From assembly GCA_964369225.1 (NCBI GenBank), contig CAYJER010000005.1:14396-78395 (forward strand): a stretch of DNA of 64,000 nucleotides. The letters run 5' to 3'. A program made the position numbers and the translations under genes. Of the stretch, positions 1 to 64,000 are shown piece after piece. This stretch comes from an uncultured Eubacteriales bacterium (GTDB lineage: Bacteria > Bacillota > Clostridia > Oscillospirales > Acutalibacteraceae). The notes beneath the pieces are model-generated. The model searched no databases. It saw only the letters and a program-made list of their open reading frames with translations, and was not told the DNA's origin. How positions within the stretch are numbered: position 1 is the stretch's first letter; every line of letters starts with the position of its first letter.

Positions 1-270
1 CTTACGGCAGAGGTCCTAGCGGCGAAATTTGGAAACTTGAAGATCAAATTTTTGATCTAATCAACATGTGTTTACCAATATTATCAGATAACCCATTGTT
101 TTTCATTTTAAATTCATACACAACGGGTCTTTCACCATCCGTTATGTCATATCTGTTAGGCGTTCTAGTAGGCAAAAAATACGGCGGAACAGTAAGTGCC
201 GATGAAATCGGTCTAAAAGTAACCGAAACAGGTCTCACCCTCCCATGCGGTTCAACCGCCATGTGGGTCA

Positions 271-372
271 GTCGGTAAGCACCGGTCGGTAAGCACCGAC
301 AGGCAAAGTCGCACACATAATCCGCAATAATTTTAATGTTTATCGCCTGCGTCCAACTTTAATTAAAATAAT
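271..372. repeat. Mosaic intergenic repeat module. A tandem 14-nt hairpin unit (GTCGGTAAGCACCG x2) is followed by a conserved TCGCACAC...CCTGCG.CCAACTTTAAT block. A second copy lies at 32283-32396.
   Basis: By-eye alignment of 302-372 with 32340-32410 shows the same block order and a majority of identical positions. Both copies are preceded by tandemly duplicated small hairpins with different stem sequences. Confidence 0.5.
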
Positions 373-379
373 CACTATA

Positions 380-535
380 TGTAGGGGCGACCTGTGGTCG
401 TCCTAAATTTTAGTAAAAATTAATTAAAACACACAAACTACTGTAGGGGACGGCGTCCTCGACGTCCCGAAAAAACTAGGAAAAACCACAGACTTCCAGG
501 CGGATAATATCCGCCCCTACATAACTCCCCTACAC
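380..535. repeat. Composite REP-like hairpin cluster. Heads TGTAGGGG at 380 and 442; tails CCCCTACA at 515-522 and 527-534.
   Basis: Order of parts: arm TGTAGGGGCGACCTGTGGTCGTCC, a conserved AT-rich linker, arm TGTAGGGGACGGCGTCCTCGACGTCCC, a conserved loop GAAAAAACTAG.., then arm GGCGGATAATATCCGCCCCTACA. The two inner arms belong to different stem classes. Confidence 0.8.
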
Positions 536-618
536 AACTTTATTTAAAATTCGACGTCCTACTTTTGTGGGACGTTTTTATATTTATCTTCCTAAAAAAT
601 TCTATTTTACAAAATTCC

Positions 619-647
619 TTGCATTTATACCGAAAAATTGTTATACT
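619..647 (+). promoter_or_regulatory. Sigma-A type promoter candidate for parE (TTGCAT-17 nt-TATACT)
   Basis: Hexamers at 619-624 and 642-647 with a 17-nt spacer, about 30 nt upstream of the parE start. Confidence 0.4.
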
Positions 648-679
648 ATAGTCTATGAATAAATTTAAGGATTGATATA

Positions 680-2659
680 ATGGCTAAAAAGCAAGAATAC
701 GGTAATGAGAGTATTTCAAGCCTAAAAGGTGCTGCCAGGGTTAGAACAAGACCCGCTGTTATCTTTGGTTCAGATGGTCTTGATGGTTGTAGACATACAA
801 TTTTCGAGATACTTTCTAACTCTATAGACGAAGCTAGACAAGGACACGGCGACAAAATCTATATCACACGATACGAGGATAACTCTGTCGAGATAGAAGA
901 CTTTGGGCGTGGTGTTCCTGTTGATTATAATATAAAAGAAGAACGCTACAACTGGGAGCTTGTCTTCTGTGAACTTTACGCTGGCGGAAAATACAACAAT
1001 AATTCAGATAATAACTATCAATATTCACTAGGTCTTAATGGTTTAGGTCTTTGTGCTACACAGTACTCCTCTGAATATATGGACGTTGACATTCGCCGTG
1101 ACGGTTTTAAATATACTCTTCACTTTGAAAAAGGTGAAATCGCAAGCGACATGATAAAAGAGCCTTACACTAAAAAGGATACAGGCACTAAAATTAAATG
1201 GAGACCAGACCTAGACGTTTTCACAGACATTGCAGTCCCTGCCTCTGACTATGAAGACATGATAAAAAGACAGGCAATTGTAAACGCTGGAATTACAATC
1301 AGGTTTAGAAATCAAGTTAAAAATAAATTCGAGACTAAAGAATTTTGTTATCCTAACGGAATTATGGATCACTTAAAAGAGCTTGTTGGCGAAAATTATA
1401 TATCCGCCCCTAGACTTTGGACAAGCGAGAAACAAGTTAAAGACAGAGCCGACATGGATTTATACAACGTTAAAATAAATGTTGCAGTCGCCTTTTCTAA
1501 CTTAGTCAACAACACAGAGTATTACCATAACTCTAGTTACCTTGAGTACGGCGGTGTGCCTGACAAGGCTGTTAGAAATGCCTTTGTTTACCAAATCGAC
1601 TCTTATATAAAGCAGACTAATAAATATACTAAGTCTGAAAGCAAGATTACTTATCAAGATGTTGAAGACTGCCTAGCAGTTGTGATATCCTCTTTCTCTA
1701 CACAAACTTCTTACGAAAACCAAACTAAAAAGGCAATCACAAACAAGGGTATTCAAGATGCCATGGTCGAAATGCTAAGGCATAATCTTGAAGTCTATTT
1801 TATAGAAAATCCATTAGAGGCAGAGCAAATTGCAAATCAGGTGCTTGTTAATAAAAGAAGCCGTGAAAATGCAGAAAAAACAAGGCTTAATCTTAAATCT
1901 AAACTAACAGGCAAAATGGATATAAGCAATAGAGTTGCTAAATTTGTAGATTGCAGAACAAAAAAGGTTGAAGACCGTGAGATTTTTATAGTTGAGGGTG
2001 ACTCGGCTCTTGGCGCTTGTAAGCAGGCTAGAGACCCAGATTTTCAGGCGATTATGCCAATTAGAGGTAAGATACTTAACTGTCTTAAGGCTGACTATGA
2101 CAGAATTTTTAAAAGTGACATTATTGTAGATCTTATGAAAGTTTTAGGCTGTGGCGTTCAAGTAAAATCAAAGTCTAACAAGAATTTATCTGACTTTGAC
2201 ATGAGCGCTTTGCGTTGGAATAAAGTTATTTTATGTACCGATGCTGATTACGACGGCTTCCAAATTAGAACTCTTCTATTAACAATGCTCTACAGGCTAA
2301 CTCCAGAGCTTATTACAGCTGGAAAAGTATATATAGCTGAGTCTCCACTATACGAGATAAACGACAAAGACAATAGCTATTTTGCCTATACAGAAAAAGA
2401 AAAAGAAGAAATTTTAAGCAAATTACAGGGCAAAAAATACAGTATTCAACGTTCTAAAGGACTAGGTGAAAATGAACCTGAAATGATGAATTTAACGACC
2501 ATGAACCCTAACACTAGAAGACTTATTAAGGTTCAATCAACCGATATTAGTGAAGCTGCCGACACATTCGACCTATTTTTAGGCGATAATTTAGCTGGCA
2601 GAAAAGATTATATAGCCGAAAATGGTAGCCTATATTTAGACGATTTAGACATTTCATAA
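680..2659 (+). CDS. parE: Type IIA topoisomerase ATPase subunit B, most likely topoisomerase IV ParE
   Basis: 659 aa. GHKL and TOPRIM motifs are present (EILSNSIDEA, EGDSA, PIRGKILN, DADYDG). It is paired with a ParC-like subunit that lacks a GyrA box. Confidence 0.8.
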   Translation: MAKKQEYGNESISSLKGAARVRTRPAVIFGSDGLDGCRHTIFEILSNSIDEARQGHGDKIYITRYEDNSVEIEDFGRGVPVDYNIKEERYNWELVFCELYAGGKYNNNSDNNYQYSLGLNGLGLCATQYSSEYMDVDIRRDGFKYTLHFEKGEIASDMIKEPYTKKDTGTKIKWRPDLDVFTDIAVPASDYEDMIKRQAIVNAGITIRFRNQVKNKFETKEFCYPNGIMDHLKELVGENYISAPRLWTSEKQVKDRADMDLYNVKINVAVAFSNLVNNTEYYHNSSYLEYGGVPDKAVRNAFVYQIDSYIKQTNKYTKSESKITYQDVEDCLAVVISSFSTQTSYENQTKKAITNKGIQDAMVEMLRHNLEVYFIENPLEAEQIANQVLVNKRSRENAEKTRLNLKSKLTGKMDISNRVAKFVDCRTKKVEDREIFIVEGDSALGACKQARDPDFQAIMPIRGKILNCLKADYDRIFKSDIIVDLMKVLGCGVQVKSKSNKNLSDFDMSALRWNKVILCTDADYDGFQIRTLLLTMLYRLTPELITAGKVYIAESPLYEINDKDNSYFAYTEKEKEEILSKLQGKKYSIQRSKGLGENEPEMMNLTTMNPNTRRLIKVQSTDISEAADTFDLFLGDNLAGRKDYIAENGSLYLDDLDIS

Positions 2660-2669
2660 AGGAGTAGCA

Positions 2670-4889
2670 ATGGCGAGAAGAAAAACCGAAAAAAAGAGCA
2701 ACCCAAAGGCAATAATTAGCGGAGCTGGAATTGTCTTAGAACAAGATATTAACGATACACTGCGTGACAACTTCATGCCATACGCCATGAGTGTTATATA
2801 TTCACGTGCAATCCCTGAAATTGACGGCTTTAAGCCATCTCACAGAAAATTATTGTACACCATGTACAAAATGGGTTTATTAGGAAATCAAAGAACCAAA
2901 AGTGCAAATATTGTCGGACAAACCATGAAACTTAATCCTCATGGCGACTCTGCAATTTACGAAACTATGGTAAGGCTTAGCCGTGGCTATGAGGCTTTAC
3001 TTCACCCTTATGTAGACTCAAAGGGTAATTTTGGTAAATTTTATTCACGTGATATGGCATGTGCTGCCTCAAGATATACCGAGGCAAAACTTGACTCATT
3101 ATGCAAAGAACTTTTCAAAGACATTGACAAAGACACAGTAGACTTTGTAGACAACTATGACAATACAATGAAAGAGCCTAGCCTACTTCCAGCTACATTT
3201 CCAAGTGTGCTTGTAAATGCAAACACAGGAATTGCAGTTGGAATGGCAAGTTCTATCTGTCCATTTAACCTAACAGAAATTTGCGAGACAACAATTGCAA
3301 TTATGCGTGATGAAAATGCAGATGTTTTAAACACTCTGCAAGCGCCTGACTTCCCTGGCGGTGGATTTATCATCTATGATCAAAAGGCAATTGAGCAAAT
3401 TTATTCTACTGGTAGAGGTAGTATAAAACTCCGTTGTAAATATAGCTTTGATAAATCTGCAAACTGTATAGATATAACAGAAATTCCGCCTACTACAAAT
3501 TCAGAAGTTATAGTAGAAAAGGTTGTAGACCTTGTAAAAACAGGCAAGATTAAAGATATTTCAGATATAAGAGACGAAACAGGACTTGCAGGACTTAAAC
3601 TTACTATAGACCTTAAAAGAGGTGTAGACCCTGACAAGCTTATGCAAAGGCTATACAAACTTACAACTTTAGAAGATACATTCTCTTGCAACTTTAATGT
3701 ACTTGTAGCTGGTGCTCCACGAGTTTTAGGCGTAAAAGCACTCTTAGAAGAGTGGATTGCCTTTAGAATTGAATGTGTTAGAAGAAGAACGCATTTTGAC
3801 CTTACAAAGAAAAAAGATAAACTTCACCTATTATTAGGTCTTAAAGAAATTCTTTTAGACATCGACAAGGCTATAAAAATAGTTAGAGAGACCAAAGAAG
3901 AATCTGAAGTTATACCAAACCTTATGATAGGTTTTGGAATTGACGAAATTCAAGCAGATTATGTCGCTGAAATTAAACTTCGTAATCTTAACAGAGAATT
4001 TATCCTAAAAAGAATTGACGAGATTGACAGTCTAAAAAAAGAGATAGACAATCTTGAAAGTATTCTAAAATCAAAGACAAAAGTTAAAAATATAATTATT
4101 AAAGAGTTAAACGAGGTAGCCAAAAATTACGGTAAGCCTAGACGCAGTATGCTTGTATTTGCAGATGAACTAGAAGAAGATATTGTAGTAGAGGAAATTC
4201 CTGACTACCCTGTAAACCTATTCTTTTCAAAAGAGGGATACTTTAAAAAGATTACACCTCAATCATTAAGAATGAGTTCAGAACATAAATTAAAGGAAGA
4301 AGACGAGATAATCTTACAATTAGAGTCAAGCAACGCAACAGATTTACTCTTCTTCTCACAAAAATCACAGGTCTACAAGTCAAGAGTATCAGAGTTTGCA
4401 GACACAAAGGCATCAGTTTTAGGTGACTATGTTCCAGCAAAACTTCAAATGGAAGACGGAGAAACCGCAATTCAGATGACTGTAACAAAGGACTACAGCG
4501 GATTTATGATATTTGTGTTTGAGAATGGAAAGGTAGCAAAAGTAGAGCTTTCAGCGTATCAAACTAAGACAAACAGAAAAAAACTGCTAAATGCCTATAA
4601 TGCTAACAGTGCTATTGTATCAATTATCCACATGACAGAAGACTCAAAGCTTCTTTTGACAGCCTCATCGGGCAGAATGTTAATTTTTAGCACAGATTTA
4701 ATAGCAACTAAAACCACAAAAAACACACAAGGAGTAGCTGCAATGACACTTAAAAAAGGACATAGAGTAATTTCGGCTACTGTCTATGAAAACGGAACTT
4801 TCTCAAACGAAAACCGATTTAATAAAAAGATCCCAGCCACAGGCGCCCTGCCAAACGGACAAGAAACAGCCTCACAAACTATGCTATAA
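2670..4889 (+). CDS. parC: Type IIA topoisomerase subunit A, most likely topoisomerase IV ParC
   Basis: 739 aa. Motifs GFKPSHRKLLY and the catalytic Tyr context AASRYTEAKL. The C-terminal domain is short and has no QRRGGKG GyrA box. Confidence 0.8.
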   Translation: MARRKTEKKSNPKAIISGAGIVLEQDINDTLRDNFMPYAMSVIYSRAIPEIDGFKPSHRKLLYTMYKMGLLGNQRTKSANIVGQTMKLNPHGDSAIYETMVRLSRGYEALLHPYVDSKGNFGKFYSRDMACAASRYTEAKLDSLCKELFKDIDKDTVDFVDNYDNTMKEPSLLPATFPSVLVNANTGIAVGMASSICPFNLTEICETTIAIMRDENADVLNTLQAPDFPGGGFIIYDQKAIEQIYSTGRGSIKLRCKYSFDKSANCIDITEIPPTTNSEVIVEKVVDLVKTGKIKDISDIRDETGLAGLKLTIDLKRGVDPDKLMQRLYKLTTLEDTFSCNFNVLVAGAPRVLGVKALLEEWIAFRIECVRRRTHFDLTKKKDKLHLLLGLKEILLDIDKAIKIVRETKEESEVIPNLMIGFGIDEIQADYVAEIKLRNLNREFILKRIDEIDSLKKEIDNLESILKSKTKVKNIIIKELNEVAKNYGKPRRSMLVFADELEEDIVVEEIPDYPVNLFFSKEGYFKKITPQSLRMSSEHKLKEEDEIILQLESSNATDLLFFSQKSQVYKSRVSEFADTKASVLGDYVPAKLQMEDGETAIQMTVTKDYSGFMIFVFENGKVAKVELSAYQTKTNRKKLLNAYNANSAIVSIIHMTEDSKLLLTASSGRMLIFSTDLIATKTTKNTQGVAAMTLKKGHRVISATVYENGTFSNENRFNKKIPATGALPNGQETASQTML

Positions 4890-4919
4890 ATAATTTAAAT
4901 TCATTAAAACACGACCTAT

Positions 4920-4995
4920 TGTAGGGGCGACCTTTGGTCGTCTTAAGGTTTGCAATAACTTCTAGTTTCGGGCGGTCACACAGGACCGCCCCTAC
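4920..4995. repeat. REPIN-like inverted doublet (stem classes GCGACCTTTGGTCGTC and GCGGTCCTGTGTGACCGC)
   Basis: TGTAGGGG head at 4920 and CCCCTAC tail ending at 4995. The loop is homologous to the loops of other copies (reverse complement GAAACTAGAAGTTATTGCAAACC). Confidence 0.75.
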
Positions 4996-5030
4996 TATTT
5001 TGTAAACTTCAAAGCTTAATATTTTAACCA

Positions 5031-5109
5031 TGTAGGGGACGGGTTTTCCGTCCCGAAAAACTAGCGGTTTTAGCTAAATTCCCACGGGACGGAAAACCCG
5101 TCCCCTACA
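5031..5109. repeat. REPIN-like element, class I (79 nt), with 25-bp perfect inverted arms TGTAGGGGACGGGTTTTCCGTCCCG
   Basis: Arms lie at 5031-5055 and 5085-5109 around a loop GAAAAACTAGCGGTTTTAGCTAAATTCCCAC. Near-identical 79-nt copies lie at 25730-25808 and 45861-45939, and a degenerate copy at 43182-43259. Confidence 0.9.
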
Positions 5110-5112
5110 TGC

Positions 5113-6678
5113 TTAATTTTCTAGTATACACTTACTAAAAACTCCTACAACCACAAAAAAACCTACGACATTAAGCCGTAGGTTTTTAATTAAATAAAGA
5201 AATATTGGTGGAGCACCAGCCTTCAAATCCGAAACATTTTCCATATCACTTAATGATAGTGTCTGCAATCCCTCTTTATAATTAAATGTAAAAGCAATTT
5301 TATCATCATAAAGATAAATGCTATTAACAAAGCTATCAATTAACCTCTGCTTTTGTTCATAGTGCGAAACATCTGTATTTCTAAACTTTTCTAGCCAAAA
5401 TTGTATTTGCTCTTTTGTGAGCATTGGCTTTTGCATTTCTTCATTGATTAGTAAAACTTCAAGCTCGCTTTTTCGGTTTTCTAATTCTTCTAATCTTTGC
5501 TTGGTAGAAGAAGTTAGCACACCTGCTTGTATAGCATTGAGCATATTTTCTACCCCACGATTAACTTCATCAATCTGTTTTTTAAGAAGTGGCAAGGTAG
5601 TATTTTCTTTTTTCTGCAAATCAAAGAGCATATCTGTGAGTTTTAAAATAACTGTATCGTCCATAAGCATATCCATTGTCTTTTTAACAACAATATCCTC
5701 AATCCACGCTTTGCGAACAGATTTTTTATCACAAGTTTTTCGCCTTTTTGCATTGCCACATTTGTAATACTGATGAAATGCACCATGTCTACCAGTGCCA
5801 CTTTCACCAATCATAAACGAACCACACTTGCCACAAAATAATTTAGTGGTAAGGAGATAAAATTCTTCTTTAGCTTTTGCTCTTGCAGGAGCTTTTTTGT
5901 TTTTCGCTAATCGCTCCCCCACTCTCTCAAATAATTCAATAGGCACAATTTGTGGTATGCCATTTTCGTGTAATACATCACAATATTTGTATTCACCAAT
6001 ATATCTACGATTTTTCAAAAGTCGTTTTGCAACATCGAATTTCACTGGTTGATTATTGCGATTTGTGATACCATTTGCATTAAGGTAATCAATAATGTCT
6101 TTAATATTTCCACCCTCTGAATATCGTTTAAAGGCTTCTAAAACTACTGGTGCAGTTAGTGGGTCAATCTGAAAATGTTGCTCATCATCAATGGTATAAC
6201 CTAAAGGCACACCACCACCATTATATTTACACTTTAGTGCATTTTCTGTAAGTCCTCTAGTGATTTTTTCTGATAACTCAACGGAATAAAACTCGGCATA
6301 ACCCTCAAGCAAACTTTCAAGTAATATACCTGTGCTGTCATCTGAAATTCTTTCGGTAACCGATAAAACTTTGACACCATTCTTACGTAAAATAGCTTTG
6401 TTGTGAGCAGAGTCGTAGCGATTTCTAGCGAACCTATCAAGTTTCCAAACAAGCACAACATCAAATAATTGTTTGTTGCTATCTCTAATCATTCGCTGAA
6501 ATTCTGGACGATTATCAGTCTTAGCTGACATAGCTCTATCGATATAAGTAGTTAAAATTGTAATGCCATTTTTCTCAGCATACTCTTTACATTCTCGAAG
6601 TTGCCCCTCAATACTTTCTTCTCTTTGGTTGTCCGAGCTGTAACGTGCATATATAACACCCTTGATAGTATTCACCAC
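5113..6678 (-). CDS. Large serine recombinase (resolvase catalytic domain, recombinase domain, zinc ribbon, coiled coil)
   Basis: 521 aa. N-terminal YARYSSDNQ and VWKLDRFARN; a zinc ribbon CGKCGS...YYKCGN; a C-terminal coiled coil. The last ~30 codons run through a terminator hairpin and may not be native. Confidence 0.85.
   Translation of the reverse strand: MVNTIKGVIYARYSSDNQREESIEGQLRECKEYAEKNGITILTTYIDRAMSAKTDNRPEFQRMIRDSNKQLFDVVLVWKLDRFARNRYDSAHNKAILRKNGVKVLSVTERISDDSTGILLESLLEGYAEFYSVELSEKITRGLTENALKCKYNGGGVPLGYTIDDEQHFQIDPLTAPVVLEAFKRYSEGGNIKDIIDYLNANGITNRNNQPVKFDVAKRLLKNRRYIGEYKYCDVLHENGIPQIVPIELFERVGERLAKNKKAPARAKAKEEFYLLTTKLFCGKCGSFMIGESGTGRHGAFHQYYKCGNAKRRKTCDKKSVRKAWIEDIVVKKTMDMLMDDTVILKLTDMLFDLQKKENTTLPLLKKQIDEVNRGVENMLNAIQAGVLTSSTKQRLEELENRKSELEVLLINEEMQKPMLTKEQIQFWLEKFRNTDVSHYEQKQRLIDSFVNSIYLYDDKIAFTFNYKEGLQTLSLSDMENVSDLKAGAPPIFLYLIKNLRLNVVGFFVVVGVFSKCILEN
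5154..5187. terminator. Bidirectional intrinsic terminator (CCTACG-9 nt-CGTAGG, flanked by an A-run and a T-run)
   Basis: The hairpin has a 7-U tail on the minus strand and a 5-U tail on the plus strand. It lies inside the annotated 3' end of the recombinase ORF. Confidence 0.6.
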
Positions 6679-6700
6679 CCTTTCGAATTGATTTAGTTTG

Positions 6701-7243
6701 CTAAAACATATTACTTTTATTGATTAAATAATAGTTCATATCACTCAGAACGTCTTCAAACTGTTCATAGTTCGTGATAGTGAATTTTAAAATATCTTGC
6801 ACATTGCAAGGCAGGATTAATGTTGGATTGTTGCATACAGGACATAGAGCAGAATTGTTGTTATCTTTTTTAATTCTATTTGAAACATCGAAAACTTCAA
6901 TACAGTTATAACAACCACATATTTTACTTTTCTCAAAATCTAATTTATTATTAATACAAGTATGTTTTAATTTTTTATATATTGTTTTTATCTCAGAAAA
7001 CTCTTTTTTTCTTGAAATCTCAACTGCACAAATAATGTTTTTTTCTTTTTTGAAATCTTCTCTCGTTATACTGCCACTATCTCTAAGTGCTTTAAGAGCA
7101 TTCCATTTCTCGTTTCTAATATTTATCCGTTCCTGTTCTTCTTCGTTTTCAATGTACGCCATATCAAACTTATCCATACCACAGGAAATAGCATCAAGCC
7201 TTTCATCGGCAGATAGTTCCCATAGGAAATCCCAGTCACTCAT
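6701..7243 (-). CDS. Hypothetical protein with a C-terminal Cys4 zinc-ribbon-like motif
   Basis: 180 aa. CGCYNC...(18 aa)...CPVC. It lies between the XRE regulator and the recombinase, with 22-24 nt gaps that suggest one operon. Confidence 0.5.
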   Translation of the reverse strand: MSDWDFLWELSADERLDAISCGMDKFDMAYIENEEEQERINIRNEKWNALKALRDSGSITREDFKKEKNIICAVEISRKKEFSEIKTIYKKLKHTCINNKLDFEKSKICGCYNCIEVFDVSNRIKKDNNNSALCPVCNNPTLILPCNVQDILKFTITNYEQFEDVLSDMNYYLINKSNMF

Positions 7244-7267
7244 TTTTGTACCTGCTTTCTATTATTT

Positions 7268-7621
7268 TCATTCTTTTTTCTCTAACATTTCAAATAAAGT
7301 TTGCTTCAATCTATCATTCATAGCCGAGTTTGGGTCGAAGCACATTTCAATAAATTCTTTAAGCTCTGGGTGACTTTTTTCGAGTTTTGGTTTGCACTCA
7401 AATTCCGCACCTTTCGGATTTTCTGTTCTTCCATAAATGTAGTCAAGCGATACATCAAAGAACTCTGCATACTTCAAAAGTGTTTCACAAGATGGCTCAC
7501 TTTGTTCATTTTCATAACGATTAACTGCACCGATTTTTATACCTAAAGCTTCTGCCATTTTCGTTTGTGATAGATTTATTTTACTTCTTAACTCTCGTAA
7601 TCTCTGTGCTACAATTTCCAT
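7268..7621 (-). CDS. XRE-family helix-turn-helix transcriptional regulator
   Basis: 117 aa with an N-terminal HTH (LSQTKMAEALGIKIGAVNRYENEQSEP). Confidence 0.8.
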   Translation of the reverse strand: MEIVAQRLRELRSKINLSQTKMAEALGIKIGAVNRYENEQSEPSCETLLKYAEFFDVSLDYIYGRTENPKGAEFECKPKLEKSHPELKEFIEMCFDPNSAMNDRLKQTLFEMLEKKE

Positions 7622-7651
7622 TTCATCACCTCTCGTTGCTTTGATTTTCTA

Positions 7652-7686
7652 TTTATAATTTTAGCACAAATTATAAAACTTGTCAA
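7652..7686 (-). promoter_or_regulatory. Promoter (TTGACA-17 nt-TAAAAT with a TG extension) overlapped by a perfect 10-bp inverted repeat, a candidate operator
   Basis: On the minus strand the -35 is at 7686-7681 and the -10 at 7663-7658. The inverted repeat TTTATAATTT-6 nt-AAATTATAAA spans 7652-7677. Confidence 0.5.
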
Positions 7687-7716
7687 TCAAAAAACAAGAA
7701 AGATAAAACACAAAAA

Positions 7717-7764
7717 ACGAGAAAATTTATCTCGAAATTTTCATAAGAGATAAAATTTTCTCGT
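7717..7764. terminator. AT-rich 17-bp inverted repeat with U-tracts on both strands, a likely terminator of the mcrBC-Shedu-like operon
   Basis: ACGAGAAAATTTATCTC (7717-7733) pairs with GAGATAAAATTTTCTCGT (7747-7764). On the minus strand it is followed by TTTTTTG. Confidence 0.5.
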
Positions 7765-7783
7765 AATTTTTTAGCACTGTTTC

Positions 7784-7930
7784 AGTGCGTGGCTTCCACA
7801 ATTTATTGTGGGGTTTTAGGGTTTGGGATGCGTCCCAACAAGCGAGCAAGTAGGTGTGTGGGTGACCACACGCCCTGCTTGCTCGGCAAGAGTGTGTAGC
7901 CACTTGCCCTGCTTGCTAAGTTTGCAAGTC
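7784..7930. other. GC-rich multi-hairpin non-coding segment (function unknown)
   Basis: At least five consecutive hairpins, for example GCACT-5-AGTGC, CCACAAT-2-ATTGTGG, TGGGA-4-TCCCA and GAGCAAG...GTGTGG-4-CCACAC...CTTGCTC. A direct repeat GCCCTGCTTGCT occurs at 7872-7883 and 7906-7917. The local GC content is far above the flanks. Confidence 0.5.
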
Positions 7931-7933
7931 AAA

Positions 7934-9124
7934 TTAAAGCTCTAAGGCAAGAAGCATATTTTTAAGACGTTTTAGTAAGTCATCGTATGTAATGATATCA
8001 ACAATATTTTTATATTGTCGTTTTATAATTTCAAAATCATATTTTTGATTTTCTGTCAAATCATCGCTTCTGCCCATAATAAGAAACCCTTGTGGATTCA
8101 TAACGCGGATAGGTGTATCCATTTTCATTTCTTTAGATAAAGATTTTTCCAAATTTTCTTTTGGTTTACATTCAGTGTTTAAAATGTAAAGATATTTTTC
8201 AATTTGTACTATTGCACCTGTTAAATCTCTATCTGGAACATGGTTATTCCTATATTCTCCATTAGTCAATAATTTTATTTTGTTTGGTTTTTTTATTTCA
8301 AGTATATCAACGAAGCCATTTACATCAACAATGATAAAATCAGGTTTTTTATTGTGTCTACCATCATCACCTACATTGCATTCTCGCCTTGAAAAAATAT
8401 ATTTTGGAAAAACAATTCTTATTATATCGTTAATGAATTCTTGCCAATCCTTCTCTGTGTAAACATCACAATTTGCAAGCATATTTTCGAACTTATCTAA
8501 GGTAACAGTTAAAATTTCTTTTTGTAAAGGCTTGATATCGGTATAGAGGGTAGCGTGCGAATGTGGAGTTTTTTTATCAATATACCTATTGAATTCTATC
8601 TCTAAATTTCCTAAACCATCAAAGAAATTTCTAAGTATATTAGATATTCTCACATTGGCATATTTTTTCAATTCATAGGTGTTAGGGAACGTGCTTATCA
8701 TTGACATAAACTCATTGATTGGTAGATTTACTTTCTTATCATCTACATTTCCAATATAAATATCTTCACTTACAAGATTGTTAATTTTACGCATAATAGA
8801 TATGCGTTCTTGAGCTACAAACATTTTTATAATAATTTTAATATCTTTGTGAATATAAACGTCATTGTTTGTACTTAAGATTTCTTTTGAAAACAAGTAA
8901 TATTCTCCAATTAGAGTGGCAACTTTAAATCTTAATGTATCCTCATATTCGTTCATTAGTTCTTCAGATAAATCTTCAACCAAATCGCTTTCGCTAAAAC
9001 AAAAGCAATACTTTACATTGAAATATCCATCCTCTGCTATTTTTTGACGAATGCCGTCACACCCATTAAATGGACTATATTGCAATAATAAAGTATTTTC
9101 GTTTTTTATAAATTCAATACTCAT
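7934..9124 (-). CDS. Shedu-like (SduA / DUF4263-type) PD-(D/E)xK nuclease with an uncharacterised N-terminal domain
   Basis: 396 aa. The C-terminal half carries EKDWQEF, KKPDFIIVDVNGFVDILEIKKPN (the D...E-x-K core), QIEKYLY and a terminal ITYDDLL. The start ATG at 9124 is 1 nt after the mcrC stop, and the RBS AGAGGAGA lies inside mcrC. Confidence 0.65.
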   Translation of the reverse strand: MSIEFIKNENTLLLQYSPFNGCDGIRQKIAEDGYFNVKYCFCFSESDLVEDLSEELMNEYEDTLRFKVATLIGEYYLFSKEILSTNNDVYIHKDIKIIIKMFVAQERISIMRKINNLVSEDIYIGNVDDKKVNLPINEFMSMISTFPNTYELKKYANVRISNILRNFFDGLGNLEIEFNRYIDKKTPHSHATLYTDIKPLQKEILTVTLDKFENMLANCDVYTEKDWQEFINDIIRIVFPKYIFSRRECNVGDDGRHNKKPDFIIVDVNGFVDILEIKKPNKIKLLTNGEYRNNHVPDRDLTGAIVQIEKYLYILNTECKPKENLEKSLSKEMKMDTPIRVMNPQGFLIMGRSDDLTENQKYDFEIIKRQYKNIVDIITYDDLLKRLKNMLLALEL

Positions 9125-9125
9125 C

Positions 9126-10184
9126 TCATTCTCCTCTTGAAAACAATCGCTTAACTAGAACTTTTAACTGATTTTCAATCTCTAAAAAATCTCTGTTTAA
9201 ATCCAAACTCCTAATCTCAATCCGATTACCACCCATACTAAACTTTGCGTCTGGTGTAACTTCTTCGTCAGTTTTTGCATACAAAAGCATACCACTTACA
9301 TTACCTTTGTTATCCATATCCTTATTCTTCACATAAGTGAAAATTTGATAAAGATTGTGTGAGTGAAAAGTTTGCTTATTGCCGAACTGACTTGTTGCCA
9401 TACTTCTTGAATAATATTTTGCGTCGATAATAAGTGTGTGTATTCCGTTAGAAATCATAATATCTGACTGCATTTTAGGCAAGAACGAAACATATTCATT
9501 ATCGCTTTCAATATCCCACTCTATTTGCGAAGAAGACACTTTAAATTCTGGAAAATGTTTTTTATAATACTCTAAAATGAATTTTTCATATAGCCTTGAC
9601 ATTCTCTGTTCATCGAGGAATTTTTGCATTTTCATATCGCCATTTGCATCTTTTTGTAGCAGTCCTTTTATAACTAAATAGCAAATAGAAGTAAGCATTT
9701 GATAGCTTTGATTATTACGATTAAAACGAATATTCCAGTCAATAGTATATGGATTTAAAGTATCTACATCTTTGAAGTACATCATCAAGTTTTTAAGGTC
9801 TTTTTTCACTTGTGTTTTGATTTTTTCTCGAAGCAATATGTTAACAGTTGTCTTTATAATCTGATTAAGTTTAGTATTAACTGAAAATTCATCATAGCTA
9901 CAAACAAGCTGTTTTCGGAGCATAGTTTGTCCTTTGATTGAATGTGCAATATCAATTTTCTCACGCAAAGTAGCGAGTGGCTCAGTAATTGGAATATACT
10001 CTTTCCCAAGCCCTCTTTTAACTTGAAGTGCAATACCTTTAGCTAAAATTGCTGACAGTAAATCGGCTGTATTTTCAAAATCTTCACTCGCTAATTTCTC
10101 ATATCCATCATTTTTTAGAACAGAAAAAGCATAGGCAAGCATATAGTAAATATTTTGAATTCTTATTCCGTTTTCGGTAATCAT
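9126..10184 (-). CDS. mcrC: McrC-like nuclease subunit of a McrBC type IV restriction system
   Basis: 352 aa, which is the expected size. PD-(D/E)xK motif SDIMIS...LIIDAKYY. Its start overlaps the mcrB stop (ATGA at 10181-10184). Confidence 0.75.
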   Translation of the reverse strand: MITENGIRIQNIYYMLAYAFSVLKNDGYEKLASEDFENTADLLSAILAKGIALQVKRGLGKEYIPITEPLATLREKIDIAHSIKGQTMLRKQLVCSYDEFSVNTKLNQIIKTTVNILLREKIKTQVKKDLKNLMMYFKDVDTLNPYTIDWNIRFNRNNQSYQMLTSICYLVIKGLLQKDANGDMKMQKFLDEQRMSRLYEKFILEYYKKHFPEFKVSSSQIEWDIESDNEYVSFLPKMQSDIMISNGIHTLIIDAKYYSRSMATSQFGNKQTFHSHNLYQIFTYVKNKDMDNKGNVSGMLLYAKTDEEVTPDAKFSMGGNRIEIRSLDLNRDFLEIENQLKVLVKRLFSRGE

Positions 10185-12598
10185 ACTATCGCCCCTCGAA
10201 GTTTAGCTGTCCATTCCTCAACCCTACTGTTTTCATCGAACCAATATTCTTGCAACAGTGGTACTATTTCATAATTTACAACTGTTTGAAGCCAAGCATC
10301 ATCTATCACATCGTTTTCACTGCTTATAAAATAGCTGTGTCCTATTCTGAACCCACCACCTAAACTAACATCATCTTTTATTACATTATTAAGTTGTTTA
10401 ATAACTTCAATTAGCTTATCAAACTTAGGATTTGAAATGTTTTCTTGATAGTTTTTAAATCCGTCACTATTAAATGCTGGCTCTATTTCGAAAAACGCAA
10501 AACGACGACGAAGTGCATAATCAAGCATAGCAAGGCTTCTGTCAGCTGTATTCATCATACCGATAATATGTACATTTGACGGAATATAAAACTGCTCATC
10601 AGCATAAAGAAGTCGCATAGAATTACGCTCATCACGCTTATCGTGTTCGATTAACATAAACAATTCACCAAAGATTTTGGATAAATTACCACGATTTATT
10701 TCATCAATAATGAAGAAATAATCTCTCTCATTATCGTCCTGAGCTTCTTTACAGAACTTATAAAATGCACCATAATGAAGCTTAAATCCACTATTATCTG
10801 GACGATAACCCATTATAAAATCTTCATAAGCATAGCTTTGATGAAATTGTATCATCTCTACTCGGCTTGTATCACGCTCACCCATAATTGAATATGCAAG
10901 TCTTTTAGCAGCATAAGTTTTACCCACACCTGGAGCACCTTGTAAAATGATATTTTTCTTTCTGCTTAAAAGAGTAGTCAATGTTTCATAGTTTTCTTCG
11001 CTCATATATACTTGGGATAGGAAATTTTCTTTAGTATAAGGTAGGTATACAGTCACTTCATCATCTTCAATTATTTCACCATCATTAGTAAATAGAGTTT
11101 CTAATTTTTCTACATATTCAGTATATTGTGTAATATCTGTAAGTGTTTTTTGTACTGCCTGTCCTGGGTGTTCCCATTCACCTTTATGCGTCCAGTCAAT
11201 TTTTCTAGTATGCTTATATTCATTTCGTGTTTCATCATAAATATACTCAGATGTCACAATTCCTCTGCCTAAAACAGTTGAATAACCTCGCTTAACAATA
11301 ACAACATCACCAACATTCATTGAGTTTGCAAACTGCCATGATGCTAATGAGTCGTTTTTAAATGATTTTTCTTCACCTGATAGATTACGCATAGTAGTAA
11401 TTATTTCTTCTCGTGAACTGTAATCTTCTAAATCACCTAAATCATCCCAACCTATACCCATTATTTTATCTTGATAGAATTCATCCCAAAGCCTTGCTTG
11501 TTCACCAGGTGAGTATAGCCAATAACGTTTTTTTGAAATTGACTCATCATTAAATACTTTATCTGAATTATAACTCAAAAGAAATTTGTCAATTATATCT
11601 TTCAATTCCTCTTTTGAAGTTTCTTTATAATTAGTATAGATATCATAAAGATTTTTGTTTTTCTTCTCAATAGTTTGTTGATAATAACCTTTTCTACCAT
11701 TATCAAAATAAGGGTCAAATGTGTCCTTATATTGTTTTAGAGTGTTGTATTTAATACCACTTACTTCAGATGCTTTTTTCATATCATTGCTACAATTAGT
11801 TTTATATTCTTCATCAGAACTATGTAATCTTGCGTAATATAAGCACACTAGCGTAGCGAGGGTCTTATTAGATTCAGTAACACCGTTACTCCAAGCAAAG
11901 TGTGACATTTCTGGAAATGACGAAAATGGGTATTGTCCACTTTTAAATAGCACTTGGCATTGATTGCACATGGATATATATTCCTCACCTGTTGGAACAA
12001 AGCCTTTTACTATTTTTGGAAAAATGTCTACAACGCTTTTCATGTCATTATCTTCGTTATTTAAGAATGCTCTATTTTGTCCATCTAGGTTTAGAAATTT
12101 ATAAGGACGCATCCAGAAGAGTCCCATAGTGATTGTTGCTAACCCATTGCCTTTAGCATTCACTGCATTTTCAAATGAAGAAAATAATTCTTCATTAGCT
12201 ACGCCTGTATTTGCAAAGATAATTGCTTGTTGAAATAATTCCCATATTTCCGATGTCCCACCAAAGAACGCATTTTGGTTATTCATAGTTGGTATACCAT
12301 CAAATTCAGTAGGAACTTTAGACTTAAGATTAAATTGTTCCACATATAAATTTGCTATTTCAGTCCTATTCTCAGGCTTCAAAGCGCGACTGAATGTGGC
12401 AAAAATACTAAAAGGATCAATACAGTAATTTCTATCGCTCCACCAATCATCACGCTCAAAATGCAAATATTCGAGCTTTGTATGTTTTGAAACAAGATTC
12501 TTCATTATTTCAAATAGTTCATTTCTCTTATCTTTATATTCTAATAGTTTATCTGCCAATTCTTCGTAAAATGGTATCCAGTCAAATTTGTTTTCCAT
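10181..12598 (-). CDS. mcrB: McrB-like AAA+ GTPase with a long (~530 aa) N-terminal extension
   Basis: 805 aa. Walker A GAPGVGKTY, Walker B FFIIDEINRGNLSKIFGEL, and McrB signatures MNTADRS and RRRF. The N-terminal region includes a PUA/EVE-like block (YWLYSPGE...GIGW...VGDVVIVKRG). Confidence 0.8.
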   Translation of the reverse strand: MENKFDWIPFYEELADKLLEYKDKRNELFEIMKNLVSKHTKLEYLHFERDDWWSDRNYCIDPFSIFATFSRALKPENRTEIANLYVEQFNLKSKVPTEFDGIPTMNNQNAFFGGTSEIWELFQQAIIFANTGVANEELFSSFENAVNAKGNGLATITMGLFWMRPYKFLNLDGQNRAFLNNEDNDMKSVVDIFPKIVKGFVPTGEEYISMCNQCQVLFKSGQYPFSSFPEMSHFAWSNGVTESNKTLATLVCLYYARLHSSDEEYKTNCSNDMKKASEVSGIKYNTLKQYKDTFDPYFDNGRKGYYQQTIEKKNKNLYDIYTNYKETSKEELKDIIDKFLLSYNSDKVFNDESISKKRYWLYSPGEQARLWDEFYQDKIMGIGWDDLGDLEDYSSREEIITTMRNLSGEEKSFKNDSLASWQFANSMNVGDVVIVKRGYSTVLGRGIVTSEYIYDETRNEYKHTRKIDWTHKGEWEHPGQAVQKTLTDITQYTEYVEKLETLFTNDGEIIEDDEVTVYLPYTKENFLSQVYMSEENYETLTTLLSRKKNIILQGAPGVGKTYAAKRLAYSIMGERDTSRVEMIQFHQSYAYEDFIMGYRPDNSGFKLHYGAFYKFCKEAQDDNERDYFFIIDEINRGNLSKIFGELFMLIEHDKRDERNSMRLLYADEQFYIPSNVHIIGMMNTADRSLAMLDYALRRRFAFFEIEPAFNSDGFKNYQENISNPKFDKLIEVIKQLNNVIKDDVSLGGGFRIGHSYFISSENDVIDDAWLQTVVNYEIVPLLQEYWFDENSRVEEWTAKLRGAIV

Positions 12599-12628
12599 TA
12601 TAATTCCTCCTAAATTTTATATTATTTA

Positions 12629-13300
12629 TTAAATTACTTCTTTCAAACTCCTAAAATACCTCTCCATCTCCCTAATTGCATTATCCATCTGAACATTAGC
12701 GATAACATCATTTTCAACTGCAAAATACCCATGTTTATTAAGCAGTTCTTTAGCTTTTTCAATCTCGTGGGCATTATTTACCCTTAAAAACTCTCGTTGC
12801 TCATTATGACTCAACTTGTTCATAAACTCGGCAAATAGGCTGTGTTTAACCTTTTCTAGCATATAATCAAAGCTAATACTTTTGATAAAATCATCAATAA
12901 TCGCAGTATCTCGCTGAAAACTTAGCTTTGTATTACCATTTTCTTCTGAAACTTGCTTGTAATGGATTAGTTTATCAATCGTTTCTTCGGACAAACCAAG
13001 TTGTTCGGCTATATTTTCATATTCGGTTTTGCGTGTATCAGAGTTTCCTAGCAGAAAATCCACCGAAACATCGTAAAAATCAGCAAATGCAACTAAATAT
13101 TCGATGCTCATACTACTTGTTCGCCCAAAAAGTGGGTGGTCTGGGTCGGAAATTTCGTAATTTTTCAAATTAGTGTGGCTGATATACACTTCTTTTTCAG
13201 CTAAAGCCTTTGAAAGTTCAAGAAATGTTAGTTTTCGTTCTTTTCTAAGCTCCATCAAGCGTTTTTTAGTGAGATATGCTCGTTCTTCGTTGTATTGCAA
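12629..13300 (-). CDS. XRE-family HTH regulator with an uncharacterised C-terminal domain (TTG start)
   Basis: 223 aa. N-terminal HTH (LTFLELSKALAEKEVYISHTNLKNYE). A GGAGG RBS lies 8 nt before the TTG. It sits immediately upstream of mcrB. Confidence 0.7.
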   Translation of the reverse strand: MQYNEERAYLTKKRLMELRKERKLTFLELSKALAEKEVYISHTNLKNYEISDPDHPLFGRTSSMSIEYLVAFADFYDVSVDFLLGNSDTRKTEYENIAEQLGLSEETIDKLIHYKQVSEENGNTKLSFQRDTAIIDDFIKSISFDYMLEKVKHSLFAEFMNKLSHNEQREFLRVNNAHEIEKAKELLNKHGYFAVENDVIANVQMDNAIREMERYFRSLKEVI

Positions 13301-13336
13301 TAAAATCGCCTCCTATCGCAGTTTTATACTATCCAT

Positions 13337-13366
13337 ATTATAAACTTTTTGAATGGTATTTGTCAA
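13337..13366 (-). promoter_or_regulatory. Promoter candidate for the XRE-mcrBC operon (TTGACA-18 nt-TATAAT)
   Basis: On the minus strand the -35 is at 13366-13361 and the -10 at 13342-13337. Confidence 0.45.
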
Positions 13367-13514
13367 GAAATGTATATTTTAGTTTATGAAACTTGTAATT
13401 CTGTCAGTGAAATAAATGTTAGTTGATTTGTTTACGTTGAGTATATCAGTATGGTATAATCTTAATATAGTTTAAAAATAAAAATTTACATAAACCAATA
13501 ACAAGAAAGAGGCG

Positions 13515-13688
13515 ATGATTATTAGCAAAACTAAAAAATCAAATAACACTATTCCAAAACACGAGCTAGAAAGTTTAGCTCGTGTTTTGCTTCCCTCAAT
13601 AAGAGAATTTTTTAATAGCGAAGAAGGTAGGCGAGAATTTGAGGAGTGGAAAAAGCAGAAAGAACAAGTATCAGCCGATATAGGTTGA
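13515..13688 (+). CDS. Small hypothetical protein (57 aa) at the right end of the island
   Basis: This ORF is not in the supplied track because it is under 60 aa. It has ATG with RBS AGAAAGAGG and translates as MIISKTKKSNNTIPKHELESLARVLLPSIREFFNSEEGRREFEEWKKQKEQVSADIG. A terminator follows. Confidence 0.4.
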   Translation: MIISKTKKSNNTIPKHELESLARVLLPSIREFFNSEEGRREFEEWKKQKEQVSADIG

Positions 13689-13740
13689 TACTTGCTCTTT
13701 TTCTATGTTGATGTATAAATCTTTAAATATAAAGCAAAAA

Positions 13741-13781
13741 TCCGAACACTTCTCCAATTATAAAGAAGTGGTTCGGATTTT
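13741..13781. terminator. Intrinsic terminator hairpin (TCCGAACACTTC...GAAGTGGTTCGGA plus a T-run)
   Basis: A 12-13 bp stem flanked by AAAAA on one side and TTTT on the other. Confidence 0.6.
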
Positions 13782-13788
13782 GTGCGTT

Positions 13789-13864
<76 letters not shown>

Positions 13865-13929
13865 ATGTGTTTCTAATCTAAAACATATTATATCATATCA
13901 CAAATACCATGTCAATACTTTTATCGCTA

Positions 13930-13958
13930 TTGACAAATTAATATTTTTATTGTATACT
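13930..13958 (+). promoter_or_regulatory. Promoter candidate for the glnA-like operon (TTGACA-17 nt-TATACT)
   Basis: Consensus -35 at 13930-13935 and -10 at 13953-13958. Confidence 0.55.
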
Positions 13959-14070
13959 TGTCACATGAGAACAATGGCGTTCATCAAATAAAGGTAAGGA
14001 GGCTTCCGCTTTTTTGCTATATTTGGTGGACGCTTTTTTAACGTTTATTTTAGAAAGAAGGTTATACAGT

Positions 14071-15381
14071 ATGAAAAGTACTGCCAATCAGGTGCTGGAA
14101 TTCATAAGGGAAAACGATGTAAAATTTATTAGACTGGGTTTTTGTGATCTTTTAGGTGTACAAAAAAATATCTCTTTATTGTCAGATGAATTAGAGTCAG
14201 CTTTTGAGAATGGTGTTCCTTTTGATGCCTCATCAATTCTGGGCTTTAGAGATTCAAGACAGTCTGATTTATTGTTGTTTCCTGATCCATCAACACTTAC
14301 TGTTTTGCCGTGGAGACCTGATCCCGGTAGAGTAGTTAGATTTTTCTGTGATATAAAAATGCCAAACGGTGAGTATTACAAACACAACAGCAGATATATA
14401 TTAAAAAACACGCTAAAAAATTGTACCGACCTTGGTTATAACTGTAGGGTAGGATCTGACTGTGAGTTTTATCTTTTCAAAACCGATGATAATTCCGAAC
14501 CTACCTATAACACACTAGATTACGGTAGCTACCTTGATATTTCACCTCTTGATAAGGGTGAAAATATTAGACGTGAAATTTGCCTAAACTTAGAAGAAAT
14601 GGGATTAATGCCTGAAACTTCTCACCATGAAAAAGGCCCTGGACAAAATCAAATTGACTTTAAGTCAAGCGATGCCCTAAGTTGTGCCGATAACTTTTTA
14701 ACATTTAAATCGGTTGTCAAGGCTATTTCAGCTAGAAACGGTCTATACGCTTCTTTCATGCCAAAACCTCTTGAATATGAAAGTGGTAGCAGTCTTAGAA
14801 TTAATATCACTCTAAGCCAAAAAGGGCATAATGTGTTCGGTAATCAGCACGATGAAATTGCAGAAAGCTTTATTGCTGGTGTCATGGAAAAAGCAGCCGA
14901 AATATCTTTATTTCTATCTCCTATCATGAATTCATATGATAGATTAGGAAAACTAAATGCACCAAGATACGTCACATGGTCTCACCAAAACAGAGCGCAA
15001 TTAATTAGAGTTCCACTAGCTTCAAAAGACAAAATCAGAATGGAGCTACGATCAGCCGACCCAACTATTAACCCTTATCTAGCATTCTCTTTAATAATTG
15101 AGGCAGGTCTTTACGGAATTAAAAATAACTTGAAACTTGTAGAGGCAATCGACATAGACTTAAACACAGCCACTAAAGATATTCTAGAAACAATCGATAT
15201 GCTACCAAAAGATATATACGAAGCTGTAAAACTTGCGGAAAACTCTAGTTTTATCAAAGATGTTTTAGGCGAAAGTTTATTAAACAAGTATATTAGCATA
15301 AAAAAAGAGGAAATTGATAATTACGAAAAAGCAGAAAATAAGAAGAATTTCATAACTAAAAAATACTTTTATTATTATTAA
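14071..15381 (+). CDS. Glutamine synthetase type I-like protein with substitutions at catalytic and metal-ligand positions
   Basis: 436 aa counted from ATG 14071 (RBS GAAAGAAGG); the track start at 14014 is a TTG extension. The GS fold motifs FDASS, CEFYLF, SHHE, NRAQLIRVP and ELRSADPTINPYLA are present. However GQHEIDF is replaced by GQNQIDF, NGSGMH by SGSSLR, and GYEAP by KLNAP. Confidence 0.75.
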   Translation: MKSTANQVLEFIRENDVKFIRLGFCDLLGVQKNISLLSDELESAFENGVPFDASSILGFRDSRQSDLLLFPDPSTLTVLPWRPDPGRVVRFFCDIKMPNGEYYKHNSRYILKNTLKNCTDLGYNCRVGSDCEFYLFKTDDNSEPTYNTLDYGSYLDISPLDKGENIRREICLNLEEMGLMPETSHHEKGPGQNQIDFKSSDALSCADNFLTFKSVVKAISARNGLYASFMPKPLEYESGSSLRINITLSQKGHNVFGNQHDEIAESFIAGVMEKAAEISLFLSPIMNSYDRLGKLNAPRYVTWSHQNRAQLIRVPLASKDKIRMELRSADPTINPYLAFSLIIEAGLYGIKNNLKLVEAIDIDLNTATKDILETIDMLPKDIYEAVKLAENSSFIKDVLGESLLNKYISIKKEEIDNYEKAENKKNFITKKYFYYY

Positions 15382-15389
15382 TACAGGAG

Positions 15390-15971
15390 GTGGTAACCAT
15401 AGAATCTGCATTAATCGTTTCAGCTACCGAGAAAGCAACAACTTATATTTCAGATACTCTAAAAGAGTTCTATGTAAAAAGAATAGTATGTGTCGGAACT
15501 TGTGGCGAAGCTCGCAGACTGTTGCCACAGCAAGACTTTGACTTAGTAGTTATTAATTCTCCGTTAAAAGATGAAACAGGTGAAAAATTATCTGAATATA
15601 TTGCTACCCGAAACCAAAGCCAAGTTATCATATTAGTAAAGGCTGAGCTTTACGAGGCAGTTTCAGAAAAAGTAGAAAACCATGGTGTCATAGCAGTAGC
15701 TAAACCAATTAATAAAAGTATGTTCTGGTTTTCTTTAAAGCTTGCAAAGGCAGCCCAAAAAAGGCTTTCAATGATGCAGGCAGAAAAACGCAAACTTGTA
15801 CAAAGAATAGAAGATATTAAGATTGTAGACAGAGCTAAACATATGCTTATCTCTTATCTTAGTATGTCAGAGGAAGAAGCCCACAAATATATAGAACGTC
15901 AGGCGATGGACACAAGGGCTACAAAAAGATCAATAGCTGAGGAGATATTAAAAATATATGAAATCCATTGA
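15390..15971 (+). CDS. ANTAR-domain RNA-binding antiterminator with a pseudo-receiver domain
   Basis: 193 aa. C-terminal ANTAR helices (IVDRAKHMLISYLSMSEEEAHKYIERQAMDTRATKRSIAEEIL). The N-terminal REC-like fold lacks the acidic pocket (ALIVSATEK) and the phospho-acceptor Asp (DLVVIN). The start codon is uncertain: a GTG abuts the RBS. Confidence 0.75.
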   Translation: MVTIESALIVSATEKATTYISDTLKEFYVKRIVCVGTCGEARRLLPQQDFDLVVINSPLKDETGEKLSEYIATRNQSQVIILVKAELYEAVSEKVENHGVIAVAKPINKSMFWFSLKLAKAAQKRLSMMQAEKRKLVQRIEDIKIVDRAKHMLISYLSMSEEEAHKYIERQAMDTRATKRSIAEEILKIYEIH

Positions 15972-17367
15972 TAAATTGCATGAAGAATGTGCCGTTTTTG
16001 GTGTAAGCGTTAATAATCACGAAGCTGCAGGCATAACCTACAATGGTTTGCTTGCATTACAACACAGAGGACAAGAAAGTAGTGGAATAGCAGTTAGCTG
16101 TGACAATAATATTTTATATCACAAGAATACAGGATTAGTACAAGAAGCGTTCAACAACAAAGTTTTATCTAAATTGCCTAAAAGTGGCGTAGCCGTAGGA
16201 CATAACAGATACTCCACAACAGGCTCAAACGTTGCCGAAAATGCAGGACCTTTTATAACCGAATTTTTAACAGGAAGAATAGCAACTGCACATAACGGAA
16301 ACGTAACCAACGCAAAAAAAATTAAAGATAGACTGCAAACTTTAGGTTTAAAATTCATGGCAACAAGCGACAGCGAGGTTGTTTCGTCTTTGATAGCCTA
16401 TCACGCCGTAAGAGAAGAAGACATAGTAAAAGGAATAATTAAGGCATCTAAAGAACTAACAGGCGCTTTTTCACTTGTTATTTTATCTGGTGAAAAATTA
16501 ATTGCCGTTAGAGACCCAAACGGTTTTAGACCACTCTGCATTGGAGAAAACGAAGACGGAATGGTAGTTTCCTCTGAAAGCTGTGCGCTTGATAGCTGTG
16601 GTTTTAAATTTATTAGAGATGTTAGCCCTGGCGAAGTAATAGTAATAGAAAAAGGTAAAATTACTTATTCAGAAACAGTTCTTGATAACAAGATTGATTG
16701 TTGTGGAATTTGTATTTTCGAGTATGTATACTTTGCAAGACCAGACAGTATCATTGATGGTCTTAGCGTATATAAGGCTCGTTATAACATGGGTGCAAGA
16801 CTAGCCCACGAATACCCAGTTGAAGCGGATGTTGTCTGCGGAGTTCCAGACAGCGGACTAGAAGCTGCCATAGGCTACAGTGCTACTAGCAAAATCCCAC
16901 TGGTTTCAGGCTTTGTTAAAAACCGTTATATTGGCAGGAGCTTTATCTACCCTACTCAATCACAACGTGAAAGTGCTGTTAAGCTAAAACTTAATCCACT
17001 TTCTGTAAATGTTAAAGATAAGAGAGTAGTCTTAGTTGATGACTCTATTGTTAGAGGAACTACCATAGCAAAAATTGTGAACAACCTTAAAAATGCAGGG
17101 GCTAAAGAAGTTCACTTAAGAATTTCTTCACCACCATTTAAATATACATGTCACTATGGAACAGACGTTGACAGCGAAGAAAATTTAATAGCTAACCAAA
17201 TGAGCATAGACAGCATATGCAAATCAATTGGAGCAGATAGCCTAGGCTATATCAGTGTAAACGGAATTAAAATAGCATGTAATGATAGTTCTCTACCTTT
17301 CTGCACAAACTGTTTCTCTGGAGAAATGAGAGAAATAGATACCGCTAAAAAATCTGATTTAGAATAA
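15958..17367 (+). CDS. purF: Amidophosphoribosyltransferase (glutamine-PRPP amidotransferase)
   Basis: 469 aa. Propeptide plus catalytic Cys (HEECAVFGV), the PRTase motif VVLVDDSIVRGTT, and four Cys that align with the [4Fe-4S] ligands (CIFEY, TCHYG, CTNCF). Confidence 0.85.
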   Translation: MKSIDKLHEECAVFGVSVNNHEAAGITYNGLLALQHRGQESSGIAVSCDNNILYHKNTGLVQEAFNNKVLSKLPKSGVAVGHNRYSTTGSNVAENAGPFITEFLTGRIATAHNGNVTNAKKIKDRLQTLGLKFMATSDSEVVSSLIAYHAVREEDIVKGIIKASKELTGAFSLVILSGEKLIAVRDPNGFRPLCIGENEDGMVVSSESCALDSCGFKFIRDVSPGEVIVIEKGKITYSETVLDNKIDCCGICIFEYVYFARPDSIIDGLSVYKARYNMGARLAHEYPVEADVVCGVPDSGLEAAIGYSATSKIPLVSGFVKNRYIGRSFIYPTQSQRESAVKLKLNPLSVNVKDKRVVLVDDSIVRGTTIAKIVNNLKNAGAKEVHLRISSPPFKYTCHYGTDVDSEENLIANQMSIDSICKSIGADSLGYISVNGIKIACNDSSLPFCTNCFSGEMREIDTAKKSDLE

Positions 17368-17376
17368 AAAATGACA

Positions 17377-17408
17377 AAATCGAAACCGCCAAAAACGGTT
17401 TCGATTTT
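17377..17408. terminator. Bidirectional intrinsic terminator between purF and the zinc-ribbon gene
   Basis: AAAATCGAAACCG-7 nt-CGGTTTCGATTTT. Confidence 0.7.
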
Positions 17409-17438
17409 ATCTTTCCTCTTAATCTGTTAAACGATTAA

Positions 17439-17711
17439 TTATTGTCTTGATTTTGCAAAACAATCGCTGCAATAAACAGGGCGATCTTCACGTGGTTTAA
17501 ATGGAACTACTGCCTCATTACCACACTCTGCACAAGTAGCTGTGAAACGCTCACGCTCAGGTTTTGCTGTAGCTTTACGGTTTGTACGGCAAGATTTGCA
17601 TCTTTGTGGCTCATTTACGAAGCCTTTTTCTTGATAAAATTCTTGCTCTCCAGCAGTGAATGTAAATTCTCCGCCACAGTCTTTGCATGTTAAATTCTTG
17701 TCCTCGAACAT
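17439..17711 (-). CDS. Zinc-ribbon protein (two CxxC pairs, twice)
   Basis: 90 aa counted from ATG 17711 (RBS AGTGAGGT). Motifs CKDCG...CKSCR and CAECG...CSDCF. The track start at 17768 is probably an N-terminal over-extension. Confidence 0.55.
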   Translation of the reverse strand: MFEDKNLTCKDCGGEFTFTAGEQEFYQEKGFVNEPQRCKSCRTNRKATAKPERERFTATCAECGNEAVVPFKPREDRPVYCSDCFAKSRQ

Positions 17712-18199
17712 TTGTTGTACCTCACTTTGAGTAATATTATATTTTTTAAGGCTTTGCCTTAAAACCATTGTAATTTAAGCCATTAAAGCTTAGAAAAATT
17801 CTCTAACCGCTTTAAATTCCACTAATACATTTTGGTAACAACAAATATATCCGCATTGATTAAAAACAGTTTCTAATTCTCCTCAAATTTCAGGAATACC
17901 GAAATATTACAATAAATTAATTTTATTGTAACTACTAATTTAGTATACACTATAAACACAACATAGTCAAGCTTTTTGACAAAATTTTATTATTCTACAA
18001 CAAAAAAATTGTATTATTTGAAGTTGAATTAAAATACTTTATATAAACCAATCAAAATTTGCATAAATTAGTGTAAACTAGTTCATTTTTCAACTTTATT
18101 TTAGTTAGCAAAGAAGAAAAAACTCTTGAATTATTCCTAATTTACTGGTACAATATACATATAACATATCATATTAATCAAAAATATTGGAGGGATATT

Positions 18200-19168
18200 A
18201 TGAAAAAGTTTTTAAGTATTGTATTGGCTTTATCCATGTTTATGTTAGTTGCATGCTCTAACAACACAGGGGAAGAATCATCACAGCAAAGCGAGCAAAA
18301 TATTAGTTCTACACAAGAAGCGGTCTCAAGTCAAAACGAACAAATTAGCTCTACACAAGTGAACGACGAAGAAATTACCTCTCGAGACATTACAGGCTAC
18401 TGGGTTCATACTTCAGGCGAGATGTATTATCACCTTGACTCTAACGGAATTTTCGAGTACAAAAGTGCTCAATTTGGTCAAACTGGCTCTTTTGATTTAA
18501 ACAATTATGAAATTACAATTTATAATGGTCCTGAAAGTTCAGTAACAGGTTTTTTTGATGAATACTTAGCAAATTTAGTATTAAACACAATAGCTGGCGA
18601 ATTTTACCGTGCAGCACCTGAGGAAGTTCCACAGTATAATCACGAACCAGATATTTCAGATTTTAATGTATTTGGTTCTTGGACCCTTTTTGGAAACGAG
18701 ACATTTTTAACATTTTATGATGATGGTACATATCTAATAGAGGATTCTGTCGCTATAATTGACAATGGGCATTATACAATAACACCTAACGATCAACTAA
18801 CAGGTGCTGAAATAGAGTTTTTAAGTGAACACGGAAGTGTTTATGGTGGATATTATAGTATAGTGACTAACGAAATTGAAGTTGACGATTATGGCACAAG
18901 TTTTGTTAAAGGAGAGGTTCCTTACGATGAAGACAATCTACTTATAGGTGCATGGCTACGTACTGGCACAGATGATACAATAGAATTTTTCAGTGACTAT
19001 ACATTTACATTCTATATAGACGGATATCAAAACACAGGAACTTACAAAAGATTTGGGGACGAATTTGAGTTTACTCTTTATGATCACCCAGTCTTTGGCA
19101 CATACTATCATATAGACAATACAATTCATATTGAAGATTATGGTTGGTTTAGCGAATACGGACACTAA
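18200..19168 (+). CDS. Lipoprotein, function unknown
   Basis: 322 aa. Signal peptide with lipobox (MKKFLSIVLALSMFMLVAC), followed by a Ser/Gln-rich linker. Confidence 0.7.
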   Translation: MKKFLSIVLALSMFMLVACSNNTGEESSQQSEQNISSTQEAVSSQNEQISSTQVNDEEITSRDITGYWVHTSGEMYYHLDSNGIFEYKSAQFGQTGSFDLNNYEITIYNGPESSVTGFFDEYLANLVLNTIAGEFYRAAPEEVPQYNHEPDISDFNVFGSWTLFGNETFLTFYDDGTYLIEDSVAIIDNGHYTITPNDQLTGAEIEFLSEHGSVYGGYYSIVTNEIEVDDYGTSFVKGEVPYDEDNLLIGAWLRTGTDDTIEFFSDYTFTFYIDGYQNTGTYKRFGDEFEFTLYDHPVFGTYYHIDNTIHIEDYGWFSEYGH

Positions 19169-19183
19169 TAACGCAAAAAATTT

Positions 19184-19205
19184 GGGGACAGAATATTCTG
19201 TCCCC
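19184..19205. terminator. Bidirectional terminator hairpin GGGGACAGAATATTCTGTCCCC
   Basis: A perfect 8-bp GC-rich stem flanked by A and T runs. It marks the left edge of the phage element. Confidence 0.7.
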
Positions 19206-19211
19206 ATTTTT

Positions 19212-20120
19212 TTAATCTATATTCTTACAATAATCAAGGCAGATATACCCACTAGGAGTTCTGCCCCAGCTCCCACGAACCTCACTAACATCACAAACCA
19301 TTCCTTTTACATAACCGTTTGCTTTATATTTTGCTAAATTCATAATTTGTGATTGTGCGTTTTGGCTTAAATTTTCAAACCTTTTCCAACCTGAATTAAC
19401 AGTAGGCTCTTCTCTAACTGTTAAAACATTCGCTGTAACTATGTATCTTCCTGTGCTATATACTGTTTCTTCTGTTTCATTTGTTGGAGGAATTGAAGTT
19501 TCTAAACTAAGATTAACTAATAGTTCTGCATTTAATAGATAATTTGTATCACCTGTATATCCAGGTACAGTTCCTCTGTCGCTATTTTGCCAAAGGTCAT
19601 AATCCTGTGCATCATCTACACTATCATAATAATATGCCAGCCACTGAAAATACTTAAGTCTGTCTCGAACGCCCTCACCTTTAATAAGGTTAAGCCTTGA
19701 TCTATAGTCAGTGTTATAATAAATTCCAGCTTTATAGCCAGCCTTTCTAATCTTGTCCATAAAAGCCATTGCCATCGCTTCAAATAGTTTTTTATCTACA
19801 GATACACCATTTTGCAAGGCGTATCTGTTGCTGTCATATTCCCAATCAAAAAAAATCGGAAGTGTAGGATTAACATTATATTTTTTAAGCACAGATAAAA
19901 CAAAGTCTGCCTCTAGTTCTGCCCCACCTACAGAATAGGCATATGAGAAATGATATAACCCAAATGGAAATTTGCAGTTTTTAAGGTTATGAGACAGGCA
20001 ACCGTCTTCATAACCTTTTCCAAAACCTATTCTAAAAATAGCGAAATCGCATTCAATTTTTTCCCAATTTACTTTTCCGTTGTGTTCAGATAAATCTATT
20101 CCTTTTTTATACATCCTCAA
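19212..20120 (-). CDS. Endolysin: GH25-type muramidase with a C-terminal SH3-like cell-wall binding domain
   Basis: 302 aa. GIDLSEHNGKVNWEKI...GLYHFSY at the N-terminus. The C-terminal part (YIVTANVLTVREEP...GWGRTPSGYICLDY) looks like SH3_3. Confidence 0.75.
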   Translation of the reverse strand: MRMYKKGIDLSEHNGKVNWEKIECDFAIFRIGFGKGYEDGCLSHNLKNCKFPFGLYHFSYAYSVGGAELEADFVLSVLKKYNVNPTLPIFFDWEYDSNRYALQNGVSVDKKLFEAMAMAFMDKIRKAGYKAGIYYNTDYRSRLNLIKGEGVRDRLKYFQWLAYYYDSVDDAQDYDLWQNSDRGTVPGYTGDTNYLLNAELLVNLSLETSIPPTNETEETVYSTGRYIVTANVLTVREEPTVNSGWKRFENLSQNAQSQIMNLAKYKANGYVKGMVCDVSEVRGSWGRTPSGYICLDYCKNID

Positions 20121-20388
20121 TTTCCTTTCTTGGTGTTTTATATTCCATAGCCTGTTCAGTATCCCCTAGTCCATTTGTAGTAGGATCGTTTATAACTCCC
20201 ATTATTATCAATACTGAAAACGCTGCATTTACAAAGGTGAGTATTTTAGCCTGTAAATCACCTAGATTCAATTGCACATCAAATATTGCTAATCCTACCT
20301 GCACCAGAACTAAAAGTGCTGGTATGAACGAAATCCAGAAATTCTTATTTTTAAATCTAACTAACCAATTTACCTTCATCAAAATCAC
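20107..20388 (-). CDS. Holin (phi-LC3 / holin_1-like)
   Basis: 93 aa. NWLVRFKNKNFW, two TM segments, and the motif INDPTTNGLGDTEQAMEY. It overlaps the endolysin start. Confidence 0.7.
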   Translation of the reverse strand: MILMKVNWLVRFKNKNFWISFIPALLVLVQVGLAIFDVQLNLGDLQAKILTFVNAAFSVLIIMGVINDPTTNGLGDTEQAMEYKTPRKEIEDV

Positions 20389-20405
20389 CTAGATACCTTT
20401 CTTTT

Positions 20406-20666
20406 CTATATATTATGTATATTCTTCTTATTGTGTTCCTCAATTCTTATAAGTCGTGCCTCATGGTCTTTAATTTCATTCCGCAAAGCCTTTATATCAT
20501 ACTTAATCTCATTAAGTCCATTAGAAATCCCCTCTAGTTTAACTATAATCATTGTAATTTCTTGAGTTTCACCCTTTGTGTCTTTTTTAGAACCACGCCA
20601 AATTCCTACAAAAGAAAAACACATCGATGCAATTATAGCCGTGACAGGGACTATTATCTCCCACAT
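20406..20666 (-). CDS. Small membrane-anchored coiled-coil protein, lysis-module accessory (XhlA-like?)
   Basis: 86 aa with one N-terminal TM and a coiled coil. The call rests mainly on its position upstream of the holin. Confidence 0.4.
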   Translation of the reverse strand: MWEIIVPVTAIIASMCFSFVGIWRGSKKDTKGETQEITMIIVKLEGISNGLNEIKYDIKALRNEIKDHEARLIRIEEHNKKNIHNI

Positions 20667-20675
20667 ATAAACACC

Positions 20676-20942
20676 TCAAATCATATCGACAACAAAATAA
20701 AGCTGACCTCCATCCTGCCGAACAATCGCAAACTTGTCGCCTACTTTAACGGACTGTGTCTCAAAAAGGTTTGTCACCGTCTTAGACATCACACAAAAAT
20801 CACTACCTATCATTAAGTTTGTTCCAAGGTTAAAGCTAATCGGATAAAGGCTAACTAATTCAGCAAAAATTAGTTTAGTTAAACTTTCTGCCTTTACGGC
20901 TTCTAAAGCCATTCTCTTAATTATAGATGCTATATCACCCAT
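20676..20942 (-). CDS. XkdR-like (DUF2577-type) small tail/baseplate protein in a non-canonical position
   Basis: 88 aa. The C-terminal motif VKVGDKFAIVRQDGGQLYFVVDMI resembles the XkdR family. Confidence 0.4.
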   Translation of the reverse strand: MGDIASIIKRMALEAVKAESLTKLIFAELVSLYPISFNLGTNLMIGSDFCVMSKTVTNLFETQSVKVGDKFAIVRQDGGQLYFVVDMI

Positions 20943-22186
20943 TAGCTTACCCCCTTAATATACAAGCCCTGTTTGCAAACATACACCTGACATTTCACAT
21001 ATAAACCATGTACACATACATAAACATATGCTTTTTTATAAGTTCCTGAAACTGCAATCTTTACGCCAGAATAATCTTCTCTTCTAACAATATTAGTTTC
21101 TTTATATGGTGAAATCTCGCCAAAGATATCCACCGCACAAATTCTAAACTTAATATTACTTTGATCTTCCATATATTCAGCTGGCTTAAACCTGTAATAA
21201 AGACCTGTAGTAGTAACTAAAGTTTTCCATGCAGTGTTGTTTACTGAATACTCCACTTTATATTCTTTGATATTATTTTCACTGTCACTAGCATTTTCCC
21301 ACGATACTGTTAAATAGTCATTCTCTGAAACCTTGCTAGCATCTACATTTAAACTATTAACTGCCTGTGGAGCAGTGTTTACTTTTACCGATGAAGAGTA
21401 TTTATAATCAGAATAATAACTGCTACCGGCACTTCCCTCTGCCCTTATTCTATAGGCAATTGTGCTACCTTTGTCAAATTCAAGGCTATGAGTATAACTA
21501 CCCGAAACAGCAGTGCTTGCAACCCTATTAAGTAGCCACCATGTACTGCTGTCATTTAGCTTGTACTCAATTCTATAGCCTGTTATACTGTTTGCCGTTC
21601 CACTCTTAGCGTTAGACCACTTAAGATTAACTGTATCAGCTACAACCGAGTTTACACTATTCTCTACAGTAAAAGAAGTAGGCGCTGTGCAATTTGTGCT
21701 TGAAATTCTTTTCTCTAAAGTAATTTGATTACTTCCACCAGCCTCATAACTATAAAGATGATAACCCGAGCCATCACTCTGAGGAACATTAAAAGGGGCA
21801 AACCTTGCCGTACTAGGGTTTGTATATCCTGCGGCAAGGTAAACACTATAAGTACTTGTCGAATTATATTCAACCTCAAAAGTAGTAGAACCCACTAGAT
21901 TATAAACATTACTTTTAACCTCTTTATTATTTGTAAGAGTTGGATTAATGTTCACCTTATGCAAAGCCGCTGAACTACTACCTTTTCTAATTCCTAAGTA
22001 GAGCGTATCATTTGTATAAACTGAATAAGTGTAAGGATCGGGCTTTATGTAAAAATCCACCTTAATATTTGCAACACTTTTAAGGGTTGATAAATCATCT
22101 ACATATGTTACCGAATAAAGCAATTTAGCATAAGTCTTATAATAAATATTTGTTGTCCTATTAAAGCCTACAATAATTTCTGGCAT
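20942..22186 (-). CDS. Tail fibre / receptor-binding protein with two fibronectin type III-like domains
   Basis: 414 aa. Two FN3-like repeats (VNLKWSNA...ITGYRIEYK and LTVSWENA...IKEYKVEYS). A C-terminal tandem Cys motif follows (VYVCVHGLYVKC / VYVCKQGLYIKG). Confidence 0.6.
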   Translation of the reverse strand: MPEIIVGFNRTTNIYYKTYAKLLYSVTYVDDLSTLKSVANIKVDFYIKPDPYTYSVYTNDTLYLGIRKGSSSAALHKVNINPTLTNNKEVKSNVYNLVGSTTFEVEYNSTSTYSVYLAAGYTNPSTARFAPFNVPQSDGSGYHLYSYEAGGSNQITLEKRISSTNCTAPTSFTVENSVNSVVADTVNLKWSNAKSGTANSITGYRIEYKLNDSSTWWLLNRVASTAVSGSYTHSLEFDKGSTIAYRIRAEGSAGSSYYSDYKYSSSVKVNTAPQAVNSLNVDASKVSENDYLTVSWENASDSENNIKEYKVEYSVNNTAWKTLVTTTGLYYRFKPAEYMEDQSNIKFRICAVDIFGEISPYKETNIVRREDYSGVKIAVSGTYKKAYVYVCVHGLYVKCQVYVCKQGLYIKGVS

Positions 22187-22197
22187 AATGCTCCTTT

Positions 22198-22623
22198 CTA
22201 CTCAATCTTAATCCATATTCTACCGTCTTGCAAAGGCGGTTCTTCAGCACTAATAACTATATCATCTGTGGTTAGTGCGATTGCTAGTTTTTCTTTTTCG
22301 GTAGTGTCAAAATGCACACTTCCTTCAAACATATGTCTAGTCAGCATTTCACGCACCTCTGCCGACGACCCTATTTTATCCGCACCAACGCTAATATAAT
22401 TAGCCGTAGCAGACATAAAATCCCATCTGCTTTTTCCGCTGTCTTGAATCTGTCCATTAGAGTCAAAGCATACAAAATTCCCATCGACTGCATCCACAGG
22501 TACTTTTATACTCTTTGCAAACTCCGCATCTATAATATCAGCATTAGTGTTAAAGTCTTGGATATTAAAAAAATCTTCTTCACTGGGTTTTTTCAAATTA
22601 ATATTCTCTGTATAAGTTGCCAT
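22198..22623 (-). CDS. Tail fibre-associated protein (conserved N-terminal fibre motif)
   Basis: 141 aa. The N-terminal TENINLKKPSEEDFFNIQDFNTNADIID is typical of Firmicute phage fibre N-termini. Confidence 0.45.
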   Translation of the reverse strand: MATYTENINLKKPSEEDFFNIQDFNTNADIIDAEFAKSIKVPVDAVDGNFVCFDSNGQIQDSGKSRWDFMSATANYISVGADKIGSSAEVREMLTRHMFEGSVHFDTTEKEKLAIALTTDDIVISAEEPPLQDGRIWIKIE

Positions 22624-22627
22624 TTAC

Positions 22628-23167
22628 CTAATCCTCTCTTAATACTTTATTTGTAATATCCGCCATTTCAGAATATCTATACTCACTATAATCTCCATAC
22701 CTGTTATAAGCCAACATAAAATTCAGCTCCAAGTTAGCTGGGAGCAAATCTGTAACTAAATTTTCAATAAACTGTAATCTATTTTTCTGTGACAAAGCCA
22801 GCCTGATATTCACCTGATAATTAAAAAAGTTAGCATCTATCTCAAAACTACCCTTACCACAAACCTGCTCTAACTGAGACACTAAAAATCTATATGTAAT
22901 AGGTCTTTTTTCTATAATCATGGCAGAAAGAGCAAATTTCCTCTCTTCATCACTTAAACTATAGTCAGGCTTCACCCCATAAATATTTTCGTATCTTTCA
23001 ATTCCAAACTTGTCTGCTGTGGCAATAAACAAATTATCAAGCAGTCTGTATCTTTGATAGAACAAATCATTTATATCATTTTGAACAATAGACTGTATCT
23101 GCCTTAATTCTTCCACATTTTTTAAGTGTTCAGGCAGATAATCAAGTAATTGTCGCATCCACTTCAC
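22628..23167 (-). CDS. XkdU / YmfQ-like (DUF2313) baseplate-tail protein
   Basis: 179 aa. Its position after baseplate J and its size support the call, and it overlaps the upstream gene. Confidence 0.6.
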   Translation of the reverse strand: MKWMRQLLDYLPEHLKNVEELRQIQSIVQNDINDLFYQRYRLLDNLFIATADKFGIERYENIYGVKPDYSLSDEERKFALSAMIIEKRPITYRFLVSQLEQVCGKGSFEIDANFFNYQVNIRLALSQKNRLQFIENLVTDLLPANLELNFMLAYNRYGDYSEYRYSEMADITNKVLRED

Positions 23168-24194
23168 CCCTTACGGCTATTGTGTCATAGCCTAGAACCA
23201 GATTATTCTCACTGCCATTAATTCTAAAATTCAAGATATCCTCAACACCATCTACCGAAAGTAATTGAGCCTCTAGTTGACTTTTTCTTACAGTAATAAA
23301 ATCTGTATTTCCCCACTTTTTAACCAAAACCGCAAAATAATCGTCTATGGCATTAATTATCGCATCATAAATATCTTCCTGAGAATTTTTCGAGTATGAA
23401 AAACTTAAATTTACAGCCACAGTCTTTGCCCCCTCAACAGTACAAATATGCCCGATTGGTACAAGTCCATTTCCGCCGCCGTCTTTCGTTGGATCAAATA
23501 TGTTTTGAACTTCTTCTACAAAACTTTGGACAGGACTTTTATTATCGGCGCCTAAAATTACAAGCTTGACAGTTCCAGGACCATTCCAAATTGATACAAC
23601 CTTAACAGCACTTATCCCCGCAATAGAACGTGCTTTTTCTATGTAATCTGCCCTGTTTCCGCCAAATGGTTGAGCGTTTACAAACTCAAAATATCTATTT
23701 CTAAAAGTTTCTGTGTCCTCTTCGTCTTGCCCCTTTGTGTCAAGCGATTCAAAATAGCAGTGAATTAACACCGATATATAATCTATAGGAAGTAACTCTT
23801 CCTCTAAAACATTAGAAGCCGAACCTAATTGTTCACATTCAAGCAAGAACAGATCAATTCCAGCATAATCAATTACCTTAAAAGTAAATTCACCGCTCCT
23901 AAACCTGTGTCCTATCTCTACATTACCCAAAATATTACATATCCAGCGTGAAGCCGTGGCAGGCATAGGACTTAAACCTCTCTCTGCCGCACGTCTTATC
24001 AAAAAATCTCTGCTTTGAGTATCCGCAAAACTCTCGGCTATTATTTTGTCAAATTCAGTGTAAGCTAAATAAAGTTCCATAGCACAAGGAGCTACAGCAT
24101 TCATTATTATTGAACCCTCACGCCTATCAAGATGTGAGGGTACTAGGTTTAACATTCTTTCTAATATTTCTTCATAACTTATATTTTCGTACAT
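23142..24194 (-). CDS. Baseplate J-like protein (XkdT-like)
   Basis: 350 aa. The N-terminal YEEILERMLNLVPSHLDRREGSIIMNAVAP is typical of the baseplate J family. Confidence 0.75.
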   Translation of the reverse strand: MYENISYEEILERMLNLVPSHLDRREGSIIMNAVAPCAMELYLAYTEFDKIIAESFADTQSRDFLIRRAAERGLSPMPATASRWICNILGNVEIGHRFRSGEFTFKVIDYAGIDLFLLECEQLGSASNVLEEELLPIDYISVLIHCYFESLDTKGQDEEDTETFRNRYFEFVNAQPFGGNRADYIEKARSIAGISAVKVVSIWNGPGTVKLVILGADNKSPVQSFVEEVQNIFDPTKDGGGNGLVPIGHICTVEGAKTVAVNLSFSYSKNSQEDIYDAIINAIDDYFAVLVKKWGNTDFITVRKSQLEAQLLSVDGVEDILNFRINGSENNLVLGYDTIAVRGEVDATIT

Positions 24195-24196
24195 AT

Positions 24197-24589
24197 CTAC
24201 CCTTCCATATCATAATTGATACTACCAAAAACAGAATTAACCGTAAACTTAGCAAAATATTTTCCATTGTCTTGGCTTATACTAAAATCTTCTACCGATT
24301 TAATTCTGCTGTCTGTAAGTAAAGCCTCTTCAATTCTCTGTTTAAGCCTAACCTTAGTTAAATCAGGGTCAAGCGCATACAGACTAGCTAATTCACAACC
24401 ATAGTCCCACGAATAAATTACATGCTCAAACCTTTCTGTCTGTAGCATTAGATTAATACTTTGAATTAAAGCCTCTTTTCCGTCTATCAAAGAAGTAATC
24501 CTATTCCCTTTTATCATGTATGTAATACTAGGCATTTCCGTTTGATCTCGTGAAAAATTCAACAACAACTCATTAGTTTGTGGAATCAA
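24197..24589 (-). CDS. XkdS-like (DUF2634) baseplate protein
   Basis: 130 aa. The motif DGKEALIQSINLMLQTERFEHVIYSWDYGCEL matches the family. Confidence 0.7.
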   Translation of the reverse strand: MIPQTNELLLNFSRDQTEMPSITYMIKGNRITSLIDGKEALIQSINLMLQTERFEHVIYSWDYGCELASLYALDPDLTKVRLKQRIEEALLTDSRIKSVEDFSISQDNGKYFAKFTVNSVFGSINYDMEG

Positions 24590-25553
24590 TTATCTCTCCC
24601 TCCCATTCTTCCAAAGTGCTAAGTTGCATCCCCATAAAATGACTGCTTCCCTCTATGCTATGTGTTACAGACTCAACCATCATCACATGTCTTATTTGAG
24701 TGTCATTAAGTTTTAAGTCAAGCACAAGGCTACTACCAGCTCTCACTCTAACGTCTCCGAAACTAGTAGTCACAAACAAAGATACATTTAGCCTGTTTTT
24801 CTGTTTAAGAACTGATGAAGCCATAGCCCTAATTTCAGCAATTTCCAGTTGATTTTTAGACTCATAAAGCTCTAACACGCCCCATTTTTCCTGAGAATTT
24901 TTATCTTCTGCAACTATCATCTCTCTTTTTCCGCTTTTAGAATCATCCTTAGAATATTTGACCCTTGTGTACACATCATTATCAATGCTTGTAACATAGC
25001 TATAATTTTGTATATTCTTTTCATTAAGTGCAAGTGGTATAAACATAGAACTAGCCTTTTTTAAAGAAAGCTTACCAAAGTCATCAAACAATATTAACTC
25101 TTCGCCTGTCATCTCAAGAGTTTCTTTATATCCCCTAGCTAAAATATCAAAGCCTGTACCCTCTTCTACTCTGCCTAAAATAATGTGTCCGCTGTCTTCA
25201 ATTGTTCCTGTTTTAAGCTTAAACTCATTTGCCATCTGCCTTAAAAGATCAGAATATTTCTTGTTGCTGTAAACTATACTAGTCCTGTTTTTCAAGTATC
25301 TTAACTGATCATAACATAGAATAGACAAGGTATCAGGACTGTTCTGAGACTTTTCAAAGACAAAACCATAAAAAATATTTATATCATCAACTACAAGGCT
25401 AACCGCATCACCTTCACTAATGTTAAGATATTTATCTATAACACAGTTAAATCTTAAAGTACCAGCCCTACCACTCTTATACGTTTCTAGCACAACCTCG
25501 CCTGTCACCACAGGACTATATACACCCTTAGAATTTTCAAAATATATCCTCAT
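24573..25553 (-). CDS. XkdQ-like baseplate hub protein (late control D-like)
   Basis: 326 aa. The N-terminal YSPVVTGEVVLETYKSGRAGTLRFNCV...EGDAVSLVVDDINIFYGFVF matches the family. Confidence 0.7.
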   Translation of the reverse strand: MRIYFENSKGVYSPVVTGEVVLETYKSGRAGTLRFNCVIDKYLNISEGDAVSLVVDDINIFYGFVFEKSQNSPDTLSILCYDQLRYLKNRTSIVYSNKKYSDLLRQMANEFKLKTGTIEDSGHIILGRVEEGTGFDILARGYKETLEMTGEELILFDDFGKLSLKKASSMFIPLALNEKNIQNYSYVTSIDNDVYTRVKYSKDDSKSGKREMIVAEDKNSQEKWGVLELYESKNQLEIAEIRAMASSVLKQKNRLNVSLFVTTSFGDVRVRAGSSLVLDLKLNDTQIRHVMMVESVTHSIEGSSHFMGMQLSTLEEWEGEIIDSTN

Positions 25554-25630
25554 ATGACATGGACTTTCCTTTCATTCATTCGTACATATCTTCTCTTAAC
25601 TTTAGAATTTAATCAACCTTAATACTTATT

Positions 25631-25857
25631 TGTAGGGGCTGGTCATTAGCCATGTAGGGGCGGATACAGAGACCAGACGTGCCTCTTGCAATTTTTGATT
25701 TAAATAAATTCGGTAAAACGCACAATTAATGTAGGGGACGGGTTTTCCGTCCCGTGGTAATTTATCTAAAATCTCTAGTTTTTCGGGACGGAAAACCCGT
25801 CCCCTACATGGCTAAATTTTCCTAATAGGCAGGTCTTGGCAGAGACCCTCCCCTACA
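25631..25857. repeat. Nested REP-like composite element inserted between two tail genes
   Basis: Outer arms lie at 25653-25689 and 25828-25857 (class GGTCT..AGAC). A conserved AT-rich linker follows, then an inner class I REPIN at 25730-25808 whose arms are identical to 5031-5109. Confidence 0.85.
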
Positions 25858-25948
25858 ATCAGTTTTAAAGTTTTTGTTTTAATATCGTATTACTACTTAG
25901 TAAAGATTTGAACTTAACAGAGTACTACATTAATTTATACAAGTTTTC

Positions 25949-26614
25949 CTAAACCAACACTATAACTGTCCCAGGGAAAATCCACCAATGCCCACTCTCC
26001 CGTGGATACCCGTTCTTTAAGGCTACACTATCAAGTAAAATTTTATTAGCATTATATATATCAGTCCACTTATTTACATCGCCATAAATTCTCTTTGCAA
26101 TAATACTCAAAGTGTCACCACTCTTAATTGTATAGCTCTCCTTTGTTTGAGTGACAGGCGGTCTGACTACTCCAGTACTCGCCTGCTCTATTAACTTTGT
26201 CTGATAATGAACATAGTCTTTCAAGCTAAGTTTCAGCACAATGTCTCCATTTTCAGCGGAAGAAAACTTCCATGATATTTCTTCTAAAGTCACTTTTTTA
26301 TTGCTAAATTCATCAGAATTCACCCCTGTAAGAACTGTGAAATCCACCACTTCTTTTGCCGACTTAATATTCTCAAGAGCAGTTATATAATACATTGCAT
26401 CAACAAACGACACATCTTCATACAACGCAAAATGATATTTACGCCTTGGCAAAATCGCAGTAAAACTATAAGAACTAAGCCCTCTATTCTTAATAATTGT
26501 AAGTTCGCTGTCATCCACAAGGCTTAAAGTAATGTTTTTATTCTTGTTTGTAACCGTAATTTCAGAGGGTGCAATCGGTAATAACATGTCCTTAATATAC
26601 ACTCTATACATCAA
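25949..26614 (-). CDS. LysM-domain tail protein (XkdP-like)
   Basis: 221 aa with a C-terminal LysM domain (YTIKSGDTLSIIAKRIYGDVNKWTDIYNANK). Confidence 0.8.
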   Translation of the reverse strand: MMYRVYIKDMLLPIAPSEITVTNKNKNITLSLVDDSELTIIKNRGLSSYSFTAILPRRKYHFALYEDVSFVDAMYYITALENIKSAKEVVDFTVLTGVNSDEFSNKKVTLEEISWKFSSAENGDIVLKLSLKDYVHYQTKLIEQASTGVVRPPVTQTKESYTIKSGDTLSIIAKRIYGDVNKWTDIYNANKILLDSVALKNGYPRESGHWWIFPGTVIVLV

Positions 26615-27111
26615 TATACACCCTCCGCACCAGAGAATAATGCCTCTTCAAGCTTTTTAGTTATCTCATTCATAATTTTTTTGCTATCCCAATCTTTAGT
26701 AAAACTATTTGTCATACCAGACAAATCTATATTTAAGTTTGAACTCTCATTTTGCAAGGATTTAGCTTGACTAAATTTTCTAAGACTATCCATTTGATTT
26801 AATTCAAGCTTGTCATCAGTCGTCAAATTATCATTAAACTGATAATTTTTCACAGCGTTTTCACTGTTTGAACTGCTAAAAAAATTGTTCGTGTTGTTGT
26901 CAACAACATTATCAATTACATTTCTATTCATAATATTACTAATCTGCGAATTACTGTAAAAAGAATTATTTAATGATTCCTGATAATTCTTCTCTTTAAT
27001 CTTTGAATTTTCACCACTAGCAACAAGAAATAATTTATCTGTAAAATTTTGAGCCAAACTGTTTTTAAAGCTATTTATCTTGTCTAAATTTTCATAAAAC
27101 AATATTATCAC
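26611..27111 (-). CDS. Very short protein in the tape-measure position (166 aa, Asn/Ser-rich, GTG start)
   Basis: It occupies the slot between the chaperone and the LysM protein, where xkdO-type tape measures lie. Its start overlaps the stop of the chaperone frameshift product, and its stop overlaps the LysM gene start. Confidence 0.5.
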   Translation of the reverse strand: MIILFYENLDKINSFKNSLAQNFTDKLFLVASGENSKIKEKNYQESLNNSFYSNSQISNIMNRNVIDNVVDNNTNNFFSSSNSENAVKNYQFNDNLTTDDKLELNQMDSLRKFSQAKSLQNESSNLNIDLSGMTNSFTKDWDSKKIMNEITKKLEEALFSGAEGVY

Positions 27112-27655
27112 CCCTTTAAAGATTCAATCTTTAAGTCTATACAAGCTATAACAAAGGCTCTTTCATTCTCACTCATGGTTAAAAACTTTTCAGGACTAAT
27201 ACTTAAATTATGGAGGCAATAGTAGGCATAATTCGCCAATCTATCGCCCCCTTTTATTAGTTTTTTGCTTCTACCACAAGCTGAGCCTCAGACTTGAACC
27301 CGTTAACCTCTAACACTTTCGCACCTAAAGCCTCATACTCTCCCGCACTGAGCATGGTTCTTAATAAGTCTTCTGCTGTTTTTACCTTATAAGAGTCTTG
27401 CAATTGAACGCTGTTTAAGTCAGGATATATCACACATCTTGAACACAATTTCGACTGATATTCTTCCGCATCAAAAAAGCTTCCATCCTTTTTATAGCTT
27501 GTGCATTCACTTCTAAGCCTACTGTTCTCAAGAGCCGTTATGCAAACAATATGCCACTTAACAGGCTCCTCATTTTCTGTAAACCTTCCAGAAACAATCA
27601 CCGTTTGCTTTTCTATTTTTTTTGCATTATCTGCTAAAAAAGCCTTAAAATCCAT
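27108..27655 (-). other. Predicted -1 frameshift isoform of the tail assembly chaperone (G/GT-like)
   Basis: The slippery heptamer A_AAA_AAC (minus strand, 27266-27260) sits immediately before the TAA at 27259-27257. The -1 frame stays open for ~50 codons (..LIKGGDRLANYAYYCLHNLSISPEKFLTMSENERAFVIACIDLKIESLKG) and ends at TGA 27110-27108. Confidence 0.6.
27257..27655 (-). CDS. Tail assembly chaperone (XkdN-like)
   Basis: 132 aa. It lies between the tube gene and the tape-measure slot, and the frameshift signal is at its 3' end. Confidence 0.65.
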   Translation of the reverse strand: MDFKAFLADNAKKIEKQTVIVSGRFTENEEPVKWHIVCITALENSRLRSECTSYKKDGSFFDAEEYQSKLCSRCVIYPDLNSVQLQDSYKVKTAEDLLRTMLSAGEYEALGAKVLEVNGFKSEAQLVVEAKN

Positions 27656-27660
27656 AAGCC

Positions 27661-28137
27661 TTACTCCATTCCGCTAATCAAACTAAACTTTTCAGGCATT
27701 TCCCAATCATCAAAAGTACCGCTTATATCCTCTGTAAGAGTTTGAGTGTTAGAGTCAAACTTAGTTAAAACTCCACCCTTAGTAAGGCAGTTCTTTAAAA
27801 TAATCGTCTGTCTTCCAACAGAACAAGCAGGGTCTTCATTACAAACCTGTATGTCCATTATTGGCAAGCTTCCATTCTTCTTATACTCAAAAAGCATCTC
27901 TCTTAATACCGATTGATTATAATGTGCAGTTGCTTTCCATGTACCTTTCCAACCAGCTGGCTTAGTACCCTTGCCTGTCTTACCCAAAATTGAAACCTCT
28001 GTAAGCTCTACTTCCATTTTAGCCTCAAACGAAATTAACTGCATAAGGTTATATCTCTTCTCACCAATCGTTATATATGCAGTCGCCAATGCCCCCGAAA
28101 TAGTATCAAAGGCTTTCATTACCGATGAATTACTCAA
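27661..28137 (-). CDS. Tail tube protein (XkdM-like)
   Basis: 158 aa, immediately downstream of the sheath gene, with the size and pattern typical of XkdM. Confidence 0.75.
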   Translation of the reverse strand: MSNSSVMKAFDTISGALATAYITIGEKRYNLMQLISFEAKMEVELTEVSILGKTGKGTKPAGWKGTWKATAHYNQSVLREMLFEYKKNGSLPIMDIQVCNEDPACSVGRQTIILKNCLTKGGVLTKFDSNTQTLTEDISGTFDDWEMPEKFSLISGME

Positions 28138-28149
28138 AACTTAACCTCC

Positions 28150-29463
28150 TTACATCACTACAACATTCATATAAAGAGCCTCCATAGCCCCAGCTACTAC
28201 TATCTCTTTAATGCTACAAACTACTTTTTCCTTGCTTTCACCTTGCGATACCACAACATTGTCAGTGCTAAATTCAGATATCGCCCTAGCCGATTGCAAC
28301 GTTTCTAGTATTTTGCAAACATCATTCCAAAACGAAATTCTACCCTGTGAATCATTAGCTACCTTGCCTAAGTACTTCCCATTAAACAAACTAGCAATCG
28401 CATTTGCAATGCTAAAACAAATTCTAACAGTTTGATTAGATGCAAAATCCTCGCCTTTTTCATAGCTAAAACTTACAAGACTGTTAATGTCTCTTAACAC
28501 AGAGGCTCTGCCATTCACACTGTGGAAAGTAAACCTACCCTCTTTTATTTTTTCCTTAAGTTGCGCCTGATTATAAGCAAGGTCTACACTTAGCTCACCA
28601 TCATAAGTTCTGCCTGTAAGTGTCTGCCCAGCTTGTGCCGAACTTTGAGCGCCTGCCACCCAATAAACTAAACCCCATTCTGGCAAGCCAGATAAAACTT
28701 CATTTTCTATGTTTATAAGACCCTCCCAGTCAGCCTCATTTGCCCTGTAACAGACAAGCTGAAAGTTAGCGCCAGTCTCTTCACACATTCTTTGAGTATA
28801 CGCCTTAAACACTGCAATTGTATCTTGACTTTCTGTAGGACAAGCCAAAATATCATAGCTATAACTCTCCATAAAATTAAGGAAATTTATATAATCTTGC
28901 CCTGTAATAGTTTGGGCATTTTCGCCACCCTCAAGTTGTAAGAAAGTCGCTGTATTAAGACTTGTGTCTCTTAAGAAATCAACATAATCATTGTTTTTAA
29001 GGTCAATAGCAGATATAACCTCTTGTGAATCTACAAGCAAATAATCAACATAAGTACTTACCCAATAGTAACCAGAGTTATCTATGCTATTCCTTATAGA
29101 AATACTAATGTCATTGCCTCTAATTCCGCTGTATTTAGCAGTGCAATAAATATTTCTCGCCTTTTGAGCCGAGCTGCCAAGCCTATAGGCTAGAACCTCT
29201 TTCGCATTTTTAAATAATTCCCTTATAGCAATTAACTCATCATCTGAATAGTCATAGCCTAATTTTTTAACACAGTCATCAAAAATTGTTTCTGAATTAA
29301 GTCTTATCACCTCATTTTCTGCACCCCAATCCAAAATCAATGGAACAGCCACAGTTCCTCTCTCTGATATTCCCTGTGACACCACCGAGGGATTAGTAAA
29401 ATTAATATAAGTACCCGGGAGTATCTTGTCTTGATAACTCCAATTACCTCCGCCTAACGCCAT
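28150..29463 (-). CDS. Contractile tail sheath protein (XkdK-like)
   Basis: 437 aa. The N-terminal GGGNWSYQDKILPGTYINF is characteristic of this sheath family. Confidence 0.8.
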   Translation of the reverse strand: MALGGGNWSYQDKILPGTYINFTNPSVVSQGISERGTVAVPLILDWGAENEVIRLNSETIFDDCVKKLGYDYSDDELIAIRELFKNAKEVLAYRLGSSAQKARNIYCTAKYSGIRGNDISISIRNSIDNSGYYWVSTYVDYLLVDSQEVISAIDLKNNDYVDFLRDTSLNTATFLQLEGGENAQTITGQDYINFLNFMESYSYDILACPTESQDTIAVFKAYTQRMCEETGANFQLVCYRANEADWEGLINIENEVLSGLPEWGLVYWVAGAQSSAQAGQTLTGRTYDGELSVDLAYNQAQLKEKIKEGRFTFHSVNGRASVLRDINSLVSFSYEKGEDFASNQTVRICFSIANAIASLFNGKYLGKVANDSQGRISFWNDVCKILETLQSARAISEFSTDNVVVSQGESKEKVVCSIKEIVVAGAMEALYMNVVVM

Positions 29464-29619
29464 CTAAATTCTCCTCTCTTTATAACTATTTATTATTTCT
29501 CTCACTTCTTCTAAGCTGTACTCAACATCTTTTTCAAGCAAGGCTTTTACTAAATCCTTTTCAAGGTAAAACTCCTTAGAGTCAGCAATTTGCCCTACTA
29601 AATATTTACTGTTCTGCAT
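29464..29619 (-). CDS. Small hypothetical phage protein (51 aa)
   Basis: This ORF is not in the track. It translates as MQNSKYLVGQIADSKEFYLEKDLVKALLEKDVEYSLEEVREIINSYKERRI, and its stop abuts the sheath ATG. Confidence 0.35.
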   Translation of the reverse strand: MQNSKYLVGQIADSKEFYLEKDLVKALLEKDVEYSLEEVREIINSYKERRI

Positions 29620-30010
29620 ATAAAAGCTCTCCCATATAGTCTTTATTCACGCCCTCTCTCACACTAAACGAATATTGAACCGTAAGCGTTAGAGTTTCTT
29701 TTTCTATTTTCTGCTCTTTTATATAACCTCTAATAGAAAAATCCTCATCTAAACTTACAAGCTCAACTGCCCTGTGCAAAAGCACAGAGCAGTCATATAG
29801 GTTTGATACATCTTCATCATATTTTTTAATGCTAAATTCAAGACTGTATTTAGTAAGCCTAGAGGGCAAAGGTTGCGACTTAACACTAGTTAAAGCTATT
29901 ATAAAAGAAGCTTTCTGCATTCCCTGTTCTACAGGAGGTTTAAATATTTTCTCATTTGGAAAGACTACTTTAATGCCTTTACAAAGAGCCTCATAAACAT
30001 CATTAACCAT
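29606..30010 (-). CDS. Head-tail joining or tail completion protein (unassigned)
   Basis: 134 aa counted from ATG 30010, which follows the upstream stop. The track ORF starting at 30124 overlaps the upstream gene by 110 nt. Confidence 0.4.
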   Translation of the reverse strand: MVNDVYEALCKGIKVVFPNEKIFKPPVEQGMQKASFIIALTSVKSQPLPSRLTKYSLEFSIKKYDEDVSNLYDCSVLLHRAVELVSLDEDFSIRGYIKEQKIEKETLTLTVQYSFSVREGVNKDYMGELLYAEQ

Positions 30011-30014
30011 AAAT

Positions 30015-30362
30015 TTAAATCCATCTTTCAAATATTTCAACTGGTATTTCCTTGTGTCTGCTATAAATTCGCTGAATTCCAGAACGTATAAAAGTTTGCT
30101 CCTGTGAATTTTTTCTAACAACAATCTTAGAGCCTAACGGAATGTTATAATCCTTTTCAACTAGCAACACAGCAATTTCTTTAGCAGTCTTTTTCTCGTC
30201 TCCACTTAAAGAGCTGTGACTAGTCTTATATGTAAGTGTGCATGGAATATCTTTATATAAAATTTTTTCTATATATTCAGCAATTGCACTTCCTTCAATA
30301 ATCTCACGAACATACACATCACAAGAATCATGTCTCATAAAATAAGTGCCACGGTTCACCAC
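30015..30362 (-). CDS. Head closure / head-tail adaptor-like protein
   Basis: 115 aa. The call rests on position and size in the head-completion module. Confidence 0.4.
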   Translation of the reverse strand: MVNRGTYFMRHDSCDVYVREIIEGSAIAEYIEKILYKDIPCTLTYKTSHSSLSGDEKKTAKEIAVLLVEKDYNIPLGSKIVVRKNSQEQTFIRSGIQRIYSRHKEIPVEIFERWI

Positions 30363-30697
30363 AGTATCCTCCTGTATTTCGAGATTTTATACTCTGTTAT
30401 ACGAGAATACTCTTCTGCAATATCCCAAAGAGAAGTGCCAGCCTTGTAACTAGCACTAACTAAACCCTCTTTTACACTGGTAACATCTCTCTCGCCTTTA
30501 GCCATAAGGTCATCTTTAATAAGTAAACCTGTTGCAATCTCGGCTACTAAATAGTTTGCCTGTTCGTCTAACTCTTCAACATGAGTCAAAAGCTCGTTTA
30601 TCGCCCTTTCTATACACCTATCGACCCGTGGGTCATCAAGTTCTGAAAGGCTTAAATCCTTTAGTCTTTCACTAATTATCGCTCTTATCTCTGGCAT
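30356..30697 (-). CDS. Head-tail connector-like protein
   Basis: 113 aa counted from ATG 30697 (MPEIRAIISERL...). The longer track ORF (to 30880) would overlap the capsid gene. Confidence 0.45.
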   Translation of the reverse strand: MPEIRAIISERLKDLSLSELDDPRVDRCIERAINELLTHVEELDEQANYLVAEIATGLLIKDDLMAKGERDVTSVKEGLVSASYKAGTSLWDIAEEYSRITEYKISKYRRILW

Positions 30698-30701
30698 AGG
30701 C

Positions 30702-31754
30702 TTAACCCTTAGAAAGTATTCTACAAATTGGAATAGCCTTATGATTAATATATGTTCTACTATCCTCTGTAGCCTCACCAGAATGAACCAGTGTCCAGTT
30801 AGCTCCCTTTTCAAGCTCTGCATCAGTAGGTGATAAACTAGCCTGTGAAGACTTTTCATAAGATATTCCATAAGGAGCAAACACTTTTCTTTGTCTCATA
30901 TAAAGTGTGTCTTCACCGCCGTTTGTCTTAGGATCTCTAGCAATTTCAAAAGGCACTTTAGCACCGATATCTTCATAAAAAATTGAACCAGCACCTAGAA
31001 CATAACTAGTATAAATGTCATCTGAACCACTGGTGTCAATCGGCATATTGTCGTCCACTAAAACTAGTTTACCATTCCACGTTCCAAGCTCTAAATCTCT
31101 TGTAATCCCGTCTTTATCTGTGTACTTTAGGTGCTCAATAAGCTGTAGATTTTCAAGATTTGTCGCAACATCGGAGTGCATAATAACCATTGCGAATTTC
31201 TTTTTATTTGCCCCACAAGCCTTATTAATTGCCCTGTTAAGGCTTGTAGCTGTCATGTTTCCATCACTCTCGGCGGTAATATCGCTTGTGTGATTAGTAA
31301 CAAACTCTGTATTCTTAGTGCCGGTCATAGAGAAAATACCTTTAAGCGACGCTAGAATAGAATTTTGGTCTATGCTGTCTTGATACTCGGCAACCTGAGA
31401 TGCCACGTTTTCCATAAAGTCAACACCGCCTGTAACATCATAAGAGAAATCTCTCTCAATCCAAGCCTTAGCCCTACCGACAACAATTACACCTTGCTCA
31501 AAAGTCTTAGTTCCTGTGGCAGTGATATCAGTTTGTCCGTCATAGTTAAGCGCATCGCCATCAATCATACCACGCATTGCCATTCTCGCATAGTTTGCAC
31601 CATCTTGCGAGGTAAAAGCCTCTTTGATATCAACATTCGAGGCAAGCGCACCACATTTTTTAAGCTCGTTCATTTTAAGGTTTGGAACTCTGTCAACCAT
31701 ATAACGAAAAGCCTCTGCATTAAAACTCTTTGAATTAAATTTTGAATTTGCCAT
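30702..31754 (-). CDS. Major capsid protein
   Basis: 350 aa. It follows the scaffold gene, and its size and composition are typical of Firmicute HK97-fold capsids. Confidence 0.65.
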   Translation of the reverse strand: MANSKFNSKSFNAEAFRYMVDRVPNLKMNELKKCGALASNVDIKEAFTSQDGANYARMAMRGMIDGDALNYDGQTDITATGTKTFEQGVIVVGRAKAWIERDFSYDVTGGVDFMENVASQVAEYQDSIDQNSILASLKGIFSMTGTKNTEFVTNHTSDITAESDGNMTATSLNRAINKACGANKKKFAMVIMHSDVATNLENLQLIEHLKYTDKDGITRDLELGTWNGKLVLVDDNMPIDTSGSDDIYTSYVLGAGSIFYEDIGAKVPFEIARDPKTNGGEDTLYMRQRKVFAPYGISYEKSSQASLSPTDAELEKGANWTLVHSGEATEDSRTYINHKAIPICRILSKG

Positions 31755-31772
31755 TTAAATACCCCCATTAAA

Positions 31773-32282
31773 TTAATTATTTTTTGTTGTAAAATATTCA
31801 CATAGTTCTGTATAAGTCATCTCTGTCGGCGCCTTATACGCTTCGTCCGCCTTTTCGGCTGGTTTTAATCCTTTCAGTTCGGCGTTTCCAAAAAGAAAAG
31901 CATCCGATTTTTTCAAAGAATCAATCTGCTCTTCTATCCCGCTTAAATTGCCATCGTCTGAAAGGATTAACTGCTCTTTGTCGAGCAAGGCATATACAGC
32001 CTTTTGATTTTTCGCCCCACAAGCTACAAGCGCCTTGTCAACTGCGTTTTGCAATCGTATGTCTTTAATCTGCTTTTGGTAGGACTCTTCATTTGCCATA
32101 TGCTCTTGATTTTGTAGTTTCAGTTTTTCAAAGTCATTTTTAAGAACATAGTTTTCAGTCAATTCTTTTAAAACTTCTTCTAACTTTTCCTCATCCAAAC
32201 TATCACCAAAAATCTTTTCAAATAAGTCTTTAATTTGTCTCACCTCCTTATTATATAGAATACCACCCACCACCACTGACAT
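31773..32282 (-). CDS. Scaffolding protein (GP20-like)
   Basis: 169 aa. Coiled coil with the C-terminal motif AVYALLDKEQLILSDDGNLSGIEEQIDSLKKSDAFLF. Confidence 0.65.
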   Translation of the reverse strand: MSVVVGGILYNKEVRQIKDLFEKIFGDSLDEEKLEEVLKELTENYVLKNDFEKLKLQNQEHMANEESYQKQIKDIRLQNAVDKALVACGAKNQKAVYALLDKEQLILSDDGNLSGIEEQIDSLKKSDAFLFGNAELKGLKPAEKADEAYKAPTEMTYTELCEYFTTKNN

Positions 32283-32396
32283 TCAATGACCAGCACCAGC
32301 GTGCCGCTGGATCCAAATTCACACCAGCGTGACGCTGGACCCAAATTCGCACACCTAATATATATTTAACTATTGCTTATTCACCTGCGACCAACT
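32283..32396. repeat. Mosaic repeat module: tandem 28-nt hairpin unit (CACCAGCGTGMCGCTGGAYCCAAATTCR x2) plus the conserved TCGCACAC...CCTGCGACCAACTTTAAT block
   Basis: Tandem units lie at 32295-32322 and 32323-32350. The downstream block is homologous to 302-372. Confidence 0.6.
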
Positions 32397-32462
32397 TTAA
32401 TCAAAAAATCCGCAAGGATTTTCACATCCACTCTTAGCTCTTCACTCTTAGCTCTTCACTAA
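32397..32462 (-). repeat. Stop-codon-rich terminator cassette repeat, copy 1 of 4
   Basis: The minus strand reads TTAGTGAAGAGCTAAGAGTGAAGAGCTAAGAGTGGATGTGAAAATCCTTGCGGATTTTTTGATTAA. It overlaps the last 5 codons and the stop of the portal gene. Confidence 0.75.
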
Positions 32463-33812
32463 TTCTGCATTTATATCATCAACCCACGGATGATGTGCAA
32501 CAACTGTTTCTCTCGAAATAATCTCTTGTGATTTTATACAATTCTCAATAAGCTCTGTCTCATTAATCAAAATATCCCTATTAAAAATTATTTCGGCAGT
32601 CTTTCCAGTAGTGTCAACATACTCCACCAACTGCAAATAAATATTCACAAACTGCAAAATCTGCATAAAAGAAGCCTGTAACTCATTTTCCATGTCATTT
32701 GCATCAAGGTCTATGTCAGAATAAATACTTCTAATACTTATCTGGTTTTGTGCGCTTATAGAAATCCCCTCGTCTCTTGCCTCGAAACCTCTTGCGTTTT
32801 GAGTGATCGCCCTTGAAATCATTTTAATTATCATTTCATAATTATCTGAGTTCACCTCAATTCTAAGCACATCAACACCGCCAGAACTTCCCTCTTGTGT
32901 CCTTGTTTTAATAGCCCCATAACAAGAAAGATTTTTCCTAAATTCGCCTAAATCAGTGCCGTCATAATTCTTAAGAACAAGTATACTGTTCCTTACATTT
33001 TCTTCCATGTTGTTTACAAAGTCAGATAACAATAAATTAAGGCTATCTTGTAACTGCTTAACTTTATTTATAAGCGGAATTTCCTTAGCATTAGCCTTAA
33101 TAGGAATAAGCGGAAGATACTGCCAATTATACCCTAGTCCGCCTATGCTAAGATACGGTCTCTCATTGTCTTGCTTTACAAGTGTGTCATTATCCATCTC
33201 ATAGCTAGTAACACCGCTTACTTTGTAGACATCCACCATAGTGACAGTCCTTTTTTCTTTGCCCTCATAGCGTTCAAGCTCATACACTCTTACAGCACAG
33301 TCAAGCTCTGTGTGTAGACTGTCTTTCCAAAAAGGACAAACCTCCTCACCAGAAAAAACTTTAAACTTAAGTTCTCCATAATCGTCTACATAAGGATAAA
33401 TCCATGCAATTCCACCTATAATAGCCTCTTCACCTGCAAGCTTTAAAGAACGCATGAACCTATTGTCAAGTATTTTTTTAAGGTGCAAATAATATTCATC
33501 ATCATTACACTTAAAAGTTACAGCCTTGCCCAAAATATAGTTCTTTTTTTGATCTACAAGCCTAGCATATCTATTATCAACCACAATGTTATTAGGCAGA
33601 TTGCTAACCTCTTCCACCTCGCCACTTCTGCCTATAGCAGTCCTCTTTCTCTCTTTAATGTCGTGTTCACCCAGATAATATTTTTTGCCTGTAAGCATAT
33701 CATTTCTTGAGCTACTCGCTAGCCAATCAGATATTTCTAAGGCAAAAAATTCCTCCTCATTTAAACTATTCTGCTTTATTCTAGCATTGATTAAATCATT
33801 TTCGTTTACCAT
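32448..33812 (-). CDS. Portal protein (SPP1 gp6-like)
   Basis: 454 aa. The motif GKKYYLGEHDIKERKRT is typical of this portal family, and the gene lies downstream of the terminase. Confidence 0.8.
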   Translation of the reverse strand: MVNENDLINARIKQNSLNEEEFFALEISDWLASSSRNDMLTGKKYYLGEHDIKERKRTAIGRSGEVEEVSNLPNNIVVDNRYARLVDQKKNYILGKAVTFKCNDDEYYLHLKKILDNRFMRSLKLAGEEAIIGGIAWIYPYVDDYGELKFKVFSGEEVCPFWKDSLHTELDCAVRVYELERYEGKEKRTVTMVDVYKVSGVTSYEMDNDTLVKQDNERPYLSIGGLGYNWQYLPLIPIKANAKEIPLINKVKQLQDSLNLLLSDFVNNMEENVRNSILVLKNYDGTDLGEFRKNLSCYGAIKTRTQEGSSGGVDVLRIEVNSDNYEMIIKMISRAITQNARGFEARDEGISISAQNQISIRSIYSDIDLDANDMENELQASFMQILQFVNIYLQLVEYVDTTGKTAEIIFNRDILINETELIENCIKSQEIISRETVVAHHPWVDDINAELVKS

Positions 33813-33836
33813 ACGACTTCCTTTCTTCTTGACTTT

Positions 33837-35093
33837 CTAAAATTCCATTAAACCAGCCTTAAACACATCTCTCACAAAATACCTAATGTCGTCCATTGCA
33901 TGGTCATTCGCCTTTATTGGCCTGTCATCAACCGAACTTTCATCCCAAACATACATAGAAAATTCCCTTATGCTGTCTTTGCAAGAAGCACAAAACAGCA
34001 AATCTTCCCTGTGCAAATGGTTCGCTACTTCTCTAATTCCGTCTACTACTCTATTAGAAGCCGCCTGAACTCTAAAGAGTCCATTCCTCCTAATAAGCTC
34101 TATAAAGGAGGCGGCAGAGGGGTCTATAATCACTTTTTCGATTATTCTCCCCCCTGCCAAATTACAAAGCTGTGTGTAATATTCTTCATCAGTTTTTTGA
34201 AAACCACTTCCTCTGCCATCATGATAATACTCTTTAATTCTATACCACTTAGAATTATGATAACCCCAAAGACCCATAGAAGTTGCATTCTGTATACCAT
34301 AATCGCAAGAAATAATAAATCTTGTGTACGCCCTTTCTTCATCACTTACAACATGCTTGTCCACACTAAACATAGGGTAAACCAAGCCTTCTGCCGCCAC
34401 CCATTTACCAAGAATATACCTGTCATAGAATACACCGACATAAAGTTTTTTAGCATCTTCAATCGCCTGTTTTGTAAGAATAGGGTTATCCTCCATCAAA
34501 AAGTGTATATACAAGGCTCTTTTATCCTCTGCTTTTTCTATCCACTCCTTATAAAAATAATGGTTAGGATTTTCAGGATTACAGTTAAACCAAAACTTAG
34601 CATTAGGAATAGAAAGAGTTCTAGCTATAGCCTGATCAACAAAAGACCTTGCCATTAACGCCACCTCGTCAAACATCACACCCGAAAGCGTAATTCCTTG
34701 AATAAGGCTGTGGCTTTGCTCATCTTTGCCTCCATACAAATAAAATATATTGGAAATTTCTGCATTACTTATAATAAGCTTATTGTCACTTCGTTTATAT
34801 TCAAGTGTAAAATGAGAAGTAATATCCTCTTGTTCCTGCAACAAATTAAGTATATTTCTCTCGACACTCTTAATGGTCTTGCCACATATTGCAAAAATAG
34901 ACTTATCAAAATTTTTCATAGCCCAACAAATAAAACCCACTGTCATACAGGTTGTTTTTCCACTTCTTACAGCACCGTCACATATAACAGCCTTGTACTT
35001 ATCTTTAGTAGAAGCCTTGAACGCCCATTTAAGCAACAATTTTTGTTTTTTACTAATCTTGTTCAGTGTCATCTTCTCTCTCCAACGCCTCAA
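33837..35093 (-). CDS. Terminase large subunit (PBSX XtmB-like)
   Basis: 418 aa. Walker A CDGAVRSGKT, with nuclease-domain acidic motifs near the C-terminus. The true start may be Met8 (35072). Confidence 0.85.
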   Translation of the reverse strand: MRRWREKMTLNKISKKQKLLLKWAFKASTKDKYKAVICDGAVRSGKTTCMTVGFICWAMKNFDKSIFAICGKTIKSVERNILNLLQEQEDITSHFTLEYKRSDNKLIISNAEISNIFYLYGGKDEQSHSLIQGITLSGVMFDEVALMARSFVDQAIARTLSIPNAKFWFNCNPENPNHYFYKEWIEKAEDKRALYIHFLMEDNPILTKQAIEDAKKLYVGVFYDRYILGKWVAAEGLVYPMFSVDKHVVSDEERAYTRFIISCDYGIQNATSMGLWGYHNSKWYRIKEYYHDGRGSGFQKTDEEYYTQLCNLAGGRIIEKVIIDPSAASFIELIRRNGLFRVQAASNRVVDGIREVANHLHREDLLFCASCKDSIREFSMYVWDESSVDDRPIKANDHAMDDIRYFVRDVFKAGLMEF

Positions 35094-35295
35094 AAAGTTT
35101 AGAAGTTACCTTAGGTTCATTATCGTCTTTTATGGCTATGTCTTTTAAGTCTTTAATAGACTGAATAAGATGTCTTAACTTACCTGTGTCAACTTCTCCG
35201 GCAGACTTCACCTCTCTCATGGCTCTTTCAACACAAGACACCGCACCGTCTCTCAGTCTTTTAAGCCTGTCAGCCATGCTCTTTTTACTTGGCAT
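35053..35295 (-). CDS. Small phage protein, possible terminase small subunit fragment
   Basis: 80 aa, charged and helical, immediately upstream of and overlapping the large terminase gene. Confidence 0.35.
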   Translation of the reverse strand: MPSKKSMADRLKRLRDGAVSCVERAMREVKSAGEVDTGKLRHLIQSIKDLKDIAIKDDNEPKVTSKLFEALEREDDTEQD

Positions 35296-35524
35296 TCAAC
35301 TCACCTCTCTTAGAGCCTAAACTAATATCATATAATTGTTTATATCTTTCTACTCTAGCCTTATCGCTCTTACTTAGCGCATCTTTTCTAAGTATTTTAG
35401 CAATTTGCCCTGCTATTGCCATCCTTTCTTTTTCAGGATTAATACACTTAACCCTAGAACAAAAATCTTTTTCTACCACATTCCTCATGTTCATAATGCA
35501 ATTGCCGTCTTTATAACATATCAT
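35285..35524 (-). CDS. Small phage protein, first gene of the cluster
   Basis: 79 aa. RBS AAGGGGTGAG before ATG 35524. No recognisable motif. Confidence 0.3.
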   Translation of the reverse strand: MICYKDGNCIMNMRNVVEKDFCSRVKCINPEKERMAIAGQIAKILRKDALSKSDKARVERYKQLYDISLGSKRGELNAK

Positions 35525-35545
35525 CTAACTCACCCCTTTCCGCAT

Positions 35546-35577
35546 AAAAAAAGAGCTGTACTTTTCGTACAACTCTT
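35546..35577 (-). terminator. Intrinsic terminator (11-bp stem plus a U-run) between the diguanylate cyclase gene and the phage cluster
   Basis: Minus strand: AAGAGTTGTAC-GAAAA-GTACAGCTCTT followed by TTTTTAT. Confidence 0.65.
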
Positions 35578-35684
35578 ACATATTTTTCTATTATAGAGTA
35601 TAGCATGATATTAGTATGACATTCAATGACACTACTAACACTAAACATATTGAATATAAATTTGCAACAACTATAAAGTATTAC

Positions 35685-37328
35685 TTATTTCTTACTCGAT
35701 AATGTAGCCTCATCATAAACAGTATAAGTATTCTTTCCATGCTTTTTTGAATAATACATAGCTTTATCTGCTTTATCGAACAGTTCGTCATATGTTTTGC
35801 CGTCTAAGTTAGCTATCGAAACACCAATACTCGGGGTTACTGTTATAATTTGCCCATCATTAGCTAAATGACTTTTACTTAGTCTAACACGAACCTTCTC
35901 CGCTTTATCTTTTATAGTATTTATAGTGGTTGTTTTTTTCATAAACACCACAAATTCATCACCGCCAACACGTCCTACAATATCCATCTCACGGAATATT
36001 TCTTCAATAGCTCTGCATGACTCTTTGAGTACTTCATCGCCATAAGAATGTCCAAGAGAGTCGTTTATCTCTTTAAAATTATCAAGATCAAACATAAACA
36101 AGGTACCCGTTCCGCCCGCCGTCAAATAGTCATCAATCAATATTTGCGTCATTTCTTTGTTTCTTACACCAGTCAATGAATCTCTTTCAGCACGATAACG
36201 TAATTTCATTTCGGCTTCTTTTTCTAACTGAATTTCTGAAACCGTCATCATGGCAATTATGTCATTATCTTCATTTTTATTTAGTGTGATTTCTATTCTA
36301 AGCCACGAATAATCTTCTCTTAAATAATTACTTTTATAATCATATGCAAATCTATTTTCTCCACGATTAAACGCATCTATTAATTTTTCAGGAATTATAT
36401 GTTCAAGCATAACTAATTGATCAGATGAGTGAACATAATCTTTAATATAATTTTCTAAAAACTGCGTACCTGTTCCCAGTTCCTCAATATTTAGCGACTT
36501 ACCCATTCTCATATAAGTTATGATCTGATTTTTCGAGCAATTAGCTTCTATAACAGCGGTTGTTCTATCCATCAAAACATTCTTATATACTTTTTCTTTA
36601 TCCATTTGTGAAGCCAACTCATTGTGTTTAGCTTTGTAACCATACATATTAGACATTTTTATCATCATATATATTCCAAGGTAAAGTGCTATTAAAAATA
36701 CTATAGGTAGAACAATCTGAGGTATCTCCATGCTTATTGAAATTTCCAATTCATCATATACTATGCCGTTATATATCATATAACCTAAGAACAAGCTCGA
36801 CATTAAACAAAGTGGAAATGAAAATTCTTTATTCTGATTAATAATTTTTAAATATTTCTCTGGAATAATTTTTATAACGGCAAGTATTACAAAAATATGA
36901 ACAAACAATGTGATAGTAATAGTGTCAACCGAATAAAACTCATGATGAGCAACGTAATAAAGACTTTCACCTATAACAAGAGCATAAATCGATGTAATTA
37001 TTGACCTTAAGACAAGTATATGCAAAATAAGCGCCGTGCTACAAGTAATAATTCCAGTTAAAGTATTTTTATAACAAATCAAAAATTCAATTAATAATAC
37101 AAGGGTGATAGACAAGAAAAAGAATGTATAATTCTCTTTAATATATGGCAGATAAAAAAACAAAAGAATGCCATTAAACAGGCATATTGCAAGCAGTCCA
37201 AGTCGTGGAACTCTGCATCTATCTAACATTCTTGAAACTAAAGCAAAGAAAGAATAATTGTGAGCTACTACTAAACCCACAAAAAGAATAACACTAATTG
37301 CTACATTGTTAAGTAATATATCTTTCAT
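35685..37328 (-). CDS. Membrane-bound diguanylate cyclase (multi-TM sensor, PAS-like domain, GGDEF)
   Basis: 547 aa with ~7 N-terminal TM helices. Canonical GGDEF with an I-site (REMD-IVGRV-GGDEF). Confidence 0.8.
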   Translation of the reverse strand: MKDILLNNVAISVILFVGLVVAHNYSFFALVSRMLDRCRVPRLGLLAICLFNGILLFFYLPYIKENYTFFFLSITLVLLIEFLICYKNTLTGIITCSTALILHILVLRSIITSIYALVIGESLYYVAHHEFYSVDTITITLFVHIFVILAVIKIIPEKYLKIINQNKEFSFPLCLMSSLFLGYMIYNGIVYDELEISISMEIPQIVLPIVFLIALYLGIYMMIKMSNMYGYKAKHNELASQMDKEKVYKNVLMDRTTAVIEANCSKNQIITYMRMGKSLNIEELGTGTQFLENYIKDYVHSSDQLVMLEHIIPEKLIDAFNRGENRFAYDYKSNYLREDYSWLRIEITLNKNEDNDIIAMMTVSEIQLEKEAEMKLRYRAERDSLTGVRNKEMTQILIDDYLTAGGTGTLFMFDLDNFKEINDSLGHSYGDEVLKESCRAIEEIFREMDIVGRVGGDEFVVFMKKTTTINTIKDKAEKVRVRLSKSHLANDGQIITVTPSIGVSIANLDGKTYDELFDKADKAMYYSKKHGKNTYTVYDEATLSSKK

Positions 37329-37469
37329 AAATCTCCCTCCTTCTATATAAAATAAGCCTAGACAAAATTCAATAATTCTATCTGACTTTCATAAAATCAA
37401 TCCTAAACAGATTATAATTATATCACTTTTAATATATAATATCAAGTATTTTATCAAATAAAATTTGTA

Positions 37470-38240
37470 TCATTTCTTTAAATAAATTCTTCTTAAACTA
37501 GCATTAAAACCCCATCCTAAAAGGCAATAAAGCGATTTAGGCAATGATAATTTCTCAACATTTCTGTATAAATACCATGTTCTCTTCATTGCAACAAATT
37601 TATTAGAACTTAGCGACTGGGGAACTCTGCGATATATAGAAAGAGTTTCGTTTTGTCCTTTAAATACTACCCCATTCCTTAACATTTGAAACCAAGTAGC
37701 AGAGTCTTGCCCTCTTCTAACATTAGGCATCTCTAATAATTTTTTATCTACTGTTTTTAAGTCTACAATTACACCACTAGTTTGGATAACCGTATTTCTT
37801 AGCAGTTGCTTATATGAAATTGTTTTAGGCATAGTTACAATTTTATTTAAAGGTGTTCCATCATCTTCAATTTTTTCGTAATCAGGACAAGAAAACTCAG
37901 CATTATTTTCATTTAAAAACTTAAGTTGTTTTTCTAGTTTTTGAGGAAACCACAAATCGTCAGCATCTAAATAAGCAATGTATCTTCCACTAGCTTTCCC
38001 TAAAGCTGTGTTTCTTGCAATAGCAGCCCCACCATTATTTTCTAATTTTATAAGTTTAATTCTTTTGTCTTTTTCAGTATATTCTTCAACAATATTTCTT
38101 GTGTCATCACTAGAGCAATCGTCTGCAATTAACATTTCCCAATTTTTATAAGTTTGTGCAATTACACAGTTCATTGTTTCCTTAATATATTTACTACTGT
38201 TATAACTAGGTGTAATAATTGATACTAATTCAGTTTTCAT
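37470..38240 (-). CDS. Family 2 glycosyltransferase
   Basis: 256 aa. VSIITPSYNS, and DDCSSDDT followed by YLDADD (DxD). Confidence 0.8.
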   Translation of the reverse strand: MKTELVSIITPSYNSSKYIKETMNCVIAQTYKNWEMLIADDCSSDDTRNIVEEYTEKDKRIKLIKLENNGGAAIARNTALGKASGRYIAYLDADDLWFPQKLEKQLKFLNENNAEFSCPDYEKIEDDGTPLNKIVTMPKTISYKQLLRNTVIQTSGVIVDLKTVDKKLLEMPNVRRGQDSATWFQMLRNGVVFKGQNETLSIYRRVPQSLSSNKFVAMKRTWYLYRNVEKLSLPKSLYCLLGWGFNASLRRIYLKK

Positions 38241-38316
38241 TTTAATATCCTTTCTAACTTACTATACATCATAGCACGACACGTAAATAATACATGTCGT
38301 GCTAAACTTTTATCAA

Positions 38317-40269
38317 TTATAGGTAGTTTCTAATATTATCTTCTATTTTATCAGATTTATTTACAATACCTACATCTTTATGTCCGTCATAGAATTGGAA
38401 ATTATTTTTTCCACTATTTTTAACGTGATATAGTGCAATGTCAGCATTTCTAGATAATTGAGCGAAAGTATTACCATGAATTGGGAAGAATGAAACACCT
38501 ATACTACCTGAAGTTCTTGCCTTAACACCATTCTCTTCATGTATTTCATTTAGATATCCACATATATTAGCACATTTTTTTTCTACTAACTCATCGCTCT
38601 TAACATTTCTCATAAACACATAGAACTGATCTCCACCCAAACGACCAATAATGTCGTGTTGTCTAAAGTTGGCTTTTAGATATTGTGATAAACCTTTAAT
38701 AACTTCATCACCATAGTTGTGCCCCAGTCTATTATTTAACACCTTGAAATTATCAATATCCACAATCAATAAGCAGTGTTTATCAAGCTCTCTTTTTGAC
38801 TTAAGTATTGCTAGCTCTATAAGTTTTTCAGTAGTAGACTTGTTAAGAACATTTGTAAGAGGATCAAGCTCAGAAAGCTTTTTAAGCAAAGCAGCTTCTC
38901 TTTCTTGAATATCTACATCCTCCATAAATCCAATAGCTCTCTCAAAAACCTTACTCTTGCTTGTATTTTTTATTGGAAGGCCTGAGAAAGTACAATAAAT
39001 GAAGTGACCATACTTATGTTTAACTCTTAACTTAATTTCAGAAACCTTTATACCCATTTTAAGGCTAGAGATAGCTTTAACAGCAAAATCTAAATCATCT
39101 TCATGTATATATTTGTGAAGTTGCTTTTTAGGTATAACCACAACTTTATTTTCTGAATTGATAATATGATCAAAAGAACCTGTTATTTTAATCTCTTCAT
39201 TAATTAAATCCCATTCAAGAATATACTTATTCATTTGTTCTGAAACGAATCTAAAGTTACGCTCATTGTCCTTAGCTAATTGAGTTAAAGCTATTTGTGA
39301 TCTATAAACCCAAATCAACAACAACACAATAATAACTAAAATATTTGTTAAAAGAGTATATGTTGCATTTGTACTAAATTCCACACTAGCATCAATATAC
39401 TCTTGTGGAACAAAGTTGTACATAATCCAATTATTTATTTCAATTGGCATATAGTAACCAGATTGAGTGCCGTCCTCGTGATCATAATTTGTAAAACCAG
39501 ATGTCCTTTGAGTAAAAGCATTTAGCAAATCTTGTGCCTTGTAATCACCATTATATTCAACTGATAAAACTGATTCATGGAACAATTTGTCAGCATTAAA
39601 CAATAGATTAGTCTCGCTGTAAGCAATATATCTACCATTAGAATCTATTACATAATACTCGGTGCCAGTGCTGTAGAATATTTCTTCAAAGTATTCCGAA
39701 AGATAACTAGTGTTTAATATTCCTACAATATAGGCTACTAAAGATCCGTCTTCACTCTGCATAGGAACATTTACAGATACAGCTTCACTTTGTAAGTTTT
39801 CATCTAAATAAACATCACTTATATAAATCTCTCTTTTTTGCATTTGATCTGTAAATTGATAGTTAGATGAAACCAATTCTTCGCCGTCAGTTATATAAGA
39901 AGTTTGATCTGGCAAAACTATTGCAATCTTAGTAAAATGCTCTAATTCACTTAATGAATTAATTGCATTCTCATAGTATTGAGTATTTTTATCCGATAAA
40001 TTACCAGCGCTGTCAGTTTCAATAAATACTTCAGCCGAAACGAACAAACTAGAAGCCACTTTCAGTAATTCAATCTGCCTATTAAAAGAATCTTGTACCG
40101 ATATAGTGTTACTTTTTGAAATACTGGATAGGGAATCGGTTTGCTCGGTGAGCTGATTATTACTAGTGCTTATAAGATAGATAATCGACGAAGCCAAAAT
40201 CCAAGCTATAAAAATAGACAAAGTAATGATATTCATAATTCTTGTGTTTTTTAGAACTTTAATAATCAA
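38317..40269 (-). CDS. Sensor protein with an extracytoplasmic Cache-like domain, a PAS domain and a variant GGDQF domain
   Basis: 650 aa with two TM segments flanking a ~280 aa external domain. The motif RQHD-IIGRL-GGDQF retains the I-site, but the catalytic Glu is replaced by Gln. Start is TTG at 40269, or alternatively ATG at 40236. Confidence 0.7.
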   Translation of the reverse strand: MIIKVLKNTRIMNIITLSIFIAWILASSIIYLISTSNNQLTEQTDSLSSISKSNTISVQDSFNRQIELLKVASSLFVSAEVFIETDSAGNLSDKNTQYYENAINSLSELEHFTKIAIVLPDQTSYITDGEELVSSNYQFTDQMQKREIYISDVYLDENLQSEAVSVNVPMQSEDGSLVAYIVGILNTSYLSEYFEEIFYSTGTEYYVIDSNGRYIAYSETNLLFNADKLFHESVLSVEYNGDYKAQDLLNAFTQRTSGFTNYDHEDGTQSGYYMPIEINNWIMYNFVPQEYIDASVEFSTNATYTLLTNILVIIVLLLIWVYRSQIALTQLAKDNERNFRFVSEQMNKYILEWDLINEEIKITGSFDHIINSENKVVVIPKKQLHKYIHEDDLDFAVKAISSLKMGIKVSEIKLRVKHKYGHFIYCTFSGLPIKNTSKSKVFERAIGFMEDVDIQEREAALLKKLSELDPLTNVLNKSTTEKLIELAILKSKRELDKHCLLIVDIDNFKVLNNRLGHNYGDEVIKGLSQYLKANFRQHDIIGRLGGDQFYVFMRNVKSDELVEKKCANICGYLNEIHEENGVKARTSGSIGVSFFPIHGNTFAQLSRNADIALYHVKNSGKNNFQFYDGHKDVGIVNKSDKIEDNIRNYL

Positions 40270-40283
40270 TTTATATTTCTCCT

Positions 40284-42446
40284 TTATAAATCATCTTTAA
40301 AATATTTATTCTCAAATTCATCAATAGGCAAAGGTTTAGAAAAAAAGTATCCCTGCCCATATTTACAATTAATCAGTTTAAGAGCCTCTTTTTGCTCAAA
40401 TGTTTCTATACCTTCTGCTAACAAGTCTCCAATGCTTAAATTGTTACACATTTTTATAGCATATTCGATTATTGTAGCTGATTTAATATCTGAACAAATA
40501 TTATCAATTAAACTCTTATCAAATTTAATTTGTGTGAAATCCATTGATGTCAACACTTGCAAGTTTGAATATTCAGCACCAAAATCATCAAGCGACATTG
40601 AAAATCCTGCACATACTGCTTCTTTTAATACATCTTTTAGATGAGAATTTTCAATAGAATTGCTAGTCTCGGTAAGTTCTAACTCTAAAAGCCTGTGTGG
40701 CACATTATTTTTATCACAGATTTCAGATATTTCTTCAATAATACCTCTCTCCATCAAAGTTACCCTTGAAAGATTAACAGCAATTTTTATTTCCCTACCT
40801 ATTTTTTTCCATTTAGATATTAACCCACACGCTTTTTCAATTACGAAAAGATCCACATGCCTTATTATTTTTTGGTTTTCATAATGAGGCAAAAACTCAA
40901 TCGGAGGAATAATATTACCGTCTTGATCAAATTTCCTTATTAATGCCTCGGCTCCTATAAGCATTTCATCATCTAAATCAATTTGTGGTTGAAGATATAT
41001 TGTAAACATACCGTTTTTTAACTCTGTCAACAAATTTTGAGTTATCGAATGAGAATACTTAGCTACTTTAGTTTGTTTATCTGAAAGCTTACTATAATAT
41101 GATTGCTTCTCTAAATTCATAAGCTCAGTAGCATAAACAATTTTTTGTGTTATATCATCTGCAGTGTCTAAAAAAACATAACCGAAAGATATATTACAAA
41201 ACTCATTATCCTTTATAACTTCTTTTAACCTCTTAATAAGTTTTTCAAATACACATTGTTCTATATTAGGATAAAGTATTACAAATTCGTCATCCCCTGA
41301 ACGATATACGGTATCTCCAAATATATTTTTTAGCATATTTGCACTTTTTATTAAAACAACATCACCACTATTATCTCCATAAAACTCATTAATTGTGCTA
41401 AGTCCATTAATATCTGCTACAAGTATTCCAATATTGGTTTGTTTATTAGCCTTCATTTGAGTAATTGTTTGAGTATATTTGTTTCTATTAAAGATATTGG
41501 TGAGTTTGTCAATGTATTGAATATGACCAATTTTTTCATAGGCTCTACTTTTAATCAAATCATCAAGAAAAAAAGGAATAGTAGACTGCATAATGTGTAG
41601 TCTATCGGTATTCATAGTCGGTTCAGTCACAACAACCAAACCCAAAAGCTCATCATTCTCGGAATAAAGTGGAGCATATATAATGCTATGAAAAATATCA
41701 AGATAATGACTTTCAATCTCATTATAATCATGATAATTCTTAGCTTGAATATATTTAGCCATATTTGGAGTAAATTTAGATAAAAAAGATTTCATATCAC
41801 TAATCTTAATATCTGAAATCAAGCTTTTTTCCTGAAATTTATATTTAGACTTTGATAAACTGGCTAAATTTTGTATAACACTATTTTTATAATCAATTTC
41901 AAAAATTAAAATTTTCCTTGCATCATAAAAATTTAATATGGTCCTAAAAAACTGTTTTATTTGCTCATGTATACGTTTAATGTTGCTGTCAACAGTGTCT
42001 TCACTCGTGGCAAGACTTACAAGAAAACTTTTTTCTACATTTTTCAGGTTTGTAACACCTACTATCTCTCCAATAAGACCTTTTTGTTCATCATCTGTTT
42101 TAAAACCACAGCTCCAATATAATGATGGTATAGTTTCTTGATCTTTAACAATAAAAGGCACATCATAATTTACAGTCCCTTGAGTTTCAAGCAAATATGT
42201 ATCTTCAACATGATAACGGAACTTATCTTTTTCATTTAAATGTTTTGAAGTTTCAACAGTTGTGCCTAAAATCTCTCTGGAGTCGACTCCAAAAAATCCA
42301 TCATAGGCTTTATTAAAAAAAACAAATTCTGCATCTTCATTCTTTACAAATATAGGATTAGGTAGTGAATTGAGTGCTGATTTATAGAACGATAATTCTT
42401 TTTCTAATTCATTAATTCGATCTTCTAATTGGTTTTTTTCAAACAT
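40284..42446 (-). CDS. PAS-GAF-(degenerate GGDEF)-EAL protein, a likely c-di-GMP phosphodiesterase
   Basis: 720 aa counted from ATG 42446 (RBS GAAGGGAG). The GGDEF site is degenerate (RSGDDEF), while the EAL motifs EALIR and DDFGAEYS are intact. Confidence 0.75.
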   Translation of the reverse strand: MFEKNQLEDRINELEKELSFYKSALNSLPNPIFVKNEDAEFVFFNKAYDGFFGVDSREILGTTVETSKHLNEKDKFRYHVEDTYLLETQGTVNYDVPFIVKDQETIPSLYWSCGFKTDDEQKGLIGEIVGVTNLKNVEKSFLVSLATSEDTVDSNIKRIHEQIKQFFRTILNFYDARKILIFEIDYKNSVIQNLASLSKSKYKFQEKSLISDIKISDMKSFLSKFTPNMAKYIQAKNYHDYNEIESHYLDIFHSIIYAPLYSENDELLGLVVVTEPTMNTDRLHIMQSTIPFFLDDLIKSRAYEKIGHIQYIDKLTNIFNRNKYTQTITQMKANKQTNIGILVADINGLSTINEFYGDNSGDVVLIKSANMLKNIFGDTVYRSGDDEFVILYPNIEQCVFEKLIKRLKEVIKDNEFCNISFGYVFLDTADDITQKIVYATELMNLEKQSYYSKLSDKQTKVAKYSHSITQNLLTELKNGMFTIYLQPQIDLDDEMLIGAEALIRKFDQDGNIIPPIEFLPHYENQKIIRHVDLFVIEKACGLISKWKKIGREIKIAVNLSRVTLMERGIIEEISEICDKNNVPHRLLELELTETSNSIENSHLKDVLKEAVCAGFSMSLDDFGAEYSNLQVLTSMDFTQIKFDKSLIDNICSDIKSATIIEYAIKMCNNLSIGDLLAEGIETFEQKEALKLINCKYGQGYFFSKPLPIDEFENKYFKDDL

Positions 42447-42722
42447 GTTTAACTCCCTTCTCATTAGGTAAATAAGCACGGTGATGATTATATTATACCA
42501 CAATAAACCTAAAAAGTAAATATATTATTACAAATATTAATACTTTCTTAAACTAAGAAAAGCCCCACACGAAAAATCACGTGAGAGCTAAATTTATATA
42601 AATGTGAAAAATTTAGATATTTAAATTTTAGGAATGACATATAACCTCAAAATGTAAATCTATGTGTCTTGGGTTTCGCCTGCGGGTCGAGGCTCTCGAC
42701 TGCGTGAGTCGAGGTTCTCGAG

Positions 42723-42798
42723 TGGAGCTGCTAAGCGGATTCGAACCGCTGACCTCGTCCTTACCAAGGACGTGCTCTGCCTCCTGAGCCATAGCAGC
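42723..42798 (-). tRNA. tRNA-Thr (anticodon GGT)
   Basis: 76 nt. Acceptor stem GCTGCTA/TAGCAGC, anticodon arm CGTCC-TTGGTAA-GGACG, T-loop GGTTCGAATCC, and an encoded CCA. Confidence 0.9.
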
Positions 42799-42885
42799 AA
42801 GTTTATTACCAAAATATTATAATACAATTGCCTGTGTTTGTCAATCGTTTTTAAAATAATATAAGAAAAAAATTTAAAAAAACGC

Positions 42886-42914
42886 TTGATTTTTTCTCAA
42901 AATAATAGTATAAT
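42886..42914 (+). promoter_or_regulatory. Promoter for tRNA-Ser (TTGATT-17 nt-TATAAT)
   Basis: Hexamers at 42886-42891 and 42909-42914, about 22 nt upstream of the tRNA 5' end. Confidence 0.6.
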
Positions 42915-42936
42915 GTTTGGGTTACAAACAATAAAT

Positions 42937-43022
42937 GCAGAGGTATTCTAATGGTAAGGAGCCACATTGGAAATGTGGTGTGCCGTAAGGCATTGTGCGT
43001 TCGAGTCGCATCCTCTGCGCCA
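42937..43022 (+). tRNA. tRNA-Ser (anticodon GGA), class II with a long variable arm
   Basis: 86 nt. Acceptor stem GCAGAGG/CCTCTGC with discriminator G, anticodon arm CCACA-TTGGAAA-TGTGG, variable arm TGCC-GTAA-GGCA, and CCA. Confidence 0.85.
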
Positions 43023-43087
43023 AACAAGAGCCTACAAACGCAAATTGCGTTGAGGGCTTTTTTCTATGTTTAAATTTATACGAAAAC

Positions 43088-43154
43088 TTAGTGAAGAGTG
43101 AAGAGGTAATAGTGAAAAATTAATCTGAAAATCCTTGCGGATTTTTTGATTTTA
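43088..43154 (+). repeat. Stop-codon-rich terminator cassette repeat, copy 2 of 4
   Basis: TTAGTGAAGAGTGAAGAGGTAATAGTGAAAAATTAATCTGAAAATCCTTGCGGATTTTTTGATTTT, downstream of and co-oriented with tRNA-Ser. Confidence 0.75.
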
Positions 43155-43181
43155 ACAAATTTGTTAAAACTGACAAATTAA

Positions 43182-43259
43182 TGTAGGGGACAGGTTTTCC
43201 GTCCCGTTGAATTTTAGCAATAACTGCCAGTTTTCGTGATGGAAAACCCATCCCCTACA
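43182..43259. repeat. Degenerate class I REPIN-like element
   Basis: TGTAGGGGACAGGTTTTCCGTCCCG...GATGGAAAACCCATCCCCTACA, with a loop homologous to the other copies. Confidence 0.8.
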
Positions 43260-43322
43260 ATAAAACTTTAAGTAAGCTTAAGTTCTAATAAAATTTTTAT
43301 ATTTTTATAAAGGAGAGAAAAA

Positions 43323-45713
43323 ATGATAAGCATATTAAAAGAAGAGTTAATTTCTCTTAGAAAAAAAGTATTAGAAAAAGTATTTGAAAGAATGAATCCG
43401 GTACAAATGGATGCAGTATTTACAACGCAGGGACCTCTACTAATTCTAGCAGGAGCTGGAAGTGGAAAGACTACAGTAGTTGTAAACAGAATAGCAAATT
43501 TGATTAAGTTTGGGCAAGCATATAACTCAAATTTTATAAGTAATCAGATTGATGATGAAGATGCAAACGCAATGAACGCCTTTTTAGAGGGCGGAACTAC
43601 TCTTGATCCTGAACTATCAAAAAAATTAAGCGTTTCAGCCGCCTTGCCATGGCGAGTTATGGCTATAACTTTTACAAACAAGGCTGCAAACGAACTTAAA
43701 GAAAGATTAGTCCACATGCTAGGCGACGACGGAAACGAGATATGGGCTTCAACTTTCCACTCTAGCTGTGCAAGAATGCTAAGAAAAGATGCAGATAGAA
43801 TAGGCTACAGCAAGCATTTTACTATATATGACACAGACGACAGCAGAAGACTTATGAAAGAATGCTTAAAAAAACTTGATGTTTCTGAAAAAGTGCTTCC
43901 TCCAAAATCAGCTTTAGCAGAGATTTCAAGGGCAAAAGACAGCCTTACATCTCCTAATGAATACCTAAAAAATGCTGGTTCAGACTACAGGCTCCAATTA
44001 ATAGGAAAAGCCTATAAAATGTATCAATCAGACCTTAAAAAGGCAGATGCAATGGACTTTGATGACCTTATAAGCAAAACTGTAGAACTTTTTGAATCAT
44101 GCCCCGATGTATTAGAGTATTATCAAAACAGATTTGAATATATAATGGTAGACGAATATCAAGACACAAACCAAGCCCAATACAGATTTATAAGATTGCT
44201 TGCCGAAAGACGACAAAATATCTGCGTTGTTGGCGACGACGATCAAAGTATCTATAAATTTAGAGGTGCTACCATCGAAAACATTTTAAACTTTGAGAAT
44301 AATTTCGACAAAGCAAAAGTTGTAAGACTAGAGCAAAACTACCGCTCTACAGGTAACATTCTAACGGCAGCCAATGGAGTTATAAAGAACAACTCAAACA
44401 GAAAAGGTAAAAATCTTTGGACAGCACAAGGCGAGGGTGAACCTATCATCATACATACAGCAAGCGACGAGCGAGACGAGGCAGACAACGTCGCAAACGA
44501 GATATTATCGGCTGTAAAAAAAGGTAGAGACTACTCTGATTTTGCAGTGCTTTACAGAATGAACTCACAGTCTTTATCCTTTGAGAGAATGTTTGCAAAA
44601 CAAGGCATACCACATAGAATTTTAGGTGGAACAAGGTTCTATGAAAGAGCCGAAGTTAAAGACATGCTTGCATATTTAGCGGTAATTAACAACCCTAACG
44701 ACACTGTAAGACTAAGAAGAATTATTAATAAACCCACAAGAGGAATTGGCGATAAAACTATTGAGCTTATAGCTTCTTTTTCAGAAACTTTAGGCATACC
44801 TTATTTAGAGGTTATAAACAATTGTCATGAATACCCAACATTATCAAGGGCATCTAAAAAGCTTCAAGAGTTTGCTAAGCTTATGAATGAGCTTATTGAG
44901 TTCGGTGCTAATCCTGAAAACAGCATTGACGATTTATACAGAAAAATTCCAGAACTTACCGACTATGCTAATTTTATTAAGGCAGACGAGCCTGAAAAAC
45001 TAGAGGAAAAAAGAGCCAATATCATGGAGCTTTCTTCAAATATCAGAAGATACGAAGAAGAATGCCTAGCACAAGATAAAGAACCTAGTCTGTCTGAATT
45101 TTTAGAGGAAATTTCTCTAATTGCAGATATCGATAACTATGACACACAGGCAAAAGCTGTCACGCTGATGACAGTTCACTCCGCTAAAGGCTTAGAATTC
45201 CCTGTAGTTTTCTTACCAGGTTGGGAGGAAAATGTATTCCCTGGAATTTCGGTAATGTCAAACCCTAGCGAAGCCGAAGAAGAAAGACGCCTAGCCTATG
45301 TTGCAATCACAAGGGCAAGAGAAAAACTATACATTTACAACGCAAGGCAAAGAATGGTTTTCGGAAGCACTAACCGAAATATGATGTCAAGATTTACAAG
45401 CGAAATACCAGACACTTGTTGTGAGAAAACAAGTTCAGGTTTTGAAAGTCCTTTTACACAAGTGACAAAAACAGGAGTAACCAACACAATTAGACCTAGT
45501 TTCGAGAAAAAAGTTCCTAATTCATATAAACCAACAACTATACAAAGGAACACCGAAACTTTTAGCGAGGGCGACAGAGTTTCTCACAGAACATTCGGCG
45601 AGGGAGTTATACTTTCAACTAGACCCATGGGAAACGACACCTTACTAGAGATTGCCTTTGAGTCTTCAACCAAGCTTTTAGGCGCAAATTTTGCTAAACT
45701 TAAAAAGATTTAA
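43323..45713 (+). CDS. pcrA: ATP-dependent DNA helicase PcrA (UvrD family)
   Basis: 796 aa. Helicase motifs AGAGSGKT, VDEYQDTNQAQY, TVHSAKGLEFPVVF and VAITRAREKLY. Confidence 0.85.
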   Translation: MISILKEELISLRKKVLEKVFERMNPVQMDAVFTTQGPLLILAGAGSGKTTVVVNRIANLIKFGQAYNSNFISNQIDDEDANAMNAFLEGGTTLDPELSKKLSVSAALPWRVMAITFTNKAANELKERLVHMLGDDGNEIWASTFHSSCARMLRKDADRIGYSKHFTIYDTDDSRRLMKECLKKLDVSEKVLPPKSALAEISRAKDSLTSPNEYLKNAGSDYRLQLIGKAYKMYQSDLKKADAMDFDDLISKTVELFESCPDVLEYYQNRFEYIMVDEYQDTNQAQYRFIRLLAERRQNICVVGDDDQSIYKFRGATIENILNFENNFDKAKVVRLEQNYRSTGNILTAANGVIKNNSNRKGKNLWTAQGEGEPIIIHTASDERDEADNVANEILSAVKKGRDYSDFAVLYRMNSQSLSFERMFAKQGIPHRILGGTRFYERAEVKDMLAYLAVINNPNDTVRLRRIINKPTRGIGDKTIELIASFSETLGIPYLEVINNCHEYPTLSRASKKLQEFAKLMNELIEFGANPENSIDDLYRKIPELTDYANFIKADEPEKLEEKRANIMELSSNIRRYEEECLAQDKEPSLSEFLEEISLIADIDNYDTQAKAVTLMTVHSAKGLEFPVVFLPGWEENVFPGISVMSNPSEAEEERRLAYVAITRAREKLYIYNARQRMVFGSTNRNMMSRFTSEIPDTCCEKTSSGFESPFTQVTKTGVTNTIRPSFEKKVPNSYKPTTIQRNTETFSEGDRVSHRTFGEGVILSTRPMGNDTLLEIAFESSTKLLGANFAKLKKI

Positions 45714-45744
45714 TGGCTCTAGTAACTAAAACCTTCCAACTGAT

Positions 45745-45983
45745 TGTAGGGAAAGGGAACTTAAGCTAACTTAATGCTTATTTGTAGGGGAGGATCTGAG
45801 TGCAGACGTGTTGATTACGTTTTTTGATTAAAAATTAATTCGTTAAAACGCACAAATTAATGTAGGGGACGGGTTTTCCGTCCCGTGGGAATTTAGCTAA
45901 AACCTCTAGTTTTTCGGGACGGAAAACCCGTCCCCTACATTGGTTTCGTTGCTAAGAGGCACGTCTGGTCTCCGTGCCCTACA
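45745..45983. repeat. Nested REP-like composite element
   Basis: The outer arm TGTAGGGGAGGATCTGAGTGCAGACGTG starts at 45783. The inner class I REPIN is at 45861-45939. The diverged outer right arm ends in CCCTACA at 45983. An extra TGTAGGG head is at 45745. Confidence 0.85.
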
Positions 45984-46034
45984 ATATTTAAACAAATTTA
46001 TCTTTATCCATACAAAATTTATATTTAAAATTCT

Positions 46035-46092
46035 TTAATAAAAAATCCGATAGGATTTTCACATCAACTTTTCACTATTCATTTTTCACTAA
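46035..46092 (-). repeat. Stop-codon-rich terminator cassette repeat, copy 3 of 4 (diverged)
   Basis: The minus strand reads TTAGTGAAAAATGAATAGTGAAAAGTTGATGTGAAAATCCTATCGGATTTTTTATTAA. It lies downstream of and co-oriented with the DUF1540 gene. Confidence 0.7.
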
Positions 46093-46189
46093 GTACAAGA
46101 CCCTCACCTACAAACAAAATCCTTTTAACTTTATGAATAATGCTATATTCAATAAAAATTAGCCACTGCTTTTTGCAGTGGCATTAGTT

Positions 46190-46516
46190 TTATCTAGGAT
46201 TAAACGAAAGACATTCAGTCTCTCCCATAACATTCGCAGAAGATGTCATGCTATTCATACTTACATTTTCGGCAGAACATTTTTGACGTTTGTTGTACTT
46301 GCAATTTTCTGCCCTACAACCTATGTTTGTCTCAAGTCTTGCCTTGCTACTTACAACAGAGTTTTGCGCAGTGGCTGTCCCCTTTGCAGTAAAAGCCGAA
46401 CAACATGTCTGTGAACTAGTACAAGCGCCAGGCCCATCAACCTGAATTCTGTTTAAAGCACATTTGTTGTTTTGATTATTAGCACAGCTTTGAACATCAC
46501 AATTAAGATAATTCAT
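46190..46516 (-). CDS. Cys-rich DUF1540-like protein (two repeats)
   Basis: 108 aa. The pattern C-x4-C-x(8)-C is repeated (CDVQSCANNQNNKC and CRAENCKYNKRQKC). Confidence 0.55.
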   Translation of the reverse strand: MNYLNCDVQSCANNQNNKCALNRIQVDGPGACTSSQTCCSAFTAKGTATAQNSVVSSKARLETNIGCRAENCKYNKRQKCSAENVSMNSMTSSANVMGETECLSFNPR

Positions 46517-46587
46517 AAATCTACTTCCTTTACATTTTTTACGTTTTTACGTCTTACAGGAAGTATTATTGGCTTATAAACTATAAA

Positions 46588-48060
46588 TTATACAGATTTA
46601 ATAAACTTAATAAAATCAACATTGTTCTTGTATACGCCAGCGTGTTCAAGAACTTTTTCAAATACTAACCCTATTTCATCTCTCATAATGTCGTCTATAT
46701 TTTCGGTTGTAAATTCATTGTATTTTGAGCTTAGCTCCTTAGCCCAATTGCTATGGTGACTTAAAGCTTCCGGTATTTCTTCTTTATTCACCAAAACAGA
46801 AGACAATTCATCAATTTCTTGTAATAATCTAGCTGGAAGAACCGCAAGACCCATAACCTCAATAAGACCTATGTTCTCTTTTTTTATGTTGTGTAGCTCA
46901 CTGTGAGGGTGATACACTCCCATTGGATGTTCTTCAGTTGTAATATTGTTTCTTAAAACTAAGTCTAGTTCATATTTTCCATTTTTCATTCTTGCAATTG
47001 GAGTAATTGTGTTGTGCTTTTCTCCGTTTGTTTCAGCAAAAACAAATGCGTTTTCATCGCTGTAATCTCTCCACGCAAGAAGAATTTTATCGGCAAGCTC
47101 TACTAAACGGCTGTCGTCTTCACTGCTTAACCTGATAACAGACATAGGCCAGTCAACAATTCCTGCCTCAACATCGCTAAAGCCATTAAACTCTACTTTT
47201 TCTTGAACCTTCGCCCTCTCCATTGCGAACTCATAGTTTCCACCTTGGAAATGGTCATGTGTAAGTATAGAGCCACCTACTATAGGCAAGTCGGCATTAG
47301 AACCTACAAAATAATGTGGAAATAGCTTAACAAAGTCAAGAAGCTTTCTAAAAGTTGCCTTTTCTATCTTCATGTCTTTATGCTCGGCACAAAAAACTAT
47401 GCAATGTTCGTTGTAGTATACATATGGTGAATATTGGAAGTACCAGTCTTCATCATTTATACAAATTGGAATAGCCCTTAAATTTTGTCTTGCAGGGTGA
47501 TTAAGTCTGCCTTTATATCCTACATTCTCTTTACACAAAAGACATTTTGGATATCCACTTTGTTTTTGAAGTTTAGCCGCTGCAATAGCCTTAGGGTCTT
47601 TTTCAGGCTTAGAAAGATTTATAGTAATATCTAACTCGCCATATTTGGATGAGTACATCCACTTTTGATCTTTTTCAATTCTATATTTTCTAATATAATC
47701 AGAATCTATCGATAAATTGTAGAAATAGTCAGTAGCCATTCTAGGGTCTTGCTCGTTTAAGTCTTCAAAAATCTCTATAATTTCTGATGGTCTAGGAGTA
47801 ATAACACCCATAATCTTTGTATCAAGCAAGTCTCTCTCGGTAATACTATCATCAATTAAAGAGTTTTCTACTGCCCAATCAAGAATATTTTTAAGTGTAG
47901 ATTCAAGCTCTACATTTTCATATGTAGTTCCACTCTCTTGCATGTCGTCTAGGTTTAAAATGTCTAGTATTGCGTTTATGGCAAAATACCTGTCAGTCTC
48001 TTTAAGCAAGCCTTTAATTAAGGCATAATAAATTATTTTTTCTATTTCTTCGTAAATCAT
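46588..48060 (-). CDS. galT: UDP-glucose--hexose-1-phosphate uridylyltransferase (GalT, type 2)
   Basis: 490 aa, the Gram-positive long form. Active-site region GGSILTHDHFQGG. Confidence 0.75.
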   Translation of the reverse strand: MIYEEIEKIIYYALIKGLLKETDRYFAINAILDILNLDDMQESGTTYENVELESTLKNILDWAVENSLIDDSITERDLLDTKIMGVITPRPSEIIEIFEDLNEQDPRMATDYFYNLSIDSDYIRKYRIEKDQKWMYSSKYGELDITINLSKPEKDPKAIAAAKLQKQSGYPKCLLCKENVGYKGRLNHPARQNLRAIPICINDEDWYFQYSPYVYYNEHCIVFCAEHKDMKIEKATFRKLLDFVKLFPHYFVGSNADLPIVGGSILTHDHFQGGNYEFAMERAKVQEKVEFNGFSDVEAGIVDWPMSVIRLSSEDDSRLVELADKILLAWRDYSDENAFVFAETNGEKHNTITPIARMKNGKYELDLVLRNNITTEEHPMGVYHPHSELHNIKKENIGLIEVMGLAVLPARLLQEIDELSSVLVNKEEIPEALSHHSNWAKELSSKYNEFTTENIDDIMRDEIGLVFEKVLEHAGVYKNNVDFIKFIKSV

Positions 48061-48136
48061 AACATTTCCTCTCTAATAAATTCATATTATTATATCATAT
48101 ATTTTTTAACTTTACAATACTAACAAGGAGCTTTTC

Positions 48137-48667
48137 ATGAAAAATTTTAGTGCAATTAACTTAATTTATTGGTCAATTCCCGTTTTGTTTTTTTTAAGCA
48201 TCCTCACCCATTTTCTTTATGAGCTAAGCGGCAACAACTTAATTTTTGGGTTGTTTTTCCCTGTAAACGAGAGTGTCTTTGAACATATGAAGCTTTTTAG
48301 TGTGCCATCTTTTCTTTTTTGGGTGATAACTTACCTTATAAAAAAAGATGAAATAGACGCCGACAAATGGTTCACAGCAGGCTTAATATCAATGGTCGTA
48401 ACCATTGTCTTAATACCAATGCTACACTACCTATACAGTAGTAGTCTAGCAACTCATATAGTTTGGGTAGATATTTTAATAGCACTCTTAAGTGTTGGTT
48501 TTGCACATGTTTTGGCTGCCCACTACTATGTTCATGGAAAAGGAATAAACTACCAAACTGCCATATTTTTAATGATAGCGGTGCTAATCATACTTGCGGT
48601 TTTAACTCTTTTTCCTCCAAAAATTCCCCTATTTCAATCTTCAGAAACAGGGGAATATGGAATGTAA
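48137..48667 (+). CDS. Integral membrane protein, function unknown
   Basis: 176 aa with five predicted hydrophobic helices. Confidence 0.6.
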   Translation: MKNFSAINLIYWSIPVLFFLSILTHFLYELSGNNLIFGLFFPVNESVFEHMKLFSVPSFLFWVITYLIKKDEIDADKWFTAGLISMVVTIVLIPMLHYLYSSSLATHIVWVDILIALLSVGFAHVLAAHYYVHGKGINYQTAIFLMIAVLIILAVLTLFPPKIPLFQSSETGEYGM

Positions 48668-48673
48668 TCAATC

Positions 48674-48740
48674 TTAGTGAAGAGGTAATAGTGAAGAGTG
48701 AAAAGTTGATGTGAAAATCCTTGCGGATTTTTTGATTAAA
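48674..48740 (+). repeat. Stop-codon-rich terminator cassette repeat, copy 4 of 4
   Basis: TTAGTGAAGAGGTAATAGTGAAGAGTGAAAAGTTGATGTGAAAATCCTTGCGGATTTTTTGATTAAA. It starts 7 nt after the stop of the co-oriented membrane protein gene. Confidence 0.8.
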
Positions 48741-48791
48741 GGCTTTTAAATTGAAATTTTTGTATGAATAAAAATAAATTTGATTAAACAT

Positions 48792-48917
48792 TGTAGGGGC
48801 GGATATTATCCGCCTATGAAACTTAGGCAAAATCACCAGATTTTTAGGCGGATAATATCCGCCCCTACATGGCTAAATTTGCTAAGAGGCACGTCTGCAC
48901 TCAGACCCTCCCCTACA
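48792..48917. repeat. REPIN-like element class II (GCGGATATTATCCGC stems) plus an outer right arm of the nested composite
   Basis: Perfect arms at 48792-48815 and 48846-48869. The outer arm GAGGCACGTCTGCACTCAGACCCTCCCCTACA ends at 48917. Confidence 0.85.
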
Positions 48918-48948
48918 AAGCTTTAACTACTTTATTTTTTTATCCATA

Positions 48949-49716
48949 TTAGAACTTTCTGTATCTTTGATACCTTTGTTCTAACAATTCAGTTTTATCT
49001 AATTTAAGCAACTCTTCAAACTCTTTTACAAGGTCTTGTTTTATATTCTCGTAAACCTTAGTAAAATCTTTGTCCTCTTCAATAATTCTCTCTACTACTC
49101 CAAACTCTTTCATATCGTTTGAAGTAATCTTTAATACCTCGGCAGCATCGGCAGCTTTTTTAGAATCTTTCCACAAAATACTTGCGCAACCCTCTGGCGA
49201 AACAACAGAGTATACAGCGTTTTCCATAATCCAAACCCTGTCAGATACTCCAAGTGCTAGCGCACCACCAGAGCCACCCTCACCTATCAAAATAGCTATA
49301 ATAGGAACTTTTATACCCATCATCTCTACTAAATTTTCGGCAATTGCAAGACCTTGCCCTCTTTCCTCAGCGCCTATTCCGCAGAAAGCACCCGAGGTAT
49401 CTATAAGCGTTACAATAGGTCTACCAAATTTTTCAGCTTGCTTCATAAGTCTTAGAGCTTTTCTGTAGCCCTCTGGATACGGCATTCCGAAGTTTCTTTT
49501 AACCCTGTCTTTAGTGTCAGTTCCCTTTTCAATTGCAATTACAGTGCATGGCTTGCCGTCTAAGTTAGCAATTCCACCTATGATAGCCTTATCATCTGAA
49601 AAACGTCTATCACCATGAAGCTCTATAAAATCTGTAAATATATTTTGAATATACTTACTGCCTGTTGGTCTGTTTTTTCCTCTAGCTAATTGTACCTTTT
49701 CATATGCTGTAGCCAT
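48949..49716 (-). CDS. accA: Acetyl-CoA carboxylase carboxyltransferase alpha subunit
   Basis: 255 aa. [19 protein letters not shown] and [10 protein letters not shown]. Confidence 0.85.
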
Positions 49717-50564
49717 CAGTTACACCCCCTGTGCATTGAAATTAACTTTGATAAAACCTTAACTTGTTTTCTTCTTGACACTATCTTATCACAAAATCCA
49801 TGTTCTAAAACAAATTCAGCAGTTTGGAACTCTGTAGGAAGTTTCTTTCTTATAGTTTGCTCAATAACACGTCTACCAGCAAAACCGATTGTCGCCTTAG
49901 GTTCAGCAATTATTATATCGCCTTCCATTGCAAAACTAGCAGTAACACCACCAGTTGTAGGGTCTGTTAAAACTGTGATAAATAATCCGCCGTTGTCGCT
50001 GTGTTTTTTCACGGCGGCACTAGTTTTTGCCATTTGCATAAGGGATAAGATGCCCTCCTGCATTCTAGCTCCACCAGAAACAGTATAGCCAATTACAGGC
50101 AAGTTTTGCTCTATAGCAGTTTCAAAACATTTTGTTATTTTCTCACCAACTACTGTACCCATAGAACCCATCATAAAGTTAGGTTCCATCACAAATAGCA
50201 CAGTTTTTTCACCGCCTATGCTTGCTGTTCCACAAACTACACCCTCGTTTTCACGGCTATTTACCTTAGCTACCTTTAGCTTTTGGTCATAACCTGGGAA
50301 ATCAAGAATATTAGTACTTGTTAATTCAGCAAAAAGCTCTGTAAATTCTTCTGTTAAAAAACCTATTCTTTGTCTAGCAGTCATTCTAAAATGATATCCA
50401 CAAGAGCATACATTAAGTTTTTCCCAAAGCTCTGACACCGCTGTCGCCTTATTACATAACGGACAAGTGTTGGTTATCTCAGATACTGCATCGCTCATGG
50501 CACGACCGCCACTTTCGAGTTCATTCTGTGGTGACTTAAACAAACCCATTAAATTCATAGCCAT
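49716..50564 (-). CDS. accD: Acetyl-CoA carboxylase carboxyltransferase beta subunit
   Basis: 282 aa. N-terminal zinc ribbon CPLC...CSCG, then GGARMQEG. Confidence 0.85.
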
Positions 50565-50569
50565 ATAGA

Positions 50570-51886
50570 TTACCCTTTCTCATACCTTTGCATAAAGTCT
50601 GTATAATAATCTCCGTTTTGGAAGTCTTTTTCTCTTATTATCTCAATTTGTTTTTCAATATTATTAGGAGCGCCGTCTAATACAATCTCACATAAAGCGG
50701 ATTGCATTTTTCTTACTGCCTCTTCCCTATTAGACGAAAATACAATAAGCTTACCTAACATTGAATCATAGTAAGGAGGAATGTCATATCCTTGATACAG
50801 TGCTGTATCAAATCTAACCCATGGGCCAGACGGCACATGCAGGAACTTAACACTCCCTACGGCTGTAGCATTAATTCTGCATTCAATTGCAGCTCCTCTA
50901 ATTCTAATGTCCTCTTGCTTAAAGCTTAGAGGAACCTCGGCAGCAATTCTAATTTGCCATTTAACTATATCTCTGCCTGAAACTAACTCTGATACAGGGT
51001 GTTCAACCTGTAGTCTTGTGTTCATCTCCATAAAATAGAAGTTTTGATCTTTATCCATAAGATACTCAATAGTGCCAGCATTTACATAGTTTACTGCCTT
51101 AGCGGCTTTTCTTGAGCTTTCCATTAACTTTTCACGAGTTTCGGCACTCATTAAATGTGATGGACTCTCTTCTATAAGCTTTTGGTTATTCTTTTGGATA
51201 GAACATTCTCTTTCACCTAGGCAAACCACATTGCCTTGCTTATCACAAAGAAGTTGCACTTCTATATGCTTTGCTGGGAAAAGGTATTTCTCCATATACA
51301 TTCTACCGTCACCGAAAGCCTTTTCAGCCTCACTAGAAGCAGTTTTATAAGCAAGCTCTATTTCATCTTTTGACTTAACAAGCCTAATACCCTTACCACC
51401 GCCGCCAGCGCTAGCTTTAAGCATTACAGGGTATCCAATTTTTTCAGCTTGAATTATAGCGTCATTAGCATCTACTAGAATTTCAGTTCCTGGAATAATA
51501 GGAACTCCACTTTCTTTCATTAGTTGTCTAGCAGCGTCTTTGTCACCCATTTTAGAAATTATTTCTGAACTAGGGCCAATAAAAACAATTCCATTTTCTT
51601 CGCACATGGCAGCAAATTCTTGATTTTCCGCTAAAAATCCATAGCCTGGGTGAATAGCCTGTGCTTTTGTAGCCAAGGCAGCTGTAATTATTCTCTCTTT
51701 ATTTAAGTAACTGTCTTTAGCTTGAGCAGGACCTATACAAATAGCCTGATCAGCTAAAGCTACATGCAAACTGTCTTTGTCTGCCTTTGAGTAGACAGCA
51801 ACAGTAGAAATTCCCATTTCTTTACAAGCTCTAATAACCCTTATGGCAATTTCTCCTCTGTTTGCAATAAGTATTTTATTAAACAT
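50570..51886 (-). CDS. accC: Biotin carboxylase
   Basis: 438 aa counted from ATG 51886 (MFNKILIANRGEIA). The track start at 51967 lies inside a REPIN repeat and is rejected. Confidence 0.9.
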   Translation of the reverse strand: MFNKILIANRGEIAIRVIRACKEMGISTVAVYSKADKDSLHVALADQAICIGPAQAKDSYLNKERIITAALATKAQAIHPGYGFLAENQEFAAMCEENGIVFIGPSSEIISKMGDKDAARQLMKESGVPIIPGTEILVDANDAIIQAEKIGYPVMLKASAGGGGKGIRLVKSKDEIELAYKTASSEAEKAFGDGRMYMEKYLFPAKHIEVQLLCDKQGNVVCLGERECSIQKNNQKLIEESPSHLMSAETREKLMESSRKAAKAVNYVNAGTIEYLMDKDQNFYFMEMNTRLQVEHPVSELVSGRDIVKWQIRIAAEVPLSFKQEDIRIRGAAIECRINATAVGSVKFLHVPSGPWVRFDTALYQGYDIPPYYDSMLGKLIVFSSNREEAVRKMQSALCEIVLDGAPNNIEKQIEIIREKDFQNGDYYTDFMQRYEKG

Positions 51887-51966
51887 ATATAAACCTACTT
51901 TCAGACAGCGAATCTGTCTAAATTTATTTATTTTGTATTTTTTATGGTGTTGATTAGAAAAAACCA

Positions 51967-52048
51967 TGTAGGGGCGAACCTATGTGTTCGCCCAAAAACT
52001 AGCAGTTATTGCTAAACCCACGGGCGAACACATAGGTTCGCCCCTACA
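51967..52048. repeat. REPIN-like element class III (GCGAACCTATGTGTTCGC stems) inside the acc/fab operon
   Basis: Perfect 27-nt inverted arms TGTAGGGGCGAACCTATGTGTTCGCCC, with the loop AAAAACTAGCAGTTATTGCTAAACCCAC. Confidence 0.9.
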
Positions 52049-52074
52049 TTAAATTGCCCTTCGGGGCTTCCCAA

Positions 52075-52482
52075 CTACACTAGTGCAAATGAAAATTCTG
52101 CTGAAATGCAAAGTTTTCCATTAACATAGCCTTTGCCCTCACCAAAATAGAAAGCTCCTCTATTTCTTGTAAGCTTGCAAATAGTCTCTAAAGTGTCGCC
52201 AGGTTTTACTTGTCCTTTAAATTTTACATTGTTAAGACCTGTAAAGTAAGGAGTTTTGTTCTCTGCCATCCCCGCCAATAAAACGCAAGATGATTGCCCT
52301 AAAATTTCACAAAGAATTACACCAGGAACTACAGGATTACCAGGAAAATGCCCCTTTAAAAAGAACTCTTCACCAGTAACGTGGTATTTACCATGAGCCT
52401 CTTCATCTACTAACTCAACTTCATCAATAAGTAGCATATGATCTCTGTGAGGTATTAAACCTTTTATCTCTTCTTTATTCAT
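52075..52482 (-). CDS. fabZ: 3-hydroxyacyl-ACP dehydratase
   Basis: 135 aa counted from ATG 52482. LIPHRDHMLLID and GHFPGNPVVPGVL. Confidence 0.85.
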   Translation of the reverse strand: MNKEEIKGLIPHRDHMLLIDEVELVDEEAHGKYHVTGEEFFLKGHFPGNPVVPGVILCEILGQSSCVLLAGMAENKTPYFTGLNNVKFKGQVKPGDTLETICKLTRNRGAFYFGEGKGYVNGKLCISAEFSFALV

Positions 52483-52495
52483 TTTATGACTTTCC

Positions 52496-52939
52496 TCACT
52501 TAATTCTGAACAATGGTTGATCATACTCAACTACATCGCCATTTTTAACTAATACTTCTTCAATTTCGCAGTCAAACTCTGCTTGAATTTCGTTCATAAG
52601 TTTCATAGCTTCAATAATACAAACAACTGAACCCTCTTTTACACTGTCGCCAGCACTTACATAAGGAGCGCTGTCAGGTGATGGAGCTGAATAAAACACA
52701 CCAACTGTTGGTGATTTAATACACTTAGAAGATGAAACTACTGCTTCTTTTACAGGCTCTTTTGTATCTGTTATCATTTGAGGAATAACAGCTGGAGCTT
52801 GTGCTACTGTCTTTGTCTTAATCTCTTTTTTAAGCTCAATTACTGTTCCGTTTTCTTCTATCTTTAATTGTGTTAGACCATTGTTGCTAAGAATTTCAGC
52901 CAAAGCCTTTATATCATTAATGTTCATGTTTATCTCCAA
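52496..52939 (-). CDS. accB: Biotin carboxyl carrier protein
   Basis: 147 aa with the biotinylation motif EAMKLMNEI. Confidence 0.85.
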   Translation of the reverse strand: MEINMNINDIKALAEILSNNGLTQLKIEENGTVIELKKEIKTKTVAQAPAVIPQMITDTKEPVKEAVVSSSKCIKSPTVGVFYSAPSPDSAPYVSAGDSVKEGSVVCIIEAMKLMNEIQAEFDCEIEEVLVKNGDVVEYDQPLFRIK

Positions 52940-52941
52940 TC

Positions 52942-54174
52942 TTACTTATACTTTTTAAGTGCTATACAAGCGTTGTGTCCGCCAAAGCCTAAACCATTAG
53001 ATAATGCGTATTCTACTTCTAGTTCTCTAGCTTCATTTGGACAATAATCTAAATCGCAGTCCTCATCTGGAACTAAATAATTAATAGTTGGTGGAACAAT
53101 TCCATCTCTTAATGCCATTACACAGGCAATAGCCTCTGTAGCACCGGCAGCACCTAACATATGTCCAGTCATAGATTTAGTTGAAGAAACAACTGCTTTT
53201 CTTGCATTTTCTTCACCTAAAGCGTTCTTAATAACCATAGTTTCTGTCTTATCATTAAGTGGTGTGCTAGTTCCGTGGGCGTTGATATATATGCACTCAT
53301 CGCCTTTAATTCCAGCTTCATTCATAGCCATTTTCATTGATGCCGCACCGCCTGTTCCCTCTGGATCAGGAGCTGTTATATGGTGAGCGTCACAACTTGT
53401 TCCATAACCTACTACCTCTGCATAAATTGTTGCACCTCTTTTAATTGCATTGTCATAGTTTTCTAAAATTAATGCAGATGCACCCTCACCCATTATAAAA
53501 CCGCTTCTTCTTTTATCAAAAGGGCAGCAAGCATCTTCTACATTTTCAGCCTGTGAAAGTGCCATCATGTTAGAAAATCCAGCTACTCCAACTTCTGTGA
53601 TAGCAGCCTCTGAACCACCAGCAATTACAGCATCTAAATAACCATGCTTAATGGCTCTAAACGCTTCACCTATAGTATTATTACTTGTAGCACAAGCAGT
53701 AACCATTGGCAAGCAAGAACCTTTAGCATTAAATTTAATTGCAATTTCACCAGCACAGATATTTGATATCATCATTGGAATAAAGAAAGGAGAAACTCTT
53801 TTAGCGCCTTTTTGGTGTAACTTTAAATTCTCTGTACAGAAAGTTTCAATTCCACCTATTCCTGAACCAAAGTAAACGCCTAATTTTTCTGGCTCTACAT
53901 TTCCAACTATTCCACTGTTTTCTACAGCTTGAGTAGCAGCTGCTATTCCAAATTGACAGTATAAGTCTCTTTTTCTAACTTCTGCTTTTTCCATATATTC
54001 AAGTGGATTAAAATTTTTAACCTCGGCTGCTAATTTCGCTTTATGCTCTGTAGTATCAAACCTAGTAATATTATCTATTCCACATTTACCCTCTTTAAGA
54101 GAACTTAATAATTCTTCTACATTATTGCCTATCGGGCTGATAGTACCCATTCCTGTTATTACAACTCTATTCAT
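52942..54174 (-). CDS. fabF: 3-oxoacyl-ACP synthase II
   Basis: 410 aa. Active-site region ACATSNN and the His-His context (DAHHITAP, INAHGTSTP). Confidence 0.9.
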   Translation of the reverse strand: MNRVVITGMGTISPIGNNVEELLSSLKEGKCGIDNITRFDTTEHKAKLAAEVKNFNPLEYMEKAEVRKRDLYCQFGIAAATQAVENSGIVGNVEPEKLGVYFGSGIGGIETFCTENLKLHQKGAKRVSPFFIPMMISNICAGEIAIKFNAKGSCLPMVTACATSNNTIGEAFRAIKHGYLDAVIAGGSEAAITEVGVAGFSNMMALSQAENVEDACCPFDKRRSGFIMGEGASALILENYDNAIKRGATIYAEVVGYGTSCDAHHITAPDPEGTGGAASMKMAMNEAGIKGDECIYINAHGTSTPLNDKTETMVIKNALGEENARKAVVSSTKSMTGHMLGAAGATEAIACVMALRDGIVPPTINYLVPDEDCDLDYCPNEARELEVEYALSNGLGFGGHNACIALKKYK

Positions 54175-54198
54175 TTTACTGTTACACCCTTTCTTAAA

Positions 54199-54933
54199 TT
54201 ACATTGCCATTCCGCCATCAACTTTGATGACAGAACCAGTTATATAAGATGCCTCATCACTTGCTAAGAATACAACTGCATTCGCAATATCCTCTGGAAC
54301 ACCTAGTCTCTTTTGAGGAACTGACTGCATAAGTGGATTGTTACTTAAATCAAGCTCTGCTGTCATGTCTGTTTGAATAAATCCTGGAGCTACAGCATTA
54401 CAATTTACTCCACGCTCTGCAAGCTCTCTTGCAACTGTCTTTGTAAGACCAATAAGTCCTGCCTTAGACGCTGAATAATTCGCCTGTCCTGCGTTTCCTA
54501 AAATTCCTGAAACTGATGTTATGTTGATGATTTTGCCGTATCTTTTTCTCATAAAACCTTGATAACAAGCCTTAATCATGTTAAATGCACCCTTAAGATT
54601 TATGTTTAGAACTAGGTCATAATCTTCATCACTCATTCTAAGCATTAGACCATCTCTTGTAATTCCTGCATTGTTTACAAGAATATCAACTGAACCAAAT
54701 TCTTTAATTATCTCTTTTACTGTGTCTTTAGCTTGAGTGCTATCGGCAACATTACAAGTATAATATTCTACTTTTACTCCAAGACTTGCAATTTCAGCCA
54801 TAGTCTCATCATTCTTATTCATGTCTAAAACAGCAATGTTTGCGCCTTGTTTTGCTAGTTTTAAAGCAATCTCTTTGCCTATTCCTCTTGAACCGCCTGT
54901 TACTATCGCATTTTTTCCTGTTAATTCAAACAT
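54199..54933 (-). CDS. fabG: 3-oxoacyl-ACP reductase
   Basis: 244 aa SDR. TGGSRGIG, NNAG and YSASK. Confidence 0.85.
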   Translation of the reverse strand: MFELTGKNAIVTGGSRGIGKEIALKLAKQGANIAVLDMNKNDETMAEIASLGVKVEYYTCNVADSTQAKDTVKEIIKEFGSVDILVNNAGITRDGLMLRMSDEDYDLVLNINLKGAFNMIKACYQGFMRKRYGKIINITSVSGILGNAGQANYSASKAGLIGLTKTVARELAERGVNCNAVAPGFIQTDMTAELDLSNNPLMQSVPQKRLGVPEDIANAVVFLASDEASYITGSVIKVDGGMAM

Positions 54934-54951
54934 ATTATATACCTTCCTAAT

Positions 54952-55860
54952 TTATAATTCTTTTATTGTATTTAATAGGCTTTCATAGTCTGATACATTA
55001 AAGACTCTTGCTTCTTTATTAATCTTTTTGATTAAACCAGAAAGCGTCTTTCCCGCTCCAACCTCTATAAATGTATCAACACCTAAAGCCGAAAGATTTT
55101 CTATTGTTTGTTGCCATCTTACAGGGTTTGAAACTTGCTTAGATATCAAGTCTTTCATGTCGCCCTCGTAAGGCTTTGCAGTAAAATTAGAATAAAGAGG
55201 AATTGTAGCCTCGTTTAAACTATAATTTTCTAATTCATTTAGCAATCCTTTGCTAGCTGTCTGCATAAATGGTGAGTGGAAAGCTCCGCTTACATTAAGC
55301 ATAACAGCTCTACCCTTTTTCTCGGTTACAGATTTTACAAATTCCTGCATTTCATCTTTATCGCCAGCTACTACTAATTGCCCTTTGCAGTTGTAGTTTA
55401 CAGGGTAAACTTTCTCAAATTTTGAGCAAATCTCTTCTACAACTTCATTTGAAAGCTTAAGAACTGCCGCCATTGCTCCAGGATTTTCAGCTGTAGCCTT
55501 ATCCATAAGCTCTGCTCTTTTGCAAACTAATGAAAACGCATCTTTATGGCTTAATATTCCGCTGTAAGCTAGAGCTGGAATTTCACCTAATGAAAAACCT
55601 GCACAGTAATCTGCCTTAACACCCTTTTCTTCTAACGCCTTAGCCGCCGCTAAGTCAACACAAAAAAGACAAGGTTGTGTATTTATAGTTTGGCTCAATT
55701 GCTCAATATCTGCTGTAAAACATTGCTCACTTGTGCCATTTCTCATAGAGTCAGCCATGTCAAAAACTGCCTTAGCTGAAACTGAATTTTCGTATAACTC
55801 TTTGCCCATGCCTACATATTGTGAGCCTTGGCCTGCAAAACAAAATGCTATCTTAGCCAT
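54952..55860 (-). CDS. fabD: Malonyl-CoA:ACP transacylase
   Basis: 302 aa. FAGQGSQYVGMG and GFSLGE. Confidence 0.85.
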   Translation of the reverse strand: MAKIAFCFAGQGSQYVGMGKELYENSVSAKAVFDMADSMRNGTSEQCFTADIEQLSQTINTQPCLFCVDLAAAKALEEKGVKADYCAGFSLGEIPALAYSGILSHKDAFSLVCKRAELMDKATAENPGAMAAVLKLSNEVVEEICSKFEKVYPVNYNCKGQLVVAGDKDEMQEFVKSVTEKKGRAVMLNVSGAFHSPFMQTASKGLLNELENYSLNEATIPLYSNFTAKPYEGDMKDLISKQVSNPVRWQQTIENLSALGVDTFIEVGAGKTLSGLIKKINKEARVFNVSDYESLLNTIKEL

Positions 55861-56792
55861 TTATTTGCTCCTTTCAAGACTTCTTCAGCCTGTGCAAAAA
55901 TTTCTTCTATCATCTCTTTAGCTGGTTGCTCTTTCTCTATCATTCCAGAAATTTGCCCTGCTAAGAATGAACCTGTTTTTTCTTCACCTAAAATTGCCGC
56001 TCTATATAATGAACCGCCACCCATAGCCTCTAAATCTTCATCACTCATTTGGCTATATTCAGCCTTTAAGTAATCTTTAGCAAACTGATTTTTAATGCTC
56101 CTTACAGGGTGTCCTAATCTTTTACCTGTAGTCATTGTAGCAATGTCGTTTGCTTTTAGAACTTTTTTCTTGTAGTTTTCATGAACTACACACTCCTCTG
56201 CCACTAAGAACCTTGTTCCTAGCTGAACACCAACCGCACCTAACATAAATGAAGCCGCAACTCCTCTGCCATCGCCAATTCCGCCTGCCGCAATTACAGG
56301 GATAGAAACTGCATCTACCACTTGTGGAACTAAAGGCATTGTTGAAAGCTCGCCTACATGACCGCCACTCTCGCCGCCCTCTGCTATAACAGCAAATGCA
56401 CCGCATTTTTCCATCATTCTAGCTAAAGACACAGACGCCACAACAGGAATTACCTTTATATCAGCTGATAGCCACATCTCCATATATTTACGAGGATTTC
56501 CAGCTCCTGTAGTAACAACAGGCACTTTTTGATCCGCTACTAATTTTGCTACCTCATCAACATGAGGACTTAAAAGCATTATATTCACACCAAAAGGCTT
56601 ATCTGTTAAACTTCTGCAAAGGTCAATTTGCTCTTTTAGGTAGTCAGCACTGGCATTCATCGCAGAGATTATTCCAAGTCCACCACCGTTTGAAACAGCA
56701 GCTGCTAATTTTCCCTCTGATATCCACGCCATACCACCTTGAAAAATTGGATATTTAATTCCTAAACTCTCATTAATAATTGTACTTATCAT
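55848..56792 (-). CDS. fabK: Enoyl-ACP reductase II (FMN-dependent, FabK type)
   Basis: 314 aa. YPIFQGGMAWIS, a nitronate-monooxygenase-like fold, and its position in the fab cluster. Confidence 0.75.
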   Translation of the reverse strand: MISTIINESLGIKYPIFQGGMAWISEGKLAAAVSNGGGLGIISAMNASADYLKEQIDLCRSLTDKPFGVNIMLLSPHVDEVAKLVADQKVPVVTTGAGNPRKYMEMWLSADIKVIPVVASVSLARMMEKCGAFAVIAEGGESGGHVGELSTMPLVPQVVDAVSIPVIAAGGIGDGRGVAASFMLGAVGVQLGTRFLVAEECVVHENYKKKVLKANDIATMTTGKRLGHPVRSIKNQFAKDYLKAEYSQMSDEDLEAMGGGSLYRAAILGEEKTGSFLAGQISGMIEKEQPAKEMIEEIFAQAEEVLKGANKWLR

Positions 56793-56814
56793 GTCTTATT
56801 CCTTTCAAATTCTA

Positions 56815-57774
56815 TTAAAATTTTATAGCACAGGAAGCACTGCACAATCCAGCACCAAATGCAGCTAAAATCATGTTGTCTCCCCTTTGAATTTTTCCTG
56901 ATTTATTAAGCTCATCAAGCAAAATAGCAACACTAGCAGAAGATGTGTTTCCAACATATTCAATATTTGAGCAGAATTTTTCATTATCTATAGGAAGTTT
57001 CCTTGCTGCCTCGTTTATTATTCTGATGTTTGCCTGATGTGGAATAACATACTTTATATCTTCATTTGTAAGATTTGCTTGCTCCATTACGTTCATAATA
57101 TCATTAGTCATTGAAGAAATGGCAAATTTATATGTTTGTTGTCCATTCATGTTTATAGCAGATTTTTCTGCTACTTCACCCTTGTAGAAAGGTGAATTGT
57201 TTATCATGCTGTGTGCTACAATTGTATCTGTATTTCCTGTTGTATTAAGCACACTAGCTAGGTAGTTGTCTTCTTCATCGCTTAAAACTACTGCTCCTGC
57301 ACCATCTGCAAAGATAATACAAGTATTTCTGTCTTCCCAATCTACCATTTGTGATAGTCTTTCGGCACCTATTACAAGTATTTTGTGTGCCTTTCCTAGG
57401 GCGAATTGCGCTGCCGCTGTCTCTAGGGCAAACACGAAACCTGAACAAGCTGCGTTTATGTCAAACGCTGGACAAGTAGCACCAATTTCTTTTTGCACTA
57501 CACAGGCAATTGCAGGAGTTAAGTAGTCAGGAGTAATTGTGGCACAAATAATCATGTCAAGATCTTCCGCCTTAACACCAGAATCTTTAAGCGCCTCATT
57601 AGCAGCCTTTGCAGCCATAGCAGATGTAGGTTCATCTACAGAGATATGTCTCTCTTTAATTCCAACTCTTTTTTGAATCCATTCATCACTTGTCTCTACC
57701 ATAGTAGAAAGCGTATCATTTGTGACTACATGTGCAGGTATATAGCTTCCAGTGCCCATTATTTTAAGTTTCAT
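56815..57774 (-). CDS. fabH: 3-oxoacyl-ACP synthase III
   Basis: 319 aa counted from ATG 57774 (RBS GAAGGAG, 6 nt spacing). Active site AACSGF and HQAN. Confidence 0.85.
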   Translation of the reverse strand: MKLKIMGTGSYIPAHVVTNDTLSTMVETSDEWIQKRVGIKERHISVDEPTSAMAAKAANEALKDSGVKAEDLDMIICATITPDYLTPAIACVVQKEIGATCPAFDINAACSGFVFALETAAAQFALGKAHKILVIGAERLSQMVDWEDRNTCIIFADGAGAVVLSDEEDNYLASVLNTTGNTDTIVAHSMINNSPFYKGEVAEKSAINMNGQQTYKFAISSMTNDIMNVMEQANLTNEDIKYVIPHQANIRIINEAARKLPIDNEKFCSNIEYVGNTSSASVAILLDELNKSGKIQRGDNMILAAFGAGLCSASCAIKF

Positions 57775-58231
57775 CTGTAGCTCCTTCATTCTCTTTTTTG
57801 AAATATATGTTTAGTTTATCAATTGCCCTTAGTAATATTTGTCGTTCTTCGTCAGAAAAACTATGTCCTAATTTTTTTATTACATTTCTTTGACAACGTT
57901 CATGTAAATGAGTGAGTCTTTCACCCTCAGGAGTAAGTTTTACGTTTACTTGTCTGCCATCGTTACTGCATGACTGCTTAACTGCATAACCTTTTTTTAC
58001 AATTTTTCCTACAGCAACAGTGGCAGTAGGCTTAGTTACATCTAAAAGTCTTGCTATTCCACTAACAGTGATACCTTCACTGTACTTGCTTAAAACGCAC
58101 ACCAAGTGAACCTCGGCAACAGTGAGGTCTATTTTTCCCTCTTTCAAGGCATTTTCTTCAAGTTTTGAAACATTACGGTAAATTTCAGCTAAATTTTCAC
58201 TTAAAGCTTTTTCAAAGAAATCCATTCTCAC
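57764..58231 (-). CDS. MarR-family regulator of fatty-acid synthesis (FabT-like)
   Basis: 155 aa with a winged HTH. It is the first gene of the fab cluster, as in streptococcal and clostridial fabT. Confidence 0.65.
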   Translation of the reverse strand: MRMDFFEKALSENLAEIYRNVSKLEENALKEGKIDLTVAEVHLVCVLSKYSEGITVSGIARLLDVTKPTATVAVGKIVKKGYAVKQSCSNDGRQVNVKLTPEGERLTHLHERCQRNVIKKLGHSFSDEERQILLRAIDKLNIYFKKENEGATDET

Positions 58232-58244
58232 ACCCTCATATAGT

Positions 58245-58259
58245 TAGTTTGTCAAACTA
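58245..58259. promoter_or_regulatory. Perfect palindrome TAGTTTG-T-CAAACTA, a candidate FabT operator
   Basis: It lies 14 nt upstream of the MarR start codon. The half-site resembles the AGTTTGA-type FabT boxes. Confidence 0.45.
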
Positions 58260-58348
58260 TTCTATCACCAAAAAAGCAATCTGTCAATATTTAATGTGTT
58301 GAAATTTTTTAACTAATTGTTAAAATTTAAGAAATCGTCAAAAAAGCC

Positions 58349-58376
58349 TTGATTTTTTTTAAAATAGTGATAAAAT
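58349..58376 (+). promoter_or_regulatory. groESL promoter (TTGATT-16 nt-TAAAAT with a TG extension)
   Basis: The hexamers lie immediately upstream of the CIRCE element. Confidence 0.5.
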
Positions 58377-58380
58377 AGTT

Positions 58381-58407
58381 TTAGCACTTGAGACAAAAGA
58401 GTGCTAA
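58381..58407 (+). promoter_or_regulatory. CIRCE operator (HrcA binding site)
   Basis: TTAGCACTT-N9-GAGTGCTAA matches the consensus TTAGCACTC-N9-GAGTGCTAA at 17 of 18 positions. Confidence 0.9.
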
Positions 58408-58432
58408 ACTTAAAAAATAACAGAGGTGTTAA

Positions 58433-58720
<288 letters not shown>

Positions 58721-58723
58721 TAG

Positions 58724-60361
<1,638 letters not shown>

Positions 60362-60390
60362 TATACATTCAGACTAATCACAATGAATAT

Positions 60391-60427
60391 AAACTTGGTG
60401 TTTTTTCAGAAACACCAAGTTTTTTTG
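60391..60427 (+). terminator. Intrinsic terminator of groESL
   Basis: AAACTTGGTGTTT-loop-AAACACCAAGTTT followed by a T-run. Confidence 0.75.
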
Positions 60428-60628
60428 CATATTTATATACCCAAATCAATATTAAATCCTATTTCTTATACGATGTAATATTAAATTTTAGTTCACTTTT
60501 CCATCATTTTAGTTATTATATGAAAATATTATTATACTTTCAAATTTGATTGCATTTTACGGTAAAATATGTTATAATTTACAAAATGAATTTAATTTAA
60601 TAAAATGGAATTGTGGAAGTGAATATCT

Positions 60629-61714
60629 ATGAATAAAAAACAAAGAATTATGGTTGTAGATGACAATGTTACAAATTTAAATATAGCAAGGAAAGCTTTG
60701 TCTACCGAATATGATGTATTATTACTTCCAAGCGGTGAAAAAGCTTTAAAATTCCTTGAAAGATCTGTTCCAGACTTAATATTACTTGATGTTGAAATGC
60801 CTGAAATGTCTGGCTTTGACTTTATAACTATCCTTAAACAAAAAGGCGAACCATTATCAGAAATTCCTGTTATTTTCGTAACTGCTAGAGATGACTCAGG
60901 CAGTGAATACGAGGGTCTAGATTTGGGTGCGGTAGATTACATAACAAAACCATTTTCATTTCAATTATTGCTTAAAAGAGTATCACTGCATTTAGCTCTT
61001 AAAAACCAACAACAAGAACTTCAAAATTATAGTGCTAATTTAGAAGTTATGGTTTCTGACAAAACAAAAGTGATACAAGAGCTTCAATATTCAATAGTAC
61101 AATCAATGTCTGACATGGTTGAACGCCGTGACGGTTCAACAGGCGGACATATAATAAGAACAAAAAATTACTTAAAAGTTCTTTTAGACAAAGCAAAAGA
61201 AGATAGTAAATACAGTGATGAACTTAAAGATATCGATACTGAACTTTATTCACATGCCTCACAAATGCACGATGTAGGAAAAATTTCTATTCCTGATACT
61301 GTTTTACTTAAACCAGGTAGACTTACAGACTCCGAGTTTGAGTTAATGAAACACCATACAATATTCGGTGAGGAAGCAATAAACAACTCAATGAAAGACT
61401 TAGAAGATGTAGAATTTTTAAGAGTGGCCTCAGAGTTCGCCATATCTCACCACGAGAAATGGGACGGTAGCGGTTATCCTTATGCTCTTTCAGGACTAAA
61501 TATCCCAATTACAGGCAGACTAATGGCTATAGTTGATGTTTATGATGCAATTATCTCAAAACGCCCATATAAAGAAGCTCTAACCCACTCAATAGCTTGT
61601 GATATCATTCTAAAAGATAGTGGAAAGCACTTTGACCCTGAACTTGTGCAAGTATTTATGCAAATCAGCGACAAATTCAAAGAAATTTCTAACGCCTATA
61701 AGCACTTGGGCTGA
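60629..61714 (+). CDS. Response regulator with an HD-GYP c-di-GMP phosphodiesterase output domain
   Basis: 361 aa. The REC domain has canonical residues ([20 protein letters not shown]). HD-GYP motifs HDVGK and [11 protein letters not shown]. Confidence 0.85.
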
Positions 61715-61808
61715 TATTTATGAGAAAATAAAAAGGAAAGGACAGTCACGGGGAACACTCTCCAAATTTTTATCGCATTTATGCGACAAAAATGACAAGG
61801 TCACAAAC

Positions 61809-64000
61809 ATGAGTAATTCAGATAATAACATGCTCCACACCCCGTCAAAAGATGAACTAATAGAATTAATTGAGTTCACTAAAATCGGATACTGGCGTTG
61901 GGAAGCTCAAACAAATACTGTCTTTTATAGTAAGGGATGGGCGGATATTTTAGGATATGATGTCGATGAACTAGATCCAACCATTGCCACTTGGCAAAGG
62001 TTAGTTAACCCTGAAGATTTAATCTTAATGGAAGAGCATGTAACTTCACATGTAAATGGTGAAATACCATCTTTTGATATTGAACTTAGGATGAATAAAA
62101 AAAATGGCAAAGAAATCTGGATTCAAACCAGAGGCAAAGTCATGGAATACTATAAAAATGGTAGACCTAAATATATATCAGGAGTACTAATAGATATAAA
62201 CGATTTTAAGCAAGCCTTAGCACAGATAAACGAACAAAGAGAAAGGTTCTCTGTTGCTGTAAAGCTTGCCAATTTCGCAATTTGGGAGCTAGACTGTAGA
62301 AATGGAAATATCTTCTATAGTGATGAGTTTTATTCAGTTTTAGGCTATCAAAAAGGAGAATTAACACTTAATTTTTCAGCCTGGAAAGATGAACTTATAA
62401 GTGCAGATGATGACAACAAGCTAAAACACCACATAAACAATATAGTAATAGGCAACCAAGAGTCTTACCTGCTTGAAATTAGGGTGAAGAAAAAAGACGG
62501 TAGCTTTTTATGGATGCGAACATTCGCAGAAGTCATAGAACGTGATGCCAACGGAAATGCAGTTAGAATAATCGGAAGTAATTTAGATGTTGACGAGCTT
62601 ATAAAGTCACAAAAAAGTCTTTCTATCGCACTAAAAAAACTAGAAGACCACCAATTGCACCTTGAAGAAGAAATACAAATTAGAACAAAAGAAATATTAG
62701 AACACGATAAAATACTTTCAAAGGTTACTGAGTTTTCTCAAAGACTAATGTCGGCTGACCATGATATTATCAGTGTAGTAGGAGACTGCCTAACCGAGTT
62801 ATGCCAATTAATGGGCAGAGAAAGAATTACTTTTTGGCAAAATTTATCGGTAGACGGCGAACTCTATTGTAAAAGCATATTTAAATGGAGAAAAGGAGTA
62901 GGACAAATCTTTAGATCAAGTCCAATCGCCACCGATGCAATACTAGATAGTATAGATAATATAGTTTTGTACAATGGCGAGAATGACGATGAATACTCCA
63001 AATCCTTGCTTAATAGAATTTTACAAGGCAAACTAATTAAATTTAAACGCCACTTCCCTACCCTTTTAAATTACATTTTAAAAGAAAAAACTATGAATGT
63101 AATTGTATCAGAAGTCCTAGACAATGAAAAAGCATTTTTAAATCAAGAAGGTGTCCATGCGGTACTTATCTCACCTGTGTATCATCACGGAAAACCATGG
63201 GGATACCTAAGAGTAGATAATTTTACCGATGAAACACATTTTTCAGTAGCGGATGAAAACATATTAAATATTGCCGGTTCAATTTTTGCTAGTGCCGTAC
63301 AAAAGGCTCAATCAGAAGAAGAACTAAGAATAGCACATGCAGAGGCTATTGCAAGCTCACAGGCAAAAAGTAATTTCCTTGCAAATATGAGCCACGAAAT
63401 AAGAACTCCTATGAACGCAATTACAGGAATGTCTGAACTATTACTGCGTGAATTGGGTGAACACTCCGCCTCTGAATATGTTACAGGAATTAAGCAAGCT
63501 AGCACAAACTTGCTTTCAATAATAAATGATATACTTGATATCTCTAAGATAGAGTCAGGTAAACTTGATATTTTCGATTCACCATATACCCTATCATCAA
63601 TTCTTAACGATGCCATAACCATGGCTAGACTAAGAGCAGAAGAAAAAAGCCTAGATTTCTTCACATATATCGACAGCAAACTACCGCAACAACTACTGGG
63701 TGATGAAGGAAGACTTAAACAAATCTTAGTAAACCTATTAACAAATGCAATAAAATTTACGCCTAGCGGGCATGTATCACTGACCGTTACAGGAAAAACT
63801 TTTGCAAATGAAGTTCACTTAAAATTTACAGTTCAAGACACAGGCATAGGAATTAGCAAGCCCGATCAAGAGCGTTTATTCGAGGAATTTGTAAGAGTCA
63901 ACACAAAGAAAAACAGAAGCATTGAGGGTACTGGCTTAGGCCTTGCTATTTCAAAACAATTATGTGAAATGATGGGCGGTAAAATCAGTCTACAATCAGA
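61809..64000 (+). CDS. Sensor histidine kinase (PAS-PAS-GAF-HisKA-HATPase), 3' partial at the window edge
   Basis: The reading frame is open from ATG 61809 to the window end, which is why it is absent from the track. H-box [14 protein letters not shown]-box [12 protein letters not shown] and G-boxes DTGIGI / GTGLGLAI. Confidence 0.85.

Follow-up and report, generated by a model that had tools for sequence, protein, structure and literature searches.

The element at positions 5031-5109 is best read as a REPIN-type doublet belonging to a multi-class, RAYT-linked family of REP sequences in which classes A and B serve almost entirely as the core of a carrier element, here named Z, and a probability of roughly 0.7 is given to this reading. 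Classes A and B are indeed found almost exclusively in the middle of Z, which is non-coding and measures 162-163 nt. The insertions of Z fall on the dyad of REP hairpins already present and produce an 11-bp duplication, seen as flanking direct repeats. The element has been recently active and has moved between species.

The doublet lies in a stretch of 64,000 nt, called the window below, that corresponds to positions 14396-78395 of contig C5 of a draft genome (2.62 Mb, 35% GC, 159 contigs, with repeats at contig ends). A Spo0A match of 243.7 bits, over the curated cut-off of 200, identifies the organism as an endospore-forming Firmicute.

REP doublets in the window and in the genome

The original prediction had described eight loci of the window as carrying inverted doublets with palindromic GC-rich arms, and all eight were recovered with the architecture of REPINs (Table 1). 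The window contains the word TGTAGGGG 22 times, where shuffles give an expectation of 0.72, and it has 7 instances of the framed pattern TGTAGGGG-N40-70-CCCCTACA, for which none is expected, with starts at 442, 5031, 25730, 43182, 45861, 48792 and 51967. The eighth doublet of the window, 4920-4996, has CCCCTACT as its right end. When folded as single-stranded DNA, 5031-5109 forms a 25-bp hairpin of -33.7 kcal/mol (z = -9.6). Its flanks are short, linker-like on both sides and resemble the short arm of Z, without Z ends, and the left flank of 4920-4996 resembles the linker termed X. The two doublets together form a BIME-like cluster downstream of an ORF (2670-4889) whose top match is to topoisomerase/gyrase A-subunit families, below cut-offs.

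Table 1. REP-containing loci of the window and RAYT genes of the genome (window positions, unless a contig is given)
Feature	Location	Parts	Context
REP cluster	380-534	single short class C REP 381-402; X linker 423-442; heterotypic doublet 442-521 (class J arm GGGACGGCGTCCTCGACGTCCC and class A arm); additional CCCCTACA head 527-534	
Heterotypic REP doublet	4920-4996	left arm short class C (GCGACCTTTGGTCGTC); right arm class G (GGGCGGTCACACAGGACCGCCC)	
Class B REPIN	5031-5109	left REP TGTAG-GGGACGG-GTTTT-CCGTCCC 5031-5054; spacer 5055-5085 (31 nt); inverted right REP 5086-5109	
Nested composite	25631-25857	outer half-REPs 25653-25674 and 25837-25857; 162-nt Z 25675-25836 with degenerate right end; class B REPIN inside, 25730-25808	
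X linker, then degenerate class B REPIN	43161-43182, 43182-43259		between a tRNA gene and the start of ORF 43323
Nested composite	45783-45983	class F REP split at tip, 45783-45803 and 45967-45983; 163-nt Z 45804-45966	
Partial Z with REPIN	48792-48917	class A REPIN 48792-48869; Z short arm; right Z end 48883-48896; outer class F half-REP 48897-48917	
Class E REPIN	51967-52048	GGGCGAAC-CTATGT-GTTCGCCC	between two co-directional genes
RAYT gene L001	C7:59284-59778	class E REP upstream; class E REPIN downstream	just after rpoD
RAYT gene L004	C7:55613-56170	class A arrays on both sides	between a dGTPase gene and dnaG
RAYT gene L002	C58	in-frame class C REP pair, ~180 nt apart, bracketing the HUH codons	
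RAYT gene L003	C9	in-frame class I REP pair bracketing the HUH codons	
Truncated RAYT pseudogene	C4	in-frame class H REP pair bracketing the HUH codons	

Each arm follows one plan, with GTAG followed by a GC-rich hairpin that has GG(G)...(C)CC at its base, and the tops of the hairpins fall into discrete self-complementary classes. The five stem classes that had been listed from the window are real and self-complementary, and at least ten exist in the genome. Intact hairpins with a GTAG head, made of GTAG(G) and stems of 6-9 bp, number about 800 genome-wide. Class A, GGCGGATA-T-TATCCGCC, has ~270 copies and class B, GGGACGG-GTTTT-CCGTCCC, ~210. Class C, GGGCGACC-CTGTGT-GGTCGCCC, follows with ~74 copies and its short form with ~69, then class D (GGAACGGTC-TTG-GACCGTTCC, ~66), class F (GGGAGGG-TCTCTGTG-CCCTCCC, ~39) and class E (GGGCGAAC-CTATGT-GTTCGCCC, ~24). 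Classes G, I and J have 15-19 copies each and class H a single intact copy.

Homotypic doublets dominate (96 A/A, 67 B/B, 26 C/C, 14 F/F, 8 D/D and 4 E/E), and doublets with mixed arms are a minority in which C/G pairs recur across the genome. The claim of a loop better conserved than the stems stands between classes, where the ~30-nt spacer can be aligned as GAAAA(A)CTAG.G.TTWT.GCTAAA... and the hairpin tops have nothing in common, but it is reversed within a class, where conservation per position is at least 90% in the arms and only 40-90% in the spacer. A spacer common to all classes may indicate that the doublets belong to one lineage in which the hairpin tops were replaced. An origin of the spacer inside the RAYT gene was considered and rejected, the sequence between the internal REPs having no convincing similarity to it. 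The three 79-nt copies, which are those of class B, do have identical arms and occur in both orientations. The loop at 45861 differs from that at 5031 by 1 nt as anticipated, and the loop at 25730 by 4 nt and not by about 6.

The family extends well beyond the window, and a genome-wide census, which had been proposed as a check, excluded a local duplication of the repeats. GTAGGGG occurs 1072 times across the 2.6 Mb, against ~91 expected, and TGTAGGGG/CCCCTACA is the sole GC-rich word among the top 40 8-mers of the genome. Doublets of the form GTAGGG-N45-85-CCCTAC number 289, with lengths mostly of 75-80 nt and a peak at 76-77 nt. They are extragenic in 287 of 289 cases, in a genome that is ~86% coding. 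According to a crude ORF-based gene map, they are enriched in convergent gaps (24% vs 12% of gaps) and depleted in divergent ones (6.5% vs 13% of gaps).

These properties are those of the GTAG-tagged REP super-family, defined as GC-rich palindromes of 20-40 bp with GTAG at one foot and many copies, which are mainly extragenic and prefer co-directional and convergent gaps (Di Nocera 2013). Both the palindrome with its GTAG foot in many copies and the extragenic placement were found here. In parallel, the doublets have the inverted REPs, short spacer and single long hairpin that characterize REPINs (Bertels & Rainey 2011). A search of Rfam at gathering thresholds, also among the proposed checks, returned three tRNAs and nothing else. 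At lax thresholds it returned only sub-threshold hairpin models of microRNA precursors, which were read as generic hairpin matches and set aside. No named family for these repeats was found in Rfam or in the literature searched.

RAYT genes and their cognate hairpin classes

Profile searches with PF01797 and NF047646 together with tblastn detected four intact Y1-HUH RAYT genes and a truncated fifth one (Table 1), which bears out the proposal that GTAG-headed repeats of this kind should be accompanied by RAYTs. L001 scored 81.5 bits on NF047646 (NCBIfam 'REP-associated tyrosine transposase'; cut-off 80), and this was also the best family for L002, L003 and L004, with scores under the cut-off. 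The only match among PDB sequences was 4ER8, the E. coli TnpA-REP. PNH[VI]H and YID[TN]N are present in all four intact proteins, and IWQ in three of them, with LWQ in L004. Judged from these motifs, the enzymes fit subclass 2.4 of Quentin et al. 2018, equivalent to Group 4 of Bertels et al. 2017. By analogy with characterized TnpA-REP proteins, the REP family would be the substrate family of these HUH-tyrosine enzymes.

Every RAYT lineage is matched with a hairpin class of its own, which surrounds the gene as REPINs or lies within it as a pair, in frame and on either side of the HUH motif. Two of the genes are flanked by REPs of classes A and E, and three have an internal pair, of classes C, I and, in the pseudogene, H. 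The internal pair of L002 is translated as VGATLCGRP and GDHTGSPLQ. In-frame REPs of this type, a mark of subclass 2.4, are thus present in L002, L003 and the pseudogene. The class E REPIN of the window at 51967-52048 belongs to the class that flanks L001, a gene situated outside the window.

The association holds in other genomes. An in-frame internal pair was found at the same place in 57 of 79 homologous RAYT loci, and the pairs of genus mates belong to classes E, I, H, short C and J or are B-like and F-like. In a maximum-likelihood tree, the RAYT clades follow the hairpin class. The class I clade, supported at 100/99, contains L003, and the class E clade is sister to L001. The nearest relatives of these RAYTs come from assemblies of Oscillospiraceae, Acutalibacteraceae and other Clostridia. 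Among 41 related genomes (the genome studied and 40 relatives), doublets were found in 9 of the 16 that are RAYT-positive and in 0 of the 25 that are RAYT-negative (Fisher p ~3e-5, computed by hand). Doublets with these heads number 243 in the genome studied and 0-43 in the relatives, and their distribution is patchy among sister species.

The original reading of 5031-5109 as part of a REP/REPIN family with its RAYT held for the family, which is genome-wide and has cognate RAYTs for several of its classes. No cognate gene for classes B, D, F and G was found in the assembly, a 159-contig draft that may hide genes, and a tblastn of all RAYTs against the genome gave no gene beyond the truncated fifth copy, which belongs to another class than B. 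A pattern search of 301 genomes of the order found no class B pair at the in-gene spacing. B-like, D and F pairs are present in RAYT genes of other Clostridia.

The carrier element Z and its insertion sites

The flanks of the doublets are not random and are conserved over ~45 nt on each side. They consist of a short linker, GCAAATTTAGCCAT, on one side and a long one, ...AATTCGTTAAAACGCACAAATTAAT, on the other, and the orientation of the linkers relative to the spacer is fixed (57 vs 12). Further outwards lie inverted ends of the form AGACGTG followed by CCTCTTAGC or TTGATTACG ... CACGTCT. Z is thus laid out as an inverted end, a short arm, a REPIN, a long arm and a second inverted end, and it is non-coding. 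There are 71 complete copies of 160-165 nt, mostly of 162-163 nt, and ~300 Z ends lead into a REP through a short or a long arm. All of the 375 Z ends examined either continue into a REP or are chance matches. Shorter forms of 109-114 nt contain a 'double-foot' REP, a collapsed doublet. Being short, non-coding and multi-copy, with terminal inverted repeats and a target-site duplication, Z shows the usual features of a MITE. An autonomous partner with the same ends, which a MITE should also have, was not found in the assembly.

Out of 278 doublets whose context could be assessed, 68 lie in a complete Z, 105 have one Z end, 64 have a linker only and 41 are naked. Doublets located in Z or its remnants thus amount to 237/278 (85%). 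Naked doublets account for 1/61 in class B, 8/94 in class A and 13/14 in class F.

It could be argued that mobility lies in the doublets of 76-80 nt alone, with the RAYTs of the genome copying them, and that their conserved flanks reflect a strong preference for a single site within a dispersed element that was there before. The class-matched RAYT genes, the co-occurrence of doublets and RAYTs across genomes and the 41 naked doublets, including nearly all those of class F, speak for this explanation. So do the identical doublets, of which up to 7 exist per class, and the heterotypic doublets, which indicate that arms recombine. Nevertheless, no Z without a REP inside was seen among the copies inspected, and the X linker leads to a GTAG head in 219/266 cases, the remainder being mostly degenerate heads. 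The fixed orientation of linkers relative to the spacer also stands against it, as does the joint divergence of spacer and linkers that separates the A and B subfamilies. Finally, no cognate RAYT was found for class B in the assembly and no class B pair at the in-gene spacing in the 301 genomes, and the only footprints of transposition seen are those of Z. This explanation is considered unlikely. The recent spread suggested for the 79-nt copies is not shown to be RAYT-driven transposition of REPINs, and 237 of the 278 doublets lie in Z or its remnants.

The footprint consists of 11-bp direct repeats (at least 9/11 identical) that flank Z in 25/70 copies and in 0/70 controls. Flanks were inverted in 8/70 copies and neither direct nor inverted in 37/70. 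The register is specific to 11 nt, with no direct repeats at 8, 10 or 13 nt and 2/70 at 9 and 12 nt. The duplicated 11-mers are tips of REP hairpins of classes F, A, H, B and E and of a class J-like hairpin, GGATGGCGTCC. Class F is the commonest target. The loops of the target hairpins vary from 1 to 8 nt and the duplication is of 11 bp throughout, which speaks for a stagger of fixed length around the palindrome centre and against a cut positioned by the structure. With asymmetric loops such as GGATTCCATA and GGAAAACCCG, the flanking repeats are direct and not inverted.

Z elements were also found within the REP arms of other Z elements, and this accounts for the nested composites 25631-25857 and 45783-45983. 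In the first, the 11-nt flanks of Z (25675-25836) are ATACAGAGACC and TGGCAGAGACC, with an identity of 8/11. In the second, Z (45804-45966) reads as the end AGACGTGTTGATTACG, a long arm with the X linker, the class B REPIN 45861-45939, a short arm and the end GCTAAGAGGCACGTCT. Its 11-nt flanks also agree at 8/11, and the whole composite folds at -54.8 kcal/mol (z -9.9). At 48792-48917 the left part of Z is absent, and convergent genes lie on either side. Since every insertion of Z brings two fresh REP hairpins as new targets, nesting of hairpin in hairpin follows.

Recent movement is seen in two places. In the class H RAYT gene (C4), the internal REP on the right has been split by a Z that is 100% identical to another Z located at a different target. 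A near-identical Z of 163 nt was found inside a class F REP of another species (G003), which shares only 64-73% identity in coding DNA with the genome studied, and the class B doublet of this copy equals a variant present in the genome studied. The identical pair at two targets and the copy of the second species together establish that Z was recently active and crossed species. Because coding DNA in the genus is just 64-73% identical, intergenic regions are not comparable for orthologous empty sites.

The enzyme that moves Z was sought in several ways. The RAYTs were the only transposase-like genes found in the genome, and a search for PF01609 (DDE_Tnp_1) gave no match. Pairs of Z ends at most 4 kb apart were considered as a longer element and rejected, as they enclose ordinary genes, and long multi-copy sequences proved to be surface-protein genes and not insertion sequences. 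Z had no match in plasmid and phage collections, and its 16-mer end gave 25 matches in JGI metagenome contigs, all by chance. Draft metagenome-type assemblies typically lose multi-copy insertion sequences and plasmids. As a draft of 159 contigs with repeats at its contig ends readily misses multi-copy insertion sequences, the absence of a gene is weak evidence here.

A very unlikely explanation is that RAYTs move Z without a separate transposase, a Group 4 HUH enzyme nicking the two strands of a palindromic REP at staggered positions, which would lead to the duplication. It draws on the lack of other transposase-like genes among those found and on the fact that Z always carries REPs and always lands in them. 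In addition, both Z ends finish with CT, the cutting dinucleotide of the E. coli TnpA-REP (PMC8266576). The duplication of 11 bp whatever the size of the loop, which implies a fixed stagger, argues against it, and the missing gene may simply have been lost, as insertion sequences and plasmids typically are in such assemblies. HUH Y1 transposition as in IS608 and ISDra2 leaves no duplication, and no HUH Y1 enzyme is known to make a fixed-stagger footprint of direct repeats.

The preferred reading, in which 5031-5109 is a member of a RAYT-linked REP family whose classes A and B travel in Z, would work in two layers. By analogy with the TnpA-REP enzymes of E. coli, Stenotrophomonas and Marinomonas, a RAYT would bind a folded single-stranded REP with its 5' GTAG, cut it and rejoin it nearby. 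Its action may seed, diversify and maintain the primary REPs and doublets, with the arms under selection (PMC8266576). RAYT-driven transposition of REPINs has been shown in vivo in no organism (PMC8266576), and the RAYT step is for this reason one that we infer. On top of this layer, classes A and B would have been amplified mainly as cargo of Z, which is probably moved in trans by a transposase with a fixed stagger. A further reading, held to be quite unlikely, is that Z is a self-propagating, target-carrying element. It would land only in REP tips and deliver a REPIN each time, thereby multiplying its own landing sites and building nested palindromes. In the boldest form of this reading, Z is moved by the Group 4 RAYTs themselves, which would reveal a new, duplication-making mode for HUH Y1 enzymes.

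That the hairpins are primarily regulatory parts of the host (terminators, mRNA stabilisers or small RNA) and not mobile DNA is highly improbable: they are extragenic, enriched at gene 3' ends and very stable, and such side roles are reported for REPs elsewhere (PMC3733652), but no T-run follows the hairpin, both orientations occur, no Rfam family scores over threshold, some copies lie upstream of genes or inside a RAYT gene, the distribution in sister species is patchy (0-243 copies) and insertion footprints exist.

Relation to known systems and significance

GTAG REPs, REPINs and subclass 2.4 RAYTs with in-gene REPs are all published kinds. The closest relatives are the REPtrons of subclass 2.4 TnpA-REP (Quentin, Siguier, Chandler & Fichant 2018; PMC6006769). 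The resemblance concerns the protein motifs, NH[IFV]H, WQ and the YIxNNP type there and PNH[VIF]H, WQ and YID[TN]N here. It extends to the long GC-footed REPs, with GTAG and three basal G-C pairs, to the double-foot REPs, to the in-frame REPs within the gene and to the several divergent copies per genome. However, the published subclass is mainly from Cyanobacteria and Bacteroidetes, its in-gene REPs generally lie between HUH and Y whereas those described here flank HUH, and the carrier element is described only here. Group 4 was found to be weakly linked to repeats, with only ~14 copies of flanking 16-mers (Bertels et al. 2017), against ~800 REPs in the present genome.

The Group 3 REPINs of P. 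fluorescens (PMC3116915) are likewise inverted doublets of ~70-110 nt that form a long hairpin and are extragenic in their hundreds, with several classes per genome, each with its own RAYT in that organism. They belong to a different RAYT group and phylum, have no shared spacer, unlike the classes studied here with their homologous spacer and flanks, and are reported to be vertical, while the present ones are patchy with near-identical copies in two species.

The REPs and BIMEs of E. coli share the GTAG-tagged hairpin and the organization in inverted REP pairs joined by a conserved linker, and single-stranded recognition, a feature of the E. coli TnpA-REP (4ER8), may apply here by analogy. In E. 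coli the stems are bulged, there is one RAYT and one REPtron, and the RAYT is flanked by REPs and contains none. The conserved linker of inverted REP pairs in E. coli BIME-1 is the L motif.

Other elements that target REPs are the insertion sequences IS1397 and ISKpn1, in the loops of enterobacterial REPs, and ISPpu9 and ISPpu10, in REPs of Pseudomonas putida. They are autonomous and make short duplications or none. Z shares with them the insertion at the tip or centre of REP palindromes and differs in being a non-coding element of 162 nt that makes an 11-bp duplication and brings its own REPIN targets. We know of no description of a REP-targeting, REPIN-carrying element with an 11-bp duplication, of which the ingredients are known. 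The literature search found no paper describing these Clostridia repeats. Firmicutes are not listed in the published survey of GTAG REPs. The family represents an element of known kind, from a group of hosts in which it is little documented, and what is new is the arrangement with a carrier.

REPIN-RAYT systems have been studied almost only in Proteobacteria and are held to be vertically inherited, long-lived intragenomic replicators. The present genome provides a dense example from uncultured gut-type Clostridia, with ~290 doublets in 2.6 Mb and at least ten classes, and its RAYTs are of a group that had been regarded as having little connection with abundant repeats. Judging from the clear insertion footprints, a large share of the amplification goes through a carrier with REP hairpins as its targets. 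The family would, if the observations are confirmed, offer a natural system in which the specificity classes of RAYTs can be compared side by side. Moreover, Z would represent a second route by which REPINs spread, also between species, and the number of REPINs in a genome could then not simply be read as a measure of RAYT activity.

A RAYT gene interrupted by a REPIN carrier

The source genome holds four intact RAYT (TnpA-REP) genes and a fifth, truncated copy on contig C4 (see table). In this copy, a 162-nt Z element, the non-coding carrier with inverted ends, bears a class B REPIN and splits the right internal REP, which is of class H. An 11-mer is present at both flanks of the insertion, GGATTCCATAC and GGATTCCATAT, with a 10/11 match, and the gene is devoid of its C-terminal half. 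It is a case of the repeat system wrecking one of its presumed enzymes.

Coordinates of the RAYT loci, the REPIN-adjoining reading frame and the separate repeat
Feature	Location	Strand	Content or order
Truncated fifth RAYT gene	C4:45600-46100, outside the window	minus
dnaG-rpoD region	C7:54338-61239, outside the window		dGTPase - class A REP array - RAYT L004 - class A REP array - dnaG - rpoD - class E REP - RAYT L001 - class E REPIN - Rrf2 regulator
Open reading frame at the class E REPIN	window 50570-51967	minus
Predicted start ATG of this frame (CAT)	window 51965-51967	minus	CAT lies immediately ahead of the class E REPIN's GTAG head
Distinct repeat, ~118 nt	window 48673-48790		stops in every frame, followed by hairpin AAAATCCTTGCGGATTTT and a T-run

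Coding sequences and repeats around REPs and Z

The dnaG-rpoD operon carries a RAYT gene on either side. Upstream of one of them, L004, lies a second copy of about 75 nt that include the ribosome-binding site and the opening codons of dnaG, so that L004 reads as a fusion borrowing the dnaG start (LALPEHFLQEQK...). In the window, an open reading frame has its predicted start codon directly at a class E REPIN; the real start is probably more internal, or else the REPIN flank provides it.

The ~118-nt repeat of the window often adjoins the long arm of Z in the source genome and is present in many copies in the genus mate G011. The latter is devoid of doublets of the TGTAGGGG...CCCCTACA type, yet its RAYT has an internal REP pair. 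In another genus mate, G007, the doublets are fixed heterotypic pairs that associate a class E-like arm and a class G-like arm around a spacer of their own, and a shorter derivative with one collapsed arm was also found. Spacers appear to be genome-specific, yet class-independent.

Internal and flanking REPs

Among the RAYT loci of other genomes (L005-L084 and L085-L120), homologues lacking the internal pair, that is, two cognate REPs in frame bracketing the HUH motif, were observed in Pasteurellaceae, Bacteroidota, Chloroflexota and Myxococcota. These homologues form one clade nested among the pair-bearing RAYTs of Clostridia. In the source genome, the internal pair is absent from exactly the two REPIN-flanked genes, L001 and L004, both of which sit on long branches. 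The internal and flanking arrangements of REPs may be alternatives to each other.

What the first reader, a model, noticed from the sequence alone, without database searches (positions are those of the whole stretch)
7934..12598. McrB-McrC translationally coupled to a Shedu-type nuclease: candidate three-gene defence operon
**Seen in sequence.**
- The mcrB stop overlaps the mcrC start (ATGA at 10181-10184).
- The mcrC stop (TGA, 9128-9126) is 1 nt from the ATG (9124) of a 396-aa ORF. That ORF's RBS (AGAGGAGA) lies inside mcrC.
- The third protein's C-terminal half has the block order I associate with SduA/DUF4263: EKDWQEF, KKPDFIIVDVNGFVDILEIKKPN (the D...ExK core), QIEKYLY, and a terminal ITYDDLL.
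- Its N-terminal ~230 aa has no motif I recognise.

**Established knowledge.** McrBC is normally a two-gene type IV restriction system, and Shedu is described as a single-gene system.

**Inference.** A single operon with stop/start coupling suggests stoichiometric co-expression and possibly functional coupling. For example, a second nuclease could be recruited to or activated by DNA ends produced by McrBC. Alternatively it could widen the target range beyond modified DNA.
Basis: partly seen in the sequence, partly recalled or inferred. Interest (0 to 1): 0.75.

Follow-up and report, generated by a model that had tools for sequence, protein, structure and literature searches.

The report
Shedu nuclease appended to McrBC operon
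An McrBC restriction system (it cuts chemically modified DNA) and a Shedu nuclease are packed into one operon on a small mobile island, but comparison with related loci shows two independent defence systems riding together, an arrangement already reported for Shedu.

Summary
On the minus strand:
- mcrB (12598..10181) overlaps mcrC (10184..9126) by ATGA.
- mcrC stops 1 nt before a 396-aa ORF (9124..7934).

The third ORF is a true Shedu nuclease:
- Pfam SduA_C 1.7e-29, and a full-length PADLOC SduA match at 1.2e-122.
- Its "unrecognised" N-terminal half is the DNA-end clamp domain of the solved E. coli SduA (PDB 8ps4/8ps6), by both sequence and predicted fold.

The three genes probably form one transcript together with an upstream HTH gene. 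They sit on a ~8.7-kb serine-recombinase island.

The linkage is inherited but not obligatory:
- One divergent relative keeps mcrC-sduA (McrC 69%, SduA 59% identity).
- Two close mcrBC relatives carry only sduA remnants.
- 86 other orthologous mcrBC loci lack sduA. Many hold other defence cargo in that slot.
- About 90 loci with the same SduA subfamily pair it instead with type I R-M, BREX, Hachiman, YhcG or UvrD genes, often with overlapping junctions.
- E. coli SduA defends alone.

Shedu genes inside R-M loci, including type IV, were already reported (Gu et al.).

Verdict: a new member of a known kind. Functional synergy, with McrBC breaks feeding an end-sensing Shedu, is plausible but untested.

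The parts
13337..13366 (-). Consensus sigma-70-like promoter (TTGACA-18-TATAAT), the likely operon promoter
   Evidence: 12 of 12 hexamer matches. It lies 37 nt upstream of the HTH gene start (13300).
12629..13300 (-). 223-aa HTH protein, a candidate regulator and first gene of the operon, 30 nt upstream of mcrB
   Evidence: Weak HTH and CapH/RstR-like hits. Homologues (52-54% identity) sit upstream of mcrB in L092, L100, L111, L113 and L139; L112 has one at 49%. No terminator-like site on the coding strand before mcrB.
10181..12598 (-). mcrB: N-terminal helical domain (DUF8425), a YTH/EVE-like reader (DUF8426, about aa 356-500), then the AAA+ GTPase and lid
   Evidence: AAA_5 8.1e-26. PDB EcoKMcrB 7vsr/6ut6 at about 3e-93 over aa 490-802. 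Walker A G554APGVGKT, Walker B D632-E633, N683TAD. Precomputed Pfam PF28527, PF28530, PF07728, PF28529. AF2 model pLDDT 79; best Foldseek hits are YTH and EVE domains, E about 2e-3, prob 1.0.
9126..10184 (-). mcrC: PD-(D/E)xK nuclease subunit; its start overlaps the mcrB stop (ATGA)
   Evidence: Pfam McrBC 7.3e-36. NCBIfam McrC equivalog at 382 bits, above its 338-bit cutoff. D241...D254-A-K256.
9132..9139 (-). Shine-Dalgarno (AGAGGAGA) for sduA, inside the 3' end of mcrC
   Evidence: L170 and L174 also have their own GGAGG-like sites ahead of sduA, with 16- and 12-nt spacers.
7934..9124 (-). sduA: type I Shedu nuclease with an EcSduA-type N-terminal clamp domain and linker (about aa 1-220) and the DUF4263 PD-(D/E)xK domain (aa 222-384)
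   Evidence: Pfam SduA_C 1.7e-29. PADLOC SduA PDLC00388 1.2e-122 over aa 2-395. PDB 8ps4 2.7e-99 by profile and 1.8e-57 by single sequence; isolated N-terminal domain 8ps6 1.8e-33 and 3.5e-19. AF2 pLDDT 87; Foldseek 8ps5_A 5.9e-33 and 8ps6 1.2e-11 with TMt 0.71. E224, D262, E276, K278 and Q307 are invariant in the family.
7700..7933 (-). Highly structured 3' region ending in an intrinsic terminator (stem 7734-7718 plus U-run), the end of the operon
   Evidence: terminator-like site. (MFE -86 kcal/mol, z = -8.2 against shuffles). (26-nt GC-rich direct repeat at 7858-7883 and 7892-7917).
5113..7621 (-). Island backbone downstream of the operon: HTH_3 repressor-like gene (7621..7268, own promoter 7686-7658), a 180-aa Cys-rich protein (7243..6701) and a large serine recombinase (6678..5113)
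   Evidence: The same HTH223-mcrB-mcrC-HTH117 order, without sduA, is seen in L092, L111, L113 and L139, with the serine recombinase also present in L092; L100 and L112 end before the downstream genes.
13789..13864 (-). tRNA-Ala(GGC) at the right edge of the island. Housekeeping genes flank both sides (gyrB/gyrA-like 680-4889; glnA 14014-15381)

Best explanation
Two self-sufficient defence modules have been joined into one transcription unit on a ~8.7-kb serine-recombinase island. The island lies between a gyrA-like gene and tRNA-Ala.

**Module 1: type IV McrBC restriction enzyme.** McrB carries a YTH/EVE-like modified-base reader ahead of an intact GTPase. McrC carries the PD-DxK nuclease. 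By homology to EcoKMcrBC (established knowledge), it binds modified DNA, translocates using GTP and makes double-strand breaks.

**Module 2: type I Shedu nuclease of the E. coli SduA subfamily.** By homology, it forms a tetramer whose N-terminal domains clamp free dsDNA ends. Its DUF4263 domain then nicks near the end.

**Expression (inferred).** The HTH gene, mcrB, mcrC and sduA are transcribed from the promoter at 13366-13337 and terminate at 7734-7718. sduA is translated from its own Shine-Dalgarno.

**Relationship between the modules.** sduA is an add-on, not a subunit. It joined the mcrBC cassette in an ancestor of this clade and is being lost repeatedly. Any benefit of the linkage is layered immunity. 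Shedu covers linear or unmodified DNA, and McrBC covers modified DNA, which can evade Shedu. McrBC breaks may also supply ends for Shedu.

**Shown:** identities, intact motifs, operon layout and the distribution across related loci. **Inferred:** co-transcription, end sensing and synergy.
For: **Identity**
- Family scans, solved-structure searches and fold searches.
- Intact catalytic motifs in all three proteins.

**Operon layout**
- Promoter, no terminator-like site on the coding strand between the genes, and a strong terminator after sduA.

**Shared inheritance of mcrC-sduA**
- L170 has mcrC (69%) followed 16 nt later by the closest known SduA (59%; the next best is 48%).
- SduA divergence tracks McrC divergence. 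In L174 the McrC is 82% identical and the sduA remnant 74-79%.

**Dispensability of sduA**
- L174 keeps only about 200 nt of frameshifted sduA 5' end.
- L178 keeps only the RBS, ATG and 3 codons.
- L173 (McrC 90%), L175, L176 and L177 have none.
- 0 of 82 loci with 57-64% McrC have sduA.
- Several loci share the island backbone genes with no sduA between mcrC and the HTH gene.
- The slot after mcrC holds other cargo (BnzB-like, Avs4-like, Fic/PDC-S04, WYL, unknowns), sometimes overlapping mcrC.

**Autonomy and promiscuity of this SduA subfamily**
- tblastn with this window's McrB and McrC found nothing in 80 species-representative genome loci.
- A McrC HMM hit only L170 among 91 SduA loci.
- Neighbours are instead type I R-M, BREX, Hachiman, YhcG, UvrD-like, MmeI-type and Fic genes, with -4 to +5 nt junctions.
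- A common Lachnospira homologue has no McrBC nearby and lies 288 nt from the nearest upstream gene, in a defence island.
- EcSduA works as a single gene, and its N-terminal domain clamps DNA ends (bioRxiv 10.1101/2023.08.10.552762).

**Prior report**
- Shedu inside R-M loci, including type IV (bioRxiv 10.1101/2023.08.10.552793).
Against: - The adjacency persisted to 69%/59% protein identity. That hints at some selective value for the pairing beyond drift.
- No transcript data exist, so co-transcription is inferred. A weak internal promoter-like site (12646-12619) exists.
- The end-stacking Trp25 of EcSduA, which is essential there, aligns to G24 here. It is a Trp in only 3 of 33 sequences aligned. 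R106 and K116 are also not matched in register. End sensing may therefore differ.
The true frequency of sduA in this sub-clade is uncertain.
- The locus sampling depends on peptide-pattern scans.
Confidence: 0.7

Rival explanations
1. Dedicated two-stage restriction cascade. In this clade McrBC and SduA are selected as a functional unit. McrBC cuts modified invading DNA. The new double-strand ends are the specific trigger for the end-clamping SduA, which nicks them and blocks repair or recombination-dependent replication. No stable complex is needed, but the pairing itself is adaptive.
For: - The SduA N-terminal domain is of the EcSduA end-clamp type.
- EcSduA binds free dsDNA ends and nicks 14 bp from the 5' end.
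- Basic and aromatic DNA-backbone contacts are conserved: K154, Y181, R256.
- mcrC-sduA is retained in L170 at deep divergence.
- The same subfamily sits preferentially beside DNA-acting defence systems: type I R-M, BREX and Hachiman.
- Gu et al. suggest that Shedu complements R-M and BREX.
Against: - sduA has been lost repeatedly from close mcrBC relatives, which argues against strong selection for the pair.
- Linear phage genomes already present ends, so McrBC is not needed to create the trigger.
- Trp25 is not conserved.
- No experiment has been done.
Confidence: 0.17
2. Obligate three-subunit enzyme. SduA physically joins the McrB-McrC complex as a second nuclease, and translational coupling sets the stoichiometry.
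For: - The 1-nt stop/start spacing, with the SD inside mcrC.
- A single operon.
Against: - The junction length is not conserved: 1, 12 and 16 nt, each with its own SD.
- 37% of same-strand gene pairs in the window are equally tight.
- Close mcrBC relatives have lost sduA, and 86 orthologous loci lack it.
- The SduA subfamily is autonomous in E. coli and is paired with unrelated partners (bioRxiv 10.1101/2023.08.10.552762).
- McrC here is a standard full-length equivalog with no extra domain.
Confidence: 0.04
3. Complementary target range only. The pairing is kept because Shedu is evaded by hypermodified phage DNA while type IV McrBC attacks modified DNA. The two systems never act on the same molecule.
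For: - ghmC modification of T4 blocks an E. coli Shedu, and hmC-T4 is an McrBC target (bioRxiv 10.1101/2022.06.16.496414).
- McrB carries a YTH/EVE-like modified-base reader.
Against: - This is not exclusive of the best explanation. It is one way that explanation could confer benefit.
- The modification recognised by this McrB is unknown.
- In another study EcSduA defended well against glucosylated T-even phages, so evasion by modification is not general.
Confidence: 0.09

Closest known systems
E. coli SduA (EcSduA; PDB 8ps4, 8ps5, 8ps6), type I Shedu of Loeff et al.
   Same: - Full-length homology at 33% identity: profile E 2.7e-99, Foldseek 5.9e-33.
- Same N-terminal clamp domain, helical linker and DUF4263 nuclease.
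- All PD-(D/E)xK motif residues are present.
- Several DNA-backbone contacts are conserved (K154, Y181, R256).
   Different: - The essential end-stacking Trp25 aligns to Gly24.
- R106 and K116 are not matched in register, and the Y256 loop is absent.
- EcSduA was studied as a lone gene, whereas this one is the last gene of an mcrBC operon.
Shedu genes embedded in restriction-modification and BREX loci (Gu et al., bioRxiv 10.1101/2023.08.10.552793; Mol Cell 2025)
   Same: A Shedu nuclease lies inside a restriction operon. That paper counts 602 of 5,499 Shedu genes within type I-IV R-M systems and suggests that Shedu complements R-M and BREX.
   Different: - The main text gives no McrBC-specific example and no analysis of junctions, inheritance or loss.
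- This report documents a specific mcrB-mcrC-sduA cassette, its one diverged relative and two decay remnants.
EcoKMcrBC (type IV, modification-dependent restriction; PDB 6ut6, 7vsr, 6hz4)
   Same: - McrB GTPase domain matches at E about 3e-93, with Walker A, Walker B and NTAD.
- McrC matches the NCBIfam equivalog above its cutoff, with the D...DxK motif.
- The mcrB and mcrC genes overlap.
   Different: - The McrB N-terminus is DUF8425 plus a YTH/EVE-like DUF8426 domain (about 500 aa), not the E. coli ADAM/DUF3578 5mC-binding domain.
- The full-length NCBIfam McrB score (319 bits) is below its cutoff (637 bits).
- An upstream HTH gene and a downstream sduA share the operon.
BREX plus type IV BrxU/GmrSD islands (Picton et al. 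2021, as cited in Gu et al.)
   Same: A modification-dependent type IV enzyme is co-located with a second system of different specificity, giving complementary protection.
   Different: The partners differ (McrBC and Shedu here). No experimental evidence of complementarity exists for this locus.

Membership tests
Shedu (SduA / DUF4263) | C-terminal DUF4263 (SduA_C) domain scoring above the Pfam gathering threshold | tested here: met
   PF14082: 103.5 bits against a cutoff of 27, E 1.7e-29, aa 222-384, covering profile positions 2-159 of 159.
Shedu (SduA / DUF4263) | PD-(D/E)xK catalytic motifs I-IV (E, D, ExK, Q) | tested here: met
   E224, D262, E276-x-K278 and Q307 are present and invariant in 32 family members. 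They align to the EcSduA motifs.
Shedu type I, EcSduA subfamily | N-terminal clamp domain and helical linker homologous to EcSduA residues 1-188 | tested here: met
   Isolated N-terminal domain 8ps6: profile E 1.8e-33, phmmer 3.5e-19, Foldseek 1.2e-11 with TMt 0.71. PADLOC PDLC00388 matches full length at 1.2e-122.
Shedu type I, EcSduA subfamily | End-stacking Trp25 and patch residues that are essential for EcSduA end binding | tested here: inconclusive
   W25 aligns to G24, not conserved (W in 3 of 33). R106 aligns to E106, with R107 adjacent. K116 aligns to N116. R154 aligns to K154, Y181 to Y181 and K263 to R256, all conserved.
Shedu (SduA / DUF4263) | Homotetramer, with anti-phage defence conferred by the single gene | not testable with these tools
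   Needs expression and phage assays. Shown for EcSduA only (bioRxiv 10.1101/2023.08.10.552762).
McrBC type IV restriction | McrB AAA+ GTPase with Walker A, Walker B and the NxxD signature | tested here: met
   GAPGVGKT at 554, DEINRGN at 632, NTAD at 683. AAA_5 8.1e-26. PDB McrB about 3e-93.
McrBC type IV restriction | McrC with a PD...DxK nuclease motif, encoded immediately after mcrB | tested here: met
   NCBIfam NF007277 equivalog: 382 bits against a cutoff of 338. D241...D254-A-K256. ATGA overlap.
McrBC type IV restriction | E. coli-type McrB over its full length, including the ADAM/DUF3578 5mC-binding N-terminus | tested here: not met
   NF008457 scores 319 bits against a cutoff of 637 and covers only aa 508-802. 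The N-terminus is DUF8425 plus DUF8426.
McrBC type IV restriction | N-terminal modified-base reader domain on McrB | tested here: inconclusive
   In the AF2 model, aa 356-500 have pLDDT of about 85-94. The best Foldseek hits are YTH (m6A readers) and EVE proteins (1zce, 2gbs), with prob 1.0 but E only about 2e-3 and TMt about 0.5. No sequence hit in the PDB.
Hypothetical dedicated three-gene McrB-McrC-SduA system | Synteny conserved across orthologous mcrBC loci | tested here: not met
   Of 89 McrC loci apart from the window, one has intact sduA (L170), two have remnants (L174, L178) and 86 have none.
Hypothetical dedicated three-gene McrB-McrC-SduA system | This SduA lineage is found specifically with McrBC | tested here: not met
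   0 of 80 genome loci and 0 of 7 viral loci have McrB or McrC. A McrC HMM hits only L170 among 91 loci. Partners are HsdS/R/M, PglZ, HamA, YhcG, UvrD-like, MmeI-type and Fic.
Hypothetical dedicated three-gene McrB-McrC-SduA system | Mutual functional dependence or a physical complex | not testable with these tools
   No multimer prediction or experiment was available.

The most novel reading that the evidence does not exclude
In this clade the cassette works as a two-stage restriction cascade. A YTH/EVE-guided McrBC cuts modified invader DNA. The resulting double-strand ends are captured by an end-clamping Shedu, which nicks them so that they cannot be repaired or used for recombination-dependent replication. 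This would be a built-in analogue of the restriction-then-RecBCD pathway, and it would explain why this Shedu subfamily is so often joined to restriction operons.
Probability: 0.18. Interest if true: 0.55.

Novelty: new member of a known kind. Interest (0 to 1): 0.3.

Why it matters
If nothing more than co-located modules, this is an ordinary example of defence genes packed into one operon on a mobile island.

It still adds two useful points:
- This EcSduA-type Shedu subfamily habitually attaches itself, often by start/stop overlap, to the 3' or internal positions of other DNA-targeting defence operons: McrBC, type I R-M, BREX, Hachiman and YhcG.
- The position after mcrC in this gut-associated McrBC clade is a variable cargo slot.

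If the synergy reading is true, it would give a simple, testable model of how an end-sensing nuclease amplifies restriction. It would also give a rationale for the R-M/Shedu association reported statistically by Gu et al.

Tried and rejected
- **Source contig.** Exact look-up of the window's SduA failed; the protein is not on record. Cluster look-up gave no names or accessions.
- **Island DNA against plasmids and phages.** Megablast matched only the tRNA-Ala. SduA protein hits in plasmids and phages (9 and 1 records) showed no McrBC under or beside the match.
- **Insertion point.** I aligned the region after sduA with the region after mcrC in backbone relatives (L092, L111, L113). The intergenic DNA is too diverged to align meaningfully.
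- **Pfam on the McrB N-terminal 500 aa.** No hit in the tool's Pfam copy and no PDB sequence hit. The domain names come from precomputed annotations and the fold from AF2 and Foldseek. A weak MutY/OGG-like resemblance of aa 1-240 (E > 0.2) was rejected as not significant.
- **CoCoNuT/McrBC census paper.** It has no mention of Shedu or DUF4263.
- **Flanking direct repeats as att sites.** None were convincing.
- **Rfam scan of the island.** Only the tRNA scored. The sub-threshold miRNA-like hits reflect a long hairpin.
- **Chance adjacency.** Rejected as the sole explanation because of L170 and the two remnants.
- **Pseudogene or passenger without function.** Rejected because the ORF is intact and all catalytic residues are conserved.

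Full report
**1. The observation**

The minus strand of window 7934-12598 carries three contiguous ORFs, exactly as described:
- mcrB (805 aa, 12598..10181). Its TGA overlaps the ATG of mcrC (ATGA at 10184-10181).
- mcrC (352 aa, 10184..9126).
- A 396-aa ORF (9124..7934) that starts one base after the mcrC stop. Its AGAGGAGA Shine-Dalgarno (9139-9132) lies inside mcrC.

Tight spacing alone is unremarkable here:
- In a crude ORF call of the window, 16 of 43 same-strand neighbour pairs have gaps of 5 nt or less.
- The mcrC-sduA spacer differs among relatives: 1, 12 and 16 nt.

**2. What the three proteins are**

*McrC.* It matches Pfam McrBC (7.3e-36) and the NCBIfam McrC equivalog above its cutoff (382 against 338 bits). 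It has D241...D254-A-K256.

*McrB.*
- It has a canonical AAA+ GTPase: Walker A at 554, Walker B D632/E633, NTAD at 683.
- It matches EcoKMcrB structures at about 3e-93 over aa 490-802.
- Its 500-aa N-terminus is not the E. coli 5mC-binding domain. The full-length NCBIfam McrB score is below its cutoff.
- Precomputed Pfam calls the N-terminus DUF8425 plus DUF8426.
- In an AlphaFold model (pLDDT 79), aa 356-500 most resemble YTH and EVE modified-base readers (Foldseek prob 1.0, E about 2e-3). This fits a modification-dependent enzyme. The modification it reads is unknown.

*The third protein, a Shedu nuclease.*
- Pfam SduA_C scores 1.7e-29 over aa 222-384.
- A PADLOC SduA model covers aa 2-395 at 1.2e-122.
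- E224, D262, E276-x-K278 and Q307 are invariant across 32 homologues.
  - A profile of the family hits PDB 8ps4 full length (2.7e-99) and the isolated N-terminal domain 8ps6 (1.8e-33).
  - The single sequence gives 1.8e-57 and 3.5e-19.
  - An AlphaFold model (pLDDT 87.3) finds 8ps5_A (5.9e-33) and 8ps6 (1.2e-11, TMt 0.71) as top Foldseek hits.
- Loeff et al. showed that EcSduA is a tetramer whose N-terminal domains clamp free dsDNA ends. It nicks 14 bp from the 5' end and defends as a single gene (bioRxiv 10.1101/2023.08.10.552762).
- One caveat applies. The essential end-stacking Trp25 aligns to Gly24 here and is a Trp in only 3 of 33 sequences aligned. R106 and K116 are also not matched in register. 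R154, Y181 and K263 are conserved as K154, Y181 and R256.

**3. Surroundings**

- A perfect sigma-70-like promoter (13366-13337) precedes a 223-aa HTH gene (13300..12629). That gene ends 30 nt before mcrB.
- No terminator-like site lies on the coding strand between the four genes.
- The 240 nt after sduA fold very stably (z = -8.2) and end in a hairpin plus U-run at 7734-7718.
- Downstream lie an HTH_3 repressor-like gene with its own promoter, a 180-aa Cys-rich protein and a large serine recombinase.
- The block is flanked by gyrB/gyrA-like genes on one side and by tRNA-Ala and glnA on the other.
- The operon is therefore cargo of a ~8.7-kb mobile island.

**4. Is the linkage conserved?**

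*Starting from SduA.*
- I examined 80 species-representative genome loci holding full-length homologues (32-47% identity).
- tblastn with this window's McrB and McrC found nothing in them.
- A McrC HMM hit only one of 91 SduA loci.
- Immediate neighbours are instead type I HsdR/S/M, Eco57I/MmeI-type methylases, YhcG nucleases, UvrD-like helicases, HamA and PglZ.
- Many of those junctions are -4 to +5 nt.
- A 48%-identical homologue follows Hachiman genes by 21 nt.
- A very common Lachnospira homologue has no McrBC nearby and lies 288 nt from the nearest upstream gene, in a defence island.

*Starting from McrC.*
- 82 loci with 57-64% identity all have mcrB-mcrC, and none has sduA.
- The position after mcrC is a variable slot. 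It holds:
  - a 391-aa unknown (20 loci);
  - a Bunzi BnzB-like gene (13 loci);
  - a 223-aa unknown, overlapping mcrC by 4 nt in most of these loci (10 loci);
  - a DnaJ-like protein (8 loci);
  - WYL, Avs4-like and Fic/PDC-S04 genes.
- Several loci (L092, L111, L113, L139) share HTH223-mcrB-mcrC-HTH117, with the serine recombinase also in L092, and have no sduA.

*The exception.*
- The closest SduA homologue in 5.8 billion proteins (P0002, 59% identity; the next best is 48%) lies on a 2.1-kb metagenome contig, L170.
- It sits 16 nt after a McrC that is 69% identical to the window's.

*The closest McrC relatives.*
- L174 (McrC 82%, McrB GTPase 90%) keeps only about 200 nt of frameshifted sduA 5' end (aa 1-28 at 79% identity, aa 28-66 at 74%). 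Unrelated housekeeping genes follow.
- L178 (McrC 82%) keeps only the RBS, ATG and three codons.
- L173 (McrC 90%, but McrB only 64%, so a mosaic), L175 (79%), L176 (73%) and L177 (75%) show no trace.
- In a neighbour-joining McrC tree, the window and L173 are sister to L174 and L178. L170 groups with L176 and L177.

The simplest reading has three steps:
- sduA joined the mcrBC cassette once, in an ancestor of the >65% clade.
- It then co-diverged with mcrC.
- It has since been lost several times.

The pairing is inherited. sduA is nevertheless dispensable for keeping mcrBC, and McrBC is not needed by this SduA lineage.

**5. How it most likely works**

The best-supported model (confidence about 0.7) is two autonomous modules in one transcript:
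- McrBC recognises modified DNA through the YTH/EVE-like reader and cuts it in a GTP-dependent way. This is by homology and established McrBC knowledge.
- SduA acts as an EcSduA-like nuclease on free DNA ends. This is by homology, and is weakened by the missing Trp25.

Linkage gives layered immunity and joint mobility. Two non-exclusive benefits are plausible:
- *Complementary range.* Hypermodified T4 DNA blocks an E. coli Shedu, while hmC DNA is an McrBC target (bioRxiv 10.1101/2022.06.16.496414).
- *Synergy.* McrBC breaks supply ends for SduA.

A dedicated cascade (about 0.17) or a physical three-subunit enzyme (about 0.04) is not excluded. The repeated losses, the variable junction and the promiscuous partners argue against both.

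**6. Comparison with what is known**

- Gu et al. already report 602 of 5,499 Shedu genes inside type I-IV R-M systems and 87 inside BREX loci. They suggest that Shedu complements those systems (bioRxiv 10.1101/2023.08.10.552793, section 9).
- A later BREX survey repeats the link (PMC12839542).
- The McrBC census paper does not mention Shedu.
- No paper found here describes a specific mcrB-mcrC-sduA cassette.
- This locus is therefore a new member of a known kind, not a new system.

**7. Verdict**

It is a real operon with some evolutionary depth, but not a dedicated three-gene system.
- Interest is 0.3.

**8. Limits**

- There are no expression or functional data.
- Only eight loci of the close McrC clade (window included) could be inspected.
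- Locus sampling relied on peptide-pattern scans.

Noticed in passing
L088-L169 (downstream of mcrC, e.g. L103:2002-3198, L126:2093-3589, L141:7013-7693, L146:7051-7953): In the 57-64% McrC clade, the position right after mcrC is a variable cargo slot. It holds a 391-398-aa protein with no family hit (20 loci), a Bunzi BnzB-like protein (13), a 223-aa unknown that overlaps mcrC by 4 nt in most of its loci (10), a DnaJ-like 280-300-aa protein (8), and WYL, Avs4-like NACHT and Fic/PDC-S04 genes. The unknowns may be undescribed defence genes.
   Followed up: partly
L020, L033, L050, L068, L081, L085, L086, L066, L019 (junctions upstream of sduA): EcSduA-type Shedu genes overlap or abut (-4 to +5 nt) unrelated upstream defence genes: UvrD-like helicase, HsdS, YhcG PDDEXK nuclease (with PglZ downstream in L081 and L086; BREX), MmeI/Eco57I-type methylase and Fic. 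This subfamily seems to attach itself habitually to other defence operons.
   Followed up: partly
window 12629-13300 (-) and promoter 13337-13366: A 223-aa HTH protein with weak CapH/RstR-like similarity and an unassigned C-terminal domain sits 30 nt upstream of mcrB, behind a perfect sigma-70 consensus promoter. Homologues (49-54% identity) precede mcrB in six related loci. It may be a regulator of the defence operon.
   Followed up: partly
window 5024-5116: A 32-nt GC-rich inverted repeat (97% complementary, 29-nt loop) lies between the gyrA-like gene and the 3' end of the serine recombinase gene. It gives sub-threshold miRNA-like Rfam hits on both strands. It could be a bidirectional terminator or related to the island end.
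   Followed up: no
window 7858-7917 and 7700-7940 (-): Two copies of a 26-nt GC-rich direct repeat lie just after the sduA stop, in a region that is unusually GC-rich for this AT-rich DNA. As RNA the region folds far better than shuffled controls (z = -8.2), before the intrinsic terminator at 7734-7718.
   Followed up: partly
window 10181-12598 (McrB aa 1-500): The McrB N-terminus is DUF8425 (helical) plus DUF8426. The latter is predicted to adopt a YTH/EVE-like fold, suggesting a modified-base reader of unknown specificity. The architecture is widespread in gut Firmicutes, for example Mediterraneibacter gnavus.
   Followed up: partly
L173 versus window (mcrB/mcrC): The cassette is a mosaic. 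L173 has McrC at 90% identity but the McrB GTPase at only 64% and a different, longer N-terminus (Mrr_N, EVE). L174 has the McrB GTPase at 90% but McrC at 82%. This indicates recombination within mcrBC cassettes.
   Followed up: no
window 6701-7243 (-): A 180-aa protein with CxxC...CPxC motifs and no family assignment lies between the HTH_3 gene and the serine recombinase. It is probably part of the island's own machinery.
   Followed up: no

What the first reader, a model, noticed from the sequence alone, without database searches (positions are those of the whole stretch)
14071..15381. Glutamine-synthetase-like protein with three catalytic or metal-ligand substitutions
The protein aligns by eye along its whole length with type I GS, from the FDASS region through NRAQLIRVP to ELRSADPTINPYLA. 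Three positions that are essentially invariant in active GS are changed:
- the metal-ligand Glu in GQHEIDF is Gln (GQNQIDF, codon 14650-14652);
- the metal-ligand His in NGSGMH is Arg (SGSSLR, codon 14797-14799);
- the flap Glu in GYEAP is Asn (KLNAP, codon 14956-14958).

The PROSITE-type ATP signature K-P-..-G-x-G-x-H is therefore broken.

**Inference.** The protein may be a catalytically impaired GS paralogue that acts as a ligand sensor or regulatory partner. Known analogies are GS-TnrA/GlnR in Bacillus and AmiC-AmiR. Its likely partner is the ANTAR protein encoded 8 nt downstream.
Basis: partly seen in the sequence, partly recalled or inferred. Interest (0 to 1): 0.65.

Follow-up and report, generated by a model that had tools for sequence, protein, structure and literature searches.

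The report
Disabled glutamine synthetase paired with antiterminator
A look-alike of the enzyme glutamine synthetase has lost key catalytic residues yet sits, intact, just upstream of an RNA-binding antiterminator gene, and comparison with about 170 relatives suggests that this protein family's lasting job is to report nitrogen status to that regulator rather than to make glutamine.

Summary
The 436-aa ORF at 14071-15381 is a full-length type I-alpha glutamine synthetase (GS) homologue. It carries five active-site changes, given here in E. coli numbering: E129D, E220Q, G267S, H269R and E327N.

It belongs to a Clostridia family of about 439 aa. In every locus where downstream DNA was available, the GS-like gene is followed by an ANTAR antiterminator gene.

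- **Partner protein.** The ANTAR protein's receiver domain never has the phospho-acceptor Asp.
- **Operon leader.** The operon starts with a conserved 5' hexaloop hairpin that competes with a terminator.
- **Recurrent loss.** 45 of 174 family members have changed at least one of 11 key residues. Flap-Glu loss needs at least 13 events and metal-ligand loss at least 7.
- **Selection.** dN/dS stays at 0.02-0.10 in clades that lost these residues.
- **Second GS.** A type III GS is encoded next door in at least 30 relatives.
- **Ligand pocket.** The 2-oxoglutarate pocket known from Methanosarcina mazei GS is nearly invariant in the family and intact in the window protein. The glutamine-feedback Arg is absent.

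Best reading: a catalytically disabled GS that acts as the sensor partner of the ANTAR protein, probably for 2-oxoglutarate. Binding, ligand and loss of activity are all inferred. The window lineage is a singleton, with the closest relative at 66% identity.

The parts
13930..13958 (+). Sigma-70-type promoter (TTGACA-17-TATACT) of the operon
   Evidence: It matches 11 of 12 consensus positions. Relatives have an equivalent -10 box 7-10 nt upstream of the conserved hairpin.
13969..13982 (+). 5'-terminal leader hairpin GAAC-AATGGC-GTTC (hexaloop with A at position 1 and G at position 4); presumed ANTAR binding site and antiterminator
   Evidence: - The motif GAAC-RANGGY-GTTC occurs once in the window.
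- It occurs once, on the sense strand, in 26 family loci and in none of the distant-GS loci.
- A1 and G4 are the hexaloop positions that matter for ANTAR recognition (PMC3369931).
13976..14040 (+). Intrinsic terminator (long helix 13976-14034 plus T-run 14035-14040). Its 5' arm is the 3' half of the hexaloop plus the 3' arm of the hairpin, so the two structures are mutually exclusive.
   Evidence: - The fold has dG -33.6 kcal/mol and z -4.4.
- The same architecture appears in 28 of 30 leaders.
- The lower stem is paired in at least 24 of 28 leaders, with several pair types at about 8 positions.
14071..15381 (+). GS-like protein (436 aa), predicted catalytically disabled; proposed sensor subunit
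14458..14460 (+). Codon D130 (n2 metal ligand Glu to Asp; E. coli E129, B. subtilis E132)
   Evidence: The family column reads E in 170 of 174.
14650..14652 (+). Codon Q194 (n1 metal ligand Glu to Gln; E. coli E220, B. subtilis E196)
   Evidence: The family column reads E in 170 of 174.
14791..14799 (+). Codons S241-L242-R243 (G-x-H becomes S-x-R; n2 ligand His to Arg; E. coli G267 and H269)
   Evidence: The family columns read H in 172 of 174 and G in 168 of 174.
14956..14958 (+). Codon N296 (flap Glu to Asn; E. coli E327, B. subtilis E304)
   Evidence: The family column reads E in 138 of 174.
15390..15971 (+). Pseudo-receiver + ANTAR antiterminator (193 aa)
   Evidence: - Pfam ANTAR matches at E 1.2e-14. 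Response_reg scores below its cut-off.
- The phospho-acceptor Asp is replaced by Asn (DLVVINSPL against Rv1626 DLVIMDVKMP).
- The same position is never Asp in 57 homologues.
15958..17367 (+). purF (amidophosphoribosyltransferase, 469 aa); overlaps the ANTAR gene by 14 nt and is the only non-regulatory cargo of this operon
   Evidence: - TIGR01134 scores 494 bits against a cut-off of 350.
- The same ANTAR-purF overlap is seen in L001, L124 and L126.
17373..17411 (.). Bidirectional terminator that closes the operon

Best explanation
The gene encodes a folded GS type I-alpha homologue that can no longer make glutamine. It is kept as the signal-sensing partner of the ANTAR antiterminator encoded immediately downstream.

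**Proposed mechanism**
1. Transcription starts a few nucleotides before a conserved 4-6 bp hairpin with an A..G hexaloop.
2. Unless that hairpin is held, its 3' half is drawn into a long intrinsic terminator, and transcription stops before the GS-like gene.
3. The ANTAR protein cannot be phosphorylated. It binds the hairpin and allows read-through into the GS-like gene, its own gene and purF.
4. The GS-like oligomer controls how much ANTAR protein is free, by protein-protein contact, as AmiC controls AmiR and NasS controls NasT.
5. The most likely ligand is 2-oxoglutarate, bound in the inter-subunit pocket known from archaeal GS I-alpha, rather than glutamine.

This module is ancestral to a large Clostridia family. 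There it normally heads a GOGAT - GS-like - ANTAR - (purF) - carAB operon beside a type III GS gene. The window copy is a trimmed version, and its enzyme function has gone furthest towards loss.

**Shown**
- The substitutions.
- The synteny.
- The pseudo-receiver.
- The hairpin/terminator architecture.
- Recurrent residue loss under purifying selection.
- Conservation of the 2-oxoglutarate pocket.

**Inferred**
- Loss of activity.
- GS-ANTAR binding.
- ANTAR-hairpin binding.
- The ligand.
- The sign of regulation.
For: **1. Catalytic site**
- Three of six metal ligands, a conserved Gly and the flap Glu are changed.
- All substrate- and ATP-binding Arg residues and D50' are retained.
- The NCBIfam GlnA equivalog scores 375.5 bits, below its 429.15 cut-off. 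The closest relative scores 436.

**2. Not a decaying gene**
- The ORF is intact.
- The other 7 deviations at conserved columns are conservative.
- Divergence is only mildly raised. Mean identity to outgroups is 51.2%, against 51.9-57.3% for its nearest relatives.
- The ANTAR gene shows no such difference.

**3. Synteny**
- Among the Clostridia GS loci from GTDB species representatives, all but three have an ANTAR gene 20-100 nt downstream, and those three run off the contig.
- The same holds in metagenome loci.
- Three of three ANTAR homologues looked up lie directly after a 438-439 aa GS-like gene.

**4. Pseudo-receiver**
- The acceptor position is N in 41 of 57 and never D.
- There is no acidic pair in beta1.
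- No histidine kinase gene lies next to the operon.

**5. Catalysis is dispensable in the family**
- 45 of 174 sequences have changed at least one of 11 key residues.
- Flap-Glu loss needs at least 13 events and metal-ligand loss at least 7.
- dN/dS is 0.02-0.10 in clades lacking these residues, the same as in intact clades.

**6. A second GS is available.** A type III GS gene lies beside the cluster in at least 30 relatives.

**7. Leader RNA.** The A1/G4 hexaloop rule for ANTAR comes from PMC3369931.

**8. Ligand pocket**
- The equivalents of M. mazei F24, R26, R87, R172, R173 and S189 (PMC11957540) are F19, R21, R82, R167, R168 and S184 in the window protein.
- In the family these positions are 92.5-100% conserved, against 79% for the flap Glu.

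**9. Literature**
- C. thermocellum has the same cluster: Clo1313_2030 REC-ANTAR, 2031 type I GS, 2032-2036 GOGAT (PMC4676874, PMC9888227).
[quoted passage not shown]' (Rydzak 2017) is cited there. I could not read it.
Against: - **No direct evidence of contact.** Nothing here shows a GS-ANTAR contact. Adjacency could reflect co-regulation only.
- **Most members look like enzymes.** About three quarters of family members keep every catalytic residue and may simply be working enzymes.
- **RNA target is atypical.** The leader has one conserved hexaloop hairpin, not the dual hairpin defined for ANTAR targets. A second hairpin was found in 9 of 27 leaders against 6.4 expected by chance.
- **A DNA operator is not excluded.** The hairpin sequence is also a DNA inverted repeat at the transcription start.
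- **Singleton lineage.** The closest relative is 66% identical, so conservation of these particular substitutions cannot be tested, and dS is saturated.
- **Trimmed, exposed locus.** The locus has no GOGAT, GSIII or carAB and lies between a defence island and a prophage. That is compatible with relaxed selection.
- **Flap Glu matters in Bacillus.**
  - In B. subtilis the flap Glu takes part in glutamine feedback (PMC10799026).
  - My recollection, not checked here, is that it is also needed for TnrA control.
  - Its frequent loss here argues against a Bacillus-like mechanism.
- **Pocket mapping.** The 2-oxoglutarate pocket was mapped by sequence alignment only.
Confidence: 0.55

Rival explanations
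1. A decaying remnant. After the ancestral nitrogen cluster was broken up, with GOGAT, GSIII and carAB lost from this locus, the GS-like gene came under relaxed selection. It is accumulating inactivating substitutions on the way to becoming a pseudogene and has no sensor role.
For: - The locus is trimmed and is flanked by a tRNA gene, a Shedu/McrBC island with a serine recombinase, and a prophage.
- The window protein deviates more from conserved columns than its close relatives: 12 against a median of 2.
- It is a singleton lineage, so purifying selection on this branch cannot be shown.
- The extended stem of the leader hairpin is interrupted by a 2-nt insertion.
Against: - The 436-codon ORF is intact, with a good RBS, promoter and terminator switch.
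- Non-conservative changes are confined to the active site, and the others are conservative.
- Acceleration is mild and equals that of flap-less relatives.
- Other lineages lacking the same residues are under strong purifying selection.
- All 2-oxoglutarate-pocket and substrate-binding residues are retained.
- The R243 and N296 codons are at least two steps from their ancestral codons. The changes are therefore old, yet no frameshift or stop codon has followed.
Confidence: 0.15
2. Still an enzyme. The protein keeps GS or a related gamma-glutamyl ligase or transferase activity through a remodelled site: Asp and Gln can still bind metal. It lies next to the ANTAR gene only because both belong to a nitrogen-regulated operon, and the ANTAR protein receives its signal elsewhere.
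For: - Most family members keep all catalytic residues, and the closest relative passes the GlnA equivalog cut-off.
- E to D and E to Q are chemically mild changes.
- Substrate- and ATP-binding arginines are retained.
- GS-like enzymes with other amine substrates are known. PDB hits include glutamate-methylamine ligase 9qur and the type III glutamate-ammonia ligase 7cql.
Against: - His to Arg removes an n2 ligand and puts a positive charge in the metal site.
- G to S alters the conserved G-x-G-x-H loop.
- The flap Glu, described as required for catalysis in PMC10799026, is Asn.
- Together, two of the three n2 ligands and one n1 ligand are changed.
- The pseudo-receiver has no other candidate input encoded nearby.
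Confidence: 0.15
3. A non-catalytic regulator, but with a different partner or signal. One version is a glutamine-bound, Bacillus-style feedback state. Another is a subunit that modulates the type III GS, PurF or a PII protein. In either case the ANTAR protein is controlled independently.
For: - Precedents exist for GS binding TnrA/GlnR and GlnK/sP26.
- purF is translationally coupled to the module.
- A GSIII gene is adjacent in relatives.
- An Arg lies one position before the feedback-Arg site in about half of the family.
Against: - The gene order GS-like then ANTAR is the only invariant pair. purF, carAB, GOGAT and GSIII are each absent from many loci.
- The feedback Arg itself (B. subtilis R62, M. 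mazei R66) is Asp, Asn or Glu in the family.
- No MerR-type GlnR/TnrA gene was seen beside the operon.
Confidence: 0.15

Closest known systems
Clostridial glnA-nitR type modules (C. acetobutylicum nitR antiterminator; C. thermocellum Clo1313_2030 REC-ANTAR / 2031 type I GS / 2032-2036 GOGAT)
   Same: - The gene order is the same: GS type I followed by a REC-ANTAR gene inside a nitrogen-assimilation operon (PMC4676874; PMC9888227).
- The closest relatives of the window locus have the full GOGAT - GS - ANTAR - purF - carAB layout.
   Different: - The GS here has lost three metal ligands and the flap Glu.
- The window operon carries only purF as cargo.
- In the papers I could read, no role of the GS as the ANTAR protein's sensor is stated. 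The signal for NitR-type regulators is described only as possibly sensitive to ammonia.
AmiC-AmiR (Pseudomonas aeruginosa) and NasS-NasT (Paracoccus denitrificans): ANTAR antiterminator held by a co-encoded ligand sensor
   Same: - An ANTAR output domain is joined to a receiver-like domain that is not phosphorylated (PDB 1qo0 AmiR matches at E 1.5e-5).
- A co-transcribed partner is proposed to sequester or release it (PMC3369931; PMC3795266).
- The target is a leader hairpin upstream of a terminator.
   Different: - The partner here has a GS fold and presumably forms a dodecamer. It is not a periplasmic-binding-protein-type sensor.
- The leader has one conserved hairpin at the very 5' end, not two.
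Bacillus subtilis GS as trigger enzyme for TnrA and GlnR
   Same: A GS type I-alpha acts as the nitrogen-status sensor that controls a gene regulator by direct binding (background knowledge). 4lnf is a strong homologue, E 3e-100.
   Different: - The partner there is a MerR-type DNA-binding protein, and the GS stays fully active.
- Sensing there uses glutamine, the flap Glu304 and Arg62 (PMC10799026).
- Here the equivalents are Asn and Asp, and the partner binds RNA.
2-oxoglutarate-activated archaeal GS I-alpha (Methanosarcina mazei GlnA1, Methanothermococcus thermolithotrophicus GS)
   Same: - This is the closest solved structure, E about 2e-108.
- All six residues that contact 2-oxoglutarate are conserved in the window protein and nearly invariant in the family.
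- The position that blocks the pocket in bacterial GS is small (Ser or Ala) in this family.
   Different: - Those proteins are active enzymes in which 2-oxoglutarate switches catalysis on.
- Here catalysis is predicted to be lost, and the pocket would serve signalling only.
Lengsin / GLULD1 (vertebrate lens GS-like pseudoenzyme, PDB 2j9i)
   Same: It is a GS-I-like dodecamer that kept the fold but lost enzyme activity (background knowledge). It gives a weak PDB match, E 2e-4.
   Different: It is a eukaryotic structural or chaperone-like protein with no known regulatory partner, and is only distantly related.

Membership tests
Catalytically competent type I glutamine synthetase (GlnA, EC 6.3.1.2) | Gln-synt_N beta-grasp domain plus Gln-synt_C catalytic domain over the full length | tested here: met
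   Pfam E-values are 4e-25 and 3.9e-92. PDB GS homologues align over residues 3-420.
Catalytically competent type I glutamine synthetase (GlnA, EC 6.3.1.2) | Score at or above the NCBIfam TIGR00653 GlnA equivalog cut-off | tested here: not met
   The window protein scores 375.5 bits against a cut-off of 429.15. The closest relative, P0002, scores 436.1.
Catalytically competent type I glutamine synthetase (GlnA, EC 6.3.1.2) | Six metal ligands (E129, E131, E212, E220, H269, E357 in E. coli numbering) | tested here: not met
   E129D, E220Q and H269R are changed. E131, E212 and E357 are kept.
Catalytically competent type I glutamine synthetase (GlnA, EC 6.3.1.2) | Flap Glu (E. coli E327, B. subtilis E304) and the G-x-G-x-H ATP-region signature | tested here: not met
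   KLNAP replaces (G)FEAP, and SGSSLR replaces SGSGLH.
Catalytically competent type I glutamine synthetase (GlnA, EC 6.3.1.2) | Substrate- and ATP-binding residues D50', R321, R339, R344, R359 | tested here: met
   D52, R291, R308, R313 and R327 are present.
Catalytically competent type I glutamine synthetase (GlnA, EC 6.3.1.2) | Measured biosynthetic or transferase activity | not testable with these tools
   This needs purified protein.
Clostridial GS-like / pseudo-receiver ANTAR nitrogen module | GS-I-like gene immediately followed on the same strand by a REC-ANTAR gene | tested here: met
   The gap is 8 nt in the window. This is the rule in family loci, and the reverse check held in 3 of 3 look-ups.
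Clostridial GS-like / pseudo-receiver ANTAR nitrogen module | Receiver domain without the phospho-acceptor Asp | tested here: met
   N56 lies in DLVVINSPL. The position is N in 41 of 57 homologues and never D.
Clostridial GS-like / pseudo-receiver ANTAR nitrogen module | Leader with the GAAC-hexaloop-GTTC hairpin overlapping a terminator | tested here: met
   The element lies at 13969-14040. It is shared with 26 or more family loci.
Clostridial GS-like / pseudo-receiver ANTAR nitrogen module | GOGAT genes upstream, and GSIII or carAB in the cluster | tested here: not met
   None is present in the 64-kb window. They are present in most relatives, and this feature is variable within the family.
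ANTAR antiterminator with separate sensor partner (AmiC/AmiR, NasS/NasT type) | ANTAR domain | tested here: met
   PF03861 matches at E 1.2e-14. PDB 1s8n, 6wsh and 1qo0 also match.
ANTAR antiterminator with separate sensor partner (AmiC/AmiR, NasS/NasT type) | Dual hexaloop-hairpin RNA target, with the terminator overlapping the second hairpin | tested here: not met
   Only one conserved hairpin was found. A second A..G hexaloop hairpin occurs in 9 of 27 leaders against 6.4 expected by chance. Rfam gave no match.
ANTAR antiterminator with separate sensor partner (AmiC/AmiR, NasS/NasT type) | Physical, ligand-dependent complex between sensor and ANTAR protein | not testable with these tools
   This needs biochemistry or complex modelling.
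GS trigger enzyme of the Bacillus type (GS-TnrA/GlnR) | Glutamine-feedback Arg of the Asp50' loop (B. subtilis R62, M. mazei R66) | tested here: not met
   The window has D61. The family column reads D 120, N 22 and E 8 of 174.
GS trigger enzyme of the Bacillus type (GS-TnrA/GlnR) | A MerR-family GlnR/TnrA partner | not tested
   None was noticed next to the operon. The only neighbouring regulator is an XRE-like protein in the defence island. The rest of the genome is unavailable.
2-oxoglutarate-binding GS I-alpha (archaeal type) | Pocket residues equivalent to M. mazei F24, R26, R87, R172, R173 and S189 | tested here: met
   F19, R21, R82, R167, R168 and S184 are present.
2-oxoglutarate-binding GS I-alpha (archaeal type) | Measured 2-oxoglutarate binding or response | not testable with these tools
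   This needs ITC, DSF or mass photometry.

The most novel reading that the evidence does not exclude
Across Oscillospiraceae, Lachnospiraceae, Christensenellales and related Clostridia, the type I GS-like protein is the dedicated 2-oxoglutarate receptor of NitR-type pseudo-receiver ANTAR antiterminators.

On this reading catalysis is an optional extra that has been discarded many times: at least 13 events for the flap Glu and at least 7 for metal ligands. The window protein is the most advanced case among close relatives, a metal-free pseudoenzyme in which an Arg replaces the His ligand of the n2 metal site. This would be a GS-plus-RNA-binding-protein partner switch, a combination not described so far.
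Probability: 0.4. Interest if true: 0.8.

Novelty: new variant of a known kind. Interest (0 to 1): 0.62.

Why it matters
ANTAR regulators control nitrogen genes in many bacteria. For the clostridial NitR type, which has an unphosphorylatable receiver, the signal input is unknown in the papers I could search.

If the adjacent GS-like protein is that input, three things follow:
- **The open question becomes testable.** The ingredients are two proteins, one 80-nt RNA and a short list of ligands.
- **A reported phenotype gains a possible explanation.** The title of Rydzak et al. 2017 states that deleting the type I GS of C. thermocellum 'deregulates nitrogen metabolism'. That strain is of biotechnological interest.
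- **The module is widespread in gut anaerobes.** It was found in loci assigned to Gemmiger, Subdoligranulum, Butyricicoccus, Roseburia and Christensenella.

The family also offers a natural series running from active enzyme, through flap-less protein, to metal-site-less pseudoenzyme. That series could be used to study how a trigger enzyme becomes a pure sensor.

Tried and rejected
- **Closer relatives.** I looked for relatives that would show whether the substitutions define a clade. The best matches were 66% in the 5.8-billion-protein search, 65% in GTDB genomes and 61% in JGI metagenomes. The lineage is a singleton.
- **Rest of the contig.** A look-up of the window protein, meant to read the remainder of its 85-kb contig, found nothing on record.
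- **dN/dS on the window branch.** dS is saturated against the nearest relatives.
- **Rfam.** At gathering threshold only three tRNAs were found, with no known leader family.
- **Second ANTAR hairpin.** A second hexaloop hairpin, as in the canonical dual-hairpin target, is no more frequent than in shuffled sequences.
- **Other nitrogen genes.** There is no other GS, GOGAT or carA in the window.
- **Further leader copies.** No further copy of the leader hairpin occurs in the window.
- **Rydzak et al. 2017.** The paper is not held. Only its title and citing text were used.
- **Literature on GS pseudoenzymes with ANTAR.** No such paper was found.
- **Phylogeny.** A Biopython NJ tree timed out. I used a UPGMA tree for the parsimony counts instead.
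- **Sequencing error.** Rejected. There are five separate codons, and two of them need at least two nucleotide changes.
- **Longer ORF from TTG 14014.** Rejected. It lies inside the terminator, and homologues start at the ATG.
- **Structure prediction.** Not run. At E 1e-108 to solved GS structures it would not add to the argument, and the tool cannot model complexes.
Full report
**1. The observation**

The ORF at 14071-15381 (+) encodes 436 aa with both GS domains: Pfam Gln-synt_N at E 4e-25 and Gln-synt_C at E 3.9e-92. It aligns end to end with solved GS type I-alpha structures. The best are Methanosarcina mazei GlnA1 (8ufj/8s59/8tfb, E about 2e-108) and Bacillus subtilis GS (4lnf, E 3e-100).

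- GQHEIDF becomes GQNQIDF (Q194, CAA, 14650-14652).
- NGSGMH becomes SGSSLR (R243, AGA, 14797-14799).
- GYEAP becomes KLNAP (N296, AAT, 14956-14958).

Two more active-site changes were missed:
- The second n2 metal ligand is Asp instead of Glu (SDCEF, D130).
- The second Gly of the G-x-G-x-H loop is Ser (S241).

In E. coli numbering the set is E129D, E220Q, G267S, H269R and E327N. In B. subtilis numbering it is E132D, E196Q, G243S, H245R and E304N. The B. subtilis offsets follow from the gaps in the alignment.

D50', E131, E212, R321, R339, R344, E357 and R359 are all retained. The R243 codon (AGA) is at least two steps from a His codon, and the N296 codon (AAT) is two steps from a Glu codon. 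These are old evolutionary changes, not read errors.

The ATG at 14071 is the right start. The longer TTG ORF listed begins inside the leader terminator, and homologues are 438-440 aa.

**2. How unusual the protein is within its family**

The 119 closest proteins in the 5.8-billion-sequence collection are 59-66% identical. Nearly all read AECEF, GQNEIDF, SGSGLH or SGNGLH, and FEAP.

I merged these with proteins from GTDB species representatives to give 174 distinct sequences.
- The window protein deviates at 12 of 138 columns that are at least 93% conserved. The median is 2, and it ranks fourth.
- The non-conservative deviations are all in the active site (E130D, E194Q, G241S, H243R), together with S247T.
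- The other seven are conservative: F to Y, A to S (twice), L to M, N to S, S to A, and I to V.
- The enrichment is 5 of 14 active-site columns against 7 of 124 others (Fisher p = 0.003).

Mean identity to outgroup members is 51.2% for the window protein. It is 57.3% for its nearest relative with intact residues (L001), and 52.8, 51.9 and 54.2% for relatives that also lack the flap Glu. The adjacent ANTAR proteins show no such difference, at 37.9% against 37.4-40.0%.

The picture is a mild, GS-specific acceleration with targeted remodelling of the catalytic centre. It is not general decay.

The NCBIfam GlnA equivalog scores 375.5 bits, below its 429.15 cut-off. The closest relative scores 436.1.

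**3. The surroundings**

The window is chromosomal. It carries gyrB/gyrA-like genes, pcrA, fatty-acid synthesis genes and groEL.

The operon reads as follows:
- Promoter, 13930-13958.
- Leader.
- GS-like gene.
- ANTAR gene, 15390-15971.
- purF, 15958-17367 (TIGR01134, 494 bits).
- Bidirectional terminator, 17373-17411.

Upstream lie a tRNA-Ala gene on the opposite strand (13789-13864) and a defence island. The island carries a serine recombinase, a Shedu SduA gene, McrC and a McrB-like AAA_5 gene. A prophage lies downstream; its GH25 lysin is at 19212-20120 and its SPP1-type portal at 32448-33812.

No other GS, GOGAT or carA gene is present in the 64 kb.

**4. The gene pair is a family rule**

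In the closest relative (L001, 66% identity) the cluster has this order:
- Five split glutamate synthase (GOGAT) genes.
- The GS-like gene.
- The ANTAR gene.
- purF.
- carA and carB.

In Scatolibacter rhodanostii a type III GS gene lies divergently beside the GS-like and ANTAR genes.

Among the 57 Clostridia loci from GTDB species representatives, 54 have an ANTAR gene 20-100 nt downstream of the GS-like gene. The other three run off the contig. Metagenome loci behave the same way. In the reverse direction, three of three ANTAR homologues that I looked up lie directly after a 438-439 aa GS-like gene. One is in the complete genome of Paludicola sp. MB14-C6.

A GSIII gene lies within 7 kb in at least 30 loci. 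These organisms therefore usually have another GS beside this one.

C. thermocellum has the same layout: Clo1313_2030 REC-ANTAR, 2031 type I-alpha GS and 2032-2036 GOGAT, plus three type III GS genes elsewhere (PMC4676874; PMC9888227).

**5. The partner cannot be phosphorylated**

Aligned to Rv1626 (1s8n), the window ANTAR protein reads DLVVINSPL where Rv1626 reads DLVIMDVKMP. That position is N in 41 of 57 family members and never D, and the acidic pair of beta1 is missing. Pfam Response_reg scores below its cut-off. No histidine kinase gene is adjacent.

Ramesh et al. describe pseudo-receiver ANTAR proteins as a class expected to be regulated by a modulator protein, with AmiC-AmiR as the example (PMC3369931).

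**6. The leader**

Right after the -10 box the transcript begins with GAAC-AATGGC-GTTC (13969-13982). The motif GAAC-RANGGY-GTTC occurs once in the window. It also occurs once, on the sense strand, in 26 family loci, and in none of the distant-GS loci. It lies either directly upstream of the GS-like gene or about 5 kb upstream, at the head of the GOGAT genes.

The hexaloop has A at position 1 and G at position 4. These are the positions important for ANTAR recognition.

In 28 of 30 leaders the 3' half of the loop plus the 3' arm of the hairpin forms the 5' arm of a long terminator helix ending in a T-run. In the window this is 13976-14034 plus T6, with dG -33.6 kcal/mol and z -4.4.

The lower stem is paired in at least 24 of 28 leaders, with several pair types at about eight positions. 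Those pairs were read from per-sequence MFE folds, which favours pairing. The two structures are mutually exclusive, which is the logic of an antitermination switch.

This leader differs from the published ANTAR target in having no consistent second hexaloop hairpin. One was found in 9 of 27 leaders against 6.4 expected by chance.

**7. Catalysis is dispensable in this family**

- The flap-Glu column in 174 sequences reads E 138, K 14, D 8, S 5, A 3, N 2, Q 2, G 1, T 1.
- Metal ligands are changed in 11 sequences.
- 45 of 174 sequences have changed at least one of 11 key residues.
- On a UPGMA tree, flap-Glu loss (not counting E to D) needs at least 13 events and metal-ligand loss at least 7.
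- One relative, L029, has the same SGSSLR motif as the window. L047 and L051 combine E131K with E220Q. Scatolibacter has E212K, E327N and R339S.

Within clades that lack these residues, dN/dS is 0.02-0.10, the same as in clades with intact residues. The protein is therefore kept for something other than, or in addition to, making glutamine.

**8. What it may sense**

The residues that hold 2-oxoglutarate in M. mazei GlnA1 are F24, R26, R87, R172, R173 and S189 (PMC11957540). Through the gapless part of the alignment they map to F19, R21, R82, R167, R168 and S184 of the window protein.

In the family these columns read F 174/174, R 161 plus K 11, R 173, R 174, R 174 and S 172. That is more conserved than the flap Glu. 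The position where bacterial GS carries a blocking Glu (PMC10799026) is Ser or Ala in this family.

In contrast, the Arg needed for glutamine feedback inhibition (B. subtilis R62, M. mazei R66) is Asp in the window and Asp, Asn or Glu in the family.

On sequence grounds, 2-oxoglutarate is the likelier ligand. It is the standard signal of nitrogen limitation.

**9. Proposed mechanism**

The shown and inferred steps are listed under the best explanation. In short: the ANTAR protein binds the 5' hairpin and prevents the terminator from forming. The GS-like oligomer binds the pseudo-receiver ANTAR protein and sets how much of it is free, according to 2-oxoglutarate occupancy.

In the window lineage the enzyme function is gone and the sensor remains, controlling itself, the ANTAR gene and purF. 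The His-to-Arg change removes the His ligand of the n2 metal site. Whether the Arg side chain fills that site, or the E-to-Q and E-to-N changes offset the loss of the two cations, was not tested; no coordinates were examined.

**10. Comparison with known systems, and novelty**

The gene layout is known from C. thermocellum and C. acetobutylicum. Regulation of an ANTAR protein by a partner sensor is known from AmiC/AmiR and NasS/NasT. GS acting as a trigger enzyme is known from Bacillus. 2-oxoglutarate binding by GS I-alpha is known from methanogens.

I did not find the following described in four literature searches:
- The combination of a GS-like sensor with an RNA-binding pseudo-receiver antiterminator.
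- The recurrent loss of catalytic residues in that GS family.
- The single-hairpin leader.

I rate the finding a new variant of a known kind.

The main limits are that no interaction, ligand binding or activity was measured, and that the window lineage has no close relative.

Noticed in passing
window 13930-14040: The operon leader lies outside the finding's coordinates. It has a promoter, a conserved 5' hexaloop hairpin (GAAC-AATGGC-GTTC) and an overlapping long terminator. It is shared with 26 or more related loci, and there is only one hairpin instead of the two of the published ANTAR target.
   Followed up: yes
window 15958-17367: purF overlaps the end of the ANTAR gene by 14 nt and is the only enzyme gene left in this nitrogen-type operon. 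The catalytic Cys is residue 11 of the product, so ten residues precede it. The same ANTAR-purF overlap is seen in L001, L124 and L126.
   Followed up: partly
window 5113-13300: A defence or mobile island lies directly upstream of the tRNA-Ala gene. It carries a large serine recombinase (5113-6678), Shedu SduA (7934-9124), McrC (9126-10184), a McrB-like AAA_5 protein (10181-12598) and an XRE-like regulator (12629-13300). It occupies the place where relatives carry GSIII and GOGAT genes.
   Followed up: partly
window 13515-13688: A 57-aa ORF with a good RBS and its own terminator (13665-13694) lies between the XRE-like gene and the tRNA-Ala gene. Its function is unknown.
   Followed up: no
window 19212-35093: A prophage lies on the minus strand. 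It includes a GH25 lysin (19212-20120), small holin-like ORFs (20107-20666), a 414-aa protein of unassigned function next to them (20942-22186) and an SPP1-type portal (32448-33812). GC skew is strongly negative across the region.
   Followed up: partly
window 17439-17768: A 109-aa protein with two treble-clef zinc-finger domains (zf_Tbcl, zf_Tbcl_2) is encoded convergently with purF.
   Followed up: no
window 35685-42503: A low-GC stretch (about 29-30%) carries a GGDEF protein (35685-37328) and a PAS-GGDEF-EAL protein (40284-42503). It is followed by tRNA-Thr and tRNA-Ser genes at 42723-43022.
   Followed up: no
L038, L039, L043, L045, L046, L048-L050, L075, L095, L097, L098: One clade has the flap Glu fixed as Lys (EKKAP or HKAP). 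Most members are C-terminally shortened to 397-404 aa, and one is 424 aa. Loci are assigned to Gemmiger, Subdoligranulum, Ruminococcus and Acutalibacteraceae. Each gene is still followed by an ANTAR gene wherever downstream DNA was available (L049 runs off its contig), and the tested pairs give dN/dS of 0.03-0.10.
   Followed up: partly
L053, L054, L099: These GS-like genes are heavily degenerate, with D50N, R339G, R344H, E357Q or R359A. Each is still followed by an ANTAR gene. They are the far end of the loss series.
   Followed up: no
L030 11478-11527: In this locus the leader hairpin and terminator lie downstream of the GS-like/ANTAR pair, just ahead of a carA-like gene. The same switch can therefore head other operons, which hints at a regulon.
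   Followed up: no
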